Shown: in pieces, positions 1 through 64,000 of the stretch
How positions within the stretch are numbered: the first letter of the stretch is position 1
Layout: every line of letters starts with the position of its first letter
NCBI GenBank assembly: GCA_965201035.1
Contig: OZ241750.1
Coordinates: forward strand, 579,837-643,836
DNA from: an uncultured Pseudohongiella sp.
GTDB taxonomy: Bacteria > Pseudomonadota > Gammaproteobacteria > Pseudomonadales > Pseudohongiellaceae
Reading direction: 5' to 3'
Length of the DNA: 64,000 nt
Position numbers and translations under genes: made by a program
Notes under the pieces: model-generated
The model's input: the letters and a program-made list of their open reading frames with translations, nothing else
What the model was told of the DNA's origin: nothing
Database searches by the model: none

Positions 1-408
1 GCCCCGGCCTGCGGCGTCGATGAATTACGCGCCGAGCCGCTCAAGGCGCTGTCGCGGGCCTATGACATAGTGCTGAACGGCATCGAGCTCGGCGGCGGTT
101 CGATTCGAATCTCGCGTTCGGAAATGCAGCAGGCGGTATTCGATTTGCTGGGCATCGGCCAGGAAGAGGCCGAGCGCAAATTCGGCTTCCTCCTTGCCGC
201 TTTGCGCTACGGCTGCCCGCCCCACGGCGGCATCGCTTTCGGCTTCGACCGGTTGGCGATGCTGCTCTGCGGGGCCGCCTCGATCCGCGATGTAATCGCG
301 TTTCCGAAAACCCAGTCCGCCGCCTGTCCCCTGACCGCAGCACCGGGCGAAGTCTCCAGGGCGCAACTGCGCGAACTGCATATCCGCCCAGGGCAGACAC
401 CAAGTTGA
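1..408 (+). CDS. aspS: aspartate--tRNA ligase, C-terminal fragment (5' end lies outside the window)
   Basis: Frame 1 is open from base 1. The tail [12 protein letters not shown]...[15 protein letters not shown]...[10 protein letters not shown] is the class II AspRS motif-3 region. Confidence 0.9.
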
Positions 409-436
409 GCTCGTTCGGCAGCTGAAGGAAGCGTCT

Positions 437-1180
437 ATGGCGGGACACAGCAAATGGGCGAATATCAAGCACCGCAAGGCGGGACAAGACGCCAAGCGCG
501 GCAAGATTTTCACCAAAGTCATCCGCGAGCTGACCGTGGCGGCGCGGCTCGGTGGCGGCAATCCGGCGGATAATCCGCGTTTGCGGGCCGCGGTCGACAA
601 GGCCCTGGGCGCCAATATGCCGCGGGACACGATTGACCGCGCCATCTCCCGCGGCGCTAATCCGGCCAGCGGCGAAGAGGTCGAGGAAGTGACTTATGAA
701 GGTTACGGTCCCGGCGGGGTCGCGGTTTTTCTGGACTGTCTAACCGACAATCGTAACCGCACCGCGGCCGCCGTGCGCCATGGTTTCGGCAAATTCGGCG
801 GTTCCTTGGGCACCAATGGGTCGGTGGCTTACTTGTTCCGCAGAACCGGCGTGATCGCTTTTGCCGCGGGCAGCGATGAAGAGCGGATCATGGAGCTGGC
901 GCTGGAAGCGGGCGCCGATGATGTCGTCGCCGGCGACGACGGCGCGGTCGAAGTGCATACCGATTTGGAGAATTTCAGTGCCGCGCAGGACGAATTCCGC
1001 GCCGCGGGCATCGATTTCGACAGCGCCGAAATGATAATGCTCCCATCCACCGAAGTCGAGCTCGATCTGGATGGTGCCGCCAAATTGCTGCAACTGCTGG
1101 AGCATTTGGATGATCTCGATGATGTGCAAAACGTCTGGTCGAACGCCAAAGTTCCGCCGTCGGTGGCCGGGCAGTTGTAG
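437..1180 (+). CDS. yebC: YebC/PmpR family DNA-binding transcriptional regulator
   Basis: 247 aa starting [14 protein letters not shown], the hallmark YebC N-terminus. It sits directly upstream of ruvC, as in many proteobacteria. Confidence 0.9.
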
Positions 1181-1225
1181 TAAATCGTAGCTTGTGTTCG
1201 GTAAGCGCCTGCCGATGTTCAATGC

Positions 1226-1744
1226 GTGAGCGTCATAATCGGAATCGATCCGGGTTCGCGGGTAACCGGTTACGGTGTCGTCGCCGCCCGAGACCAGCGA
1301 TTGGAATACATCGACCACGGCTGCATCCGCACCACACAGACGGAGCAGCCCGAGCGGCTGGGCGAAATCTTCGCGGGTCTGTGCCGGGTACTGGAGGAGC
1401 ACGCGCCGACCGAGGCCGCGGTGGAGGAAGTATTCATGGGCCGCAACGCCGCTGCGGCATTGAAGCTTGGGCAGGCGCGGGGGGTCGCGATTGTCGCCTG
1501 CCTGTCCCGCGGTGTGCCGGTGGTGGAGTATTCGGCGCGCAAAGTCAAGCAGGCGGTAGTGGGCACCGGCGCGGCGGACAAGCGACAAGTGCAGCACATG
1601 GTGAAGACGCTGTTGGGAATTGATGGTGCCATCGCCGAGGATGCCGCCGACGGGCTGGCGGCGGCGATTTGCCACGCACACAGCGGCGGCAGTTTGCTGC
1701 GGACGGTGGCGGCGATGTACAGCCGTGGGAGGTTGCGGTCGTGA
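1226..1744 (+). CDS. ruvC: crossover junction endodeoxyribonuclease RuvC
   Basis: 172 aa. The N-terminus MSVIIGIDPGSRVTGYGVV is typical of RuvC, and the gene has ruvA/ruvB context. Confidence 0.92.
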   Translation: MSVIIGIDPGSRVTGYGVVAARDQRLEYIDHGCIRTTQTEQPERLGEIFAGLCRVLEEHAPTEAAVEEVFMGRNAAAALKLGQARGVAIVACLSRGVPVVEYSARKVKQAVVGTGAADKRQVQHMVKTLLGIDGAIAEDAADGLAAAICHAHSGGSLLRTVAAMYSRGRLRS

Positions 1745-2364
1745 TCGGCCTGATTCGCGGCGAATTGGCGGCCAAGACCCCCGCCGAAGTGCTGGTTCTT
1801 GCCGCTGGCATCGGCTATGAAATCCAAATTCCCGCGCGCGTCTTCGATGGCCTGCCCGCAACCGGCGCCGAAGTGGCGCTGCATACCCATTTCGCTGTGC
1901 GCGAAGACGCGCAGGTGCTGTTCGGTTTTCTCGACAGCGGCGACAAAACCGCGTTTCGGCACTTGATCCGCGTCAGTGGCGTGGGGCCGCGGTTGGCCTT
2001 GGCGCTGCTTTCCGGCATGAACGCGGGCGAGCTTGCGGTGGCGGTGCGGGATGGCGATTCTGCCCGTCTCAGCGCGGTGCCGGGCGTTGGCAAGAAAACT
2101 GCGCAGCGCCTGCTGGTGGAGTTGCGCGGTCGGCTAAACGAAATGGATGCCGCCGCACCGCCAACCAGCGGACCGGCAGCGACCCCGGTCTCCCGAGGCG
2201 CCCGCGAAGCGCGGGAGGCGCTGATCAGCCTCGGTTACAAACCGCAGCAAGCGGTGCGCCTGATCGCCGCGGCGCAGCGCGAAAATCCGACGCTTGAGGA
2301 TGCCGGAGAATTGATCCGTTTGGCCCTGCAAAGCGTGACGCCGGGCGCTGGAGGCGGTGCGTGA
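1741..2364 (+). CDS. ruvA: Holliday junction branch migration complex subunit RuvA
   Basis: The ORF-track start at 1669 lies inside ruvC. GTG at 1741 gives VIGLIRGEL..., a typical RuvA N-terminus, and overlaps the ruvC stop (GTGA). A helix-hairpin-helix region ([20 protein letters not shown]) is present. Confidence 0.88.
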
Positions 2365-3398
2365 ATCGTTCGGCGGCGGAGGAGCGCATCGTCGCCCCGG
2401 AGGAGGCCGGTCCGGCGGACCGTCAGGAATCCCTGCGACCCCTGCGCCTGCGCGACTACATCGGCCAGCGGGAAGTGCGGGAACAGATGGAGATATTCAT
2501 CGGCGCCGCCCGCCGGCGCGGCGAACCACTCGACCACAGCTTGATTTTCGGTCCGCCGGGCCTAGGCAAAACAACACTGGCGCGAATCATTGCCAACGAA
2601 CTGAACGCCGCCATCCGCAGCACCGCTGGGCCAATATTGGAAAAATCCGGCGATTTGGCGGCGATTTTGACGAGTTTGGGCGAGGGCGATCTGCTCTTTA
2701 TTGACGAAATCCACCGCCTGCGGCCAGCGGTGGAGGAAATCCTCTATCCGGCCATGGAAGACCGGCAGCTCGATATTCTGATTGGCGAAGGGCCGGCGGC
2801 GCGCTCGATAAAGCTGGAACTGCCGCCGTTCACCTTGGTGGGCGCAACAACCCGGGCCGGCTTGCTGACTTCGCCCCTGCGCGACCGTTTCGGCATCGTT
2901 CAGCGGCTCGAGTTTTACAATGTGGAGGAGTTGGCCCGGATTCTCATCCGCTCCGCGGCCATTCTCGGCACAGAAATCAGCGCCGACGGCGCCGGGGAAA
3001 TCGCCGCCCGCTCCCGGGGCACCCCCCGCATCGCCAACCGTTTGTTGCGGAGGGTGCGGGACTTCGCGGAGATGAAGGGGGACGGCAGCATTGGTGCGGT
3101 TTCCGCCGCCAAGGCGCTGGATCTGCTGCACATCGACGCCAACGGCTGCGATCATATGGATCGGCGCCTGCTGCGCGCCGTGATCGAAAAATTTTCCGGC
3201 GGTCCCGTCGGTGTTGAGAACCTAGCAGCGGCTCTGGGCGAAGAGCGTGATACCATCGAAGACATCATTGAGCCGTTTTTGATTCAGCGGGGCTATCTCA
3301 TGCGCACGCCCCGCGGTCGGGTGGCGACACCCCATGCCTATCGCTATCTCGGCTTGCCGGTGGCCGCTGAAGCGGTGGGTTTGTTCGGCAGGGAGTGA
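2361..3398 (+). CDS. ruvB: Holliday junction DNA helicase RuvB
   Basis: 345 aa with Walker [12 protein letters not shown], the LFIDEIHRL box and [16 protein letters not shown]. The start overlaps the ruvA stop (GTGA). Confidence 0.95.
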
Positions 3399-3591
3399 AT
3401 CCGCGGCGGCCGATTGCCCTTGTTGCGACAGGATTCGGAAGTATCCGTCCGCATTGGGTCAGGGGAAGGGCAAAATTCCATGGTGCAATTCCAGCGCTGA
3501 TCGCCGTTTCACATTTTATCCGGGCTGCCGAAAATGCATTTGGTGATTGAGTGAAAATCCGCGCCGCCCGGCGCGGGCCGGAGAATATCGG

Positions 3592-4281
3592 GTGAATGAG
3601 CAACTCGGACCATTGCAATTGATTTTCGGCGCCAGCCTCGAAGTACAGATCGTCATCTTCATTTTGCTGGTCCTGTCGGTTGTCTCATGGTGCATTATCG
3701 TGCAGCGCTATCTGGTGCTGTCCGCCGCGGCGAAAAGCGTGGTCAATTTCGAAGAGCGGTTCTGGTCGGGAATCGATTTGGGCCTGCTCTACAAGGAAGG
3801 CAGCCAGATGCGGGAAGAGGGGGTGCCCGCAGTGGGCTTGGAAAATATTTTCCGCGTCGGATTCAAAGAGTTTATGCGCTTGCGGCAGCAGGGCAATGTG
3901 GATCGCGAGGCCACCATGGAAGGAGCCCAACGTGCCATGCGGGTCGCCTTCTCCAGGGAGGAAGAGAAGCTGGAACGGCATCTTGCCTTTTTGGCGACGG
4001 TGGGATCGGTATCGCCTTACATAGGTCTGTTCGGCACGGTGATCGGTATCATGAATGCCTTTATCGGCCTCGCCAGTCAGACCCAGGCGACCCTGCAGGT
4101 CGTCGCGCCCGGTATCGCGGAAGCCTTGATTGTGACCGCCATTGGCCTGTTCGCGGCGATTCCGGCCGTGGTCGCTTACAACCGCTATTCATCAATGACG
4201 GAGTCCGTGACTGGCAGCTACCGCACATTCGCCGACGAATTCTCCAGTATTTTGCATCGGCAAATCCATTCCACCGGCTGA
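3592..4281 (+). CDS. tolQ: Tol-Pal system protein TolQ
   Basis: MotA/TolQ/ExbB family with three TM segments. GTG at 3592 sits about 8 nt after GGAG and gives a canonical-length N-terminus. The ORF-track TTG at 3547 would add a basic extension that covers a GC hairpin. Confidence 0.88.
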   Translation: MNEQLGPLQLIFGASLEVQIVIFILLVLSVVSWCIIVQRYLVLSAAAKSVVNFEERFWSGIDLGLLYKEGSQMREEGVPAVGLENIFRVGFKEFMRLRQQGNVDREATMEGAQRAMRVAFSREEEKLERHLAFLATVGSVSPYIGLFGTVIGIMNAFIGLASQTQATLQVVAPGIAEALIVTAIGLFAAIPAVVAYNRYSSMTESVTGSYRTFADEFSSILHRQIHSTG

Positions 4282-4304
4282 TTCCAAGTCTGTAATGGAA
4301 ACCC

Positions 4305-4751
4305 ATGATGGAGACTTTAACCCGCAAAAAACGCCGCCCCATGAGCGAAATCAATGTCGTGCCCTATATCGACGTGATGCTGGTTCTGCTGGTTGTATTC
4401 ATGATTACCGCGCCGTTGCTGAATCAGGGAATCGAAGTCGATCTGCCGGAAGCGAACAACGAACCGCTGGAATTGGACGAGAACCGGGAAAACTTGGTGG
4501 TTACGGTCACCGCGGCCGGCGAGTACCATCTCAGTCTGGGCGCGACCGGAGAGGATCGGCAGTCGCTCGACTTGGAAACCGTGGCGCTGCGGGTGGGTCA
4601 AATCGTAAACGCGAATCCGGAGATTCAAGTTTTGGTCGAAGGGGATGCCGCGGCGACTTGGAGTGCGATGATCCTGCTGATCACCGCGCTGCAAAACGCC
4701 GGTGTGGTCAATCCCAATTTCATCACCCAGCCGCTGACCGCGCTGCAATGA
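4305..4751 (+). CDS. tolR: Tol-Pal system protein TolR (ExbD/TolR family)
   Basis: 148 aa. The motif SEINVVPYIDVMLVLLVVFMI matches the TolR/ExbD TM region, and the gene lies between tolQ and tolA. Confidence 0.88.
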   Translation: MMETLTRKKRRPMSEINVVPYIDVMLVLLVVFMITAPLLNQGIEVDLPEANNEPLELDENRENLVVTVTAAGEYHLSLGATGEDRQSLDLETVALRVGQIVNANPEIQVLVEGDAAATWSAMILLITALQNAGVVNPNFITQPLTALQ

Positions 4752-4774
4752 AGGCAACGGAAACGAGTTAGATC

Positions 4775-5617
4775 GTGAACGCAGCCTACCGCCATCTGAT
4801 CATTTTCAACGGCTATCCGTTCTCCGCCGTGCTGGCGGTGCTGTTCCATGGTTTGGTGCTCGGCTTCGTTCTATATTGGAACGGCCGCAGCGAATCAAGC
4901 GAATTTGAGCTCGTGCAGCCGACCGTGATCAAGGCCTTGTTCATCGACGAAAATCCGCAATTGCGCGAACGACAACGTCTGGAAAGGCAGCAGGTCGAGC
5001 GGCGGCGCGAACAAGCGCGGGCGGAGGAGGAGCGCGCCCGCCTGATCGAAGAGGAGCGCCTGCGGCGGCTGGAGTTGGATGAAGAACGCCGGCGGCAACT
5101 GGAACAGGAGCGTCTGCAGCGGGAGGAAGAAGAGCGCCTGCGGCAGGAGGAAGAGAGAAGCTTGGCCGAAGCGGAGCGGCGCGAGCGCGAACAATTGCAG
5201 CTTCAAGTGGAGGAAGAACGGGCGCTCGCCGAGCAAGAGCGCTTGCGGGAGCAGGAAGCGGCCGAGCGTCGCCGCCTGGAGGAGGCCGCCGCAGCAGCGG
5301 CGGCGCGCACCGAGTTTGAAGTTGTGCAAAGCGGAGCGGCGCTGATCCAGCAGTTCGTGGAGAAATCCTGGAATCGTCCGCCGAGTGCGCGCAACGGCAT
5401 GCGCGCGGTGCTGCGCATCGACATGCTGCCGACCGGCGAAGTCACCGATGTGGCGATTTTGCAATCGAGCGGCGACGCGCCTTTTGATCGCGCCGCCAGA
5501 AACGCGGTCTACAGCGCCCAGCCTTTCAGTGAACTGCAGGAAATGCCGATTCATATTTTCAATGACAACTTTCGAACATACACACTGACTTTCCAACCGG
5601 AGGATCTACTTAATTGA
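4775..5617 (+). CDS. tolA: Tol-Pal system protein TolA
   Basis: N-terminal TM helix, a long E/R/L/A-rich helical domain II, a C-terminal domain III, and a position between tolR and tolB. Confidence 0.8.
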   Translation: MNAAYRHLIIFNGYPFSAVLAVLFHGLVLGFVLYWNGRSESSEFELVQPTVIKALFIDENPQLRERQRLERQQVERRREQARAEEERARLIEEERLRRLELDEERRRQLEQERLQREEEERLRQEEERSLAEAERREREQLQLQVEEERALAEQERLREQEAAERRRLEEAAAAAAARTEFEVVQSGAALIQQFVEKSWNRPPSARNGMRAVLRIDMLPTGEVTDVAILQSSGDAPFDRAARNAVYSAQPFSELQEMPIHIFNDNFRTYTLTFQPEDLLN

Positions 5618-6924
5618 AAAGCTTGCGCCCCTTGTCCGCGGTCCTGCTGTTGGTCTTCAGTTTCGGGGCCAATGCCCAGCTCAATATCGAAATCACCCGG
5701 GGTGTTGACAACCCCATTCCCATCGCCGTGGTGCCTTTCCAGGCGAGCGGCGTCAGTCCCGGCACCGAGGATGTGGCCCGCATCGTCGCCGCCGACCTCG
5801 AACAAGTCGGCGAATTCCGCGCCTTGGCGCGGGAAAATCTGCTCAGCCTGCCCAGCGAACAAAGCGAAGTATTTTTCAGCGACTGGCGGGTGTTGGGCCA
5901 GGATTACTTGCTTGTGGGCAAAGTGACAGGGACTCCCGGCAGCCAATTGGTGAGGGTGCAGTATGAGTTTTTCGATATCAACCGGGAATTGCTGCTGGCG
6001 GGCGAAATTTTGACCGGCAGCATCTCGCAACTGCGCGATATCGGCCATGAAATCAGCAATGTGGTGTACGAGCAGGTGACCGGAATCCGCGGCGCCTTCA
6101 CCAGCCAGATTCTTTACGTGGTCGCCGAGCAATCCGCCGCCGGCGGGTCATTCCGCTTGGAAAAAGCCGATTACGACGGTCGCCGGCCGCAGGTTCTGCT
6201 GCGCTCGGCGGAACCCATCATGTCGCCGAATTGGTCGCCGGATGGCGGTGAAGTCGCCTACGTGTCTTTCGAGACCGATCTGCCGCGCATTTATACCCAG
6301 AACATCGCCACGGGACAACGGCGGCAGATCACTAATTATCCGGGCATCAACAGTTCGCCGGTATATTCTCCCGATGGCAATATGCTCGCCATGGTGCTGT
6401 CGAAGGACGGCAGCCCGGATATTTTCGTGCAGGATCTGCGCAGCAACGAACTGATGCGGGTAACCGATCATCCGGCCATCGATACCGAGCCGAGCTGGAC
6501 CCCCGACGGCCGCTCCATCGTTTTCATGTCGGACCGCACCGGCCAGCCGCAAATCTATCAGATCGCCCTCGGGGCGAGCTCTTTCAACGTGGAGCGCCTG
6601 ACCTACGACTGCTTCCAGTGCGCGAAGGCCAGGTTTCTGCCCGATGGCAACAATCTCGTCCATGTCCGGCGCGAGACCCGACAAAGCCCCACTTACCAGA
6701 TCGCCATCGTCAATATCGAAACTTTGCGGGTGATCACTCTCACCGATACATCGCTTGATGAATCGCCGAGTTTGGCGCCGAACGGCAGCATGATCATGTA
6801 CGCGACAAAGTACCAGGGAAGAGGCGTTCTTGATGCGGTTTCAATTGACGGCTCGGTAAAATTCCGTTTACCATCGGCGCAGGGTGACGTGCGCGAACCC
6901 GCGTGGTCGCCGTTTTTGAATTAA
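5614..6924 (+). CDS. tolB: Tol-Pal system beta-propeller protein TolB
   Basis: 436 aa with a signal peptide (MKSLRPLSAVLLLVFSFGANA) and repeated SPDG/TPDG propeller blades. The TTG start overlaps the tolA stop. Confidence 0.93.
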   Translation: MKSLRPLSAVLLLVFSFGANAQLNIEITRGVDNPIPIAVVPFQASGVSPGTEDVARIVAADLEQVGEFRALARENLLSLPSEQSEVFFSDWRVLGQDYLLVGKVTGTPGSQLVRVQYEFFDINRELLLAGEILTGSISQLRDIGHEISNVVYEQVTGIRGAFTSQILYVVAEQSAAGGSFRLEKADYDGRRPQVLLRSAEPIMSPNWSPDGGEVAYVSFETDLPRIYTQNIATGQRRQITNYPGINSSPVYSPDGNMLAMVLSKDGSPDIFVQDLRSNELMRVTDHPAIDTEPSWTPDGRSIVFMSDRTGQPQIYQIALGASSFNVERLTYDCFQCAKARFLPDGNNLVHVRRETRQSPTYQIAIVNIETLRVITLTDTSLDESPSLAPNGSMIMYATKYQGRGVLDAVSIDGSVKFRLPSAQGDVREPAWSPFLN

Positions 6925-7016
6925 ATGTGGTGTCCAATCGGTCGATTAAGGGGGAGTGTAGCCTGTTGGAACCGCATGCTCACGACGGTTGCCGATAGAA
7001 CTCAGACAATATTCAG

Positions 7017-7556
7017 ATGGAGGATCCAGAAGTGGGAACCCAGAGCCATTCCATTCACAAGGCGGCGCTACTTGCAGCGCTGCTGACGTTTTTTGCCGCA
7101 TGCGGTTCCACTAACGAAGTGGAAGAGCCGCAACCCCCGGCGGAAAGCGCTCCCTCCTCCGCGCAGGCCGGTGCGGCACCGGAAACTCCGCCTCTGACCG
7201 CGGAAGAGATCGCGCACCAGGAAGCATTGCGGACCACGATCTTTTACTTTGATTTCGATGTGGCCGAATTCCAAGCTTCGGACCGAGAAACCCTGACCTA
7301 TCACGCCCGGGATCTGGCGGCCAACCCCGGCCGCGGCATCCGGCTCGAAGGCCACGCCGATGAACGCGGCACTCGGGAATACAACCTGGCGCTGGGCGAA
7401 CGTCGGGCCAACGGTATTCTCAATTATCTCATCGTCAACGGTGCCGCCCGATCGCAGATCGAAGTGGTCAGCTACGGCGAGGAACGACCTGCGGAGACCG
7501 GCCAAAGCGAGCAGGCCTACGCGATGAACCGCCGCGTCGAGATCGTCGGTCGCTGA
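7017..7556 (+). CDS. pal: peptidoglycan-associated lipoprotein Pal
   Basis: Lipobox-like FFAAC, a Pro/Ala-rich linker, and an OmpA-like C-terminus (EGHADERGTREYNLALGERRA...NRRVEI). Confidence 0.9.
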   Translation: MEDPEVGTQSHSIHKAALLAALLTFFAACGSTNEVEEPQPPAESAPSSAQAGAAPETPPLTAEEIAHQEALRTTIFYFDFDVAEFQASDRETLTYHARDLAANPGRGIRLEGHADERGTREYNLALGERRANGILNYLIVNGAARSQIEVVSYGEERPAETGQSEQAYAMNRRVEIVGR

Positions 7557-7576
7557 GTGCCACGCCGAGCGCCGCC

Positions 7577-8491
7577 ATGAGCGGGAGGCTGTCGTCATTC
7601 GGCGCGAAGAAGCTGGTTGCCGGTGTTTGTTTGCTGCTGGTCGCCGGCTCATCCACCGCGCAGGAGCGGTCGTTGTTTCCGGGCCAGAATCAGCCTCCGG
7701 TGGATGGCACCAGTGACGCGCTCGCCCTGCTGCTTGATCAAAACAACCAACTGCGCACGGAACTTCAGGCATTGCGCGCTTTGGTTGAGGAGCAAGGGTT
7801 CGAACTGCGCCGATTGGGGCGCGACTCCCTGAGCCGCTACACCAACCTTGATGAACGCCTGCAGGTCCTGGAAGGCGCCGCCGTGGCGGCCGGCCCTTCC
7901 GGCCTGGCAGCGATAACGCCGTCCGGCCCAAGCGATTCAGGGCCGGCCGCCCCGGAATCCCGTAGCCCAAAACAGCGGCAAGCCACGCCGACAATCGCCA
8001 CACCTGGGAATCCGGTGGTCATCGAACCCGAGCCGGCGGCGGCGGATCCCGTCGTCTCGGCGGTCGGGGATCGTACTCCGGCCCGCAGCCGCGCCTCAAC
8101 GCTGCGGCCCGCGGTATTGAGCGAGCAGCAACTGTACCAAATGGGCTATGAATCGGCGATCAATTCCAATTTCGAGCGTTCCGTGGCCGAATTCGATCAA
8201 TACCTTGGGGTGTACCCCGAAGGCAGATTCGTCAGCAACGCGCATTACTGGAAAGGACAGTCGTTTTTGTATTTGAACCGTTTCACGGAAGCCAAAGATG
8301 CATACGAAATCATTCTGAACCAATACAGCGACTCACCCAAACTGCCCGACGCCATGTACGGCCTCGGCTTGGCCTACCAGGGGCTGGGGGACACCGCCAG
8401 AGCGCGGCAATTGTTCAACAATATCAAGCGCCGTTATCCCAATACCGGCGTGGCCAATCTCGCCGATACCCGTCTGCTGTCATTGGATTGA
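7577..8491 (+). CDS. cpoB: cell division coordinator CpoB (YbgF), coiled-coil plus TPR domains
   Basis: Signal peptide, N-terminal coiled coil (LLLDQNNQLRTELQALR), a long P/A/S-rich linker and a C-terminal TPR/YbgF domain. It follows pal. Confidence 0.85.
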   Translation: MSGRLSSFGAKKLVAGVCLLLVAGSSTAQERSLFPGQNQPPVDGTSDALALLLDQNNQLRTELQALRALVEEQGFELRRLGRDSLSRYTNLDERLQVLEGAAVAAGPSGLAAITPSGPSDSGPAAPESRSPKQRQATPTIATPGNPVVIEPEPAAADPVVSAVGDRTPARSRASTLRPAVLSEQQLYQMGYESAINSNFERSVAEFDQYLGVYPEGRFVSNAHYWKGQSFLYLNRFTEAKDAYEIILNQYSDSPKLPDAMYGLGLAYQGLGDTARARQLFNNIKRRYPNTGVANLADTRLLSLD

Positions 8492-8543
8492 AGTCCGGCC
8501 GTCGAATTTCCGCCGCCGCCCGCGGCGCATCCGGGCTGAGCAA

Positions 8544-9185
8544 ATGTCGCTGCGCATCACTGAAATTTTCCACTCCCTACAGGGTGAAACCCGCACCATG
8601 GGCATCCCGACGGTATTTGTCCGTTTGACCGGCTGCCCGCTGCGCTGCGTCTATTGCGATACCGCCTACGCGTTCAGCGGCGGTGAAGCGATGGAGCAGG
8701 GCGAGATTCTGGCGCGGGTCGAACGCTACGGCTGCGGCTATGTGACCGTGACCGGTGGCGAGCCGCTGGCGCAGCCGGAATGCTTCGCCTTGCTGGAAAG
8801 CTTGTGCGACCAAGGTTATCGGGTTTCGTTGGAAACCGGCGGCGCGATGCCGGTGGAGGGGGTTGATTCCAGGGTCTGTATTGTGATGGATCTGAAAACG
8901 CCCGGCTCACGGGAATCGCACCGCAATCGCTATGAAAATCTGCGCAGCCTCAAGCCAACGGATCAACTCAAATTCGTGATTTGCGATCGTGAAGATTACG
9001 AATGGAGCACCGCGCAAATCCGCGACCGCGGCCTCGTCGGTAAAATCGACGATATCCTGTTCTCGCCTTCCCATGGCGAGCTCGAACCGCAGCGGCTCGC
9101 CCAGTGGATTCTCGATGACCGTCTGCCGGTGCGGATGCAGATTCAGCTGCACAAAGTGTTGTGGCGGTCGGAACCCGGCCGATGA
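8544..9185 (+). CDS. queE: 7-carboxy-7-deazaguanine synthase QueE (radical SAM)
   Basis: 213 aa with EIFHSLQGE and the radical-SAM cluster motif [10 protein letters not shown]. It lies upstream of queC. Confidence 0.88.
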
Positions 9186-9889
9186 ATCAAGCGCGGCGCG
9201 TGGTTGAGCCAGCGCGGCCCGCCGCGGTGGTTTTACTCTCCGGTGGACTCGACTCAGCGACTTGTCTGGCCATCGCCGCCCGCCGTGGCTTTCGCCTGCA
9301 TGCTTTGAGCTTTGATTACGGCCAGCGCTCGGCGGCGGAAATCGATGCCGCCCACGTTCAGGCGCGGGCGCGGGAAGTTGTCGAGCATCGGCTACTGCCG
9401 CTGCCACTGGGACAATTCGGCGGCTCGGCTCTGACGGATAACGGAATTCCTCTGCCGAACGCGCCGGGCGACGGTATTCCGGCGACCTACGTGCCAGCGC
9501 GCAATACAATCCTCATCGCCCACGCCCTCGCCTGGGCCGAGGTTGTGGGTGCGACCGCCATCTTCATCGGTGTCAACGCGCTTGACTATTCGGGCTATCC
9601 CGACTGCCGCCCGGAATACATCGCCGCCTACCAGCGGCTCATCGACATCGCTACCAAAATCGGTGTCGAAGGCGGGGTGATCAAACTGGAGGCACCGCTG
9701 CTGAATATGGGCAAGGCCGAAATCATCCGCATCGGTACCGAGCTCGGCGTGGATTTCGCCGACACCGTATCCTGCTACCAAGCTGTTGGGGAAGGCTTGG
9801 CATGCGGCGAATGCGATGCCTGCCGATTACGCCGGCAGGGATTCGCCGCTGCCGGAATTACCGACCCAACCCGCTACCGGACAGTGTAA
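9182..9889 (+). CDS. queC: 7-cyano-7-deazaguanine synthase QueC
   Basis: PP-loop LLSGGLDS and the C-terminal Zn motif CYQ...CGECDAC. ATG at 9182 overlaps the queE stop (ATGA). The ORF-track start at 9161 is less likely. Confidence 0.9.
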
Positions 9890-9922
9890 GTGGCTCCAAT
9901 TTGCTATCATTGCGCGCTGCGC

Positions 9923-9998
9923 GGGTCGTTAGCTCAGTTGGTAGAGCAGAAGGCTTTTAACCTTTTGGTCATAGGTTCGAATCCTATACGACCCACCA
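9923..9998 (+). tRNA. tRNA-Lys (anticodon UUU), 76 nt with encoded CCA
   Basis: Hand-folded cloverleaf. Acceptor GGGTCGT/ACGACCC, D stem GCTC/GAGC, anticodon stem GAAGG/CCTTT with loop CTTTTAA, T stem ATAGG/CCTAT with loop TTCGAAT. Confidence 0.9.
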
Positions 9999-10331
9999 TC
10001 TTCCACCACTGCGCCGAAGTCTCGTGTCGTCCGCCGATGATCGCGCAGGGTGCCGGCCCGCCCATGCGCGACCTGGCAGAAATCACCTGCGATGGCGGTA
10101 TATCAAATAGCTTGCAATATTGTTGTGCTTGTGTTCCACTAGACCTTGGGGCCCGTGCTACAGGCTTGATTAAGTACGAGTCTATGCTGGCGTTTTGCGC
10201 GTAGCTACCGCGACTGGGCGCAGTACCTTGAGTTGTTTGCTTATGGTGTCTGCTGTCTGTGAAACAAAATCGCGGGGCATGAAAGCATATTTCCTCAGTC
10301 AAAAAAAATATGCGAATTCTGAGGTAAATGA

Positions 10332-11504
10332 ATGAAGATACCTACCGATTACGAAGACGGCTATGCGAAAGCACGGGTTTTGGATCCGGGTCTCGCCAAG
10401 TCCTATATTGAAAGTGTGCTTGTAGGCGACCCTTTAGCCGACAAAGCGATGCAGCAGTTGCAGGAATTCGACCAAGAGAAAGCCAGCAGACTAATCAATT
10501 CCTGCATGGAACAAGACGATAGAGGCATGAAGGATGCGCCAAGTGGATTAATAGAGCTTTTTCAAGCGCTCGACAATCCGCCTTTTAGATTTTGTCCAGA
10601 TCGAGCACTGCCGGGATGTCGGGCGTTTCACAAGTATTCCGATATGTTTTTTGTTGGACTTGTGCTGAATTCACTTGTAACCGGCTTGACCGAGGGTTTA
10701 AGTAAGTCATTTCATATTACGGGAAGAACTGCTGGCAATTTGCGACGAGTTAAACAGAACACCCGGCATGTCGTGGAAATTACCTTGCCCGGCGGCCTCG
10801 ACAGAGAAGGCGAAGGATGGAAGCTATCAGTGCGTATTCGGTTGATTCATGCGAAGCTTCGAATCTTGCTTATGTCCTCAAATGATTGGGATGTTGTGGC
10901 TGAGGGAGTTCCCATTCATATGGGCCATCTCGCCCTCGCAACTACCGGTTTTTCAGCGATCAATTTACAGGCCGCACGAATGCTAGGAGTGCCTTTAGCT
11001 AAGGAAGAAAGCGAGGGCTTCATGCATATCTGGCATTACGTGGCGTGGTTGATGGGCCTGCCAGAGGATCTATTAAAGTACTTCCAAAGCGAAAGCGACG
11101 CGATGCACATTCGGAAAATTGCGTATGCATGCGAAATACCCCCCGGAGAGAGAGCTACCGAAGTGGCTCATGGCTATCTCAATACTGTCCCACAGATATT
11201 AGGCATTACCGATGAGGCTAAACAGAAAAAATTAATGCTCGCTCTCTTCCGGGTGGCTCGGGCATTGATGGGCCATGACCTGGCAGACACTCTTAAGCTA
11301 CCCAAGCAGTCCACATTTGGTGCCTTGGGCCTCGTTCGGCTGCAGCGGCAATTAAAGATTTTGGTGTCAAAATTCATGCCCAAGCATAAATCTTTCGCCG
11401 TGGAGAACTTTGCCGGCTTGCTGCAAAGATGTGTGTACGATGATATGGGGATTAGCTATCGCATGCCTGATGCCTTAAAAGATTCTCATTCATCGCCTTG
11501 GTAA
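10332..11504 (+). CDS. putative DUF2236/MpaB-Lcp family haem oxygenase, paralogue 1 (family assignment is from motif memory, not a search)
   Basis: 390 aa with no signal peptide and GAGG 8 nt upstream of the ATG. Motifs: GDPLAD, RRVKQN, then 34 residues to IHAKLR, then EESEGFMHIWHYVAWLMGLP. Collinear with the next two ORFs. Confidence 0.55.
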   Translation: MKIPTDYEDGYAKARVLDPGLAKSYIESVLVGDPLADKAMQQLQEFDQEKASRLINSCMEQDDRGMKDAPSGLIELFQALDNPPFRFCPDRALPGCRAFHKYSDMFFVGLVLNSLVTGLTEGLSKSFHITGRTAGNLRRVKQNTRHVVEITLPGGLDREGEGWKLSVRIRLIHAKLRILLMSSNDWDVVAEGVPIHMGHLALATTGFSAINLQAARMLGVPLAKEESEGFMHIWHYVAWLMGLPEDLLKYFQSESDAMHIRKIAYACEIPPGERATEVAHGYLNTVPQILGITDEAKQKKLMLALFRVARALMGHDLADTLKLPKQSTFGALGLVRLQRQLKILVSKFMPKHKSFAVENFAGLLQRCVYDDMGISYRMPDALKDSHSSPW

Positions 11505-11557
11505 GGCTTGGCCCATCGATTTCAGTTGATAAAAATGAGAAAATGACAGGAGCGAGA

Positions 11558-12724
11558 ATGAACATACCCACAAGCTACCAGCCAGGATATGAGCAAGCCC
11601 GCCTTATCGATGAGGAATTAGCAAAGACCTATATCGAGCACCTAGTCATAGGCGATCCATTGGCTGACGCTGCCGTGAAGTCCCTGGCCGGAGTCGACCA
11701 GCAAGAAAAACATCGGCTGATTAAAGCCTGCATGGAAGAGGACGAATCAGGTATGCGGGAGGCACCTGATGCGCTAAGAGAGCTATTTGATCAACTTTCC
11801 CGCTCTTCCATCGAATTTGATCGTGAAAAAGCCCTTCTAGGGTCTCGGATGTTCCATAAATTTCCGGGACTTTTCCAACTCGCGACCGCTTTGCATGGCG
11901 TTCTCATCAGCACTGAGGGGAGTGCCCAGTCCTTTTATATAACCGGAAGAATTACCTCCAACACTCGAAGACTAAGGCAAAATGGCCGCCATGTACTGGA
12001 AGTGACTTTACCAGGTAGTCTCGCGAGATGCGGAGAAGGTTGGAAGTTAACGGTTCGAATTAGAATCATCCACGCGGAAGTTCGGCGTTTGCTTATTGAA
12101 TCCGATGATTGGGATTTTAAAGCTGAAGGAACCCCTGTTAACTCAGCGCATATATCCTTGGGTGCAGTCGGACTTTCAGAGACGGTTATGTTTATCGCCC
12201 GCGAGCTTGGGGCGTCAATTTCTGAAGAAGAGAGCGATGGGTACATGGAGATTTGGAAATATGTGGGCTGGCTTATGGGTGTGCCCGACGTCTTCATGCC
12301 TTATCTGGAGAAGGAAGATTCTGCAAGGCATTTCAGAGAAGTCGCTCACACCTGTGATCGTCTCCCGGGCGAGAAGTCATCAGAATTAGTAAATGGAATC
12401 ATCAAAGCCGTGCCGGATGTGGCGGGGATTGACGACCCTTCAGAAAAAGAAAAAGTCACTTCCCTGATAAGTCGGGTTTCTCGGGTATTGTTAGGAGATC
12501 GAGCGCGAGGGATGAATTTCCCCAAACAGTCGACCTTTGGCGTTTTGCCGGCCCTTCGAATGCAACTGAAATTGAAGATGCTATCTTCCAAACTGCTTCC
12601 ATCGGGAAAGTCATTTGTGGCGGATGGCTTCGCCGAAGCATTGAAACAGTCCGTTTACGATGCTGCGGGTATCAGCTATCGTCTGCCAGATGCCGTGAAG
12701 GATGTCGATTCAAAGCCATGGTGA
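11558..12724 (+). CDS. putative DUF2236/MpaB-Lcp family haem oxygenase, paralogue 2
   Basis: ATG at 11558 is preceded by AGGAG. The ORF-track start at 11498 overlaps gene 1. 388 aa, with roughly half its positions identical to paralogue 1 by eye. It has the same RRLRQN...IHAEVR and EESDGYMEIWKYVGWLMGVP motifs. Confidence 0.55.
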   Translation: MNIPTSYQPGYEQARLIDEELAKTYIEHLVIGDPLADAAVKSLAGVDQQEKHRLIKACMEEDESGMREAPDALRELFDQLSRSSIEFDREKALLGSRMFHKFPGLFQLATALHGVLISTEGSAQSFYITGRITSNTRRLRQNGRHVLEVTLPGSLARCGEGWKLTVRIRIIHAEVRRLLIESDDWDFKAEGTPVNSAHISLGAVGLSETVMFIARELGASISEEESDGYMEIWKYVGWLMGVPDVFMPYLEKEDSARHFREVAHTCDRLPGEKSSELVNGIIKAVPDVAGIDDPSEKEKVTSLISRVSRVLLGDRARGMNFPKQSTFGVLPALRMQLKLKMLSSKLLPSGKSFVADGFAEALKQSVYDAAGISYRLPDAVKDVDSKPW

Positions 12725-12804
12725 TCAATATTCATCCACATTTGAGGTTTGGATATACTAAAAGTGTCGGTGACTCCGTGGTAGAGCGCTTTATCTAGTA
12801 TGTC

Positions 12805-13995
12805 ATGACATTCAGCATCCCAACCGCATATGTTCCCGGCTACGAGGCAGCGCGCCGCGTGGCCCCGGAGCTGGCTGAAACTTACATCCGCCACACCACC
12901 GTCGGAGATGTGATGGCGGATGCTGTCGTTGAACAATTGGCCGAATCAACCGAGCATCCAGGCCAAGACCATGAAATCATCAAGAAGGCGCTCGACAACT
13001 CTCACGACTTGCCCAAAGATACTCCCCAAGTGATGCGGGATTTCGTCGAATCGGCAAAAGTGCTGCCGGATTGGTACGAAAGGGAGTTGGCGATGGTTGC
13101 GAGCAGAGCATTTCTGCGAAACACGGACAAAGTTTTGACTGCTTTGGTGGCTGGGGCTATCGTCGAAGGCTTTTCCAGCATGATCAGCAAGTCCTTCTTC
13201 CTGCGCAGCCGGGTTACGTCGAATGGGGTTCGACGGCTTAAACAAAATCTGCTGCAGCTGGTTGACCAGTATCTGCCTGGAGGCATAGAGCCAGGCGGGG
13301 ACGGCTGGAAACTTACCCTCCGGGCCCGGCTGGTGCATGCGCAGTCAAGGCGGCTATTTGTGCAAAGCCCTGAATTATGGGACCAGTCGGTGTATGGAAT
13401 GCCCCTTAGCGCCGCGCATTTGCAGCTCAGCTCATCTTCTTTTTCGGGGAGGTTGATGCAGCATTGCGCCAAAGTTGGTGGCAACTTCACCGAGCTCGAA
13501 AAGGAGGCCTACGTCCATGTTTGGCGTTATACCGCCATGCTGTTCGGAGCTCCCGAAGCAATCGTGTTCCGTAACTATGCGGAGTCCAAACGGCTGTTCG
13601 AGATTGGAATGCTATGCGAGCCCGCCCCGGGAGACGAAGCGATCATCATGGCGAACAGTATTGTCAACAGCGCGCCGGTCGTGGTGGGAATCACCGACCC
13701 ACAAGAGCGGCAAAAAATCGCGAAGTATGTGTACCAAGTGTCCCGCGAGTTGATCGGCAATGACCGTGCGGACAAACTCAATTATCCACCGGGGAGGAAG
13801 TTGAGAAAAGAACTTATTGTTCTACGGATATTGAGCAGGGCCGAAGTAGTATTGAACAAACTTGTCCCTTGGTTTGATGCGCTTAGATCGCAGAACCGGT
13901 TCAACAACATGCTTGAGGTCACGTATCTCAATCGTGGCGAAATTTCCTACAAACTCCCGACTTCGGTATTGGACGAGTATTCGCGCGATTGGTAA
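12805..13995 (+). CDS. putative DUF2236/MpaB-Lcp family haem oxygenase, paralogue 3 (most diverged)
   Basis: 396 aa. It keeps the landmarks IPTAY.PGYEAAR, RRLKQN...GDGWKLTLRARLVHAQSR, EKEAYVHVWRYTAMLFGAP and a C-terminal ISYKLP...W. Confidence 0.5.
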   Translation: MTFSIPTAYVPGYEAARRVAPELAETYIRHTTVGDVMADAVVEQLAESTEHPGQDHEIIKKALDNSHDLPKDTPQVMRDFVESAKVLPDWYERELAMVASRAFLRNTDKVLTALVAGAIVEGFSSMISKSFFLRSRVTSNGVRRLKQNLLQLVDQYLPGGIEPGGDGWKLTLRARLVHAQSRRLFVQSPELWDQSVYGMPLSAAHLQLSSSSFSGRLMQHCAKVGGNFTELEKEAYVHVWRYTAMLFGAPEAIVFRNYAESKRLFEIGMLCEPAPGDEAIIMANSIVNSAPVVVGITDPQERQKIAKYVYQVSRELIGNDRADKLNYPPGRKLRKELIVLRILSRAEVVLNKLVPWFDALRSQNRFNNMLEVTYLNRGEISYKLPTSVLDEYSRDW

Positions 13996-14032
13996 ACGTG
14001 GTGGCCTATCGATTGATTAGCAGTCCAGCCTT

Positions 14033-16366
14033 TTAGAAATCGCCGAGGGCGCTGATTTGGCGCCGGCTGAGGCTGATATAGTCGGCCAGAATGCGGGCGC
14101 TTTCCGCCAAAAACAGATCTGGCTCTTCCTCATCCGCTGTTATTTGGGTGTCGCTTCCGGTGGATTCGGTGTCGGAATCCGCATCATCAGTAGTGGTCGC
14201 CGAGGCTGCTATTTCTGTCTCGGTCGAAGTGGACCGCTCGGTTGCCGCGGAATCCTCCACCGCTTCGACTTCGGCATCGACGGGGGATTCGACTTGGCTT
14301 GACGCGCCGGCTTCGTCCTCATCGTCCGCGATGATGTCGAGCAGAGGCAGACCTTTGAGGAAGCGGCGCATGTTTTCTGATTCGAGATTGCGGCGGCGAT
14401 CATTCTCCAACTGGGCGTTGAGGGTCGCTTCGTTGAGTGGCCAGAACTTCCGTTCCTGTTGCTCCCGGGCGAAAGCGATTTGCTCGTTGAGATGGATAAA
14501 GTCGGGCGAAACCGCGGCGCGTTGGCGGTGGCGGTCGGCGAGTTCGGGCAGAAATTCCGCAATGGGATGATAGGGTCGGTATTCCACCGGACGCACGGTA
14601 TCCCAGGGGAGGGCGCCGTCGAGGCTGCTTTCGCCGATATGAGCATAAGCGTCGTACGTATCGGGGAATGCGATATCGGGCATGATGCCGCGGTGCTGGG
14701 TGCTGGCGCCGGAAATACGGTAGAACTTAGAGCGCGTCAGCTTCGCTTGACCGAAATTCATCGGAATGATTTCCTGCACGGTACCTTTGCCAAAAGTCTG
14801 GCCGCCGAGCACCAGCCCGCGCCGGTAATCTTGGATGGCGCCGGCGAAAATTTCCGACGCCGAGGCGCTGTTGCGGTTGACCAAAACCGCCATTGGGCCT
14901 TCCCAAGTCACGCCGCTGTCGTTGTCGCCGAATGAGCGGGTATAGCCGTTGCCGAGACCGGAATAACGCACCTGCACCGTGGCACCGGTCTCGATGAACA
15001 GCCCCACCAATTGATTGGCTTCGCCGAGGCTGCCGCCGCCGTTGTTGCGCAGATCGACGACCACGGCATCAACATTGTCTTGCTTGAGTTCTTCAAGCAG
15101 ATTGCGGACATCCCAGGTGGAACTCTTGAAGTCCCGCTCGCCCCGGTTGGCCGCTTCGAAATCGAAATAGAAGGTCGGCAAATGAATGATGCCGACCTTG
15201 AGATCGCGGTCATTATCGCGGGGCAGCTCGATAATCTCCGAGCGAGCGGATTGATCTTCCAAGCGCACCGTATCGCGGGTGATGCTGACCACGGTGGCGC
15301 CGGTTTCGCTCAGCGCGTTGGCCGGGATCACGTTGAGGCGGACCACGGTGCCTTTTTCACCGCGGATCTGGGCCACCACATCGTCGATTCTCATGCCGAC
15401 CACATCTTGGATCTCGCCGTCTGGCCCTTGACCGATGCCGATGATGCGGTCGCCGGCGGAAAGTTGATTGCTGAGTTCGGCGGGCCCGCCCTTGACCAGC
15501 TCGACAATGGTCGTGTACTCGTCTTCCCGGGTTAGCCGAGCCCCGATTCCCTCAAGCGAAAGCGAGAGCCCCATATTGAAGGTCTCCGAATCCTGCGGCG
15601 AGAAATAGGCGGTGTGGGGATCGGAAACACCGGCGACGGTGGTGAGGAAAGCCTGGAAAGCATCCTTTGAATTGGTCTGCAACATACGGTTGAGGCGACC
15701 GCGGTAGCGGTCGGACAGCTTTTCGCGGATTTCCTCGTCGCTGTCGCCAGGCAATTTCAGATTCAAAACGCTGTTCTTGACGCGGAGCCGCCAAATTTCA
15801 TCGAGTTCGGCGGTGTTGGCCGCATAGGGGCTGTCTTCGCGGTTGATTTCGATAAACTCATCCACAGTGAAGTCCATTTCCGGGATGTGCTTCTCCACCC
15901 GGTTGATGGCGTAAATCAACCGTTCCAACAAGCGTTTGTAGTACAAATTGTAGATTTCGTAGCCCGGTGCGAGGCTGCCTTCTCGCAAATGGTCGTCGAT
16001 GTTGTAACGCCAAGCGCTGAGCTGTTTGATATCGTCGCTTAGAAAATACAAATGCTCGCCGTCGAGGGCATCGATGAAATTATCGAATACGAGGGAGGAA
16101 AAATCATCATCGACCGCGATGGGCAAATAATGCTTGGATTGCAGAACATCGATCAGTTCAATCGCAGTCGTCCCATAAATCGGCTCGGGCGTTAGCGGCG
16201 CGTAGAGTTCATCAATATCCAGCACCGAAGTTTCCGCATCGTTCAGACCCGGATCGGTCGTGTCTCGCGCGGCGGCCTCGTTTTGGCCAAAGCAAAGACT
16301 GGCGAAGAGGGCGGACAATGAAAATGCCCCCAAACGACCGAAGTGGCGGAATCCGTGGTGGCCCAT
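14033..16366 (-). CDS. prc: tail-specific (carboxy-terminal processing) protease Prc, S41 family
   Basis: 777 aa with a signal peptide, a PDZ region, and the S41 catalytic blocks NRNSASASEIFAGA and GQTFGKGTVQ. There is an unusual 71-aa acidic S/T-rich tract near the C-terminus. Confidence 0.9.
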   Translation of the reverse strand: MGHHGFRHFGRLGAFSLSALFASLCFGQNEAAARDTTDPGLNDAETSVLDIDELYAPLTPEPIYGTTAIELIDVLQSKHYLPIAVDDDFSSLVFDNFIDALDGEHLYFLSDDIKQLSAWRYNIDDHLREGSLAPGYEIYNLYYKRLLERLIYAINRVEKHIPEMDFTVDEFIEINREDSPYAANTAELDEIWRLRVKNSVLNLKLPGDSDEEIREKLSDRYRGRLNRMLQTNSKDAFQAFLTTVAGVSDPHTAYFSPQDSETFNMGLSLSLEGIGARLTREDEYTTIVELVKGGPAELSNQLSAGDRIIGIGQGPDGEIQDVVGMRIDDVVAQIRGEKGTVVRLNVIPANALSETGATVVSITRDTVRLEDQSARSEIIELPRDNDRDLKVGIIHLPTFYFDFEAANRGERDFKSSTWDVRNLLEELKQDNVDAVVVDLRNNGGGSLGEANQLVGLFIETGATVQVRYSGLGNGYTRSFGDNDSGVTWEGPMAVLVNRNSASASEIFAGAIQDYRRGLVLGGQTFGKGTVQEIIPMNFGQAKLTRSKFYRISGASTQHRGIMPDIAFPDTYDAYAHIGESSLDGALPWDTVRPVEYRPYHPIAEFLPELADRHRQRAAVSPDFIHLNEQIAFAREQQERKFWPLNEATLNAQLENDRRRNLESENMRRFLKGLPLLDIIADDEDEAGASSQVESPVDAEVEAVEDSAATERSTSTETEIAASATTTDDADSDTESTGSDTQITADEEEPDLFLAESARILADYISLSRRQISALGDF

Positions 16367-16474
16367 GGGCGGAGCTCCTGATTGGCGGGGTGGCCGGGAA
16401 GTCTGTCGGCACCGAACTTCATCTGCCGCAAGCTTAACAGGTTGGTGGGCAAATCACACCGGGAAGAGGGCGCT

Positions 16475-17734
16475 TCAAGGCGCTATTCGCTTGTTTCTCC
16501 CTGAAGCGTGTCTTTCGGTGCGCTCAACATCAATATAGCGGTCCGTTATCGCGCTTGAGCCATGACCGGCATCGTCCCGCACGTGTTCCCGCGGACGGGA
16601 TTTCACATCTTCGGAGATTCCAGTGTGCCGCAGCCAATGCACAGTCGCGCCGGTTAGTCGATCGGCTTCGTCCGTGAAGCCCTCCGCGCGCATGCGTTCG
16701 GCGGCGCGGTCGAAACACTGTTGCACGATGCGGCGAATTTGCCGGGTGCTGGAGACGCCGCCGCCGCCGCGGTTCCTATGAATCAACGGGTTTGGCTCGC
16801 CGGGAGCGGGCAGGGGAGTCAGACCACGGAAGCGGCGATAACGTTTCAGCGCCGCCAGCATGGCGTCGCTTACCGAAATCTCCCGTTCCTTATTGCCTTT
16901 GCCGACGGTGAGAAACCACCAGTTGCCTTCTTGATCGAGCTGGAAATGTCCCATCTGTGGTTGCCAGCGGGACGTTTCCACCAGTTCCGAGATGCGCAGA
17001 TACATGGCGTACAGCGCATTCAAAACAAACAAAGTGCGCTCGTGGCCCGCCGGATCTTCCGCCGCCATTTGCGTTGCCGCTTCAATGACGAATTCCCATT
17101 GCAGGGGAGAAAGCCTGCGTATTTTCGCCTGGCTTTGGCGACCGCGCAGAAATTTGCTCTTCTGCCGCATTCTTGACACCGGATTGAACGCAAGGTGATT
17201 TTCCTGGATGAGGAAATTGAAAAAACTGCCGAGTACGCTGAACAGGGATTGCAGGGCCGCTTGGGAAAGTACGTGTTCTTTGCCCGCGCCGACATAGGGC
17301 CGCCAGGCCGGGTTTGGCGAGCGCAAGCCGTTTTTGAGCAAATACCGGGGGACATTGCGTGCGCCGACCCACGGCCTTGGCGGATTGCGGGCGAATTCGA
17401 CATAGGCTTCGCAGTCCTCCGGCGCAATCCGCCCGAGCGATTTCTTCCGCACCAACCAGCACCAGTGCAGGAAGTGTTCGATTTCCCGGCGGTAGGTGCT
17501 GAAGGTATCCGGACTGCCGCGGTAGCTATAGAGAAATTCGCTGGCGAGTTGATAATCTGCCACCGCATCGGCCGGCGAGTCATTGCGCAGATGGGAAACA
17601 TCTCGCACCGGCGACTTGTAGGGATTGGCCATTTCTTCGAGGGTGTCGAAGAATGGCAGCGGACTTTTTTTGAGCGAACTGTTGGCCTTCGTCGGCATCG
17701 GCGGCTGTGGGCTCCAAGGCGCGGTTACACCCAA
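16475..17734 (-). CDS. tyrosine-type site-specific recombinase/integrase (orphan; start uncertain)
   Basis: The C-terminal catalytic domain carries Arg in YLRISEL, H-x-x-R in HWLRHTG, and GHGSSAITDRYID (His/Tyr). The N-terminal core-binding-like region reads TFSTYRREIEHFLHWCW. Confidence 0.85.
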   Translation of the reverse strand: MGVTAPWSPQPPMPTKANSSLKKSPLPFFDTLEEMANPYKSPVRDVSHLRNDSPADAVADYQLASEFLYSYRGSPDTFSTYRREIEHFLHWCWLVRKKSLGRIAPEDCEAYVEFARNPPRPWVGARNVPRYLLKNGLRSPNPAWRPYVGAGKEHVLSQAALQSLFSVLGSFFNFLIQENHLAFNPVSRMRQKSKFLRGRQSQAKIRRLSPLQWEFVIEAATQMAAEDPAGHERTLFVLNALYAMYLRISELVETSRWQPQMGHFQLDQEGNWWFLTVGKGNKEREISVSDAMLAALKRYRRFRGLTPLPAPGEPNPLIHRNRGGGGVSSTRQIRRIVQQCFDRAAERMRAEGFTDEADRLTGATVHWLRHTGISEDVKSRPREHVRDDAGHGSSAITDRYIDVERTERHASGRNKRIAP

Positions 17735-17800
17735 TCACATCGGAACAATAGGGGCGGTACTTTAGCCCGGACATGCGCCGCCCGCTTGAATGATCTCATG

Positions 17801-17834
17801 CTAATGTCCGGTAATCTTTATTACCGGACATTAG
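17801..17834. repeat. perfect inverted repeat, 15-bp arms (CTAATGTCCGGTAAT / ATTACCGGACATTAG) around a 4-nt spacer CTTT
   Basis: Read directly from the sequence. It lies in the 181-nt gap between the recombinase start and the gor stop. Neither side has a T-run. Confidence 0.9.
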
Positions 17835-17915
17835 GGAATCAGAGAAAATTCAGGTTATTCAGTGATTTATGTCGTTCTTCGTCTGCTTGGCGTTGTCGTC
17901 GAGCCATGCAAACGA

Positions 17916-19283
17916 TCAAGCGCCGGCATGTTCCTTGCGTCGGGTGCGCATGGTGACGAATTCTTCGGCGAGCGTCGGGTGAATGCCTATGGTGCGGTCG
18001 AAGTCGGCCTTGGTGGCGCCGCAATTCATGGCGACGGAGAAACCTTGAACGAGTTCTCCCGCATCCGGTCCAACCATATGCAAGCCGATGACACGCTGGG
18101 AAGCCCGCTCGACCACAAGCTTGATCAGGGACAGTTCATCCCGACCACTCAGGCTGTGCTTCAACTGTTTGACCCGGGCGAGATAAACATCGCATTCCTT
18201 GCCCGCGGCCCTGGCTTCGGCTTCCGTGCGCCCCACAGTGGCGATGTTCGGCTGGCAAAAAACCGCGCTGGGCACATACTCGTAATCCATCCGCCCATCC
18301 CCACCGTCGAACAGGCGCCGCGCCAGCAATTGCCCTTCGGCGAGTGCCACGGGAGTCAAAGTGATTCGGTCGATTACATCGCCGACGGCAAAAACGCTTG
18401 GCTCCGCGGTCCGAAAATCGCCATCCACTTCGATAGCGCCATTCGACCGTGTCTTCACGCGGGTACGTTCTAAGCCGAGATCTTGCGTCAACGGTTTGCG
18501 CCCGGTTGCGCAGAGCACTTGGCCGACTTCGATTGCCAAGCCGGAATCAAGCCGCACCCGCAGGCGTGCGGAATCGACGCGGTCCACCCGTTCGATTGCC
18601 TGATTTAATTCGAGCCGCATGCGTCCGCCAAGTTCGGCGGTGATGAATTGGCGGATATCTTCATCGAAGCCCCGCAACAGTTTGTCGCGGCGGTAGACCA
18701 AGGTGACGGCAACGCCGAGGCCGCTGAGAATGCTGGCGAATTCGGCGGCGATATAACCGCCGCCATAGACGAGCATGGACTCCGGCAACTTGGGCAAATG
18801 GAACAAATCATCGGATGTCAGCGTTAACTCATTGCCTGGAAAAGGGCTTTTCCAAGGTTGGCCACCGACCGCCAGCAATATATGGCGGGCACTGCAACTG
18901 TCCCCGCCCAGTTTGATCCGATGCGGCCCCGCTAACCGTGCGCGCTCGGTGAAAACGCGGATGTTCCGGCTTTCCAGAATGACGCGGTAGATTCCGTTCA
19001 GGCGCTTGATTTCCTTGTTCTTATTGGCTAGCAAGTGGCCCCAGTCGAACTCGGGGCGACCCGGGTTCCAACCGAATCCGCGGCAATCTTTCCAGTTGTC
19101 AGCGTAGTGTGCCGCGTAGCTGAACAGTTTTTTCGGCACGCAGCCCAGATTGACGCAAGTGCCGCCGAATTCGCCTTCCTCGGCGACTGCCACCCGGGCA
19201 CCTAAATCGGCTGCCGTCCGTGCAGCCCGGACACCGCCGGAGCCAGCGCCGATAACAAATAAATCAAAATCGTGATCGCTCAA
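17916..19283 (-). CDS. gor: glutathione-disulfide reductase
   Basis: 455 aa with FAD motif GAGSGG, redox-active GGTCVNLGCVPKK and C-terminal HPTLAEEFVTM. Confidence 0.9.
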   Translation of the reverse strand: MSDHDFDLFVIGAGSGGVRAARTAADLGARVAVAEEGEFGGTCVNLGCVPKKLFSYAAHYADNWKDCRGFGWNPGRPEFDWGHLLANKNKEIKRLNGIYRVILESRNIRVFTERARLAGPHRIKLGGDSCSARHILLAVGGQPWKSPFPGNELTLTSDDLFHLPKLPESMLVYGGGYIAAEFASILSGLGVAVTLVYRRDKLLRGFDEDIRQFITAELGGRMRLELNQAIERVDRVDSARLRVRLDSGLAIEVGQVLCATGRKPLTQDLGLERTRVKTRSNGAIEVDGDFRTAEPSVFAVGDVIDRITLTPVALAEGQLLARRLFDGGDGRMDYEYVPSAVFCQPNIATVGRTEAEARAAGKECDVYLARVKQLKHSLSGRDELSLIKLVVERASQRVIGLHMVGPDAGELVQGFSVAMNCGATKADFDRTIGIHPTLAEEFVTMRTRRKEHAGA

Positions 19284-19627
19284 AGTTGCTCCAGGAAAAG
19301 TGGTTGCGCGACATCATCCGCCGGCGCGGCCTGCAAACAGTTCTCGATCGCGGTTTTCGCCGCGCCATCGGTTTCCCGCAATTGCACGCCGATTCCCCGC
19401 CGCGCCACCGCACCGGGGGGATTCACCCAGACCACCCTTCCGTCGACGGCTATGCGCTGCCGCGCGCCCGGCAGCAAAAGCAGCAGAAAAATCCGTTCTC
19501 CCAAGAAGCCGTCGTCGATATCCGGCACGAAAACCGCGCCGGAAAGAATGAACGGCATCCAGGTGGCCCGCAACGCTTGAAGATCATCATAACGAATTGG
19601 TAGTACTCTGCCCTTTTCGGATTGCAT
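19280..19627 (-). CDS. pilZ: type IV pilus assembly protein PilZ
   Basis: 115 aa. The stretch YMPF..G..F.P....LGE.IFLLL.L......V.G.VVW..P.GA....GIGVQ resembles P. aeruginosa PilZ, and the tmk-holB-pilZ order is conserved. Confidence 0.8.
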   Translation of the reverse strand: MQSEKGRVLPIRYDDLQALRATWMPFILSGAVFVPDIDDGFLGERIFLLLLLPGARQRIAVDGRVVWVNPPGAVARRGIGVQLRETDGAAKTAIENCLQAAPADDVAQPLFLEQL

Positions 19628-19647
19628 GGTTTACCCCTCTTGCCGGA

Positions 19648-20700
19648 TCAATCCATCCGACCCATTCCAAGCCCGCGCCAATGGCGGAAAACTCCCTCCA
19701 GCAAAAATTGCGGATTGGGATTCCCCGGCCCAATGAGCAATATTCTGGCCTCGGCCACCCGATACTGGAATTCGAGCAGCGACCGTAACAGGGCCGCCCC
19801 ACCCTCCCCGCCGGATGCCGTTGTCAGCTCCCGAATCGCGGCGGCGAGGGTGCGGTGGGTAGCGTCGCGCGGGTTGCCGTCGACCAGTCTCCGAGTCAAT
19901 ATAGTTGAGATTAAGGCCAAATGCCCAAAAAGTGTCGATGCTTCCGATTTCGCCGCGTCTTTCACGGCCTGCCGAAGGGGGACGCGTTCTTCAATCAGAT
20001 CCAACAGCATTTTCTGTGCCGAGAGGAAGCCAGCGATTTGCCTGCCCCCCGCCCCTTCGAGCAATCGTAATGGTTGATTGCCGAACGCCGCCAGCAACTC
20101 TTCGAGTTGTTCCGGGGTTTCATAGGCATCCTCGGGCAAGCGCTCGCGCAGCCAAGAGCCGGCGGTTCGCGAATCTGGTCGGGGCAGCGGCAGCAACCGG
20201 CAGCGGCTGCGGATGGTGGGCAGGAAACCACCGGGACTGCCGCCCGTTAGCAGCAAATAGCTGTTTTCAGCGGGTTCTTCCAGGGTTTTCAAGAGCGCGT
20301 TTGAAGCCGCGAGGGTCATGCGCTCGGCGCGTAAAATCACCGCGACGCGACCTTTACCGGCGAAACTGCTGCGGCTGAGAAATTCGCCGATTGCCCGAAC
20401 GCCGGCGATACCGATGTCTTTCCTGCCCTCGTCCGGTTGCACCGGCAGCAAGTCCGGGTGATGTTCGGCCCCGCCCGCTCGACAGCTGCGGCACTGGTAG
20501 CAAGCGCGTCCGTCGACGGGACTATGGCAGAGTAGAAATTTGCCGAATTCGAGGGCGAAGCCGGCGCGTCCGGTGCCCGCTTCGCCGTAAATCAATTGGG
20601 CATGGGCTAGTTTGCCCGCCTGCCGTTCGGCGCAAAGCCGCCGCCAGCAGGGTTCCTGCCAAGGCCACGGCGGGCGCGGCGATTCTTCAAGCAGGCTCAT
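19648..20700 (-). CDS. holB: DNA polymerase III subunit delta'
   Basis: 350 aa with PWQE...LAHAQLIYGEAGTGR and a Cys-rich zinc module (CHSPVDGRACYQCRSC). Tmk lies upstream, and the start overlaps the tmk stop. Confidence 0.85.
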   Translation of the reverse strand: MSLLEESPRPPWPWQEPCWRRLCAERQAGKLAHAQLIYGEAGTGRAGFALEFGKFLLCHSPVDGRACYQCRSCRAGGAEHHPDLLPVQPDEGRKDIGIAGVRAIGEFLSRSSFAGKGRVAVILRAERMTLAASNALLKTLEEPAENSYLLLTGGSPGGFLPTIRSRCRLLPLPRPDSRTAGSWLRERLPEDAYETPEQLEELLAAFGNQPLRLLEGAGGRQIAGFLSAQKMLLDLIEERVPLRQAVKDAAKSEASTLFGHLALISTILTRRLVDGNPRDATHRTLAAAIRELTTASGGEGGAALLRSLLEFQYRVAEARILLIGPGNPNPQFLLEGVFRHWRGLGMGRMD

Positions 20701-21326
20701 TTCAGCTCCGGCAACCTGTCGCGCACGGCTCGGCGCAATAGCGCGCCAACGCCCGCGGCGTCTCGCGAAGCATCGATCACCACGCAGCGTTCCGGCTCCG
20801 CCCGCGCGATCGCCAGGTATCCTTCCCTCACCCGCCGATGGAATTCAATGGTCTCGTTTTCGATGCGATCGAGCGCGCCGTGCCGGCGGATCCGCGCCAG
20901 GCCTTTTTCGGGCGGCAGGTCGAAGATGATGGTGAGATCAGGCCGCAGGTTTCCCTGCACCATAGTCTGCAAGTCGGCAACCATCGCCCGGCCCAAGCCC
21001 CGGCCGGCACCCTGATAGGCGAAGCTGGCGTCGGTGAAGCGGTCGCAGATCACCCACCGGCCTTGTTCCAGCGCGGGCTGAATGCGTTTCGCCACATGAT
21101 CCGCCCTGGCGGCGAAAATCAGCAACAATTCCGCCAAGGCGGCGGGATCATCATCCGCGCTGTCGAGCAGCAATGAGCGAATGTTTTCGGCGGTCGGCGT
21201 TCCCCCCGGTTCTCTGGTCCGCAGATGATCGATGCCCTGCTCCCGCAGCATTTCGCAGAGAATGGCGATATTGGTGCTCTTGCCCACCCCCTCAACCCCT
21301 TCAACCGTAATGAATTTGCCTTTCAT
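20697..21326 (-). CDS. tmk: dTMP (thymidylate) kinase
   Basis: ATG at 21326 gives MKGKFITVEGVEGVGKST (P-loop). The ORF-track start at 21395 adds 23 non-homologous residues. Confidence 0.9.
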   Translation of the reverse strand: MKGKFITVEGVEGVGKSTNIAILCEMLREQGIDHLRTREPGGTPTAENIRSLLLDSADDDPAALAELLLIFAARADHVAKRIQPALEQGRWVICDRFTDASFAYQGAGRGLGRAMVADLQTMVQGNLRPDLTIIFDLPPEKGLARIRRHGALDRIENETIEFHRRVREGYLAIARAEPERCVVIDASRDAAGVGALLRRAVRDRLPELK

Positions 21327-21361
21327 GGGGCTTCCAGTATTGGCGAGGTCAATTTTTTCGG

Positions 21362-22447
21362 TTACCGACTCAATGGATTCGACGGCTTGGGGCAATCGAT
21401 CGTTTGCCGTCGGCGCTGATAGCAGTCCACAGCCACGTTATGCTCGTCCAGGGTCGCGGAAAAATAGTGGCCGCCGTCATTCGTTGCAACAAAATACAAA
21501 TAATCGGACGGGGTCGGACGCATGGCGGCACGGATCGAACTGAGTCCCGCCAAGGCGATCGGCGTCGGCGGCAGGCCATTGACGCGATAAGTATTGTAGG
21601 GCGTGGTTCGGGCGAGATCCGTGGCGCGCAAATCGCCGTCAAATTCCGCGCCGATACCATAGATCACCGTCGGGTCGGACTGTAGCCGCATATCGAGCTG
21701 CAGGCGGCGCGCGAATACCCCCGCGATCAGGCCGCGCTGCCAGTTGTTCGCCGCTTCTTTTTCAACAATCGAAGCGAGGATCAATGCCTCGTAGGGTGTC
21801 TCCCAAGGTGCCGCCACGGCGCGCGCTTTCCATTCGCGCTCCAGCGTTTCGCGCAGTTTGGCGTTGGCGCGCCGCAGAATCCGCAAATCGCTGTCGCCGG
21901 CGGGATAGTAGTAGGTATCCGGGAAAATCATGCCCTCGGGGGAAGAGACATTCAACTCCAAGGCCTGGGCCACCGCCTCTGGAGATAGATCACTGAGTTC
22001 TTTCGTGATGCCCGGGGCGGCGTGGATTTCCGCCAACGCCTGCGCGAAAGTCCAGCCCTCGACAATCGTGAGACGGTATTGCCGGGTATCGCCGGTGACG
22101 AACATTGTCAGCAGTTCGGCGGGCGAGGCGTGGGCGGGAAGCAGATATTCGCCTCGCTGGATGGCGTGTTCGGCACCCCGCAGCCGGGCCAGCCATTCAA
22201 AGGCCAGCGGGAATTCGATTATGCCCCGCTGACGCAGCTCCCGACTCAGCGTCGTCAAAGGCGTGCCGGCGGCGATGGTAAGTGTCTGCTCATTCGGCAG
22301 TGTTGATAGCGGTCGCTGGAGGTATTGCTGTACCAATGCGGCGCACAACAGCAATGATAGCGGCAACAGCAATAAGGGAAACAGCAGCCAACCGCGCTTC
22401 GGGCGGCTGCGGGAATCAGTCGAAGCGACGGAAAACCAGCGAGCCAT
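21362..22447 (-). CDS. mltG: endolytic murein transglycosylase MltG (YceG-like); start uncertain
   Basis: A single N-terminal TM (WLLFPLLLLPLSLLLCAALV) followed by a YceG domain (TIVEGWT..., EALILASIVEKEA). ATG at 22447 overlaps the last 32 nt of fabF, and there is no other in-frame start before the TM helix. Confidence 0.82.
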   Translation of the reverse strand: MARWFSVASTDSRSRPKRGWLLFPLLLLPLSLLLCAALVQQYLQRPLSTLPNEQTLTIAAGTPLTTLSRELRQRGIIEFPLAFEWLARLRGAEHAIQRGEYLLPAHASPAELLTMFVTGDTRQYRLTIVEGWTFAQALAEIHAAPGITKELSDLSPEAVAQALELNVSSPEGMIFPDTYYYPAGDSDLRILRRANAKLRETLEREWKARAVAAPWETPYEALILASIVEKEAANNWQRGLIAGVFARRLQLDMRLQSDPTVIYGIGAEFDGDLRATDLARTTPYNTYRVNGLPPTPIALAGLSSIRAAMRPTPSDYLYFVATNDGGHYFSATLDEHNVAVDCYQRRRQTIDCPKPSNPLSR

Positions 22448-23657
22448 TCGTGCCGCCGAAGCCGAAAGAGTTGCTGAGAGCGACCCGGATATCCTGCTCC
22501 CGACCGACATGGGGCACATAATCGAGATCGCAGCCCACGTCGGGTTCGTCCAGATTGATTGTTGGCGGCGCGAAACCGTCGCGCAGGGCGAGAATCGAAA
22601 TAATCGCTTCCACCGAGCCCGCCGCGCCAAGCAGATGGCCGATCATCGACTTGCTGGAGCTGATGCAAAGTTTGTGCGCGTGGTCACCGAAAACTTTTTT
22701 GATCGCTTCGGTTTCGGCGATATCGCCGGCAACCGTCGATGTGCCGTGGGCATTGATATAGTCTACCTCGTTGGGATGGATGCCCGCGTCGCGCAGGGCA
22801 TTGCCCATGCAGGATGCCGCGCCCGCGCCGCCGGGCGCCGGGGCGGTGGCGTGATGGGCATCCCCGCTCATACCGAATCCCGCTAATTCAGCGAGAATTT
22901 CAACACCCCTGGATTTGGCGTGTTCGAGTTCCTCCAAAACCAATGCGCCGGCGCCGTCGCCCAAGACGAAGCCGTCCCGCTCCCGATCCCAGGGGCGGCT
23001 GGCCCGTGTCGGCTCGTCGTTGCGGGTGGATAGCGCCCTGGCGGCGCAGAAACCGCCGAGCCCCACTGGACAGGTCGCCATTTCGGCGCCGCCCGCAAGC
23101 ATGATTTCAGCTTGACCGCAGCGGATCATATTGGCTGCCAAGCCGAGATTATGGGTGCCGGTGGCGCAGGCCGTGCTAACGGCGATGTTCGGCCCCCGCA
23201 GATTGAACTGAATCGATAAATTGCCGGCGATCATGTTGATGATCGAACCCGGCACAAAGAACGGGCTGACCCTGCGCGGACCGTCGTCGCGGATTTGCAG
23301 AGATGTTTTTTCGATGGCGTCGATGCCGCCGATGCCGGAGCCAATGGCGACGCCGGCGCGCTCGGGCTGCCATTGGCTATCGTTCAATCCCGCGTCCCGC
23401 ATGGCTTGGATGCCGGCGGTGATGCCGTAGTGAATGAAAGTATCCATGCGGCGGGCTTCTCTCTGGGAGATGTATTTGCCGCAATCGAAATTCTTCACCA
23501 TGCCGCCGAAACGGGTCGAAAATCTGCTGGCGTCGAAACCCTTGATCGGGCCGATACCACTCTCGCCCCTGCGCAAGCCATCCCAGCTTGCCGTCACGGA
23601 AACACCGAGAGGGCTGACCATGCCCATTCCGGTAACCACGACCCGCCTGTGGTTCAA
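22416..23657 (-). CDS. fabF: beta-ketoacyl-ACP synthase II
   Basis: 413 aa, MNHRRVVVTGMGMVSPLG..., with the active-site region STACATG and C-terminal SNSFGFGGTNGSLVF. Confidence 0.93.
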   Translation of the reverse strand: MNHRRVVVTGMGMVSPLGVSVTASWDGLRRGESGIGPIKGFDASRFSTRFGGMVKNFDCGKYISQREARRMDTFIHYGITAGIQAMRDAGLNDSQWQPERAGVAIGSGIGGIDAIEKTSLQIRDDGPRRVSPFFVPGSIINMIAGNLSIQFNLRGPNIAVSTACATGTHNLGLAANMIRCGQAEIMLAGGAEMATCPVGLGGFCAARALSTRNDEPTRASRPWDRERDGFVLGDGAGALVLEELEHAKSRGVEILAELAGFGMSGDAHHATAPAPGGAGAASCMGNALRDAGIHPNEVDYINAHGTSTVAGDIAETEAIKKVFGDHAHKLCISSSKSMIGHLLGAAGSVEAIISILALRDGFAPPTINLDEPDVGCDLDYVPHVGREQDIRVALSNSFGFGGTNGSLVFRRFD

Positions 23658-23685
23658 AGCGCGATCCTCGACTGGGGAGAAACAG

Positions 23686-23717
23686 AAAAAGCTACCCGGA
23701 CGTCAACCGGGATAGCT
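23686..23717 (-). terminator. candidate rho-independent (possibly partial) terminator downstream of acpP
   Basis: On the minus strand, AGCTATCCCGG-TTGACGT-CCGGGTAGCT forms a 10-bp stem with one bulge, followed by TTTTTCTGTTT. Confidence 0.5.
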
Positions 23718-23739
23718 TGGATTTCGGCTGCGCGGAAGT

Positions 23740-23994
23740 CTACAGGTGATTTCGGATGTAATCACATGCAGATTGGACGGTGGTGATTTTTTCCGCGTCA
23801 TCATCGGGAATTTCGGTTTCGAATTCCTCTTCCAGGGCCATAACCAGCTCAACTGTATCAAGGGAGTCGGCGCCCAGGTCTTCCACGAAGGAAGCTGAGG
23901 GTTTAACGTCCTCCGCCTTGACACCGAGTTGATCGCAGACAATTTCCTTGACGCGCTCGTCAATTCGCTTATCGCGTTCGTCATTGTTAGCCAT
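23740..23994 (-). CDS. acpP: acyl carrier protein
   Basis: 84 aa with the phosphopantetheine attachment motif [19 protein letters not shown]. Confidence 0.95.
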
Positions 23995-24135
23995 ATCTGT
24001 TTCAGCTCCTGAAATCGTCGATTAAACAGCGGCAAAGCATCTGCACCGGGAAACGACGCCGGTCGTAATCCGATCGATCACCCCGCCGGTGCGCCAATTT
24101 TACCGCTATTTGCTTTCGATGTAATGCACCAATGC

Positions 24136-24157
24136 AAAAAATGCCCCGCCGGGGCGT
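24136..24157 (-). terminator. candidate rho-independent terminator downstream of fabG
   Basis: On the minus strand, a GC stem GCCCC-GGC-GGGGC (extendable to 7 bp) is followed by TTTTTT. It lies about 30 nt after the fabG stop. Confidence 0.45.
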
Positions 24158-24185
24158 CCTATGGGATGCCTTGCCGAATTCAAGG

Positions 24186-24932
24186 TCAGGCCAGATACAT
24201 CCCACCGTTCACATGCACGGTCTCTCCCGTGATGTATGCGCCGCCATCGGAGGCGAGAAATCCTACCAAGGCGGCAACTTCGTCCGGGCGACCAAAGCGC
24301 CGCAGAGGAATTTGCTCCAACATGCCGCGAACGTTTGCTTCCGGTAATGCTTTGGTCATGTCGGTTTCGATAAATCCCGGGGCAACCGCATTGACGGTGA
24401 TGCCGCGAGAGCCGACCTCTTTGGCGAGAGCGCGAGTGAATCCTTCGATGCCGGCCTTCGCCGCGCAGTAATTGCTTTGCCCGGGATTGCCGCTCGATGC
24501 CACCACCGAGCTGATATTGATGATTCTTCCCCATCGGGCCCGCGTCATGGGCTTGAGACAAGCCTTGACCACCCGGAACAGCGAATTGAGATTGGTGTTG
24601 ACGACTTCATTCCATTCTTGCTCGTTCATGCGCAGCAATAGATTGTCGCGGGTGATGCCGGCATTGTTGACCACTACCGCCGGCGCGCCGAGGCCACCCC
24701 GCAGGGTTTGCATCAACTGATCCACCGATTCATTCGAGCCGATGTCCACGCGCAGACCGGCTCCGGGAATATCCCGCTCCCGCAACCAAGAGGAAATGCC
24801 CTCGGCGCCCGCGTCCGTGGTGGCGGTGCCGGCAACAGCGAACCCCCGCCGACCCAGCTCAAGCGCGATGGATTTGCCGATGCCCCTGCTGGCACCGGTA
24901 ACCAGCGCCACTGCGGTAGTTGAGTCTGGCAT
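24186..24932 (-). CDS. fabG: 3-oxoacyl-ACP reductase
   Basis: 248 aa SDR with TGASRGIG, NNAGI and YCAAKAG, in fab cluster context. Confidence 0.93.
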   Translation of the reverse strand: MPDSTTAVALVTGASRGIGKSIALELGRRGFAVAGTATTDAGAEGISSWLRERDIPGAGLRVDIGSNESVDQLMQTLRGGLGAPAVVVNNAGITRDNLLLRMNEQEWNEVVNTNLNSLFRVVKACLKPMTRARWGRIINISSVVASSGNPGQSNYCAAKAGIEGFTRALAKEVGSRGITVNAVAPGFIETDMTKALPEANVRGMLEQIPLRRFGRPDEVAALVGFLASDGGAYITGETVHVNGGMYLA

Positions 24933-25024
24933 GAATGGTTACGCTCTGTGCCCGAAGTTGCTCTGTACTCGTTGTTCGGCGCTGGACCGACGGTTCGGGG
25001 CGACCGGGAATTATACCCGAATTG

Positions 25025-25966
25025 TCATGCTGTTTCGGCTGCCGCCCGTTCGAGGCTGTCCGGTTCATCGCAGTTCCAGGTGGCGACCCGCGGGGCTATA
25101 CGCTTGATCAGGCCATTCAAAACCTTGCCGGGACCGCATTCGACGATCGCGTCGATACCGGTCGCGGTCATAGTTTCAATACAGTCCATCCAGCGCACGG
25201 GCTCGCACAATTGCACCGCCAAATTGCGCCGAATTTCATCTGGATCGCCGCTGGCGCGACCGGTGACGTTCTGCACGACGGGAATCGCCGCAGGCCGAAA
25301 ATCCAGCTTCGCCAACTCTATCTCCAAGCGCGATTTGGCGGGCGCCATCAATTCGCAATGGGAAGGCACCGACATTTGCAACGGCAGCACCCGCTTCGCC
25401 CCCGCTTCGCGGCATAACTCCCCGGCGCGGCTCACCGCCGCGGCGTCGCCGGCGATCACGGTCTGAATCGGCGAATTAAAATTGGCCGCGGAAACATTGC
25501 CCACCCCCTCCTCCGCCACGGCGGCACACAATCTCTCCAAACGCTCGGTGTCGAGACCGATCACCGCCGCCATGCCGCCCGCACCGGCGGGCACGGCTTC
25601 CTGCATGAATTTACCCCGTTTGTGTACCAGCTCGACCGCCGCATCGAAATCAATCACGCCGGCCGCCATGAGAGCGGAATACTCTCCCAAACTATGCCCC
25701 GCAAGCAGTGCAGGTTCCCTTCCGCTCCGCTCGCGCCAAAGCCGCCATAATGCGATGCTGGCCGCTAGCAGAGCCGGCTGCGTGTATGCTGTTTGATCGA
25801 GCAGCCCGTTGCGGTCGAACTGAACCAAATCCCATAAATCCAGTCCAATCGCGGCGGATGCTTCCGCGAAGGTTTCTTCAACGATGCTGTATTCGGCGGC
25901 CAGGCCGCCCAGCATTCCGCGGCGCTGCGAGCCCTGCCCGGGAAAAACAATGGCGAGTTTCGGCAT
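25025..25966 (-). CDS. fabD: malonyl CoA-ACP transacylase
   Basis: ATG at 25966 gives MPKLAIVFPGQGSQ. The active site is GHSLGEYSAL. The ORF-track start at 26098 overlaps plsX. Confidence 0.9.
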   Translation of the reverse strand: MPKLAIVFPGQGSQRRGMLGGLAAEYSIVEETFAEASAAIGLDLWDLVQFDRNGLLDQTAYTQPALLAASIALWRLWRERSGREPALLAGHSLGEYSALMAAGVIDFDAAVELVHKRGKFMQEAVPAGAGGMAAVIGLDTERLERLCAAVAEEGVGNVSAANFNSPIQTVIAGDAAAVSRAGELCREAGAKRVLPLQMSVPSHCELMAPAKSRLEIELAKLDFRPAAIPVVQNVTGRASGDPDEIRRNLAVQLCEPVRWMDCIETMTATGIDAIVECGPGKVLNGLIKRIAPRVATWNCDEPDSLERAAAETA

Positions 25967-26004
25967 GGCTGCAATCGTGGTGGGTAATTGATTCGCGGAC
26001 GCAG

Positions 26005-27024
26005 TCAGGCGGCGGCCAGCACGGCCTCGACCTTGGTTGAAATCAGATGGGGAACTTGCCCATCGATTTCGCTGGCGGCTTCGAGGATCGCCTGGCAAAA
26101 CCCAAGCACTGAGGTATTGCCGTGGCTTTTGACGATATTGCCTTGCAATCCAAGCAGGCAGGCGCCGTTGAAGCGCTCGGGGTTGATCTGTGTAGTCAGC
26201 GAGTTGATGATCGAAGCCGAAAAGATTCTCGAAATGCTGTTGAGCAATCGGGGGCCGGATTTGTGGTAGAGCACATTGCGGATCACATTGGCGACACCCG
26301 CCGAGGCTTTGATCGTGACATTGCCGACAAACCCGTCGCAGACCACGACATCGGCCAGGCCTCGGTAAATCTCATTCGCTTCCACGAATCCGACGTAATC
26401 GATCGCGGCGCAGCGCTCGAGTTTGGCGGCCGCCGCGCGCACCGCTTCAGTGCCTTTGTAGTGTTCCGCGCCGATATTCAGCAACCCCACTTTGGCGGGG
26501 GCGCGATTCACGCTTTCCGCTAGCGCCGAACCCATTATCGCGAACTCGAAAAGATGCTGCGCACCGCATTCTGGATTGGCGCCGACATCCAGCAGAAAAG
26601 CTTGTCTCCCGGCGCCGGGAATCGAAGCGACCATAGCGGGCCTTTGAATTCCGGGGATGGTTTTCAGCAAATGCCGCCCGATCATCAGCAAGGCGCCGGA
26701 ATTGCCGGCGCTGACCATGGCTTGGGCTTCGCCGCTTTTGACCATATCCGCCGCCAGAAACATGGAACTTTCCCGCGCGCCCCGCAGTACCGATTCCGGG
26801 CGGTCGTCATCGGAGATTTCCTGTCCGGTATGCAGAACCCCCAATTTTCGGCGCTGGGACTGCGGAACCCTCGCCAGCAGTGGGTCGATTCGGCCGCGGT
26901 CACCGACCAGCACCAATTCAAAATCGCCGCGCCGCTCCAAGATGCGGGAGGCGGCAGGAACAGTAACCGCCACGCCTTGGTCTCCGCCCATGGCATCGAT
27001 GGCTATGCGTCGCGGAGATTTCAA
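26005..27024 (-). CDS. plsX: phosphate acyltransferase PlsX
   Basis: 339 aa with IAIDAMGGD and VSAGNSGAL, downstream of rpmF. Confidence 0.9.
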
Positions 27025-27200
27025 TCTTGTTCGGTCTCGATGACTTTACGACCCTTATAAAATCCATCCGCGGTGAGATGATGTCGGCGGTGGAATTCCC
27101 CCGAAACTTGATCCATCGACAGGGTCGGACTGCGCAGGGAATCGTGGGTGCGGCGTTTGTTCCGTTTCGACCTGGATACTTTGTTTTGTTGGACGGCCAT
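27021..27200 (-). CDS. rpmF: 50S ribosomal protein L32
   Basis: ATG at 27200 gives [20 protein letters not shown], the canonical L32 N-terminus. The ORF-track start adds 15 residues. Confidence 0.9.
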
Positions 27201-27292
27201 AGTGGCTCCCGGCTGTCGCCGCGCCAGCGGCGGTTTGAAAATCAATCAAGTGTCGGTGCCCGACTGTCCAAGCACACGAAGCAAGGCGCGCA

Positions 27293-27321
27293 ATAATAGG
27301 GGGCGAACTGCCCCATGTCAA
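27293..27321 (-). promoter_or_regulatory. near-consensus sigma70-type promoter candidate for rpmF-plsX-fab
   Basis: The minus strand reads TTGACA (27321-27316), a 17-nt spacer, then TATTAT (27298-27293). It begins 5 nt after the rluC stop and lies about 93 nt upstream of the rpmF ATG. Confidence 0.45.
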
Positions 27322-27325
27322 AAAC

Positions 27326-28276
27326 TCATCCTTCTTCGGCCATTTGCCGCAGCCCGTTCAAAAGCGCTGTGAAGCGTGAATCCGGCGGTGCCTCGAAGCG
27401 CATGACCGCGGCATCCGGCGCAGGGCGAAAAGCGATGCGCCAAGCATGCAGCGCCAAATGCCCGTGATGGATTTCGGCGCTTTGCCCGGCGTCCTGCCGA
27501 TAGCGGTCGTCGCCGATGATGGCATGTCCGGCGGATTGACAGTGGACGCGAATCTGATGGGTGCGACCGGTTTCCAGAGTCGCCTCAAGTAAAGTGGCCG
27601 CCCAGAATCGCTCACGAATGCGGAAATGGGTAACCGCGCGCTTGCCGGTGGCCCGCGCCCCAACGACTCTTGCGCCGGCGCCGGACCGCATTTTGCGCAG
27701 CGGCAATTCGATGCGACGCAATGTCTCCGGCCAAGCGCCATGCACCAGCGCGAGGTATTTTTTCTCCACCGCGGCACCGCGGAAGGCGGCTTGGATATGG
27801 CGCAGAAACGCTGGCTGTTTGGCGATGATAAGACAGCCTGATGTATCTCGGTCCAGACGGTGGGCCAGTTCCGCATGCAGCCAATCAGGATGGGATTGGC
27901 GCAGCGCTTCGATCAACCCCAGCGCGATGCCGCTGCCGCCATGCGCCGGCAGACCCGCCGGTTTGTTCAGAATCAGCAGATCTTGATTTTCAAAAATGAC
28001 GAGACCCCGCAAGCGCCGCTTAAGCTTCTCGGTTGGCGGTGCGGGGGGTGGCGGGCCGCCGACCGCGCCGGGCGGAATCCGAATCCGGTCTCCTGCCGCG
28101 AGCCGACTATCGGGTTTGCAGCGACCACGGTTTATCCGCACTTCGCCGCGGCGGATCAAACGGTAAATCCGCGTCCGAGGCAAATTTTTCAGCTCGCGCA
28201 AGAGAAAATTGTCCAGTCTTTGGCCCTGCCGAAGCGCCGGCACCACCAGAAACCGCACTTTGCTCGAATCATTCAT
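27326..28276 (-). CDS. rluC: 23S rRNA pseudouridine synthase RluC (RluA family with S4 domain); start is 28276 or 28309
   Basis: S4 domain QRLDNFLLRELKNLPRTRIYRLIRRGEVRINRGR and catalytic HRLDRDTSG. It is collinear with my recollection of E. coli RluC. Confidence 0.8.
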   Translation of the reverse strand: MNDSSKVRFLVVPALRQGQRLDNFLLRELKNLPRTRIYRLIRRGEVRINRGRCKPDSRLAAGDRIRIPPGAVGGPPPPAPPTEKLKRRLRGLVIFENQDLLILNKPAGLPAHGGSGIALGLIEALRQSHPDWLHAELAHRLDRDTSGCLIIAKQPAFLRHIQAAFRGAAVEKKYLALVHGAWPETLRRIELPLRKMRSGAGARVVGARATGKRAVTHFRIRERFWAATLLEATLETGRTHQIRVHCQSAGHAIIGDDRYRQDAGQSAEIHHGHLALHAWRIAFRPAPDAAVMRFEAPPDSRFTALLNGLRQMAEEG

Positions 28277-28333
28277 TTTGTCTGCGGCGGCATCCGCGAA
28301 AGCAGCCATTTTAACCCACACCGCAAGCCCTCC

Positions 28334-28385
28334 CGACGGGACACCCATCGTTTTGCGCCCCGCGATGGGACACCCATTGTTTTGC
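28334..28385. repeat. two direct 23-nt repeats (21/23 identical) with 29-nt periodicity in the rluC/argS divergent intergenic region
   Basis: CGACGGGACACCCATCGTTTTGC (28334-28356) and CGATGGGACACCCATTGTTTTGC (28363-28385), read directly from the sequence. Confidence 0.85.
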
Positions 28386-28469
28386 CAGGAAGCTTCCCTG
28401 CGTTCCCTGCCGGTGTGGGCGGATGTTGTACAATCGCGCCTCCGCGAATTCCGCCCGCCGCCGAATCCA

Positions 28470-30206
28470 ATGGCCAATTTCAAGAATCAGTTGACCCGGC
28501 TTGTCGGGTCGGCCTTGCGCGAAGCCGTCGGCGGTGCGGAGGACAATCCGAACGTCATAACCGCCTCCCGCCCGCAGTTTGGCGATTATCAGGCCAATGG
28601 CATCATGCCGGCCGCCGCGCGCTGCGGTCGCAAACCGCGGGAACTGGCCGCGGCGGTGGTTGCCGGCCTGGGGGATGAAGCCGGGTTGATCGCGAAGACG
28701 GAAATCGCAGGCCCCGGATTCATCAATTTCTGGTTAAGCGACGCGGCTTTGCTGCGGCGCGGCAATGAAGTCCTGGGGTCGCCGGTCTCGCTGATCCCGA
28801 AAACCGACCAAGCGCACAAAATCGTCGTCGATCATTCCTCGCCGAATCTGGCCAAGGAAATGCACGTCGGTCATCTTCGCGGCACTGTGATCGGCGATTG
28901 CCTCGCAAGAGTGTTCGAGCGGCTTGGGCATGGAGTAATCCGCCAAAATCATGTGGGCGACTGGGGTACACAATTCGGCATGTTGATCGCCCATATGCGT
29001 GAAATCGGCGGCGACGCGGAATTGCTTCGCGCCGAATTGGGAGATTTAGAAAAGTTTTACCGGGCAGCGAAGCACAAATTCGATATGGATGCGGAATTCG
29101 CCGACCGGGCGAGGGAAAGCGTGGTCAAACTGCAAAGCGGCGATCCAGAATATCTGGCGGTATGGCGGAGTTTTATCGACGAATCCCTGCGCCACTGCCA
29201 AGAAATCTATACGCGGCTCGGCGTCGGCCTGACCTTCGCGGATCTGGATGCCGAAAGCCGCTACAACGACGATCTGGCGGGAATCATTCAATATTTGCGG
29301 GAGCGGGGCCTGCTGCGCGACTCCGACGGCGCCCGCTGCGTTTTTCTGTCGGAGTTTCAAGGCAAGGATGGACAAGCGCTGCCGCTTATCGTGCAGAAAT
29401 CCGATGGCGGCTATCTGTATTCGACAACAGATTTGGCGGCGGTGAAGATGCGCTCCTTCGCATTCAAAGCCGACCGCTCGCTATATGTGGTCGATGCCCG
29501 GCAGTCATTGCATTTCGAACAGGTTTTCGCGGTGGCGCGGGCGGCGGGCCTGGCTCCGCCGAATCATTCTCTGGAGCATATCGCCTATGGCACCATCATG
29601 GGTGCCGACGGCAGGCCGTACAAAACACGATCGGGCGATTCGGTGAAACTGGCTGACTTGCTCGATGAGGCTGTGGCTCGGGCTTGGGAGTTCGTCTCGC
29701 AAAAAAATCCCGATCTTGCCGAAGAGGAGCGGCGGCTGATCGCCCAAAGCATCGGCATCGCCTCAGTGAAGTACGCCGATTTGTCCAAAAATCGAATCAG
29801 CGACTACGCATTTGATTGGGCAACCATGCTTTCCTTGGATGGAAACACCGCGCCATATCTGCTGTACGCCTGCACCCGCATCAAGAGTTTGTTGCGCCGA
29901 GTGCCCGAGGGAGAGGACTCTGAGCGATTGGCCACATTGGCGTCGCCGGAGGAACGCGCCCTATTGTTGAAGGTTCTGCAATTGCCCGAAGTGATCGACC
30001 TCGTCGCGCGGGAATGCTATCCACACCTGCTTTGCAGTTATCTTTACGAGTTATCCGGCATCTTCATGCGCTTCTATGAGGCCTGTCCGGTGCTGGCGGC
30101 GGTCGGCGCGGCGCGGGCCTCGCGATTGGCCCTGCTTCGGCTTGCGGAACAAGCGCTTGAGCAGGGCCTCGGCCTGCTGGGGATTCCAGTGCTGGAGCGG
30201 ATGTAG
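28470..30206 (+). CDS. argS: arginine--tRNA ligase
   Basis: ATG at 28470 gives MANFKNQLTRLV.... The class I HIGH-type motif is SPNLAKEMHVGHLR, followed by a C-terminal anticodon-binding domain. The ORF-track start at 28209 overlaps rluC. Confidence 0.92.
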   Translation: MANFKNQLTRLVGSALREAVGGAEDNPNVITASRPQFGDYQANGIMPAAARCGRKPRELAAAVVAGLGDEAGLIAKTEIAGPGFINFWLSDAALLRRGNEVLGSPVSLIPKTDQAHKIVVDHSSPNLAKEMHVGHLRGTVIGDCLARVFERLGHGVIRQNHVGDWGTQFGMLIAHMREIGGDAELLRAELGDLEKFYRAAKHKFDMDAEFADRARESVVKLQSGDPEYLAVWRSFIDESLRHCQEIYTRLGVGLTFADLDAESRYNDDLAGIIQYLRERGLLRDSDGARCVFLSEFQGKDGQALPLIVQKSDGGYLYSTTDLAAVKMRSFAFKADRSLYVVDARQSLHFEQVFAVARAAGLAPPNHSLEHIAYGTIMGADGRPYKTRSGDSVKLADLLDEAVARAWEFVSQKNPDLAEEERRLIAQSIGIASVKYADLSKNRISDYAFDWATMLSLDGNTAPYLLYACTRIKSLLRRVPEGEDSERLATLASPEERALLLKVLQLPEVIDLVARECYPHLLCSYLYELSGIFMRFYEACPVLAAVGAARASRLALLRLAEQALEQGLGLLGIPVLERM

Positions 30207-30264
30207 GGCCAAGCCCAAGCCCTGTCCGGGATGAATCGTAGTTGGAAAAATCGCGATATCCAGG

Positions 30265-32208
30265 TTAGTCCCCCGTCAATTCCAGCAACAATTTGTTGAG
30301 TCGGCTGGAAAACTGCGCCGGGTCGTCCAAGGACCTGCCTTCGGCGAGAGAAGCCTGGCCGAACAGGATGATGGCCAAGTCGGTAAAACGGACTTCATCT
30401 TCTTCGCGGCTCAATTTTTGCAGCAGGGCGTGATCTGGATTAATTTCAAAGATCGGTTTCGACTCCGGCGCTTTCTGTCCTGAAGCTTCCATAATCCGCC
30501 GCATTTGCACACCCATATCGTAATCGTTCACGACCAGACATGCCGGCGAATCGGTTAGGCGGCGCGTCACCCGCACTTCTTTCACTTGATCGGCTAGACT
30601 TTCCTTGATCCTTTTGAGCAGATCCGCGTGTTCGCCGTCTTCGTCATCGCTCCGCTCATCTTCTAGTTTGCCGAGATCCAATTCGCCCCGGGCGATATCC
30701 TGAAACTGTTTGCCGTCGAACTCGCGCAAGTGACTCATCAACCATTCATCAATCCGGTCATGCAGCAACAGCACTTCGATTTCTTTGCGGCGAAACACTT
30801 CTAGTTGAGGACTGTTTCGCGCGGCCTTCAGCGAATCGCTGATCAAGTAGTAGATTTTTTCTTGGCCATCCTTCATGCCATCAATATAATCCCGCAGCAT
30901 CCGATCCTGTTCGTCGCCAGCCGATTCAGTACTGTTGAATAGGAAAAGCGCGGCAATTTTCTCGCGGTTGCCGGCATCTTCCACCGGCCCCTCCTTCAGC
31001 GCTTGGCCGAATTCTTTCCAGAAGCCGGTGTAGGCTTCTTTATCTTTCTTCTGCAAGCGCGCCATCAGATCGAGCACACGCTTGGTCAAAGCGCCGCGGA
31101 CTTTTTCGACTTTTGGATCGTTTTGCAAAATTTCCCGGGAGACATTGAGCGGGAAATCGTTCGAGTCGAGCACGCCTTTTATGAAGCGCAGATACAGTGG
31201 CAGGAATTGTTCGGCTTCATCCATGATGAAAACCCGCTGCACATACAACTTGAGCCCCCGCGCGCCATCCCGGTTCCAAAGGTCGTAGGGTGCCCTACCC
31301 GGGAGAAAAAGCAAGCTGGTGTATTCGAGCTTGCCTTCGACATGATTGTGGCTCCAATCAAGCGGGTCTTCAAAATCGTGGCTGATATGTTTGTAAAATT
31401 CCAAATACTCTTTTTTCTTGATGTCTCTGCGCGAACGTGTCCACAAGGCCTTACCCTCGTTGACCGGCGCGTATTTTTTCTCGACCGCGGTGTTTTCCTT
31501 CTCGGTGCTTTCGTTCTCGACTTCGCCGTTATCGTCGTCTTCGGCCCCGCCGTCGTATTTCTCCTCCTCCATCAGGACCGGAATAGAAATATGATCGGCG
31601 TATTTTTTGGCTATTGACCGCAGGCGGAAAGAGTCGAGGAATTCCTTGGCATCATCCTTCAAATGCAAAATCACAATGGTGCCGCGGCCACTTTTTTTGG
31701 TGTCGGTAATCGAGTAATCGGATTCGCCGTTGGATTTCCACAAAACCGCCTCGCTGGCATTGGCGCCCGCTTTGCGGGTAAGCACTTCGACCTCGTTGGC
31801 AACGATGAACGAGGAATAAAATCCAACCCCGAACTGCCCTATCAACTGTGAGTCTTTTTGCTGATCTCCCGTTAGCGATTCGAGAAACTGGGCGGTGCCC
31901 GACTTGGCGATTGTGCCAAGGTTTTGGATGACTTCTTCGCGGGACATGCCGATGCCGTTGTCGGCCACGCTGATGGTGTTGTTATCCGCATCGAGTTCGA
32001 CCCGGACATACGGATCTGGCTCTTCTTCGAGCAAGTCGGGCGAGGATAAGGCCTGGAAACGCAGCTTGTCGGCGGCATCTGACGCGTTGGAAATCAATTC
32101 GCGCAGGAATACCTCCTTGTTGCTGTACAAGGAGTGGATCATCAAGTGCAGGAGTTGTTTAGCCTCGGTTTCAAAACCCCGCGTTTCGGTTTTGCTTGAT
32201 TCGCTCAT
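30265..32208 (-). CDS. htpG: molecular chaperone HtpG (Hsp90)
   Basis: ATG at 32208 gives [45 protein letters not shown], the GHKL ATPase N-terminus. Confidence 0.93.
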
Positions 32209-32237
32209 TTTCTCTCTCGCCTTTTCTCTCACTCAGG

Positions 32238-32265
32238 AAAACCCGGCCGCGTTGCCGCGGCTGGG
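32238..32265 (-). terminator. candidate rho-independent terminator after the TonB-cluster TPR gene
   Basis: On the minus strand, a 10-bp GC-rich stem CCCAGCCGCG-GCAA-CGCGGCCGGG (one G-U pair) is followed by TTTT. It lies about 50 nt after the stop at 32314. Confidence 0.45.
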
Positions 32266-32313
32266 TTGGGAAATGGGGGTCAGGCGGAAAAATTCAAGCT
32301 GACCGGAGCCGGC

Positions 32314-33684
32314 TCAATCGATTAGCGATGGATAGGACTCATAAAAATCAATCGCATCTGCCCTGCGCGCGGCGAGAATATCGAAGCGCTGTTTGCTCGA
32401 TTGGATGAAATCGCGATAGTTTCTCGCCGCTTGTTGTTCTTGCTCACCGCCCGCATCCGCGGAATCGGAAGTGGCCTCGAGCGCGGCATCGAATTCATCG
32501 AGTTCGACCAAGGATCTCGCCAAAAACAGCAGCGTATCCGCGCGGTTTTCCAGCCCGCCGCGGTCCAGCGCGGTCTGGAACGCCTCGGTGGCATCCCCAT
32601 AGCGCTGCAGCAAATAATAGAGATAACCGAGCGTATCATGGGAGTTGCCCGAATCATCCAATTCCGCAGCCCTCAAAGCCGGTTCCAGCGCTTCCGTGTA
32701 TTCGGCTCCGAGCATGGACATCTGCGCCCGGGTGATGTTGTTTTCCAAAGTATCTTCGATGATCCCCTTGTCGTGGCCGTCATCGATAATCTTGCGCCCG
32801 GAAAGCGGGATTTCCAAACCCGCCAGGGACTGGCCGAGATTCAGATAGCGCGTATCGTCCTCGTCGTCTTCAAGAATCCCACGGATGTAGGAGAGATTCA
32901 GCGACTGCACGCGCTGCTCTTCCAAATCGAGACTGGCGTAAATCGCACTCAAATTTTGCCAGTCGGTTGGATCATCGAATTTCATGATCATGGTTTTGGT
33001 TAGATCGAGTGCTTCCTCAAAACTTTCCAAGGTGAAATAAACGCCGTTGAGATAGGCGTAGTCGTCGCGGCCCAATTCGCCGCCATTGACCAAAGTGAGC
33101 TTCATGTAATCCAGCCAATAATCCCGGGCCGGAATCATTTCATCGAGTTGATAGTGCGCATAGGAAAGGCCCCGGAATACAATCTCGTCCTCCTCAAGGG
33201 TCATATCGCGCCAGGCTTCGTAGTTATCGATGGATCTGCGCCACTCCTCCTCCGCGGCGTACAACTGGCCAAGCGAGCGCAGCGTCCGGCGCCGGGTATC
33301 CTCGCGCAGCTCTTCGATGGTCAGCATTTCTTCAAAGGTGCGCAAGGCACCGGCGAAATCCTCCATGGAAAGATAGTAGTTCGTGTAGAAATTCAACAGC
33401 GTCGATTTTTCAAAATCATTCATGCGGTCCCAGCGGCGTTCCCGGAGATCGTCCAGCGCTTCCTTGGCGCCGGGCAAATCGGGCTCGTCCTCCTCGTCTT
33501 CCGGGGACATCATTTCCTGAATCTCTGAAATCGCGCGCATTACCTGCGGACCGAGGGTGCCCGCAGTGCGCGCCTCCGGCGGCGCTCGCTGCTCCTCGCC
33601 GGCTAATACCGGCGTGGCGGGTTGAGCCAGCAGCAGTACGAAACCGGAAATCAGGGCCGGAATCAAAGCATAGGTTGTTTTCAT
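32314..33684 (-). CDS. TPR-repeat periplasmic protein of the TonB2-type cluster (TtpD-like)
   Basis: ATG at 33684 is preceded by GAGGAG and gives a signal peptide (MKTTYALIPALISGFVLLLAQPATPVLA). The rest is repeated TPR-like helices. It lies immediately downstream of tonB. Confidence 0.65.
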   Translation of the reverse strand: MKTTYALIPALISGFVLLLAQPATPVLAGEEQRAPPEARTAGTLGPQVMRAISEIQEMMSPEDEEDEPDLPGAKEALDDLRERRWDRMNDFEKSTLLNFYTNYYLSMEDFAGALRTFEEMLTIEELREDTRRRTLRSLGQLYAAEEEWRRSIDNYEAWRDMTLEEDEIVFRGLSYAHYQLDEMIPARDYWLDYMKLTLVNGGELGRDDYAYLNGVYFTLESFEEALDLTKTMIMKFDDPTDWQNLSAIYASLDLEEQRVQSLNLSYIRGILEDDEDDTRYLNLGQSLAGLEIPLSGRKIIDDGHDKGIIEDTLENNITRAQMSMLGAEYTEALEPALRAAELDDSGNSHDTLGYLYYLLQRYGDATEAFQTALDRGGLENRADTLLFLARSLVELDEFDAALEATSDSADAGGEQEQQAARNYRDFIQSSKQRFDILAARRADAIDFYESYPSLID

Positions 33685-33720
33685 GCCAACTCCTCTGACT
33701 GTCCCGGAGATGCGTTGCAC

Positions 33721-34350
33721 TCAGTCTTCCAGCTCATAACGGAAAACATATTGCACACCGGGCACCTCGACACCCTGACCATTTACGACTCGGGGTTGAA
33801 ACTTGAACCGCACCGCCGCGCGAATGGAGGATCTATTGAAAATATTCGGTGGCTCCGCGTCCAGCACGACGATACTGTCCTCCACCACATTGCCCAGCGG
33901 ATCAACCGTGAAACTCACCAAACACCAGCCTTCAATGCCGCGCTGCGCGGCGCGGGTCGGGTATTGGGGGGGGATTGCCACCAACGGCAAATAGTCGCCA
34001 TCGGTATTGCTCACCGTGGCTGGGGTCAAGTCGAGGCCAGCGCCAATATCCACATCCTGCCGCGAGATGGCGATGGATGGCCCGTTGTCGAGGCTGATCT
34101 GCTTGTCCGGGACATCGACATCTTCCTGATCCACTTCTTCGATCGGTTCGGGACGATCGATTTCCTCGACCACGTCGAGTTCGACTTCCGGCATGGTCGC
34201 ATCGACGATGCGGATGACCTCAAGCGGATCATCCAACCTTTCGCCGGTCTCAATCAATAACGACATGAATGCCAGCAAACCGACGACGATTCCCATCGCG
34301 AAGACGAACACCACCAGCAATCTCAGTATGAGCCAAACAACAGCAGACAT
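33721..34350 (-). CDS. tonB: energy transducer TonB
   Basis: 209 aa with an N-terminal TM, an acidic/Pro linker and a C-terminal TonB domain (PPQYPTRAAQRGIEGWCLVSFTVDPLGNV). Confidence 0.8.
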   Translation of the reverse strand: MSAVVWLILRLLVVFVFAMGIVVGLLAFMSLLIETGERLDDPLEVIRIVDATMPEVELDVVEEIDRPEPIEEVDQEDVDVPDKQISLDNGPSIAISRQDVDIGAGLDLTPATVSNTDGDYLPLVAIPPQYPTRAAQRGIEGWCLVSFTVDPLGNVVEDSIVVLDAEPPNIFNRSSIRAAVRFKFQPRVVNGQGVEVPGVQYVFRYELED

Positions 34351-34353
34351 TTT

Positions 34354-34761
34354 TCACGCCTCCGTTGAAATAGAAACGTTCTCGATTTGGGCTTCTCGGG
34401 CCGCTTCGAGAATCAACAGTACTTGCTCGTTATTCGCGTTCTGATCGGCCTGAATCACCACCGAAGAATTCGGCGCGTCGGCCAGGCGCAGTTCGAAACG
34501 CGAGCGTATGAAGCGCGGATCGATCTGCTCGCCGTCGATCCAGATATCGCCCTGGGGCCCCACCGCAATCAGAATCAGGTCACCGGACTGGCTTAGCGCC
34601 GTCGAGGCTTCCGGCTTGCTGACATCAATGCCGGCCTCCTTGACGAAAACCGAAGTAACAATGAAGAAAATCAGCAGAATAAAGACCACGTCCAGCATGG
34701 GGGTGAGATCGATTTCACCGGCTTCCCCTTCCGCCGCTTTTTTCATCAAGCCCGTTTTCAT
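34354..34761 (-). CDS. exbD: biopolymer transporter ExbD
   Basis: ATG at 34761 gives MKTGLMKK...EIDLTPMLDVVFILLIFFIV. The ORF-track start at 35079 lies inside exbB. Confidence 0.85.
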   Translation of the reverse strand: MKTGLMKKAAEGEAGEIDLTPMLDVVFILLIFFIVTSVFVKEAGIDVSKPEASTALSQSGDLILIAVGPQGDIWIDGEQIDPRFIRSRFELRLADAPNSSVVIQADQNANNEQVLLILEAAREAQIENVSISTEA

Positions 34762-34841
34762 CGTTGCCTTTCCAGAACTGGCGATCAAATCCATTCGATC
34801 ACTTGGTTGATAACCCGCATTCTCGCGCCGGTTGCCGCGTA

Positions 34842-35372
34842 TCAATGACTGAGCGGCAAATGATCCTCCAGCAATTCCAAATCGCGGTCCACCGTGCCTT
34901 TCAAATAATTGTAGGCGAAAATTCCCGAAATCGCGCCCACCATGCCCGCCATGGTGGGTATTGTTGCCCGGGAAACGCCGCCGGCCATGGATTTGGCATC
35001 GCCGCCTCCGGTCACGGCCATGACGAAGAACACTTCGATCATGCCGGTGACCGTGCCAATCAGCCCCAGCAGCGGGCAAATGGTCACCAAAACTTCAATG
35101 ATGGGCAGTGTGCTGCGCACATCCAGCGAAATTTTGGAGACCATCATGGTGCGGATCTGCCGCGCCGACCAAGAGGATTTGTCCCTGCGGGCATTCCACT
35201 CGGCGAGAGTGTTTCTCACATTGCTCTTGTGGCTGGTGTGTATATACCAGATTCGCTCGAACACCAGCGACCACTTCAAGAACAGCAGTACGGCGATCAC
35301 ATTCAAAACCGGCCCGCCCCGCTGCATGAAGCCGCTGATCAAATCGACGATATCCAACATGAACAGGTACAT
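34842..35372 (-). CDS. exbB: MotA/TolQ/ExbB proton channel protein ExbB
   Basis: 176 aa with three TM segments and the conserved LLGLIGTVTGMI block. Confidence 0.85.
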   Translation of the reverse strand: MYLFMLDIVDLISGFMQRGGPVLNVIAVLLFLKWSLVFERIWYIHTSHKSNVRNTLAEWNARRDKSSWSARQIRTMMVSKISLDVRSTLPIIEVLVTICPLLGLIGTVTGMIEVFFVMAVTGGGDAKSMAGGVSRATIPTMAGMVGAISGIFAYNYLKGTVDRDLELLEDHLPLSH

Positions 35373-35403
35373 GATCGTTCAACTCCCGCGGTTGCCGCCC
35401 GCT

Positions 35404-36813
35404 CTAACCGCCGGCCGCCGCTTCGCGCTCGGCTTTCTGTGCGATCATGCCTGTAGCCTGCTGCTCGAGAATATGGGTGATATTGTCGGCGCGGCTTTTC
35501 ACCACGGTATGCATGAAAATGGTGGGAATCGCAACGACGATACCCAGCACCGTGGTCATCAGCGCTTGGGAAATACCGCCGGCCATGATGGTTGGATCGC
35601 CGGCGCCGTAGACGGTGATCTGCTGGAATACTTGAATCATGCCGGTAACCGTACCAAGCAGACCGCCCAGCGGAGCGATCGTGGCGATCATTTTGATCAG
35701 GGTCAGCATGCTTTCCAAAGAAGGCGTCTCCTGCAGAATCGCTTCGCCCAGCTTGAGCTCAAGCGTTTCCGTATCCGCGTCCGGGTTCGATTCACCCACC
35801 AACAGCACCCTTCCCAGTGGATTTTTGCTGTTCAAGCGATCGCTGTTGCGCAGCTGCGCGCGCACCTTGAAGGAAACGAGCGTCAGTATCAGCAGCCGCA
35901 GGAAAGCGATCAAAATGCCGACGATGCCGACGCCGATAATGATGAAACCGATGATGCCGGAATTATTGCGCACCTGTTCCCGAACCGTTGGGAAATTCAC
36001 CAAATTGGCCAGAACTTGACCGCCAACGCCGCCGGTGGGATCAATCCCCACCTGGACGAATCCACTGGCGGCGGACTCCAGCTCCCGCGCCGAACTCAAA
36101 TACCCGGAATCGGGCTGCCGGGGCAATACCTGCAAGTGGCCGATATCGCCGGAATAGCTCAGATACTGGCCATCGGACACGGCATTGAAGGCACCGATTC
36201 TAGTCACGGACTGGCTCACCGTATCGCCATTGGGCATCGCCACTTGGCCGTTGTAGCTCACGACGCGCCCGGATTCAGTCAGCTCCTGATGCATCAATGT
36301 CCAAAATTGTTCCATTTCGGCGATTTCAAGCTGGGCGATGGTGCTGCCCGCTTTCTCGATGAATCCTTCCACGACTTCGGAGCGGCCGGGATACTGCGCG
36401 CTGACCAGGGAATTCTCGAAAGTGCCGAGAAAATCTCCGGCAACGCCCTGCAGAGTGCCGAACAACTCGTTCAGATCGCCCCGGCGATCGCGGAGGATTT
36501 CGCGCTTGTCGTTGATGGTGATTTCGTTTTGCTCGAATTGATCGCTCAACTGCGATTGCAGGTTTTCCTGCTCGACGATGCGATCATTAGTGGTTTGCAG
36601 TATTTCCTCCTGGCGGTCGGCGTTCTGCTCGAACTCGTCCAACCGCTGCCGGTATTCCTCGGACTCGGCCACCCGGTCCTGCTCCACCAGCTCCAGTAGT
36701 TCGACAATATTGACCGGAGTTTCCTGAGCCGAGAGCTGGGCGCAAACACCAAGCAAAGCACCGGCTGCAATCAGAGTTTTCACTGTTGGGGATTTCAATG
36801 CAATCGCTGTCAT
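35404..36813 (-). CDS. MotA/TolQ/ExbB family protein with a large N-terminal periplasmic/coiled-coil domain (TtpC-like)
   Basis: ATG at 36813 gives a signal peptide (MTAIALKSPTVKTLIAAGALLGVCAQLSA). There is a long coiled-coil region, then the C-terminal ExbB-type channel block LGGLLGTVTGMI. Confidence 0.75.
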   Translation of the reverse strand: MTAIALKSPTVKTLIAAGALLGVCAQLSAQETPVNIVELLELVEQDRVAESEEYRQRLDEFEQNADRQEEILQTTNDRIVEQENLQSQLSDQFEQNEITINDKREILRDRRGDLNELFGTLQGVAGDFLGTFENSLVSAQYPGRSEVVEGFIEKAGSTIAQLEIAEMEQFWTLMHQELTESGRVVSYNGQVAMPNGDTVSQSVTRIGAFNAVSDGQYLSYSGDIGHLQVLPRQPDSGYLSSARELESAASGFVQVGIDPTGGVGGQVLANLVNFPTVREQVRNNSGIIGFIIIGVGIVGILIAFLRLLILTLVSFKVRAQLRNSDRLNSKNPLGRVLLVGESNPDADTETLELKLGEAILQETPSLESMLTLIKMIATIAPLGGLLGTVTGMIQVFQQITVYGAGDPTIMAGGISQALMTTVLGIVVAIPTIFMHTVVKSRADNITHILEQQATGMIAQKAEREAAAGG

Positions 36814-36821
36814 GGAATTTT

Positions 36822-37658
36822 TCACTGTACGACCTCCGGAGCCAGCACGGGCAATTCGATAATTCTGGGCGCATCCAACTGGCCGGCAACCCGGATGGCG
36901 TCCTGCACCGCGGTGCGGTACTGACCGGGCGGCAACTCCACCCACTCCATGGCTCGGCTATCCCAAGCCCGCGTTTCCTGGCGGTCGGTGGTTTGATAAA
37001 TCAGCGCTACCCGGCCAATGCGGAGGATATTGACATCGCGCTCCCCGCCGTCGATTTGAATCGTGTCGGGGTAAGTTTCAATCGTGCGGCCAAATGCGGT
37101 TTCGGTTTGATACATCACCAACACTTGACGGAATTTCTCCGCGATGGACACATCGGGGTTGTCGATCGCATCCCGCGCGAACTGGATGCGCGCGCGCCGC
37201 TCTTCAAGTTGAAATGGATAGTCCAATTCAATATACATTTCCAGCGCGCCAAGCATTTGCTCCATCAGCAGGGGAATATTGCGCGTGACTTCTTCCACGG
37301 AGGCGATGGATTCATCCAAGGTCGCGATGTTTTCCTCTTGAATGGAAATGGATTTGCGGAAACCGGCGTTGAGCACCAGCAGGGATTCCAGCGCATCGTT
37401 GGCGCGCTTGAACTCCTCGAATGTGGAGCTGGCCGAATCCGCCAACCGGGTCAGTTCCTGCTGCACTTCGGCCGATTCACGGTATTTCTCTCCGAGGGAA
37501 CTCATCGCCCGGTCGATCGCGCTGCTGTCCACCAAAATCTCGGGCTCCGGGACATTCTGCGGCGCGACCGCGTCTTGCGCCTGCGCCACCCCCATCGAAA
37601 CCGCCATGCCCGCCAGCAGCAGCGCGGCCACGACGTTACCGACATTGTTCATTTTCAT
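36822..37658 (-). CDS. DUF3450-type periplasmic coiled-coil protein (TtpB-like), first gene of the TonB2-type cluster
   Basis: ATG at 37658 gives a signal peptide (MKMNNVGNVVAALLLAGMAVSMGVAQA). The protein is coiled-coil rich. The family call rests on position upstream of the TtpC-like gene and on memory of Vibrio TonB2 clusters. Confidence 0.55.
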   Translation of the reverse strand: MKMNNVGNVVAALLLAGMAVSMGVAQAQDAVAPQNVPEPEILVDSSAIDRAMSSLGEKYRESAEVQQELTRLADSASSTFEEFKRANDALESLLVLNAGFRKSISIQEENIATLDESIASVEEVTRNIPLLMEQMLGALEMYIELDYPFQLEERRARIQFARDAIDNPDVSIAEKFRQVLVMYQTETAFGRTIETYPDTIQIDGGERDVNILRIGRVALIYQTTDRQETRAWDSRAMEWVELPPGQYRTAVQDAIRVAGQLDAPRIIELPVLAPEVVQ

Positions 37659-37988
37659 ATGCCATCCCAACTTTGCGTCAACAAAACAGATCCGCCCGTC
37701 ACGTGGTCGGAACCGCCATGACACGCGGACAAGAACTCAGTTCAGCGCGGGCTGGAGTCTCGGCCTGTGGGTTTTCGTCTTTCCGCCTGAACCGACAGTG
37801 GCCAAGCCTAACACAAGTCCACAAAACTGTTGAACCCCTTTTTCAACCCCGTTTTTTCCCCGCGTCCCAACCCTATTCATCGCCCGGGAAACCCCGCGCC
37901 GAAAGCCGCCTATCGCTGGTTGGCGCGGCACGCGCCCACGCGCCATGCGGCCCTTTGCGCATCAGGGCGCGCACCATAGGTTTACCAT

Positions 37989-38882
37989 CTATGCGTTACC
38001 GGCGGCCGATTTCCAGCCGGTCGCCCGGGACAGTCCTTCGCTGATATCCGCCAAGCTGCGGACCGTGGTCGCCCCGGCCGCCTCCAGCGCGGCGAATTTT
38101 TCCGCCGCCGTGCCTTTGCCTCCCGAGATAATCGCGCCCGCGTGCCCCATGCGCTTGCCCGGCGGCGCCGTCACGCCGGCGATATAAGCCACCACGGGCT
38201 TACTGACATTCCCGGCGATGAACGCCGCCGCCTCCTCTTCGGCGCTGCCGCCGATCTCACCGATCATGACGATGGCTTCCGTAGCCGGATCCCGCTCGAA
38301 CAGGGCCAATATATCAACAAAGCTGGAACCCGGAATCGGGTCGCCGCCGATGCCGACGCAGGAAGATTGGCCATAACCGTGATCGCTGGTTTGCTGCACA
38401 GCCTCATAAGTGAGCGTGCCGGAGCGCGAAACGATGCCGACCTTGCCCGGCTTGTGGATATCGTCCGGCATGATGCCGATTTTGCTTTCCCCCGGAGTGA
38501 TCACGCCGGGACAATTGGGCCCGATCAGGCACACACCGGCCTGATCGCATTTGGCTTTGGCGAGCAACATGTCGAGCGTCGGGATGCCTTCGGTAATGCA
38601 AACCACGAGTTCCACACCGGCGGCCACGGCTTCCAAGATGGAATCGAGGCAGAACGGCGCCGGTACATAAATGGAAGTCGCCGTGGCACCGGTGGCCGCG
38701 ACCGCCTCGCGCACGGTATTGAACACCGGCACACCGAGATGGGTCTGTCCGCCTTTGCCCGGCGTCACGCCGCCGACCACCCGGGTGCCGTAGGCAAGGG
38801 CTTGCTCGGTATGGAAACTGCCCTGCGCACCGGTGATGCCTTGGCAAAGCACCTTGGTTCGGGCATCAATCAAAATACTCAT
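37989..38882 (-). CDS. sucD: succinate--CoA ligase subunit alpha
   Basis: 297 aa, [18 protein letters not shown]...GHAGAII, with the phosphohistidine loop. Confidence 0.95.
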
Positions 38883-40048
38883 CGATTCGCTCCGGCGGCC
38901 GTGACGACTTTTTGCGCGGCATCCCGCAAGCCGTCGGCGGCAATAATGCGCAAGCCACTCTCCGCCAGTGCCCGCCGGCCTTTCACGGCATTGTTGCCCT
39001 CCAAACGCACCACCACGGGTTGCTCCACGCCGACTTCGCGCACCGCCTCGATAATACCGTCGGCGATCAAATCGCAGCGCACGATGCCGCCGAAGATATT
39101 CACCAGCACGGCGCGCACTTTTTCATCGGATAAAATGATTTTGAATGCTTCGGAAACCCGCTCCGCGGTGGCGCTGCCGCCGACATCGAGGAAATTGGCG
39201 GGACTGCCGCCGTGCAACTGCACAATATCCATGGTGCCCATGGCCAAACCGGCACCGTTGACCATACAGCCAATATTGCCATCAAGCGCCACATAGCTGA
39301 GTTCCCAACGCGCCGCGTGAACTTCGCGCTCGTCGTCTTGGGAAGGATCGTGCATTTCCCGCAGCGCGGGCTGGCGGAACATGGCATTGCCATCGATATT
39401 GATTTTGGCATCCAGGCAGTTCAAGTCGCCTTGTTTGGTGATCACCAGCGGATTGATTTCGAGCAGTGACAAATCAAGCTGCTGAAACATTCGCGCCAGC
39501 GCCAGAAAAATGTTGCTGAATTGTTTCACCTGCTTCCCGACCAAACCGAGTTGAAAAGCGAGTTCGCGGCCTTGGTGCGGCTGCGCTCCGGTCAGCGGGT
39601 CGATGGCGGCGCGGAGGATTTTTTCCGGTGTTTCCCGCGCCACTTTTTCGATATCCATGCCGCCTTCGGTGGAGGCCATGAATACGATGCGTCGCGAAGC
39701 GCGGTCGATTACCGCGCCGAGATACAGTTCGCGCTCGATGGCGACGCATTCCTCGACCAGAATCCGCCGCACCGGCTGGCCCCTGGCATCCGTCTGGAAT
39801 GTCGCCAGATTGCGGCCAAGCCAGTGTTTGGCGAAAGCTTCGGCCTCGGCCGCGTCGCGCACCCGTTTCACGCCGCCCGCTTTGCCGCGGCCGCCAGCGT
39901 GAACCTGTGCTTTCACCATCCAGCTATCGCCGGCCAAATTTTTGACGGCCGCGGCCGCATCGGCGGCCGACTCGATCATTGTGGAACGGGATACGGGCAA
40001 GCCATAGTCGGCGAACAGCCGCTTCGCCTGATATTCGTGCAAATTCAT
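38879..40048 (-). CDS. sucC: ADP-forming succinate--CoA ligase subunit beta
   Basis: 389 aa starting [19 protein letters not shown], with an ATP-grasp domain. The stop overlaps the sucD start. Confidence 0.95.
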
Positions 40049-40111
40049 CTAATTTCCCCGTGTGGAGTCGCACCGCGGCTTCGCTTGGTGGTGGATTGGC
40101 CCCGCTGCCGA

Positions 40112-41611
<1,500 letters not shown>

Positions 41612-41634
41612 TCAAACACCTATGTTTCCAAGAT

Positions 41635-42840
41635 CTATATTTCCAACACCAGGCGGGTTGGATCTTCCAGCAGCTCTTTGATGGTGACCAGGAACTGCAC
41701 CGCCTCTTTGCCGTCGATCAACCGATGATCGTAGGACAGCGCCAGATACATCATGGGCAGAATGGAGATTTCATCCCCTTCGCCCTCCACCACCGGCCGC
41801 CGTTGGATCTTGTGCATGCCGAGAATCGCGGTTTGCGGCGGATTTAAAATCGGTGTCGAGAGCAGCGAGCCAAAAACTCCGCCATTGGAAATGGTGAATG
41901 TGCCGCCGGCCAACTCTTCGATCGCCAGCTTGCCGTCCCGCGCTTTTTCCCCGAATTGCAAAATTTGCCGCTCAATTTCGGCAAAGCCCATATGGTCGGC
42001 ATCGCGCAGCACGGGCACCACTAATCCCCGCGGCGAAGCCACCGCCACGCCGATGTCCTGATAGCCGTGATAGACGATATCGTTGCCGTCGATAGAAGCG
42101 TTGACCGCCGGGAAACGCTTCAGAGCTTCCACCGAGGCGCGCACGAAAAAGGACATTAGGCCCAGCTTGACACCGTCGTGGGTGTCCCGGAAGCGTTGCT
42201 GATGGCGGGCGCGTATTGCCATCACCGGCGCCATATTGACTTCGTTGAAGGTGGTCAACATCGCCGTGGTGTTGGTGGCGTCAAGCAGGCGCTGGGCGAC
42301 CCGCGCCCGCAGCCGGCTCATGGGCACGCGCTCTTCCTTCCTCTCCCCGCCGAACCCCTGGTCCTGCATTCTTTGCCGCTGTTCCGCGGCACGCGGGGCC
42401 GAAGCGTCCCCCGGGCCCGGAGTGGGAGCATTCGACTCCGCCAGCTTGTCGAGCACGTCGCCGCGAGTGATGCGGCCGCCTTTGCCGCTGCCGCCGACCG
42501 CGTTTGGATCCAGCTTGTGCTCCGCCAGCAAGCGGCGCGCCGCCGGTCCGGCTGGCGGCGCCTGGGCGGTATCCTCCGCTTCTTCGGCTTCGGCGGGCGC
42601 AGGGCCGGGCTCGATTCTGCCGATGGCTTCATCGCCGACGATGGTGTCGCCGGCGTGCTTGTAGATTTCCTTGAGCACACCGTCCGCCGGCGCCGGAACT
42701 TCGATCACAACCTTGTCGGTTTCGATTTCCGCCAGGACCTCATCCCTGGCGACCGCTTCGCCCGCTTTTCGGTGCCAAGCGGCGATGGTGCCGTCCGGGA
42801 CCGACTCCGGCAGGGTCGGTGCCTTCAATTCAATCGTCAT
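41635..42840 (-). CDS. sucB: 2-oxoglutarate dehydrogenase E2, dihydrolipoyllysine-residue succinyltransferase
   Basis: 401 aa with a lipoyl domain ([14 protein letters not shown]), an E3-binding domain and the catalytic motif SYDHRLIDG. Confidence 0.93.
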
Positions 42841-42868
42841 TTCTTATCCATTTGGATTGGTCCGGTGA

Positions 42869-45721
42869 TTACTTGCCAGCTGTTGTCTGGGCGATATCGA
42901 GGGCCGCGCGCAGAAACTCGTCCTGCTGCCGCAGGTGCAGCGCGAGATAACCCGCCGCGGCCGCGGCCGAGGCTTCCCGCCCGGCGTACGCCAGCGAAAT
43001 ATCGGGAAAATGTTCACCGACGACCCGGCGGATATGATGTTGGCTGGAATACCAAGCGCCCTGATTCAGGGGTTCTTCCTGGCACCAGACGGCGGCTTTC
43101 GCATTGGGGTAGCGGCCGATGACGCGACCAAAGTCCTGCCGGGGAAAAGGATACAACTGCTCCAGCCGGATGATGGCGACATCGTCTACGCCGTGGGCGC
43201 GGCGCATTTCATCCAAATCGTAAAATACCTTGCCGCCGCAGATGATGAGTTTGCGCACCCGGTCCGCGGCCGGAGCAGCCGGGTCGTCGAGCACGACCTG
43301 AAACTCTCCGCCGGCCAATTGTTCCAAGCTGCAGGCGCATTCGCGCCGCCGCAGCAGGCTCTTCGGCGACATCACCACTAGCGGTTTGCGCAGCGGGCAA
43401 AGCACCTGTTTGCGCAGCAAATGGAATATTTGCGCCGAATTGGTGGGCTGGCAGACTTGGATATTGTGTTCCGCGCAGAGTTGCAAAAACCGCTCCAGCC
43501 GCGCCGAGGAATGTTCCGGCCCCTGTCCTTCGTAGCCGTGGGGCAGCAACATGGCCAAGCCGCACAGCCGCATCCACTTGTGTTCGCCGCTGGTGATAAA
43601 TTGATCGATTACGACTTGGGCCGAATTGGCGAAATCGCCGAACTGCGCTTCCCAAATCACCAGCGCGTTGGGCATGGTGGTGGCGTAGCCGTATTCGAAA
43701 GCCAGCGCCGCCTCCTCGGACAGCAGCGAATTGTAAATGGTGAAGGAACCCTGATCTTTGGCCAATTGCCCCAGCGCCACGTATTCCGCGCCGGTTTCCT
43801 GATCGTGCAGAATGGCGTGGCGGTGGGCGAAGGTGCCGCGGGCGCAATCCTGGCCGGTGATGCGCACTTTGTTGCCGCTGACCAGAATGCTGGCATAGGC
43901 AAGCGTCTCGGCGAAGCCCCAATCCACCGGCGTTTTTCCTTCCGCCATTCGCTGCCGCTCCCGCATCAACTTTTCCACTTGTCGGTGGAGGCGGAAGTCA
44001 TGCGGCGTTTTGCTCAGCTTGCGAGCCAGCGCCCGCAAATTCTCCAGCGGCATCGAAGTCTGATAATGGGGACTCCAATCGTGACCGAGATAGGGGCTCC
44101 AATCAACGAACAACTCCACCGACGGTTCTTGGACCAAACTCTTGACCACGTGTTCACCGGTGTCCAGCGCCGAACGGTAGGCGCTTTCCATTGCTCGCGA
44201 ATCGGCCGGAGAAACCACATCTTCCTTCGCCAACCTTGCCGCGTACAGCGCGCGAGTCGTCTTCCGGGCACGAATTTCGGCGTACATCTGCGGTTGGGTG
44301 ATGGCCGGCTCGTCGGTCTCGTTGTGACCTTTTCGCCGGTAGCAAATCAGATCGATCACGACATCTTTTTTGAATTGGTAGCGGTAATCCAGTGCCAGCC
44401 GCGTGACGAACAACACCGCCTCCGGGTCGTCGGCGTTGACGTGGAAAATCGGCGCCTGCACCATTTTGGCCACATCGGTGCAATACTCAGTGGAGCGGGC
44501 GTCGTCCTGGCGGCTGGTGGTGAATCCGATTTGATTGTTGATGACGATATGCACGGTGCCGCCGGTCGAATACGCCCGGGCACGCGACATTTGCAAAGTT
44601 TCCATCACCACGCCTTGGCCGGCGAAGGCGGCGTCGCCATGCACGATAATCGGCAGCACCATATCGCCCTGCCGGTCTCCCCGGCGCGATTGCCGCGCCC
44701 GCACCGAACCTTCCACAACCGGCGCGACGATTTCCAGGTGCGAAGGATTGAAGGCCAGTGCCATATGCACTTCGCCGCCGGATGTCATGATGTTGGAAGA
44801 GAAACCCTGGTGGTACTTCACATCGCCGGAATGGCTGAAAGTTGCCTTGCCCTCGAATTCATCGAACAAATCGCTGGGGTTTTTGCCGAGAATATTGACC
44901 AAGACATTCAAGCGGCCGCGGTGGGCCATGCCCAGCACGACTTCTTTCACCTCGTAACCGCCGGCGCGCTGAACGAGCTCGTCCAACAGCGGAATCAGGC
45001 TTTCGCCACCCTCCAGGCCGAAACGTTTGGTGCCGGGATACTTGCCGTCGAGATGCTTTTCCAGACCCTCGGCCGCGGTCAGACGCTCCAGCAGATGTTT
45101 CTTGTCCTCGTTGGCGAAGCGCAACCAGCCGTCCGTGCTTTCGATGATTTGCTGAATCCACTGCTTTTCCGCCAGATTGACGATATGCATGTATTCATAA
45201 CCGATGGAACCGCAGTAGATTCGCTCCATCACTTCGATGATGCCCCGCAGACTGTCCCGCCGCTTGCTGATGAACAAGGTGCCGGTTTGAAATATCGTTG
45301 ATAGATCGAGCGGCGAAAGGTCGTGGAATTCGATTTTGAGATCGGCCACCAGCATCCGGCGCATCAGTCCCAGGGGGTCGAGCGCGGCTTTCTGGTGGCC
45401 GCGTTCGCGATAGGAACTGATCAACTCGAGCACCAGTACCTGCTTCAGCTCGTGTTCGGAATTGACGACCGCGTCGTTGCTCAGCACTTGAGTGTGGCGG
45501 CTGACTTTTCCGAGCTTTCTGAAATCGTCGCGGATGTGCGAATGGGAAATGTCGGTCATGCCGCCGCTGGCGGCCGGCAGGGAGGAAAAGAATTCGCGCC
45601 ATTCATCCGGGACGGCGGCGGGGTTGTCGAGGAAGCTTTCATAGAGCCCGTCCACATACTCCGCATTGCCGCCGGAGAGATGGCCGGTGCTCCAGAGTAA
45701 TTCCATGACATCTTGGCGCAT
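42869..45721 (-). CDS. sucA: 2-oxoglutarate dehydrogenase E1 component
   Basis: 950 aa with N-terminal LSGGNAEYVDGLYESFL and ThDP-binding regions, in sdh-suc cluster context. Confidence 0.95.
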   Translation of the reverse strand: MRQDVMELLWSTGHLSGGNAEYVDGLYESFLDNPAAVPDEWREFFSSLPAASGGMTDISHSHIRDDFRKLGKVSRHTQVLSNDAVVNSEHELKQVLVLELISSYRERGHQKAALDPLGLMRRMLVADLKIEFHDLSPLDLSTIFQTGTLFISKRRDSLRGIIEVMERIYCGSIGYEYMHIVNLAEKQWIQQIIESTDGWLRFANEDKKHLLERLTAAEGLEKHLDGKYPGTKRFGLEGGESLIPLLDELVQRAGGYEVKEVVLGMAHRGRLNVLVNILGKNPSDLFDEFEGKATFSHSGDVKYHQGFSSNIMTSGGEVHMALAFNPSHLEIVAPVVEGSVRARQSRRGDRQGDMVLPIIVHGDAAFAGQGVVMETLQMSRARAYSTGGTVHIVINNQIGFTTSRQDDARSTEYCTDVAKMVQAPIFHVNADDPEAVLFVTRLALDYRYQFKKDVVIDLICYRRKGHNETDEPAITQPQMYAEIRARKTTRALYAARLAKEDVVSPADSRAMESAYRSALDTGEHVVKSLVQEPSVELFVDWSPYLGHDWSPHYQTSMPLENLRALARKLSKTPHDFRLHRQVEKLMRERQRMAEGKTPVDWGFAETLAYASILVSGNKVRITGQDCARGTFAHRHAILHDQETGAEYVALGQLAKDQGSFTIYNSLLSEEAALAFEYGYATTMPNALVIWEAQFGDFANSAQVVIDQFITSGEHKWMRLCGLAMLLPHGYEGQGPEHSSARLERFLQLCAEHNIQVCQPTNSAQIFHLLRKQVLCPLRKPLVVMSPKSLLRRRECACSLEQLAGGEFQVVLDDPAAPAADRVRKLIICGGKVFYDLDEMRRAHGVDDVAIIRLEQLYPFPRQDFGRVIGRYPNAKAAVWCQEEPLNQGAWYSSQHHIRRVVGEHFPDISLAYAGREASAAAAAGYLALHLRQQDEFLRAALDIAQTTAGK

Positions 45722-45763
45722 TGCGTTCGCCCTGTTCAGTTCGGACCGTCCGCCGCGTCGTGC

Positions 45764-46471
45764 TCAAACGCCCCGCCGCAGCAGCATGGAGCGGATATGG
45801 CCGATCGCCCGGGTGGGATTCAGCCCCTTGGGACACACCGCGACGCAGTTCATGATACCCCGGCAGCGGAACACGCTGAACGGGTCGTCCAACTCCGCCA
45901 AGCGTTCCTCAGTCGCGGTGTCCCTGCTGTCGGCCAAAAAGCGGTAAGCCTGCAACAAACCCGCGGGACCGATGAATTTTTCCGGGTTCCACCAAAACGA
46001 GGGGCAACTCGTGCTGCAGCAGGCGCAAAGAATGCACTCGTAGAGGCCGTCGAGTTTTTCCCGCTCCGTCGGCGATTGCAAGCGCTCCTCGGCCGGCGGC
46101 CTGTCATCATTGATCAAATAAGGCTTTACTTTTTCGAACTGGCGGTAGAACTGCGACAAATCCACCACCAGATCGCGAATCACCGGCAAGCCCGGCAGGG
46201 GCCGCAGCACCAGCTTGCCACTTGGGCCAAGCGCTTTCGACAAGGGTGTGATACAGGCCAAGCCGTTCACCCCGTTGATACTCATGCCGTCCGAGCCGCA
46301 TACACCCTCTCGGCAGGAGCGGCGGTAGGTGATGGACGGGTCTTTCGCCTTGGCCAATTCCAACACATCGAGCACCATCAAATCCCGGTTCTCGGGCACC
46401 TCGACTTCGATGTCCCGCATCGACGGCTTGCTGTCGGTTTCCGGGTTGTATCGGTAAATGCTGACTAACAC
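45764..46471 (-). CDS. sdhB: succinate dehydrogenase iron-sulfur subunit
   Basis: 235 aa with Cys clusters CREGVCGSDG, CILCACCSTSCP and CRGIMNCVAVCP. Confidence 0.95.
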   Translation of the reverse strand: MLVSIYRYNPETDSKPSMRDIEVEVPENRDLMVLDVLELAKAKDPSITYRRSCREGVCGSDGMSINGVNGLACITPLSKALGPSGKLVLRPLPGLPVIRDLVVDLSQFYRQFEKVKPYLINDDRPPAEERLQSPTEREKLDGLYECILCACCSTSCPSFWWNPEKFIGPAGLLQAYRFLADSRDTATEERLAELDDPFSVFRCRGIMNCVAVCPKGLNPTRAIGHIRSMLLRRGV

Positions 46472-46573
46472 GGTCGGCTGCTTTCCTGTGATGGGTTCGG
46501 GGCTTGCCCGCGGCGTTTGCCGCGTTCAGTTTCAACAAGCACTTTCTGTTCGTTCATTCTGGCCATGGGATTG

Positions 46574-48343
46574 TCAGTAGGTCCTCGCTTTCGGCTGAAA
46601 ACTCTCCACCTGGCTGGGCTGGAAATTGACAGCGCGCTTGCCAATCGCCTTCTCCTCCGGAAAGTACAGCGAGTGGCATAGCCAATCCGTGTCATTGCGC
46701 TCCTTGAAGTCCTCCCTGGCGTGGGCGCCTCGGCTTTCGTCGCGGCCTTCGGCGGCGACCGCGGTGGCCTCGGCAACGGCGAACAGATTCTGCAACTCCA
46801 GCGCTTCGATGCGGGCGGTGTTGAAGGCGGCACTTTTATCTTCCAGCCAGATATTTTCGATACGCGCGCCGAGCGCCGCAAGCCTGGCGATGCCATCGCG
46901 CATGAATTCTCCGGTGCGGAACACACCGAAATGCAACTGCATGATGTTTTGCAGTTCCGCCCGCAGCGCCGAGGTGCTTTCGCCGGAGGCGGATTCGTCA
47001 AGCCGACGCGGACGCGCCATGGCCCGCTCAATATCTTCCGGGGCGACCGCGGGCGCTCTCATGCCCTGTTGCAGCAATTGCTCGATATGTTTGCCCGCGG
47101 CCCGGCCGAACACCACTAAATCCAGCAAGCTGTTGCCACCGAGGCGATTGGCGCCGTGGACGGAAACGCAGGCGACTTCGCCGGCGGCGAACAGTCCCGG
47201 AATCGGCTGGTCCGCGCCGTCGGCGCGGGTCAGCGCCTGGCCGTGGATATCGGTTGGAATGCCGCCCATCATGTAATGGCAAGTCGGCACGACCGGAATC
47301 GGCTCGCGCACCGGGTCCACATGGGCGAAAGCGCGCGAAAGTTCAAGAATACCGGGCAGTTTGCTATTGAGCACTTCGGCACCGAGATGATCGAGCTTGA
47401 GCATGACATGATCGCCGTTTTCGCCACAGCCCCGGCCTTCGAGCACTTCGATCACCATGGCTCTTGCGACCACATCGCGGCCGGCCAGATCCTTGGCATT
47501 GGGTGCGTAGCGCTCCATGAATCTTTCCCCGTCCTTGTTGACGAGATAGCCGCCCTCGCCCCGGCAGCCTTCGGTCACCAAGGTGCCGGCGCCGTGGATG
47601 CCGGTCGGATGGAATTGCCACATTTCCATATCCTGGGCCGGGAAACCGGCGCGCAGGCTCATGCCGAGACCGTCGCCGGTATTGATCAGCGCGTTGGTCG
47701 TGGAAGCGTAAATCCGTCCGGCGCCGCCGGTTGCGAGCACGGTGGCGGCGGCATGCACGAAATACATATCGCCATCTTCCATATCGATCGCCGTGACACC
47801 GGCGACCGCGCCGTCTTGGTTGACGACCAAATCCACCACATACCACTCGTTCAAAAAGACGGTATCGTTCTTCAGATTGCCTTGGTAAAGGGCGTGCAGC
47901 AGCGCATGACCGGTGCGGTCCGCCGCCGCGCAGGTGCGGGCCGCCTGCCCCCCCTTGCCGAAACTCTTCGACTGGCCGCCAAAGGGCCGTTGGTAAATGC
48001 GCCCGCTGTCGGTACGGGAAAACGGCAAACCCATATGCTCCAATTCATAGACGGTTTGCGGTCCTTCCATGCACATGTATTCGATCGCGTTCTGATCGCC
48101 AATATAGTCCGAGCCCTTGACGGTATCGTACATATGCCAGCGCCAATCATCCTCGGGGTCGGCGCTGGCGATGGCGCAGGTGATGCCGCCCTGGGCCGAC
48201 ACGGTATGGGAGCGGGTTGGGAATACTTTGGACAAAACCGCGGTGCGGAAACCGGATTGCGCCAATTGCAGCGCCGCCCTCATTCCGGCGCCGCCGCCAC
48301 CGACGATAATGGCGTCGAAGGAAATGATTTTGCCTCTCTTCAT
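46574..48343 (-). CDS. sdhA: succinate dehydrogenase flavoprotein subunit
   Basis: ATG at 48343 gives [25 protein letters not shown]. The covalent-FAD region is [10 protein letters not shown]. The ORF-track start at 48526 runs into sdhD. Confidence 0.95.
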
Positions 48344-48360
48344 TGTCCTTTCCGGCCGGG

Positions 48361-48729
48361 CTAAACACTCCATAAAATTCCGCCACCCCAAAGCAAATAG
48401 ACCAAGGTGAGGGCAGCGCAAAGGGCTTGGGTCAGCAAGCGCAGCCAGAATCCGGCCCGGCCTAAATGCGCTTCGGTGAGATAGTCGGTGCTGACCGTCC
48501 AGACTCCGATCCAGGCATGGGCGCACAGTGCAAGCAGCGCGGCCAAGCTGAAAATCCGCATGGCGGGCGCCGCAAACAACAGGCGCCAGTTTTCATGGTT
48601 CAACTCCGGCAGCAACAGCACGCCGGCGGCGACCCACAGCGTGTAGGCCAGCAGTACCAGCGCGCTAAGGCGTTGGATCAGCCAATCGGCCAAGCCGGAA
48701 CGGCCGAGACTGGTGGTGTTGGTCACCAT
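48361..48729 (-). CDS. sdhD: succinate dehydrogenase hydrophobic membrane anchor SdhD
   Basis: ATG at 48729 overlaps the sdhC stop. About 122 aa with three TM helices, positioned between sdhC and sdhA. Confidence 0.8.
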
Positions 48730-49112
48730 GGTCGAAGTCCCGCCAACCAGAGACCCAGCAAAACCGCGGTCACACCCGAAAGCGCGATAACCGCCAGCGC
48801 CGATAGCCGCCCGCCGCGCCAAGTTTCACCAATGCCGATGTCCATCAACAGGTGCCGGCAACCGGCGATCAGGTGATAGGCCATCGCGGCGGCGGCGAAC
48901 CACAGCGCCAAACGCGCGGCCGGCGGAGACAGCAAACCAATTGCCCGCTCGAAACCGGCCTCAGAACTCAGCGACAAATCGAACAGAAAGAGCAGCGGCG
49001 CGATGGCCAGAAAAAGCAGAATGCCGGAGACTCTGTGCGTTATCGAAACCAGTGCCGTCACCGGCCAGCGAATATTGAAGAGATTGAGATTGGTGGGTCT
49101 GCCGCTGTTCAC
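48723..49112 (-). CDS. sdhC: succinate dehydrogenase cytochrome b556 subunit SdhC
   Basis: 129 aa with RPTNLNL...SITHRVSG, the haem-ligand His region. It is the first gene of sdhCDAB and is divergent from gltA. Confidence 0.82.
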   Translation of the reverse strand: MNSGRPTNLNLFNIRWPVTALVSITHRVSGILLFLAIAPLLFLFDLSLSSEAGFERAIGLLSPPAARLALWFAAAAMAYHLIAGCRHLLMDIGIGETWRGGRLSALAVIALSGVTAVLLGLWLAGLRPW

Positions 49113-49362
49113 CTTGCCTCAGCCAGCCTGCTTCCGAGCCTGCGGCAGTATATACACAGCAACCCCCCATGACAATCTCGCGCGACTGTCGAACCCGCTG
49201 CTCAAACGCTAATTTGACAATGGCGCGGGACTGTTCCTAGTATTGCCGTCCCCGCCGGCGAACAGCCCGTGGAGCGCTAGCCGGCAGCACAGAACCGGCG
49301 GCGCAAGCGCCGAAACGGGAAACGCATTCGCCTACATCGGCACCCAAAGCGCGGAGATTTCC

Positions 49363-50679
49363 ATGACTGCAAGAACGGCGCGATTGATCGTCGACGGCCA
49401 GCCGGACCCCATTGAGCTGCCGATCCATCAAAGCAGTGTCGGCCCGGATGTGATCGATGTGCGCGGCATCATCGACAGCGGTTACTTCACTTACGACCCC
49501 GGGTTTATCTCCACCGCCTCCTGTGATTCGGATATCACCTATATCAGCGGCGGCGAAGGGGTGTTGCTGTACCGGGGCTACCCGATCGAACAGTTGGCCG
49601 AACATTCCAGTTTCCTAGAAAGCTGTTTTCTGCTTTTGCACGGCGAGCTGCCCAGTGGCGCGGAGAAGCTCGAGTTCGAGAAAACGATTCGCTACCACAC
49701 CATGGTGGATCAGCAAATTCATCAGTTTTTCAACGGTTTTCCGCGCTCTTCGCATCCGATGTCGATGCTGGTCAGCGTGGTGGGAGCCTTGTCGGCTTTT
49801 TATCACGACACGATGGATATTGCCGACCCCGGACACCGAATGTTGGTGGCGCGCCGGGTGATCGCGAAGATGCCTACGCTGGCCGCCATGTGCTACAAGC
49901 ACGGCGTTGGCCAGCCCTTCATGTACCCGCGCAATTCGCTGGGCTTTTCCGAGAATTTCCTGCATATGATGTTCGGCACGCCCTGCGAGGAGAAGGAAAT
50001 CAGTCCGGTGCTCGCCCGTGCCATGGATTTGATTTTCCTGCTGCATGCCGACCACGAGCAGAACGCCTCCACTTCCACCGTGCGTTTGGCGGGTTCGACC
50101 GGGGCGAATCCGTTCTCCTGTATCGCCGCCGGCATCGCCGCGCTCTGGGGGCCCGCCCACGGCGGCGCCAATGAATCCGTGCTCGAAATGCTGTCTGAAA
50201 TCGGTTCGGAATCCCACATCGACGATTTTATCCGCCGCGCGAAAGATCCCGATGATCCCTACCGACTCATGGGTTTCGGTCACCGCGTATACAAGAATTT
50301 CGATCCCCGCGCCACGGTCATGCGCGAAGTTTGCGATCAAGTACTTGGCGAAGTGGGCGAAGCGGCGGACAACTCCTTGTTCCGCATCGCCCGCAGACTC
50401 GAACAGATCGCCTTGGAAGACGATTACTTTGTGGAGCGCAAGCTGTATCCGAATGTCGATTTTTACTCGGGCATTATTCTCAAAGCGCTGGGCATCCCGA
50501 CGAGCATGTTCACAGTGATCTTCGCCACCGGGCGCACTCCCGGCTGGATGGCGCACTGGAACGAAATGGTGGGAGGTGATTACCGCATTGGACGCCCGCG
50601 GCAACTGTACCGGGGGCCGCGGCGGCGGGACTATCCGCTGGATCGACGCGCTGAACGCGGGGCCACAAAAGTTTCCTGA
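49363..50679 (+). CDS. gltA: citrate synthase (type II)
   Basis: ATG at 49363 follows GGAG. About 438 aa with the catalytic regions GPAHGGANE and [14 protein letters not shown]. Confidence 0.93.
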
Positions 50680-50719
50680 ATCGCTCGAAAGCCGGTCGGA
50701 CTTCTCTGGATGCGCGAAT

Positions 50720-50795
50720 TGGTGGAGCCTACCGGGATCGAACCGGTGACCTCAACGCTGCCAGCGTTGCGCTCTCCCAGCTGAGCTAAGGCCCC
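50720..50795 (-). tRNA. tRNA-Ala (anticodon GGC), 76 nt with encoded CCA
   Basis: The reverse complement is GGGGCCTTAGCTCAGCTGGGAGAGCGCAACGCTGGCAGCGTTGAGGTCACCGGTTCGATCCCGGTAGGCTCCACCA. It has the G3:U70 Ala identity pair and the anticodon loop CTGGCAG. Confidence 0.9.
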
Positions 50796-50839
50796 AATAG
50801 ATGGCGAGGGCGGAATTTTAGGAACCGGGCCGCTCGCTG

Positions 50840-52357
50840 TCAATCGCGGGAATCGCCGCCGGCGGGCGGCGCCGAGCGCAAGCGCTGGTACTCCTGTTCG
50901 AGTTTCTTCTGCTGTTTGCCGGAAACGCCGCCCAGTGCTTCCAGCGCCGCGCGCAGGCGCGCCCGGCAAAGATCCACGCCAAGCCAAGTGATGGAATCAA
51001 TTACCGAAAGCGAAACCGGCTTGCCGCTTATCGCTACGAACAGCGGGAACAGGAAATCCCGAATTTTCAGTTGCAGGCATTGGGCCAGTCGCCGCAAACC
51101 ATCTTCCACCACGGTGCGGTTCCATTCGGGCAACTCCTCCAAACACCATTGGCTGAAAAGCAGGATGCGGCGGCAGGCATCGGTGTCCAATCGCTTGTGG
51201 ACGAAATCTCCCGCCAGCGGCTTCAATTCGCCCCGCAGCATGAATCCCCCAAGTTCCTCGACCTCGCTGAACCGATTCACCCGCTGCCGCACGTGGGGAG
51301 TGATTTGTGCCAATCGCTCCGCGGGAAATGCCCACTCCGCGAAGCGCCGCGCGAACTCGGCGTCATCGAGTTCCTCGCGCAAATAACGTCCGTTCAACCA
51401 ATCTAATTTCTCCCGGTCGAAAATCGGCCCACCCAGGGACACCCTTTCCAACGCCAAATTCGCCTCCATTTGTGCCAAGCTGAATTTCTCTTCCCCATCG
51501 GGCATGGACCAGCCCATGTTGCCCAAAAAGTTGGCCAGTGCCTGAGGCAAATAGCCCATGTCCCGGTAGTAGCCGATGCCGACGGGATTGCGGCGCTTGC
51601 TGAGCTTGCTGCGGTCTGGATTGCGCAGCAGCGGCATGTGGCAGAAAACCGGTTTGTCCCAGCCGAAAGATTCGTATAGCAGGACGTGCTTGGGCATGGA
51701 GTTGATCCACTCCTCGCCGCGGATTACATGGCTGATTTCCATCAAGTGGTCATCCACCACATTGGCGAAGTGGTAAGTAGGCAGCCCATCGGATTTGATC
51801 AGCACGGACATATCGACTTGCGCCCACTGCACGCGAATCTCCCCGCGCAGCAGATCCTCGAATACACATTCGCCTTGCCGCGGTACCCGCAGGCGGACCA
51901 CATGGGGCTCGCCGCGTTTCAGCCGCTCCGCAACCTCTTCGTCCGTTAGTGCCAAACAATGTCCGTCATAACCAGGCTGCTGCTTTTGCCGCAATTGCTC
52001 TCGGCGCAATTCGGCAATTCTTTTTTCATCACAAAAACAATGAAATGCAAGTTTTTTTCCGAGCAAGAATTGAATATGTGATCGATAAATTTCTGTGCGT
52101 TCGCTTTGCCGATACGGCCCTTTGCCGCCATCTTGCCCCGGTCCTTCGTCCCAGTCCAAACCGAGCCACTGTAAGGCCCCGCGGATTTGCTCTTCGGAGC
52201 GCGCAGTGGAGCGCTCGCGGTCGGTGTCTTCAATTCGCAGTACAAAATCACCGCCATGGCGGCGCGCGAAACAGCGGTTGAACAAGGCGATGTAGGCCGT
52301 ACCGAGATGCGGGTCACCGGTAGGCGAAGGAGCGATTCTGGTTCTAACCCTGGGCAT
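50840..52357 (-). CDS. gltX: glutamate--tRNA ligase
   Basis: 505 aa with N-terminal RTRIAPSPTGDPHLGTAY (HIGH region) and KLSKR (KMSKS-type). Confidence 0.93.
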   Translation of the reverse strand: MPRVRTRIAPSPTGDPHLGTAYIALFNRCFARRHGGDFVLRIEDTDRERSTARSEEQIRGALQWLGLDWDEGPGQDGGKGPYRQSERTEIYRSHIQFLLGKKLAFHCFCDEKRIAELRREQLRQKQQPGYDGHCLALTDEEVAERLKRGEPHVVRLRVPRQGECVFEDLLRGEIRVQWAQVDMSVLIKSDGLPTYHFANVVDDHLMEISHVIRGEEWINSMPKHVLLYESFGWDKPVFCHMPLLRNPDRSKLSKRRNPVGIGYYRDMGYLPQALANFLGNMGWSMPDGEEKFSLAQMEANLALERVSLGGPIFDREKLDWLNGRYLREELDDAEFARRFAEWAFPAERLAQITPHVRQRVNRFSEVEELGGFMLRGELKPLAGDFVHKRLDTDACRRILLFSQWCLEELPEWNRTVVEDGLRRLAQCLQLKIRDFLFPLFVAISGKPVSLSVIDSITWLGVDLCRARLRAALEALGGVSGKQQKKLEQEYQRLRSAPPAGGDSRD

Positions 52358-52581
52358 GGCGGTTGGCGGTGGGCAGTTGCGGGGGCGGAATTATAAGCGA
52401 AACCACATCCACGCCGAATTTAGAGGCTTGGCATCCGTACCGCAGACACCGCCGGGAGGCGCCGCCCGTCGCCGACTCATCGCTTGATCGTCTCTATGCC
52501 GCAGCCTTCTAAGAAGGCTCTCGGCGATCCGCCGGTTTGATCGCTTGTTGACTGTTGTTTGCCGATGGGAATAATTGCGCT

Positions 52582-53601
52582 ATGAATTTGAATCCCAACA
52601 GAGGCCGGCCCGTGGCGAGCCAGGTGTGGAACACCGGCGGCGTAAGCCACCGGTTTTGCGTGGCGCCCATGATGGACCGCACGGACCGTCACGAGCGCGC
52701 ATTCCTGCGCCAGTTCACCCGCCGCGCGCTGCTGTACACGGAAATGCTGGCTGCGGGCGCCCTGCTCCACGGCGATACTGAATCGTTGTTGCGCTTCTCG
52801 CCCGAAGAACAACCCCTGGCCTTACAACTTGGCGGCGCAGATCCGGGAGAACTCGCCGCGGCGGCAACAATCGGCGTGGCCGCCGGTTACCGTGAAATCA
52901 ATCTCAATCTCGGCTGCCCCAGCGACCGGGTGCAGGGTGGCGGTTTCGGCGCGCGCCTGATGCTCCGGCCCAAGCGAGCCGCGGCCTGCGTGGCCGCAAT
53001 GACCGCCGCCGTGGATTTGCCGGTTACGGTGAAATGCCGCATTGGCGTAAACGATATGGACAGCGATGCCGAATTATTCGATTTCATTGAGACCATCGCC
53101 GCGACCGGCTGCCGGACTTTCATCATCCATGCCCGTATCGCGCTGCTCAAAGGACTTACGCCGAAACAGAATCGCGAAATTCCGCCGCTGAACTATCCAC
53201 GGGTATTTCGGGTTAAGCAAAAATTTCCCGAATTGGATATCGTCATCAATGGCGGCATCGATTGCCTGGATGGCGCGGCGGCGTTATTGCGCGAGGTCGA
53301 TGGCGTCATGCTCGGTCGGGAAGCCTACGGCAATCCCTATCTACTGAGCGGGGTGGACGAGGCCTTCTTCGGTGCAGCGCCGGTCGGCAAATCCCGCTTG
53401 GACTGTCTGCATGGATTTCTGCCCTATATCGAACGCGAGCTGGCGCAAGGCACGCCCCTGCACCATATGACGCGGCATATGCTCGGACTATTCAAGGGGC
53501 AGCCCGGCGGTCGCGGTTTCCGCCGCCGTTTGAGCGCCTGCGGCGCCCAGCGAGATGAAAATTTGGCGGTGCTGCGGGACGCCATGGCCTCGGTTGCTTG
53601 A
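52582..53601 (+). CDS. dusA: tRNA-dihydrouridine(20/20a) synthase DusA
   Basis: ATG at 52582. Motifs FCVAPMMDRTDRHERAFLR and EINLNLGCPSDRVQ are typical of DusA. Confidence 0.88.
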   Translation: MNLNPNRGRPVASQVWNTGGVSHRFCVAPMMDRTDRHERAFLRQFTRRALLYTEMLAAGALLHGDTESLLRFSPEEQPLALQLGGADPGELAAAATIGVAAGYREINLNLGCPSDRVQGGGFGARLMLRPKRAAACVAAMTAAVDLPVTVKCRIGVNDMDSDAELFDFIETIAATGCRTFIIHARIALLKGLTPKQNREIPPLNYPRVFRVKQKFPELDIVINGGIDCLDGAAALLREVDGVMLGREAYGNPYLLSGVDEAFFGAAPVGKSRLDCLHGFLPYIERELAQGTPLHHMTRHMLGLFKGQPGGRGFRRRLSACGAQRDENLAVLRDAMASVA

Positions 53602-54074
53602 TGATGCTGGAATCTTTACGGAGCTTGTTCCAAACCCGACCGGATTCCGCCGCCGCCGAAGGTGATGCCGAAAAGCGGCTGGAATTGGCCAGCGCCGCCC
53701 TGCTGTTCGAAGTGCTGAAGGCCGACCATGACATGGATGAGCGCGAGTTCGCGTCCATAGCCAAAGTGCTGCGCGCAACGACTTCGAAAGACTCGCGGGA
53801 AATCGAGGAGCTGCTGGAACTCGCTCGCCAGGAGTCGAGCGCCGCCACGTCCCTGTATGAATTCACCAGCTTGATCAACGAACATTTCGACTACGGGCGG
53901 AAATGCGCCTTGATCCGGCATATGTGGCGCATCGCCTACGCCGATTCCGAGCTAAGCAAATACGAGGACTATGTAATCCGCAAGGTTTGCGAACTGATTT
54001 ACGTCTCCCACAGCGATTTTATCCGCACCAAGCTGTGGGAGCGGGATGGGAGCAAATCAAAAATCGCCGAATAA
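53601..54074 (+). CDS. TerB-family (tellurite-resistance TerB-like) small protein
   Basis: About 157 aa, acidic and helical. LLFEVLKADHDMDEREF...MWRIAYADSELSKYEDYVIRKV resembles the TerB/DjlA-N fold family. The ATG shares its A with the dusA TGA. Confidence 0.6.
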   Translation: MMLESLRSLFQTRPDSAAAEGDAEKRLELASAALLFEVLKADHDMDEREFASIAKVLRATTSKDSREIEELLELARQESSAATSLYEFTSLINEHFDYGRKCALIRHMWRIAYADSELSKYEDYVIRKVCELIYVSHSDFIRTKLWERDGSKSKIAE

Positions 54075-54827
54075 ATCTTCCACTTGGCCGTCGCTGGCTT
54101 CGAACTCCCGGCTCTGCAAGTGGGCTTCCCGCGTGAAGATATAGCGGTCGCCGATGTACAGGCTCTCCATCGGCAGCAGGCCCGTGCGCCACTCAACCCG
54201 CTCCATGCCGAAGGCAGCCGCGCGCGCCGCTTCGTCTTCGATCTGGTACAATGGATTGAGCAGCGAATCCACCCCCAAGCCGAAGCTGTCCCGCACCGTG
54301 CTCGCGCCAAAAATGGGCAGCACGACAAAGGGCCCCGGAGGCACTCCCCAGACAGCCAGAGTCTGGCCGAAATCCTCCCGGTGCTTCTCCAATCCCAACT
54401 CGCTAGCGACATCGAACAAACCGCCGATGCCCACGGTTGTATTGATCAGAATGCGGCCGCAATCCGAGACCGCGTCGGCCACTTTCCATTGCAGAAGATT
54501 ATTCGCGAAAGTGTTGACATCATCGACGTTGGCGAAAAAATTGCTGATGCTTGTTTGCACCGGAGAGGGTATGTAGCTGGTGTAGCCTATCGCCAGTGGC
54601 CGCAGAACCACCCCGTCGAGATACTCGTTGAAGCCAAAAACGGCGCGGTTGAATTCGATTAGCGGATCTGGATTCGCTTCGAACGCCACCTCCTGTCCCA
54701 GCGTCGGCATGGCCGGCAGGACCGCAATGGCCCACAGCAGCGCCCGCAGGAACTGCGGCCGTCGGCGCGGCGATTCAGAGTTTCCCATTGTCGGTTGTAC
54801 GGGCAAAACCAGCCCCCTCCATCTCAT
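54057..54827 (-). CDS. mlaA: MlaA/VacJ family outer-membrane lipid asymmetry protein (start uncertain)
   Basis: DPLIEFNRAVFGFNEYLD...INTTVGIGGLFDVA...DFGQTLAVWGVPPGPFVVLPIFG matches the MlaA core. The 3' end overlaps the TerB-like gene by 18 nt (convergent). Confidence 0.8.
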   Translation of the reverse strand: MRWRGLVLPVQPTMGNSESPRRRPQFLRALLWAIAVLPAMPTLGQEVAFEANPDPLIEFNRAVFGFNEYLDGVVLRPLAIGYTSYIPSPVQTSISNFFANVDDVNTFANNLLQWKVADAVSDCGRILINTTVGIGGLFDVASELGLEKHREDFGQTLAVWGVPPGPFVVLPIFGASTVRDSFGLGVDSLLNPLYQIEDEAARAAAFGMERVEWRTGLLPMESLYIGDRYIFTREAHLQSREFEASDGQVEDLFGDF

Positions 54828-54851
54828 GCATGGATCAGCTAATAATGGCGA

Positions 54852-57800
54852 TCACGCCGTCAGTCGCTTGATCTGTTTGTTCAGCCTCTGCCCGGAAACC
54901 GGAAAGGCCGTGCCCAGCCGCTGGGCGAATAGGGAAACCCTGAATTCCTCTATCGACCAACGCAGGCACCGCATGAGTTCTTCGGACTCCCCCCGCGAAC
55001 CGCGCAGCTGCTCGAACCTGCTCGTGTAGTATGCCATTTCCCGCGTGCGCTTTTCATCCGCCGGACCAAAATGCGGCGCTTTTTCGAGTCGGCAGCGGAT
55101 ACCGTCGAGATAGCGTGGATAATGCCGCAGCCATTTGAATTCGGTATTTTGCAAAAACCCTTCGGGAAACAGACCCGCGAGTTGCGTTTGGATATCTTCG
55201 CGGACGCGCTGTCCGTAGACTGCTGGCAGTTTCCCCAGTTCGCGGCGGACATCGGCCAACCGCTCCAGAATCCGTGCGAGCAAGCTTTCCAGTTCTTCTC
55301 CGACTAGCGGCAATCTGCTCCCATGGCGGTGCAGCAAGGCATTGAATGTTTGGCGATTGCGGGGCAATTCTTCGTGTAGGGCGAATGTTTCCATAAAACA
55401 GGCGATGGCCGCATCGCGTTCGATTTCCCGCAGAGTCGGCAGCAGCAGCAATTTGGCCGCATTCGCGTTTTTGAAACGCAGGAACTTTTTTTGCAGGGCG
55501 TTGCGGCGGGCCGCGGCGCGCAGCAGCAACAGGCGCAAAACCCCCCGCCGGCTAAGCGCCACGGCTTTCCGCCAACTATCCAATAGCTCGATGGCGACCG
55601 AATCGCCCTCGTCCACCAACGCCGGATAGCGCAGCAAGACAGTTTCGGCACCGAGGTGAACGCTCTCCGGCAGCTCTTCGAGTTCCCAATCTTTCATACC
55701 CCGGCGCTCAAGCGGATGCGGCGGCGCACTGTGCGCAATGTTGGCGAAACGCTTTTGCAATTTCCCCAAGTCCGCACTTTCGGCCAGACCGCGGCCGTGA
55801 GACGCCACTACCCGCAGCCGCGTTCGCAGATGCGCTGGCAGTTCCACCGCCGACAACTCATCGCGCGTTACGCCGACATTGCCCGCCGCGCTTATTTGCC
55901 GCAGCAGGGAATCGATCAGTTCGCCATCGGCGCGGGACATCCGCGGCAGGATGCGGTCGACGAAATCCGGCACTGGAACGAAATTGCGGCGCTTGCTCTT
56001 GGGCAGGCCGCGCAGCAAGCTTATACATTTCTCGCGCACCAGACCCGGCACGGCCCAGTCGAGGTCGGCAGTGGACAGCTGCGCCAACAGTTCTTTTGGT
56101 ACCAGCACGGCGGCGCCGTCGCAGCTGTCGCCCGGCTGGAAGACATAATCCACCGTCAGCGTGTTGTGCCGCAGTTGGATCCGGTCGGGAAATTGGCGTT
56201 CCAATTCGGCTTCGGCGTCGCCGCGGAACAGTCCCGCGTGTTTCATGTCCAGCAAGCGATTGCGGCCGGCGGGGTCTTTGGCCAGCCAGTTTTCCAAAGT
56301 TCGGGTGGAAACGACCGTACCGGGAATTCTTTCCTCATAAAACAGTTGTATTTCCCGGTCATTTACGACGGTTTCGGGGCGGCGGAACTTCTCTTCCTGC
56401 TTGCGCAGCGCCGCTAAAAACTCTCCATTGCGCCGTAAAAAATCCGCGTCGCAGCGGATCTTGCCCTCAATCAAGGCTTGATCCAAAAACACATCGCGGG
56501 CGCCAGCCCGATCAAGTTTGGCGTAATCCACCGCGAATTTTTCCCGCAGCGCGAGTCCGTACAGCAGCTTTTTCTCGTACACCATAACTTGCTGTCGGTC
56601 AGCGCTCCAAAACGCTTCGCTGTATTCCCGGCGAATCAGATGGCGAGCGAATGGAATAACCCAAGCGGGATTGATGCGGGCGGCCATGGTGGCGAAAGTC
56701 CGCGACGTATCCACCCATTCATTGGTGACGATCCAGCGGGTTTTTTTGCGCGCCAGCACTGAAGTGGCCGCCAGGCTCAATTTGCGGTTGCGGCTGCCCA
56801 CGTACTCCCGGTCCCCGTCATGCCGCGCGATTTGATTCAGCAAACCGCTCAGCAAGGCGCGGTGTATCTCCGCATAGCCCGCGGGGCGGCTGTTCAAGGC
56901 GAGCTGCAAACGCCTGCATGCACCCAGGGTTTGACGGTGAATTTCCCGCCATTCGCGCACCCGCTGAAAGGAAAGGCCATATTTTCCGCAAAACTTTCGC
57001 AATCGGGATTGGGATGCGCGCTCTTTCTCGCAGCGCTCCCACAGTGTGAGCAAGCCGAGAAAATCTGACTCCGGCGCGGTGAATTCGGCGCGTTTTTCAG
57101 TGTTTGATGCAGCGGGGCCGGACTCCCACAAATCTCCCAGGCTTAAAGCGCTGACAATCACCAAAAGTTCCCGCAGACTGCCCAGTTCCGCCGCCGCCAC
57201 CAGCATTCGACCGAGTTGCGGCTCCAGCGGAAGTTCGGCGATTTTGCGCCCCAGGCAGGTTAGGTCGCCGGCGGCATCGACCGTCCCCAATTCCCACAGC
57301 AGCCTGCGGCCGTCGTTGATCGATTTTTTCTCCGGCGCATCAAGGAATGGAAAGTCCTCGGGACTGTCGAGCCGCAGCAAGCCCATGCGCAGCAGCACCG
57401 ATGCCAAATTCGAACGTTTGATTTCCGGGTCGGTGAACTCGGGCCGGGCGAGATAGTCCCGCTTGCCGTACAGGCGGACACAAACCCCGGGGGCGATTCT
57501 GCCACAGCGGCCTTTGCGTTGATCCGCGCTGGCCCTGGAAACCGGTTCGATGGGCAGCCGCAGCAGCTTGCGCTGGAGGCTGTAGCGGCTTACTCGAGCG
57601 AATCCAGCATCGATCACGCCATGAATTCCCGGCACCGTCAGCGAGGTTTCGGCGATATTCGTTGCCAACACGATACGGCGACGGTCGCCGCCGGGTTGAA
57701 AGATGCGTTTTTGTTCCGCCGCGGGCAAACGCGAGTACAGCGGCAAAATTTCCGTTCTCGGCAGGCGGCGCTTGCGCAAATACGCCGCCGTTTCCCGAAT

Positions 57801-58808
57801 CTCTTTCTCGCTGCTTAGAAACACCAAGACGTCGGCTTCGGCGCGGGTGGGTGTCCCTCGGGTTTCCGCGCGGGCGGAAGTTCCATCGAGTTGCTTCTCG
57901 TCGGGTTGCTCCGGTATTTGGCCCCCGGCGGGGACGGATCCACCGCGGGCCTGGGCGTCGAGGATTGCGACGGCGGCGGCTACGGCGGCCATTTGCTTTT
58001 CTTCTTCGGGGGCTTCGGGCGCCAATTGCTCCAAAGGGCGATACAGCGTTTCAACCGGGTGGCCGCGACCGGCGACGCGAACGATGGGTGCACCGCCAAA
58101 ATGCGCCGCGATGCGCTCCACGTCGAGGGTCGCCGAGGTAATAATCAATTTCAGATCCCGGCGCCGGGGCAATATGAGCTTTAGATAGCCCAGCAGAAAA
58201 TCGACATTCAGCGAACGCTCGTGGGCTTCATCGATAATCAGCGCTTGGTACTTCTTCAGCAGGCGGTCGCGGCGGATTTCCGTGAGCAGGATGCCGTCGG
58301 TCATCAGTTTCAAATAGGTATTGGCGGCCACTCTTTCATCGAAGCGGATTTGCGTGCCGACTCCAGAGCCGTTGAAGGCGCCGAGTTCCTCCGCGATTCG
58401 ATTCGCCACCGACAGCGCCGCCAATCTGCGCGGCTGGGTGTGCCCGATCATGCCCCGGCGTCCCAGGCCGGCGCGCAGGCAGATCTTGGGCAGTTGCGTG
58501 GTCTTGCCCGAACCGGTGTCGCCGGCAACCACCAGTACCTGATTGCCGTCGATCAGTCTTTCGATTTCCCGCGCATGGCGGCCGATGGGCAGGTCTGCCG
58601 GGATCGATATTTCCGTGGGGATCGATTCGGCGCGCAATTCTGCTTGCCGCGGGTGGTTGTTTTTTGGCGCCGCGGACTTGTTGATGCTGTCCGCGGCGCG
58701 CGAATTCCGCCGGGGCGGATTGGTGCGGTGGCGCGGCGCCGGCCTGGGCCGCGCCTCAAATGGCTTTGTGCGTCGCCCGGGGAGACGCGGATTTTCGGTC
58801 TCAGCCAC
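54852..58808 (-). CDS. hrpA: ATP-dependent RNA helicase HrpA (DEAH box)
   Basis: GDTGSGKTTQLPK, the DEAH box (IIDEAHERS) and long HA2/OB/C-terminal domains. The ORF-track start at 58859 overlaps the upstream ligase. GTG at 58808 overlaps its stop (GTGGCTGA) and is more plausible. Confidence 0.9.
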   Translation of the reverse strand: MAETENPRLPGRRTKPFEARPRPAPRHRTNPPRRNSRAADSINKSAAPKNNHPRQAELRAESIPTEISIPADLPIGRHAREIERLIDGNQVLVVAGDTGSGKTTQLPKICLRAGLGRRGMIGHTQPRRLAALSVANRIAEELGAFNGSGVGTQIRFDERVAANTYLKLMTDGILLTEIRRDRLLKKYQALIIDEAHERSLNVDFLLGYLKLILPRRRDLKLIITSATLDVERIAAHFGGAPIVRVAGRGHPVETLYRPLEQLAPEAPEEEKQMAAVAAAVAILDAQARGGSVPAGGQIPEQPDEKQLDGTSARAETRGTPTRAEADVLVFLSSEKEIRETAAYLRKRRLPRTEILPLYSRLPAAEQKRIFQPGGDRRRIVLATNIAETSLTVPGIHGVIDAGFARVSRYSLQRKLLRLPIEPVSRASADQRKGRCGRIAPGVCVRLYGKRDYLARPEFTDPEIKRSNLASVLLRMGLLRLDSPEDFPFLDAPEKKSINDGRRLLWELGTVDAAGDLTCLGRKIAELPLEPQLGRMLVAAAELGSLRELLVIVSALSLGDLWESGPAASNTEKRAEFTAPESDFLGLLTLWERCEKERASQSRLRKFCGKYGLSFQRVREWREIHRQTLGACRRLQLALNSRPAGYAEIHRALLSGLLNQIARHDGDREYVGSRNRKLSLAATSVLARKKTRWIVTNEWVDTSRTFATMAARINPAWVIPFARHLIRREYSEAFWSADRQQVMVYEKKLLYGLALREKFAVDYAKLDRAGARDVFLDQALIEGKIRCDADFLRRNGEFLAALRKQEEKFRRPETVVNDREIQLFYEERIPGTVVSTRTLENWLAKDPAGRNRLLDMKHAGLFRGDAEAELERQFPDRIQLRHNTLTVDYVFQPGDSCDGAAVLVPKELLAQLSTADLDWAVPGLVREKCISLLRGLPKSKRRNFVPVPDFVDRILPRMSRADGELIDSLLRQISAAGNVGVTRDELSAVELPAHLRTRLRVVASHGRGLAESADLGKLQKRFANIAHSAPPHPLERRGMKDWELEELPESVHLGAETVLLRYPALVDEGDSVAIELLDSWRKAVALSRRGVLRLLLLRAAARRNALQKKFLRFKNANAAKLLLLPTLREIERDAAIACFMETFALHEELPRNRQTFNALLHRHGSRLPLVGEELESLLARILERLADVRRELGKLPAVYGQRVREDIQTQLAGLFPEGFLQNTEFKWLRHYPRYLDGIRCRLEKAPHFGPADEKRTREMAYYTSRFEQLRGSRGESEELMRCLRWSIEEFRVSLFAQRLGTAFPVSGQRLNKQIKRLTA

Positions 58809-60453
58809 GCAATTCGCGCCGCAGAATTTTGCCGATGTTCGACTTCGGCAAATCTTCAACGAATTCGACCTGGCGCGGAACTTTGTAAGCCGTCAACCCC
58901 TGACGGCACCAATCCCGCAGGGATTCGGCGTCCAATGGAGCGGCGTTTTCACTACCCGCCGAATGCGGCGCATCGCCGGCGACAACGAAGAGTTTCACCG
59001 CCTCGCCGGATTTCTCGTCCGGCACGCCGATGGCGGCGCATTCCACAACCTGGGGATGGCGATTGACCCAATCTTCGATCTCGTTGGGAAAAACATTGAA
59101 GCCGGAAACCAAAATCATATCTTTCTTGCGGTCAACGATGCTGAGATACCCATCCTCGCCGATACTGACGTAATCTCCGGTGCTAAACCAACCTTCGGCA
59201 TCGATGCTTTCCCTGGTCGCCTCTTCCCGGTCGTAATAGCCGGCCATGACTTGGGGGCCGCGCACTTGCAACTCGCCCACGGCGCCGGGCGGCAAGACTT
59301 TGCCCTGCCCGTCAACCGCACGCAACTCCGTTTCCGGCAGCGCCTTGCCGACGGTGCCGGCGCGCACTTCGCCCGGCAGATTCACGGAAACTCCGGGAGC
59401 GCACTCGGTCAAGCCATAACCCTCGAGAATCTCGCAACCGCTCAATTCGCGCCATTCCTCCGCCACCGAACTCGACATTGCCATGCCGCCGGCGGAGCAA
59501 AACTCCAGATTGGAAAAATCCAGTTTGTTGATACTCGGATGCCTGAGCAAAGCCGAATACAAGGTATTGATGCCGGCAAAGCCGTGAATGCGGTTGCGAC
59601 CGAGCAGTCTGATCAAAGCACCGATGTCACGGGGGTTCGGCACCAGGAAATTGTGGGCCCCGGCGAAGGCCATAACCAACAAATGCAACTGAAAGGCGTA
59701 GGTATGGTACAGCGGCAAGGGTGCGACCACATTCGCCGCCTGGTCATCCATCACCAAGCAGGTTCTCGACCGCATCTGCATCATATTGGCGATGAGATTG
59801 CGGTGCGTGAGCATGGCACCCTTGGCGACGCCGGTAGTGCCGCCGGTGTAGAGGATCAATGCCGTGTCTGCATCGCCCCTGGTTGAATTGGCAATGGCCA
59901 CCTCGGAAGCAACCGCGTCGCGGAATGTGTGCGCGTCGGCCAATTCGTAGGTCGGAACCATTTTGCGCCAATGCTTGGCGGCGAAATTCAACAGCATCCG
60001 CCGGGGCGCGGGAACCAGGTCGCCGGGCTTGGCGATAATTACGTGTTCCAGTTCGGTTTTGCCGATTATCCGCTGCAACTTGTCGCAGAAGGATTCGAGG
60101 ATGATGACCGCCTTGGCACCGGAATCGCGTAGCTGATGCTCCATTTCCGGAGCTGTGTAGAGTGGATTGGTGGTGACGATGACCAAATCGGCCTTGATCG
60201 CTGCGTACACCGCGACCGGGAATTGCAACACATTGGGCAGTTGTATCGCCAGCCGGTCGCCGGCCCGCAAACCCAAGCGGTTGCGCAGAAACCCCGCCAA
60301 TCGGCTGCTCAATTCATCGATTTTGCGATAACTCAGGGTGTGTCCGAAACAAGTGAACCCGGGCAGATCACCGTGGCGGGCGACGATGCGGTCGAGTACC
60401 TCGGCGAGCGAAGAATACTGCTCATAACGCAGTTCAGCGGGCAACTTTTCCAT
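58801..60453 (-). CDS. fadD: long-chain-fatty-acid--CoA ligase (AMP-binding enzyme family)
   Basis: 550 aa with the AMP-binding signature LILYTGGTTGVAKGAMLTHRN and the C-terminal GKILRRELR. Confidence 0.8.
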   Translation of the reverse strand: MEKLPAELRYEQYSSLAEVLDRIVARHGDLPGFTCFGHTLSYRKIDELSSRLAGFLRNRLGLRAGDRLAIQLPNVLQFPVAVYAAIKADLVIVTTNPLYTAPEMEHQLRDSGAKAVIILESFCDKLQRIIGKTELEHVIIAKPGDLVPAPRRMLLNFAAKHWRKMVPTYELADAHTFRDAVASEVAIANSTRGDADTALILYTGGTTGVAKGAMLTHRNLIANMMQMRSRTCLVMDDQAANVVAPLPLYHTYAFQLHLLVMAFAGAHNFLVPNPRDIGALIRLLGRNRIHGFAGINTLYSALLRHPSINKLDFSNLEFCSAGGMAMSSSVAEEWRELSGCEILEGYGLTECAPGVSVNLPGEVRAGTVGKALPETELRAVDGQGKVLPPGAVGELQVRGPQVMAGYYDREEATRESIDAEGWFSTGDYVSIGEDGYLSIVDRKKDMILVSGFNVFPNEIEDWVNRHPQVVECAAIGVPDEKSGEAVKLFVVAGDAPHSAGSENAAPLDAESLRDWCRQGLTAYKVPRQVEFVEDLPKSNIGKILRRELRG

Positions 60454-60511
60454 GGATGCGGGCTCTTTTGCTTGGTACGACGGCCTATTTTTTGTTCGTC
60501 GCGGGTTGATG

Positions 60512-61708
60512 TCAATGCAGCAGGCTGGCCATGGCTTGCTCCAGCCCTTTGATGGTCAACGGCGCCATCCGATTTCCCAGCAACTCCCGCACGATGCCGA
60601 TGGAGTAGCTGTGCTCCCAAAAATCCCGAGGTGTCGGATTGAGCCAGACCAAGTGTCCAAAGTGGTCCGTCAAGCGCTGCATCCAAACGGCGCCTGGTAC
60701 TTCGTTGTAGTGCTCGATGCTGCCGCCGGCGTGGGTTATTTCGTAGGGCGCCATGGTGGCGTCGCCGACGAAAATGACTTTGTAGTCCTTCGGGTATTTG
60801 CGCAGCAAATCGAAAGTAGACTCGGTTTCGGCGTGGCGCCGGCGACCTTTGGTCCACACCGATTCATAGAGAAAATTGTGAAAATAGTAGTACTCGAGAT
60901 GCTTGAACTCCGAACGCGCCGCGGAAAACAGTTCCTCGCAAACTTTCACATGCGGGTCCATGGAACCGCCGACATCGAAAAACAACAAAACCTTCACCGC
61001 GTTGTGGCGTTCCGGCACCATTTTGATATCGAGCCAGCCGCCGTTGCGCGCGGTTGAATGAATGGTGTTGTCCATATCCAATTCTTCGGCGGCGCCGGTG
61101 CGCGCGAATTTTCGCAGGCGGCGCAAGGCGAGCTTGATATTGCGGGTGCCGATCCGCTCACTGTCGTCCAAATCGCGGTACTCGCGCCGGTCCCAGACTT
61201 TCACGGCTTTGCCGCCCCCGCTTTCCGGTTGTCCAAGACGGATGCCTTCGGGATTGTAGCCGTAGGCACCGAAGGGCGAAGTGCCGCCGGTGCCAATCCA
61301 CTTCGAACCGCCTTCGTGCCGCTTGCGCTGCTCCTCCAAGCGCTTGCGGAACTCCTCCATGAGCTTGTCTAGGCCGCCAAAACTTTTAAGCTTGGCCTTT
61401 TCCTCTTCGCTCAACGAGGCTTCGAATTGGCGCCGCAGCCAGTCTTCGGGGATCTGCCGTGCGAAAACTTCCGCTTTGCTGTCGATGTCCTTGAAGTATT
61501 GGGAAAAGGCACGGTCGAAGCGGTCGAAGTGCTTTTCATCCTTGATCATGCACAGACGCGCCAGATGATAGAAGTCCTCGGTGCTGCCGAAAACGATGTC
61601 TTCGTTCAGGCATTCAAGCAGAGCAAACAGCTCGGTGATTGATACCGGCAATCCATGTTCCTTGAGACTGGTGAAGAAGTTGATCAGCATTGTCTTCAGC
61701 CCCGGCAC
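60512..61708 (-). CDS. VWA domain protein, CoxE-like, partner of a MoxR-type ATPase
   Basis: 398 aa. The C-terminal VWA region LLFFDVGGSMDP carries a MIDAS-like DxSxS motif. The start is adjacent to the stop of the upstream AAA gene. Confidence 0.7.
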   Translation of the reverse strand: MPGLKTMLINFFTSLKEHGLPVSITELFALLECLNEDIVFGSTEDFYHLARLCMIKDEKHFDRFDRAFSQYFKDIDSKAEVFARQIPEDWLRRQFEASLSEEEKAKLKSFGGLDKLMEEFRKRLEEQRKRHEGGSKWIGTGGTSPFGAYGYNPEGIRLGQPESGGGKAVKVWDRREYRDLDDSERIGTRNIKLALRRLRKFARTGAAEELDMDNTIHSTARNGGWLDIKMVPERHNAVKVLLFFDVGGSMDPHVKVCEELFSAARSEFKHLEYYYFHNFLYESVWTKGRRRHAETESTFDLLRKYPKDYKVIFVGDATMAPYEITHAGGSIEHYNEVPGAVWMQRLTDHFGHLVWLNPTPRDFWEHSYSIGIVRELLGNRMAPLTIKGLEQAMASLLH

Positions 61709-62550
61709 TAACGCCCGGCGCGGTGCATGAAAGCGAGTTTCTCCAGCAACTGCACATCCTGCTCGTTTTTCAGCAAGGCGCCGTACAAAGGTGGTATGGC
61801 GCTGGTTGAATCGCCATCCTTGAGGATATCCACCGGAATATCGTCGGCCATCAGCAATTTCAGCCAGTCCAGCAATTCCGAAGTAGACGGCTTTTTCTTC
61901 AATCCCGGCACTTTGCGCAGGTCGAAAAATACTTCCATCGCCCGGTGAACGAGATTTTTCTTGATGTCGGGGTAATGCACCCGGACGATTTTTTCCATGG
62001 TGACGGCGTCGGGGAAATCGATGTAATGGAAAAAGCAGCGTCGCAGAAAAGCGTCGGGCAGCTCCTTCTCATTGTTGCTGGTGATTACCACGATCGGGCG
62101 CGACCGCGCCTTGATCAATTGCCGCGTTTCGTAGACATGAAACTCCATCTTGTCGAGTTCGAGCAGTAGATCGTTGGGAAATTCGATATCGGCTTTGTCA
62201 ATCTCGTCGATCAGCAGCACGTTGCGCCGCTCGGACTCGAACGCCCGCCAAATCTTGCCGCGGATAATGTAATTGCCGATATCGCCAACCTTGTCGTCGC
62301 CGAGCTGCGAATCCCGCAGGCGCGACACCGCGTCGTACTCATACAGGCCCTGCTGCGCCCGAGTGGTGGATTTGATATGCCATTGAATCAGCGGCAGATC
62401 CAGTGCTTTGGCGATTTGCTCCGCCAGCATGGTTTTGCCGGTTCCCGGCTCGCCCTTGATCAACAGCGGCTTGCGCAGACGGATGGCCGCGTTCACCGCC
62501 AACCGCAATTCCGCGGTGGCAACGTATTCGTCGGTGCCGGCAAAATTCAT
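61708..62550 (-). CDS. MoxR-like AAA+ ATPase (CoxD/CbbQ-like)
   Basis: 280 aa with Walker A GEPGTGKT, Walker B LLIDEIDKA and sensor/arginine regions (ITSNNEKELPDAFLRRC). Confidence 0.85.
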   Translation of the reverse strand: MNFAGTDEYVATAELRLAVNAAIRLRKPLLIKGEPGTGKTMLAEQIAKALDLPLIQWHIKSTTRAQQGLYEYDAVSRLRDSQLGDDKVGDIGNYIIRGKIWRAFESERRNVLLIDEIDKADIEFPNDLLLELDKMEFHVYETRQLIKARSRPIVVITSNNEKELPDAFLRRCFFHYIDFPDAVTMEKIVRVHYPDIKKNLVHRAMEVFFDLRKVPGLKKKPSTSELLDWLKLLMADDIPVDILKDGDSTSAIPPLYGALLKNEQDVQLLEKLAFMHRAGR

Positions 62551-63200
62551 TTTTTGACCCCAAATAGCGAAAGCAGTGCTATTCTATATCGGCTTTGCCC
62601 ATCCTGCGCCCGTCGGCTTAAATACCGCCACAGGCGGTAGCCGAGTAATAACGCCAAAATCGAGCCATAAAGCACCGCTTCGCCGAGATCGGTGCGCAGA
62701 ATCCACGTCAAATGGACAATGGCGAACACCGCGGCCGGATAAATCAGCCGGTGCAGCCGTTTCCAATTCCTGCCCATGCGCCGCACCATGCTTTTCGGCG
62801 AGGTGATACCGAGCGCGATCAGGATAAAAAAGGCGATTGAACCGACGCTGATATAGGGCCGCTGCAATATTTCCTCGCCGATGGCTTGCCAGCGGAAGCC
62901 GAGCAGCAGCGCCATCCAGACGATGAAGTGGAGCGTCGCGTAGAACAGCGCGAACAGACCAATCATACGCCGCACACGGGTGAAGGCGACTTGGCCGCTG
63001 ATTTGGCGCAGTGGTGTCAGTGCCAGGGTGAGCAGCAGCAAACGCAAGGTCCATTCGCCTGTCGTGATGGCGAGCTCCTGAGCCGGGTCCGGGCCCAGAT
63101 CATTGCCTGCAATGCGCTGGGTCAGTGAAGCCAGCGGCAGCAGCGCGAGCGCGAAAACCGCCGGCTTGAACCAGCCGCTGTTGGCGATATTCGGGCGCAA
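62547..63200 (-). CDS. msrQ: protein-methionine-sulfoxide reductase haem-binding subunit MsrQ (YedZ)
   Basis: 217 aa with six TM helices and conserved His residues (YATLHF, AIVHL), downstream of msrP. Confidence 0.85.
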   Translation of the reverse strand: MRPNIANSGWFKPAVFALALLPLASLTQRIAGNDLGPDPAQELAITTGEWTLRLLLLTLALTPLRQISGQVAFTRVRRMIGLFALFYATLHFIVWMALLLGFRWQAIGEEILQRPYISVGSIAFFILIALGITSPKSMVRRMGRNWKRLHRLIYPAAVFAIVHLTWILRTDLGEAVLYGSILALLLGYRLWRYLSRRAQDGQSRYRIALLSLFGVKK

Positions 63201-63236
63201 AACCGCGGAGCGGGATGGTTGTTGGATCGGCGGCGA

Positions 63237-64000
63237 TCAGTAATACCGCGCCAGATCCATGCCCTTGTACAAATGCGCCACCTGCTCTTCGTAGCCATTG
63301 AACAAGCGGGTGGGAATCACCCGGCGGCTGAACAGGGTCTGGGGCAGGCGCCGCTCCATATCCTGGCGCCAGCGTGGATGATGCACCTCGGGATTCACAT
63401 TGGCGTAGAAGCCGTATTCATTGGCCTGCAAATCATTCCAGCTGGTATTGGGCTGGGTTTCGCGGAAGTTGATGCAGACGATGGACTTGATGCTCTTGAA
63501 GCCGTATTTCCACGGCACCACCAAGCGGATGGGGGCGCCGTTTTGTGCCGGCAGGTAACTGCCGTACAGCCCGACCGCCAAGAACGCCAAGTCGTTCATG
63601 GCTTCGTCCATGCGCAATCCCTCCCGGTACGGCCAATCGATAATGGCGAAGGGCGAGCGGACGCCGGGCATGGTGTTTTCCTGGATCGCCGTTTCAAATT
63701 CGACATATTGCGCCCGCGAGGTCGGCTCGAAGCGCTTGATCAAATCCGCCAGCGGAAAACCAATCCAAGGAATCACCATCGACCAAGCTTCCACGCAGCG
63801 CAGGCGGTAAACGCGCTCCTCCAAGTCGTGGGGCTTGAGAATATCCTCCAGGTGATAGGTACCGGGCTTGGCGACTTCGCCGCTGATTTCAACGGACCAA
63901 GGGTCGGCGCGAAAAGTGCCGGAATGGTTCGACGGGTCCGACTTGTCCATGCCGAATTCGTAAAAGTTGTTGTAACGGGTCACGTCTTGGTACGGCGTCA
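63237..64000 (-). CDS. msrP: protein-methionine-sulfoxide reductase catalytic subunit MsrP (YedY); N-terminus lies outside the window
   Basis: The frame stays open to the window edge ([16 protein letters not shown]...). The molybdopterin oxidoreductase core includes [19 protein letters not shown]. Confidence 0.88.

Follow-up and report, generated by a model that had tools for sequence, protein, structure and literature searches.

What would a bacterium do with three diverged relatives of a rubber-cleaving enzyme encoded side by side? This question is raised by three neighbouring genes in a stretch of 64,000 nucleotides (the 64-kb window), whose products belong to a family already known for cutting C=C bonds of oily molecules, i.e., rubber and terpenoid chains. 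The source of the DNA is a sponge-associated bacterium.

The three-gene array and its surroundings

The three genes are intact and co-directional on the + strand, and all are full-length with no internal stops or frameshifts. The features of the region are as follows.

9923 to 9998, + strand, tRNA-Lys(UUU) (ARAGORN; Rfam RF00005, 77 bits), left landmark of the islet
9999 to 10331, + strand, 333-nt non-coding leader of copy 1, sequence read directly, GAGG 8 nt before the ATG
10332 to 11504, + strand, copy 1, 390 aa, a clade-A member of the Gln/Asn superclade (MpaB/Lcp family of haem oxygenases)
10743 to 10760, + strand, copy 1 distal-pocket motif RRVKQN (residues 138–143); by alignment R139 = Lcp R164, Q142 = K167, N143 = T168
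10833 to 10862, + strand, copy 1 proximal motif RIRLIHAKLR (residues 168–177); by alignment R170 = Lcp R195, H173 = H198 (proximal haem ligand), R177 = R202
11558 to 12724, + strand, copy 2, 388 aa, long-branch clade-A member
11966 to 11983, + strand, copy 2 RRLRQN
12056 to 12085, + strand, copy 2 RIRIIHAEVR
12805 to 13995, + strand, copy 3, 396 aa, clade C
13231 to 13248, + strand, copy 3 RRLKQN
13321 to 13350, + strand, copy 3 RARLVHAQSR
13996 to 14032, 37 nt up to the convergent prc gene (tail-specific protease), where the low-GC islet ends on the right

The program-made list of open reading frames opened copy 2 at an upstream TTG (11498); the ATG at 11558, which has an AGGAG ribosome-binding site, is the start that alignment with the other two copies favours. 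The three proteins are collinear end to end, copy 1 being 47–48% identical to copy 2 and 31–32% identical to copy 3 (BLASTP E 1e-71, far beyond chance), and all of them carry the motifs IPTxYxxGY (N-terminal), GDxxAD, RRxxQN, G(E/D)GWKL and RxRxxHAxxR as well as a common C-terminus. The coordinates and alignments thus bear out the original prediction, made from the letters of the DNA, of three co-directional frames of these lengths with gaps of 53 and 80 nt, copies 1 and 2 sharing roughly half their residues and a far more diverged copy 3 keeping every listed landmark. The N-termini read MKIPTDYEDGY (copy 1), MNIPTSYQPGY (copy 2) and MTFSIPTAYVPGY (copy 3), with the homologous domain starting at residue 3–5, and hydropathy revealed no signal-like or membrane-spanning N-terminal segment (maximum 19-residue Kyte–Doolittle mean 1.3–1.7), in agreement with the expected lack of a signal peptide.

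The array occupies a low-GC islet (0.49–0.54 vs. about 0.58–0.64 in the flanks), which opens directly 3′ of the tRNA-Lys gene (9998) in an otherwise housekeeping region, the neighbours being tRNA-Lys, queC and prc. The GC3 of copies 1, 2 and 3 (0.51, 0.49 and 0.635, respectively, vs. 0.67–0.735 in the flanks) is likewise deviant, least so for copy 3, and that of prc (0.70) is host-like, so the early impression of a foreign-looking islet holds. The adjoining tRNA gene and the deviant composition are both traits of tRNA-associated genomic islands. The other two hallmarks, a flanking repeat of the tRNA 3′ end and an adjoining integrase, are lacking here: no second copy of the 23-nt tRNA-Lys 3′ end occurs in the window at ≤ 3 mismatches, a search for flanking direct repeats gave none that was convincing, and the sole recombinase-like gene (16475–17734) lies past the host-like prc and is itself host-like in GC3. 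The leader of copy 1, presumed to be a promoter or regulatory region, showed no above-chance promoter-like site and no Rfam match; a 122-aa minus-strand frame (9934–10302) gave no hit in a Pfam search, and no terminator-like site scored in the spacer before prc.

Family assignment and modelled fold

The membership of all three copies in Pfam PF09995 (MpaB/Lcp catalytic domain, the former DUF2236) is solid, with E values of 7.3e-15, 6.5e-13 and 2.5e-12 and scores of 56.1, 49.7 and 47.8 bits for copies 1, 2 and 3, respectively, against a gathering cut-off of 23, which turns the resemblance to DUF2236 noticed earlier into an assignment. Their homologues are named "oxygenase MpaB family protein" or "DUF2236 domain-containing protein" by NCBI. 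A profile search of the PDB matched a single enzyme, LcpK30 (5o1l/5o1m; E 6.5e-17 and 4e-18). AlphaFold (AF2) models of copy 1 (pLDDT 93, pTM 0.92) and copy 3 (pLDDT 91, pTM 0.91) display an all-alpha, globin-derived, Lcp-like fold. In Foldseek, the copy 1 model aligned with Lcp 5o1l/5o1m at E 4e-7 and TM 0.59–0.67 and the copy 3 model at E 2e-8 and TM 0.65–0.75; for both models, a probability of 1.0 was reached by Lcp and t-anethole oxygenase (8s1j, TM 0.45–0.57) only, and no other fold exceeded 0.14. The proteins are single-domain, about 390 aa long, and no fused output or signalling domain was found in them. The remote search and the structural comparison, both suggested by the original prediction, therefore agree with it: DUF2236 is hit by all three proteins, no different fold emerged, and the copies do not fall in an already characterised family of known function.

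Residues at the putative haem site

Residues were mapped onto LcpK30 by two independent HMM alignments and one MAFFT alignment, conservation was counted in 176 aligned superclade sequences from four clades (12 of them from clade B), and the roles of the Lcp residues were taken from the crystal-structure paper (PMC5522427) and a review (PMC6311187). The proximal ligand H198, which is 100% conserved among Lcp homologues (PMC6311187), corresponds to H173, H172 and H178 in copies 1, 2 and 3, respectively, and is 100% conserved across the 176 relatives. The distal R164, needed in Lcp for activity but not for haem binding (PMC5522427), corresponds to R139, R138 and R144, and is also 100% conserved. 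The structural salt-bridge pairs of Lcp, Asp56–Arg195 and Asp60–Arg202, align with D33/R170 and D37/R177 in copy 1, and copies 2 and 3 have the counterparts. Overall, the equivalents of D56, D60, R164, R195, H198 and R202 are 97–100% conserved (n = 176), except for D60, which falls to 83% in clade B. In an alignment of 89 sequences, R170, H173 and R177 of copy 1 are invariant, and each of the three copies retains all 29 invariant family positions. The second Arg of RRxxQN precedes the His of HA by 34 residues in every copy, the very spacing of R164 and H198 in Lcp with which the original prediction had matched this Arg/His pair; its placement at a haem pocket is suggested by alignment to the Lcp crystal structure.

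In contrast, Thr168, Lys167 and Glu148 of Lcp are replaced. Thr168 is 99.6% conserved among 495 Lcp homologues, and a T168A variant retains 2% activity (PMC6311187); the aligned residue is Asn in all three copies, as anticipated, and in at least 97% of the 176 relatives. Lys167, the distal axial ligand in the closed state of Lcp and 59% conserved in Lcps (PMC5522427), is Gln in all three copies and, again, in at least 97% of relatives. Glu148, a channel residue and the proposed catalytic base of Lcp (PMC5522427), aligns with Leu123, Ser122 and Ile127 in copies 1, 2 and 3, respectively, and is hydrophobic or Ser in the superclade, some clades having an acidic residue 2–6 positions upstream of this site. 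With both Thr168 and the proposed base Glu148 replaced, the superclade could follow a chemistry that departs from that of Lcp. Since the Lcp haem residues are kept while Lys167, Thr168 and Glu148 are replaced across the superclade, the three copies are, on sequence grounds, members of the MpaB/Lcp family yet not rubber oxygenases.

Clades and age of the copies

A neighbour-joining (NJ) tree places copies 1 and 2 in clade A and copy 3 in clade C. Copy 1 is sister to L015_A/P0002, and its closest relatives are 69% and 68% identical. Copy 2 forms its own 50%-identity cluster and appears in the tree as a fast-evolving singleton on a long branch; its best database matches are copy-1 orthologues at ≤ 52% identity. 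Copy 3 has at least 1188 relatives at E ≤ 1e-30, the best among the matches listed being 60% identical. Because copies 1 and 3 are nearer to outside orthologues (69% and 60%) than to each other (31%) and lie in different deep clades, the array, as judged from the identities and the tree, is not the product of a recent local triplication, and the copies are old and diverged. The relatives come mostly from sponge microbiomes, many of them from Petrosia, Sarcotragus and Aplysina sponge metagenomes.

Gene neighbourhoods of the relatives

The array had been read as a multi-enzyme or multi-substrate module, a reading that is unproven yet has comparative backing beyond guesswork, since deep paralogues recur in twos or threes around clade-A genes in other genomes: a second family gene is present in 12 of 15 clade-A contexts, and the search for the same arrangement in other genomes yielded another three-gene array (L024).

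An HAE3/MMPL RND transporter that carries a sterol-sensing-type domain, orthologous from locus to locus, is flanked by genes of clades A and B in Acidimicrobiia, Gammaproteobacteria, Alphaproteobacteria and one TARA scaffold. Measured against the NCBIfam models of HpnN and BstA, this MMPL stays under the cut-offs. Its orthologue is found in 13 of 52 metagenome loci (each ≥ 10 kb), within 350 nt in nine of the 13, so that the link covers only about a quarter of superclade loci. In copy-1 relatives, LolA-like (DUF1329-related) and weakly DUF1302-like proteins adjoin the permease. The monoterpene-linked AmeABCD cassette has this same make-up of HAE3, LolA-like and DUF1302-like proteins, and the remaining characterised HAE3 members carry hopanoids (PMC6394551). 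In L010 and L024, the arrays are directly adjoined by squalene-synthase-like genes that are orthologues of each other, and together with the HAE3 transporter these neighbours point to isoprenoid-type lipids. Clade C adjoins two P450s and an RND pump (L018, L019/L020, L021). No MMPL, P450 or squalene-synthase gene is present in the 64-kb window, and the argument from context is thus borrowed from relatives.

Proposed function and its alternatives

The three copies are proposed to be cytoplasmic (or membrane-peripheral), soluble b-type-haem oxygenases that cleave lipophilic, probably isoprenoid, alkenes, with a probability of about 60%. In this reading the substrate class, the localisation, the binding of haem and the oxygenase chemistry are inferred, and the mechanism is modelled on the homologues Lcp, MpaB and t-anethole oxygenase. 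The invariant proximal His (H173/H172/H178) would hold the haem iron, and the two Asp–Arg pairs would brace the haem and the fold, while O2 would dock on the distal face beside the invariant Arg (R139/R138/R144). Globins with Gln at position E7 stabilise bound O2 via hydrogen bonds. Since the distal Lys ligand and Thr of Lcp give way to a Gln–Asn pair and Glu148 to a hydrophobic residue or Ser, the resting haem is probably five-coordinate, and hydrogen bonds from Gln/Asn may stabilise O2. A lipophilic substrate would thread a hydrophobic channel and have its C=C bond cut into two carbonyl products without an external reductase. The copies represent three deep clades, namely A, a divergent A′ and C. 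Most likely they act on different substrates, cut at different positions or work together as partners, and the substrates would most likely be isoprenoids of the sponge holobiont, such as squalene-like, polyprenyl or terpenoid lipids.

The same chemistry might instead act on non-isoprenoid substrates, i.e., aryl alkenes (phenylpropanoids), fatty lipids of sponges (unsaturated or polyacetylenic) or alkenes resembling synthetic polymers. The second-best structural match, t-anethole oxygenase, acts on aryl alkenes, Nro1 acts on a butadiene polymer (PMC12724181), PgMpaB is reported to be broadly substrate-tolerant (PMC6900556), many relatives stem from the sponge metagenomes named above, and the surroundings of the L016 array include a Rieske ring-hydroxylase and an alpha/beta-hydrolase. 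However, the modelled fold is nearer to Lcp (TM 0.59–0.75) than to t-anethole oxygenase, which has no match at the sequence level, and the recurrent HAE3 transporter and squalene-synthase-like neighbours favour isoprenoid-type lipids, making this alternative unlikely, though worth keeping in mind.

A non-catalytic role in binding haem or lipid, as a globin-like gas or redox sensor or as a lipid chaperone in the cytoplasm supplying or gating the HAE3 transporter, is distinctly improbable. Lcp does have a 3/3 globin fold like that of globin-coupled sensors (PMC5522427), Thr168 and Glu148, which are thought to be catalytic in Lcp beyond Arg/His, are replaced, the transporter is tightly adjacent in relatives, and the invariant Trp at the C-terminus hints at an element for docking or plugging. 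However, the equivalent of R164, essential for activity and dispensable for haem binding in Lcp, is fully conserved, the proteins are single-domain with no fused output, and the characterised family members are oxygenases throughout. That the copies are decaying or functionless duplicates from a local triplication is scarcely credible: copy 2 is long-branched and has no close orthologue, but the three full-length frames keep all 29 invariant positions, and copies 1 and 3 sit in separate deep clades with closer orthologues elsewhere.

Comparison with known systems

The oxygenase reading proposed above can be set against four characterised systems. The first is LcpK30 of Streptomyces sp. K30, a b-type-haem rubber dioxygenase and the top PDB match, with which the copies share the Pfam family, the all-alpha globin-derived fold, a comparable length with N- and C-terminal extensions about the globin core, the equivalents of His198, Arg164, Asp56–Arg195 and Asp60–Arg202, and the identical 34-residue spacing from Arg to His. 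However, identity to Lcp is only 15–20%, and the copies have Gln for Lys167, Asn for the near-essential Thr168 and Leu, Ser or Ile for Glu148; Lcps work extracellularly (PMC5522427), whereas the copies have no secretion signal by hydropathy and are probably intracellular. In addition, the copies carry a family-specific C-terminal tail ending in the invariant Trp, and they occur as paralogue sets, in contrast to the single lcp gene. The hosts, moreover, are marine sponge-associated bacteria, and a role as Lcp-type rubber oxygenases is highly improbable.

The nearest characterised bacterial enzyme outside Lcp is the Stenotrophomonas maltophilia t-anethole oxygenase (8s1j; Purwani et al. 2024, as cited in PMC12724181), a b-type-haem enzyme that converts an alkene to carbonyls and acts on aryl alkenes, not isoprenoids. 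The nitrile-rubber oxygenase Nro1, which cleaves a butadiene polymer, shows a b-type haem spectrum and has the distal residues R68, K71 and R72 (PMC12724181). Both are much shorter (about 300–323 aa) and differ in their distal residues, and TM to 8s1j is only 0.45–0.57. With these two described since, as related in that paper, the remark in the original prediction that the family has almost no assigned substrates is somewhat dated.

The AmeABCD-type HAE3 RND cassette, which serves monoterpene efflux in Castellaniella defragrans, and the HpnN hopanoid transporters enter the comparison through the gene context of relatives, not through homology to the three copies. The likeness to AmeABCD lies in the permease, LolA-like and weakly DUF1302-like neighbours of copy-1 relatives (PMC6394551); no AmeC-like gene was identified, and an AmeABCD-type cassette is absent from the 64-kb window.

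Fungal MpaB/MpaB′ of the mycophenolic acid pathway, compared here by description, is globin-like, bears the same Pfam family name and cleaves a farnesyl side chain, two Arg and one His being essential (PMC6900556). It is eukaryotic, ER-bound according to the Pfam description and encoded in a meroterpenoid (polyketide–terpenoid) cluster, whereas the copies have no membrane-spanning segment (19-residue hydropathy mean ≤ 1.7) and no polyketide synthase or prenyltransferase neighbour in the window. As an intracellular enzyme that acts on a small lipophilic isoprenoid chain rather than on a polymer, MpaB is the closest functional analogy for the cytoplasmic enzymes proposed here.

The three-gene array and its family membership

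The array comprises three co-directional genes, with gaps of 53 nt between copies 1 and 2 and 80 nt between copies 2 and 3:

10332-11504, + strand: copy 1, intact ORF of 390 aa with GAGG upstream of its ATG
11558-12724, + strand: copy 2, 388 aa from the ATG after an AGGAG ribosome-binding site
12805-13995, + strand: copy 3, intact ORF of 396 aa

A mechanical ORF list starts copy 2 at an upstream TTG (11498), and the ATG was preferred because AGGAG precedes it. The region upstream of copy 3 (12725-12804), unlike those of copies 1 and 2, carries no obvious Shine–Dalgarno sequence before the ATG. An operon structure is inferred from the short gaps; a promoter and terminator scan of 9900-14100 returned no candidate exceeding shuffle expectation. 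Copy 1 aligns end to end with copy 2 (47–48% identity) and with copy 3 (31–32% identity, BLASTP E 1e-71), a similarity far beyond chance. The original prediction of a tandem array of three diverged, collinear paralogues is thus borne out, every motif that it listed is found in the copies, and the 34-residue spacing from the second Arg of RRxxQN to the His of the HA motif is exact in each.

The predicted DUF2236/MpaB–Lcp membership was confirmed by Pfam, in which copies 1, 2 and 3 all score above the gathering threshold of PF09995 (E 7.3e-15, 6.5e-13 and 2.5e-12), a family named 'ER-bound oxygenase mpaB/B'/Rubber oxygenase, catalytic domain'. The family is already known, NCBI calling homologues 'oxygenase MpaB family protein', and an NCBIfam scan of the three proteins matched no model, i.e., no finer curated family. 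A profile search of 177,635 PDB sequences matched only the latex-clearing protein of Streptomyces sp. K30 (Lcp), with E values of 6.5e-17 for a profile of the three copies and 4.3e-18 for a profile of 89 relatives. AlphaFold2 models built from deep alignments are all-alpha, with pLDDT 93.0 and pTM 0.92 for copy 1 and pLDDT 91.1 and pTM 0.91 for copy 3. The proposed structural likeness to Lcp held for both predicted models: Foldseek against the PDB placed Lcp (5o1l/5o1m) first (E 4e-7 to 2e-8, TM 0.59–0.75, probability 1.0) and the t-anethole oxygenase of Stenotrophomonas maltophilia (8s1j) second (TM 0.45–0.57, probability 1.0), the remaining matches having probabilities of at most 0.14. Copy 2 keeps every invariant family position in the sequence alignment. 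The fold and haem binding are predicted for all three copies with high confidence.

Active-site residues

In Lcp, His198, the proximal haem ligand, is conserved in 100% of homologues, the essential Arg164 in 98.8%, the nearly essential Thr168 in 99.6% (T168A retains 2% activity) and Lys167, the distal ligand in the closed state, in 59%; Glu148, the sole charged residue of the hydrophobic substrate channel, is the proposed base, and the salt bridges Asp56–Arg195 and Asp60–Arg202 are stabilising (PMC5522427, PMC6311187). These residues were mapped onto copy 1 by two HMM alignments and one MAFFT alignment, all of which agree.

Equivalents of Lcp active-site residues
Lcp His198: copy 1 H173
Lcp Arg164: copy 1 R139
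Lcp Arg195: copy 1 R170
Lcp Arg202: copy 1 R177
Lcp Asp56: copy 1 D33
Lcp Asp60: copy 1 D37
Lcp Lys167: copy 1 Q142
Lcp Thr168: copy 1 N143
Lcp Glu148: copy 1 L123, copy 2 S122, copy 3 I127

R139 and H173 are therefore the counterparts of Lcp R164 and H198, as originally proposed from their spacing, and the Asn noted at a conserved Thr position indeed falls at Thr168. Among 176 sequences from four clades, the equivalents of His198, Arg164, Arg195, Arg202, Asp56 and Asp60 are 97–100% conserved, with one exception, the Asp60 equivalent in clade B (83% of 12 sequences). Gln and Asn, at the Lys167 and Thr168 positions, are each at least 97% conserved in the same 176 sequences, which we refer to as the Gln/Asn superclade, and in each clade the consensus has a hydrophobic residue in place of Glu148. 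The superclade thus has the family-defining features and differs from the Lcp rubber-oxygenase subfamily at three positions (Lys167, Thr168 and Glu148), so that, judged by their sequences, copies 1–3 are PF09995 family members and not Lcp orthologues. A distal Gln/Asn pair is unable to ligate iron as Lys does, and in Gln-E7 globins bound O2 is stabilised by hydrogen bonds. By analogy with these globins, the superclade haem would be five-coordinate at rest and would hold bound O2 by hydrogen bonds.

A further trait lies at the C-terminus, where 173 of the 176 superclade sequences end in Trp and the remaining three in Tyr, with a conserved xSY(R/K)(L/M)P motif about 14 residues upstream. The Trp is seen in clades A, B, C and the '45' block, and in the window it is encoded by the following last codons:

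11499-11501, + strand: copy 1
12719-12721, + strand: copy 2
13990-13992, + strand: copy 3

The tail lies outside the Lcp-alignable region and has lower AlphaFold2 confidence; its conservation suggests a channel plug or docking element.

Clades and habitats of relatives

A neighbour-joining tree separates four groups:

Clade A: copy 1 together with copy 2, which sits on a long branch
Clade B: the second copies of relatives
Clade C: copy 3
'45' block: sequences about 45% identical to copy 1

The closest relatives of copy 1 reach 69% identity; for copy 3, at least 1188 proteins match at E<=1e-30, the best at 60% identity. The best matches of copy 2 are copy 1 orthologues, at only 52% identity, and copy 2 forms its own 50%-identity cluster in a library of 1.84 billion proteins. 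By sequence relationships the array reads as A-A'-C, assembled from ancient paralogues; a recent local triplication is ruled out by the tree and the best-hit identities. The clusters retrieved by a clade-A profile fall from 3,696 at E<=1e-3 to 2,481 at E<=1e-10 and to 416 at E<=1e-30, which marks out a well-defined branch of moderate size.

Among species-representative genomes, the closest are MAGs assigned to Candidatus Poriferisocius, another Acidimicrobiales, a Chloroflexota, an Alphaproteobacterium and Candidatus Porisulfidus, the last a known sponge symbiont (PMC12988363); sequencing run SRR33960551 contains both the window's proteins and the Porisulfidus copy. Three Mediterranean sponge metagenomes supply 43 of the 80 best metagenome loci (L025-L104), namely LXNJ (Petrosia ficiformis, 18), MKWU (Aplysina aerophoba, 18) and LXNI (Sarcotragus foetidus, 7); LXNH, the seawater assembly of the same study, supplies none. 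All seven clade-A loci among these 80 come from Petrosia. Among these loci, the superclade thus shows a strong bias toward sponge microbiomes.

Gene neighbourhoods of relatives

A second family gene is present in 12 of the 15 clade-A contexts with usable flanks:

With a second family gene: loci L002, L003, L008, L010, L015, L016, L024, L025, L026, L028, L030 and the window
Single-copy: loci L004, L012 and L027

Locus L024 also has a tandem array of three family genes, ordered B-A-B' and spaced by 77 and 210 nt (ENA ERZ24894576 ctg49500l, 5455-10562; proteins of 400, 389 and 393 aa). Immediately upstream of this array lies a squalene-synthase-like SQS_PSY gene, and a FadL/Toluene_X outer-membrane gene is close by. 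An SQS_PSY gene, 57% identical to that of L024, also adjoins the array of the alphaproteobacterial L010, where its best NCBIfam match is squalene synthase, and the gene is found in two further loci.

The clade-A and clade-B genes of relatives also flank an orthologous MMPL permease of 760–820 aa with a sterol-sensing-type domain, found in Acidimicrobiia, Gamma- and Alphaproteobacteria and a TARA scaffold (43–59% identity between lineages), which NCBIfam places in the HAE3 family near HpnN and BstA with scores below their cut-offs. It occurs in 13 of the 52 metagenome loci of at least 10 kb, and in nine of those 13 it is no more than 350 nt away from the oxygenase gene. Its neighbours include a LolA-like protein (PF17131, E 6e-64) and one that weakly resembles DUF1302 (E 2e-3); both are often part of the oxygenase–MMPL module, and a P450 sometimes is.

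Oxygenase–MMPL modules (coordinates within each locus)
L002: 8790-13661
L008: 10001-14866
L010: 5504-11182
L015: 7674-16256
L016: 7743-14700
Further modules: L025, L026, L042, L054, L072, L077, L085

Clade C genes adjoin two cytochrome P450s, a tripartite RND pump, NUDIX and SDR genes (L018, L019/L020 and L021, the last from Candidatus Palauibacter). The '45'-clade gene at L022/L023 (8001-10397; 389 aa, on many sponge-MAG contigs) adjoins a sulfotransferase-like gene and lies between branched-chain ABC permease genes, near restriction-modification and defence genes, a context unlike those of clades A–C.

Within the 64-kb window, tblastn with MMPL, LolA-like, DUF1302-like, P450 and squalene-synthase-like queries gave no match, and Pfam assigned 30 other window genes only housekeeping functions, with no partner genes among them. 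The neighbour argument therefore bears on the window's array by orthology only.

Genomic setting of the array

Elsewhere the window carries core housekeeping genes of gammaproteobacterial type: ruvB, tolQRAB-pal-ybgF, queE and queC upstream; prc, a XerC-like recombinase, holB, tmk, mltG, fabF, acpP, fabG, plsX, argS and htpG downstream; and further on sucABCD-lpdA, sdhAB, gltA, gltX, hrpA and msrPQ. The stretches at 49243-52357 and 62547-63983 have gene content in common with the Candidatus Porisulfidus locus L008 (gltX, msrQ/msrP-like Ferric_reduct and Oxidored_molyb, and citrate synthase), where the oxygenase–MMPL module occupies a different position from the window's array; the overlap hints at a related gammaproteobacterial sponge symbiont as the source of the window. 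Other features of the window are:

9923-9998: tRNA-Lys(UUU), 333 nt before the three-gene stretch
16475-17734, - strand: tyrosine-recombinase-like gene, 419 aa
25-645, - strand: ORF of 206 aa
740-1861, - strand: ORF of 373 aa
27358-27876, - strand: ORF of 172 aa
34942-36699, + strand: ORF of 585 aa

The last four ORFs have host-like GC3 and no Pfam match at E<=1e-5; for those of 373 and 585 aa, a cut-off of E<=0.1 gave none either.

The original description of a foreign-looking islet is borne out by composition and by the position beside a tRNA. The 4-kb three-gene stretch, which ends 37 nt before the convergent prc (tail-specific protease), has a GC content of 0.49–0.54 versus about 0.58–0.64 in the flanks, and GC3 is 0.51, 0.49 and 0.635 in copies 1, 2 and 3 versus 0.67–0.735 in neighbouring genes. 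However, this deviant composition and tRNA-side position are not accompanied by a duplicated tRNA 3' end, flanking repeats or an adjacent integrase: no att-type repeat matching the 3' end of tRNA-Lys turned up, nor any general repeat, and Rfam over the whole window returned two tRNAs and nothing else. The recombinase-like gene (weak Phage_integrase match, E 6e-7; sub-threshold XerC/XerD) has a host-like GC3 of 0.67 and lies beyond the host-like prc, apart from the islet; its exact protein is absent from a collection of 15 billion proteins. No mobile-element link was found, tblastn against a plasmid collection giving no close relative, only distant partial matches of at most 35% identity (Nocardia, Streptomyces, Rhodococcus and Acinetobacter). 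The oxygenase gene has a lower GC than its surroundings in 15 of 17 other loci (L002-L030, several phyla), e.g., 0.533 versus 0.659 for the locus in L010, so that the dip may partly reflect an intrinsic composition bias of the family or repeated horizontal transfer; even so, copies 1 and 2 depart widely in GC3. The higher GC3 of copy 3 (versus ~0.50), with its lack of an obvious Shine–Dalgarno sequence, would fit either an origin separate from that of copies 1 and 2 or a longer residence.

Proposed function and alternatives

PF09995/DUF2236 is a large family in which, to our knowledge, substrates are known for few enzymes only (rubber oxygenases, MpaB, t-anethole oxygenase and Nro1), and all characterised members that we know of are haem-b oxygenases that convert C=C bonds to carbonyls with no external reductant. 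Lcp cleaves the C=C bonds of polyisoprene (PMC5522427), MpaB acts on a farnesyl chain (PMC6900556), and Nro1 acts on nitrile-butadiene rubber (PMC12724181). Since the haem-site residues are conserved, the fold matches, and the relatives' neighbours are consistently lipophile-handling and isoprenoid-related, copies 1–3 are most likely intracellular haem-b dioxygenases that would cleave lipophilic, most probably isoprenoid, alkenes, the three deep paralogues supplying differing specificities or acting as partners. By analogy with characterised members, we give C=C-cleaving oxygenase activity a probability of about 0.7; an isoprenoid substrate is a tentative assignment, a little short of even odds.

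The same chemistry on other alkenes is the strongest rival, though improbable. In its favour, the bacterial C=C-cleaving class that includes t-anethole oxygenase takes aryl alkenes (as cited in PMC12724181); against it, the squalene-synthase-like neighbours of relatives point to isoprenoids. A partner or hetero-oligomer model has the recurrent second family gene on its side and is unlikely all the same. A non-catalytic sensor or chaperone role would fit the replacement of Thr168 and Glu148 and is unlikely beside the fully conserved Arg164 equivalent. True rubber oxygenases, despite the Lcp-like fold, and decaying duplicates, despite the long branch of copy 2, are both highly improbable, no N-terminal signal-like segment having been found in copies 1–3 and the ORFs being intact.

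Reading the preferred dioxygenase activity jointly with the other traits gives a speculative, rather unlikely picture of a lipid-processing system enriched in sponge holobionts, whose clade-A haem dioxygenase would be obligatorily paired with a clade B or C paralogue, as a hetero-oligomer or for consecutive cleavages. The targets of the pair would be lipids of the squalene-like, sterol or polyprenyl kind, made by host or symbiont; an Ame-like HAE3 envelope transporter would carry either these substrates or the products, and the invariant C-terminal Trp would plug the channel or serve for docking. The A-A'-C array of the window would then be a portable 'enzyme-only' version, horizontally acquired beside tRNA-Lys.

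Comparison with known systems

The branch is distinguished by a Gln/Asn pocket that replaces Lys/Thr and lacks Glu148, by its sponge bias, and by deep paralogue sets that adjoin lipid transporters, P450s and a squalene-synthase-like gene. We know of no description, including in the literature searched, of the Gln/Asn distal-pocket superclade and its sponge-microbiome bias, of its recurrent paralogue sets, or of an Ame-like HAE3 cassette, P450s and a squalene-synthase-like gene as its linked neighbours. If the proposed chemistry is true, these enzymes would give sponge symbionts a route to cleave or detoxify terpenoid or lipid alkenes and would offer reductant-independent biocatalysts, an enzymatic counterpart to ozonolysis. 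The locus thus offers enzyme discovery and sponge-symbiont biology a solid lead that can be tested, and three copies in one operon-like array make a handy test set for specificity divergence within the family.

The closest known parallel to the relatives' transport module is AmeABCD, an HAE3 system tied to monoterpene metabolism and tolerance; as of 2018, the only other characterised HAE3 members were the HpnN hopanoid exporters (PMC6394551). The relatives' module has the same make-up as AmeABCD, i.e., an HAE3/MMPL permease together with a LolA-like and a weakly DUF1302-like protein.
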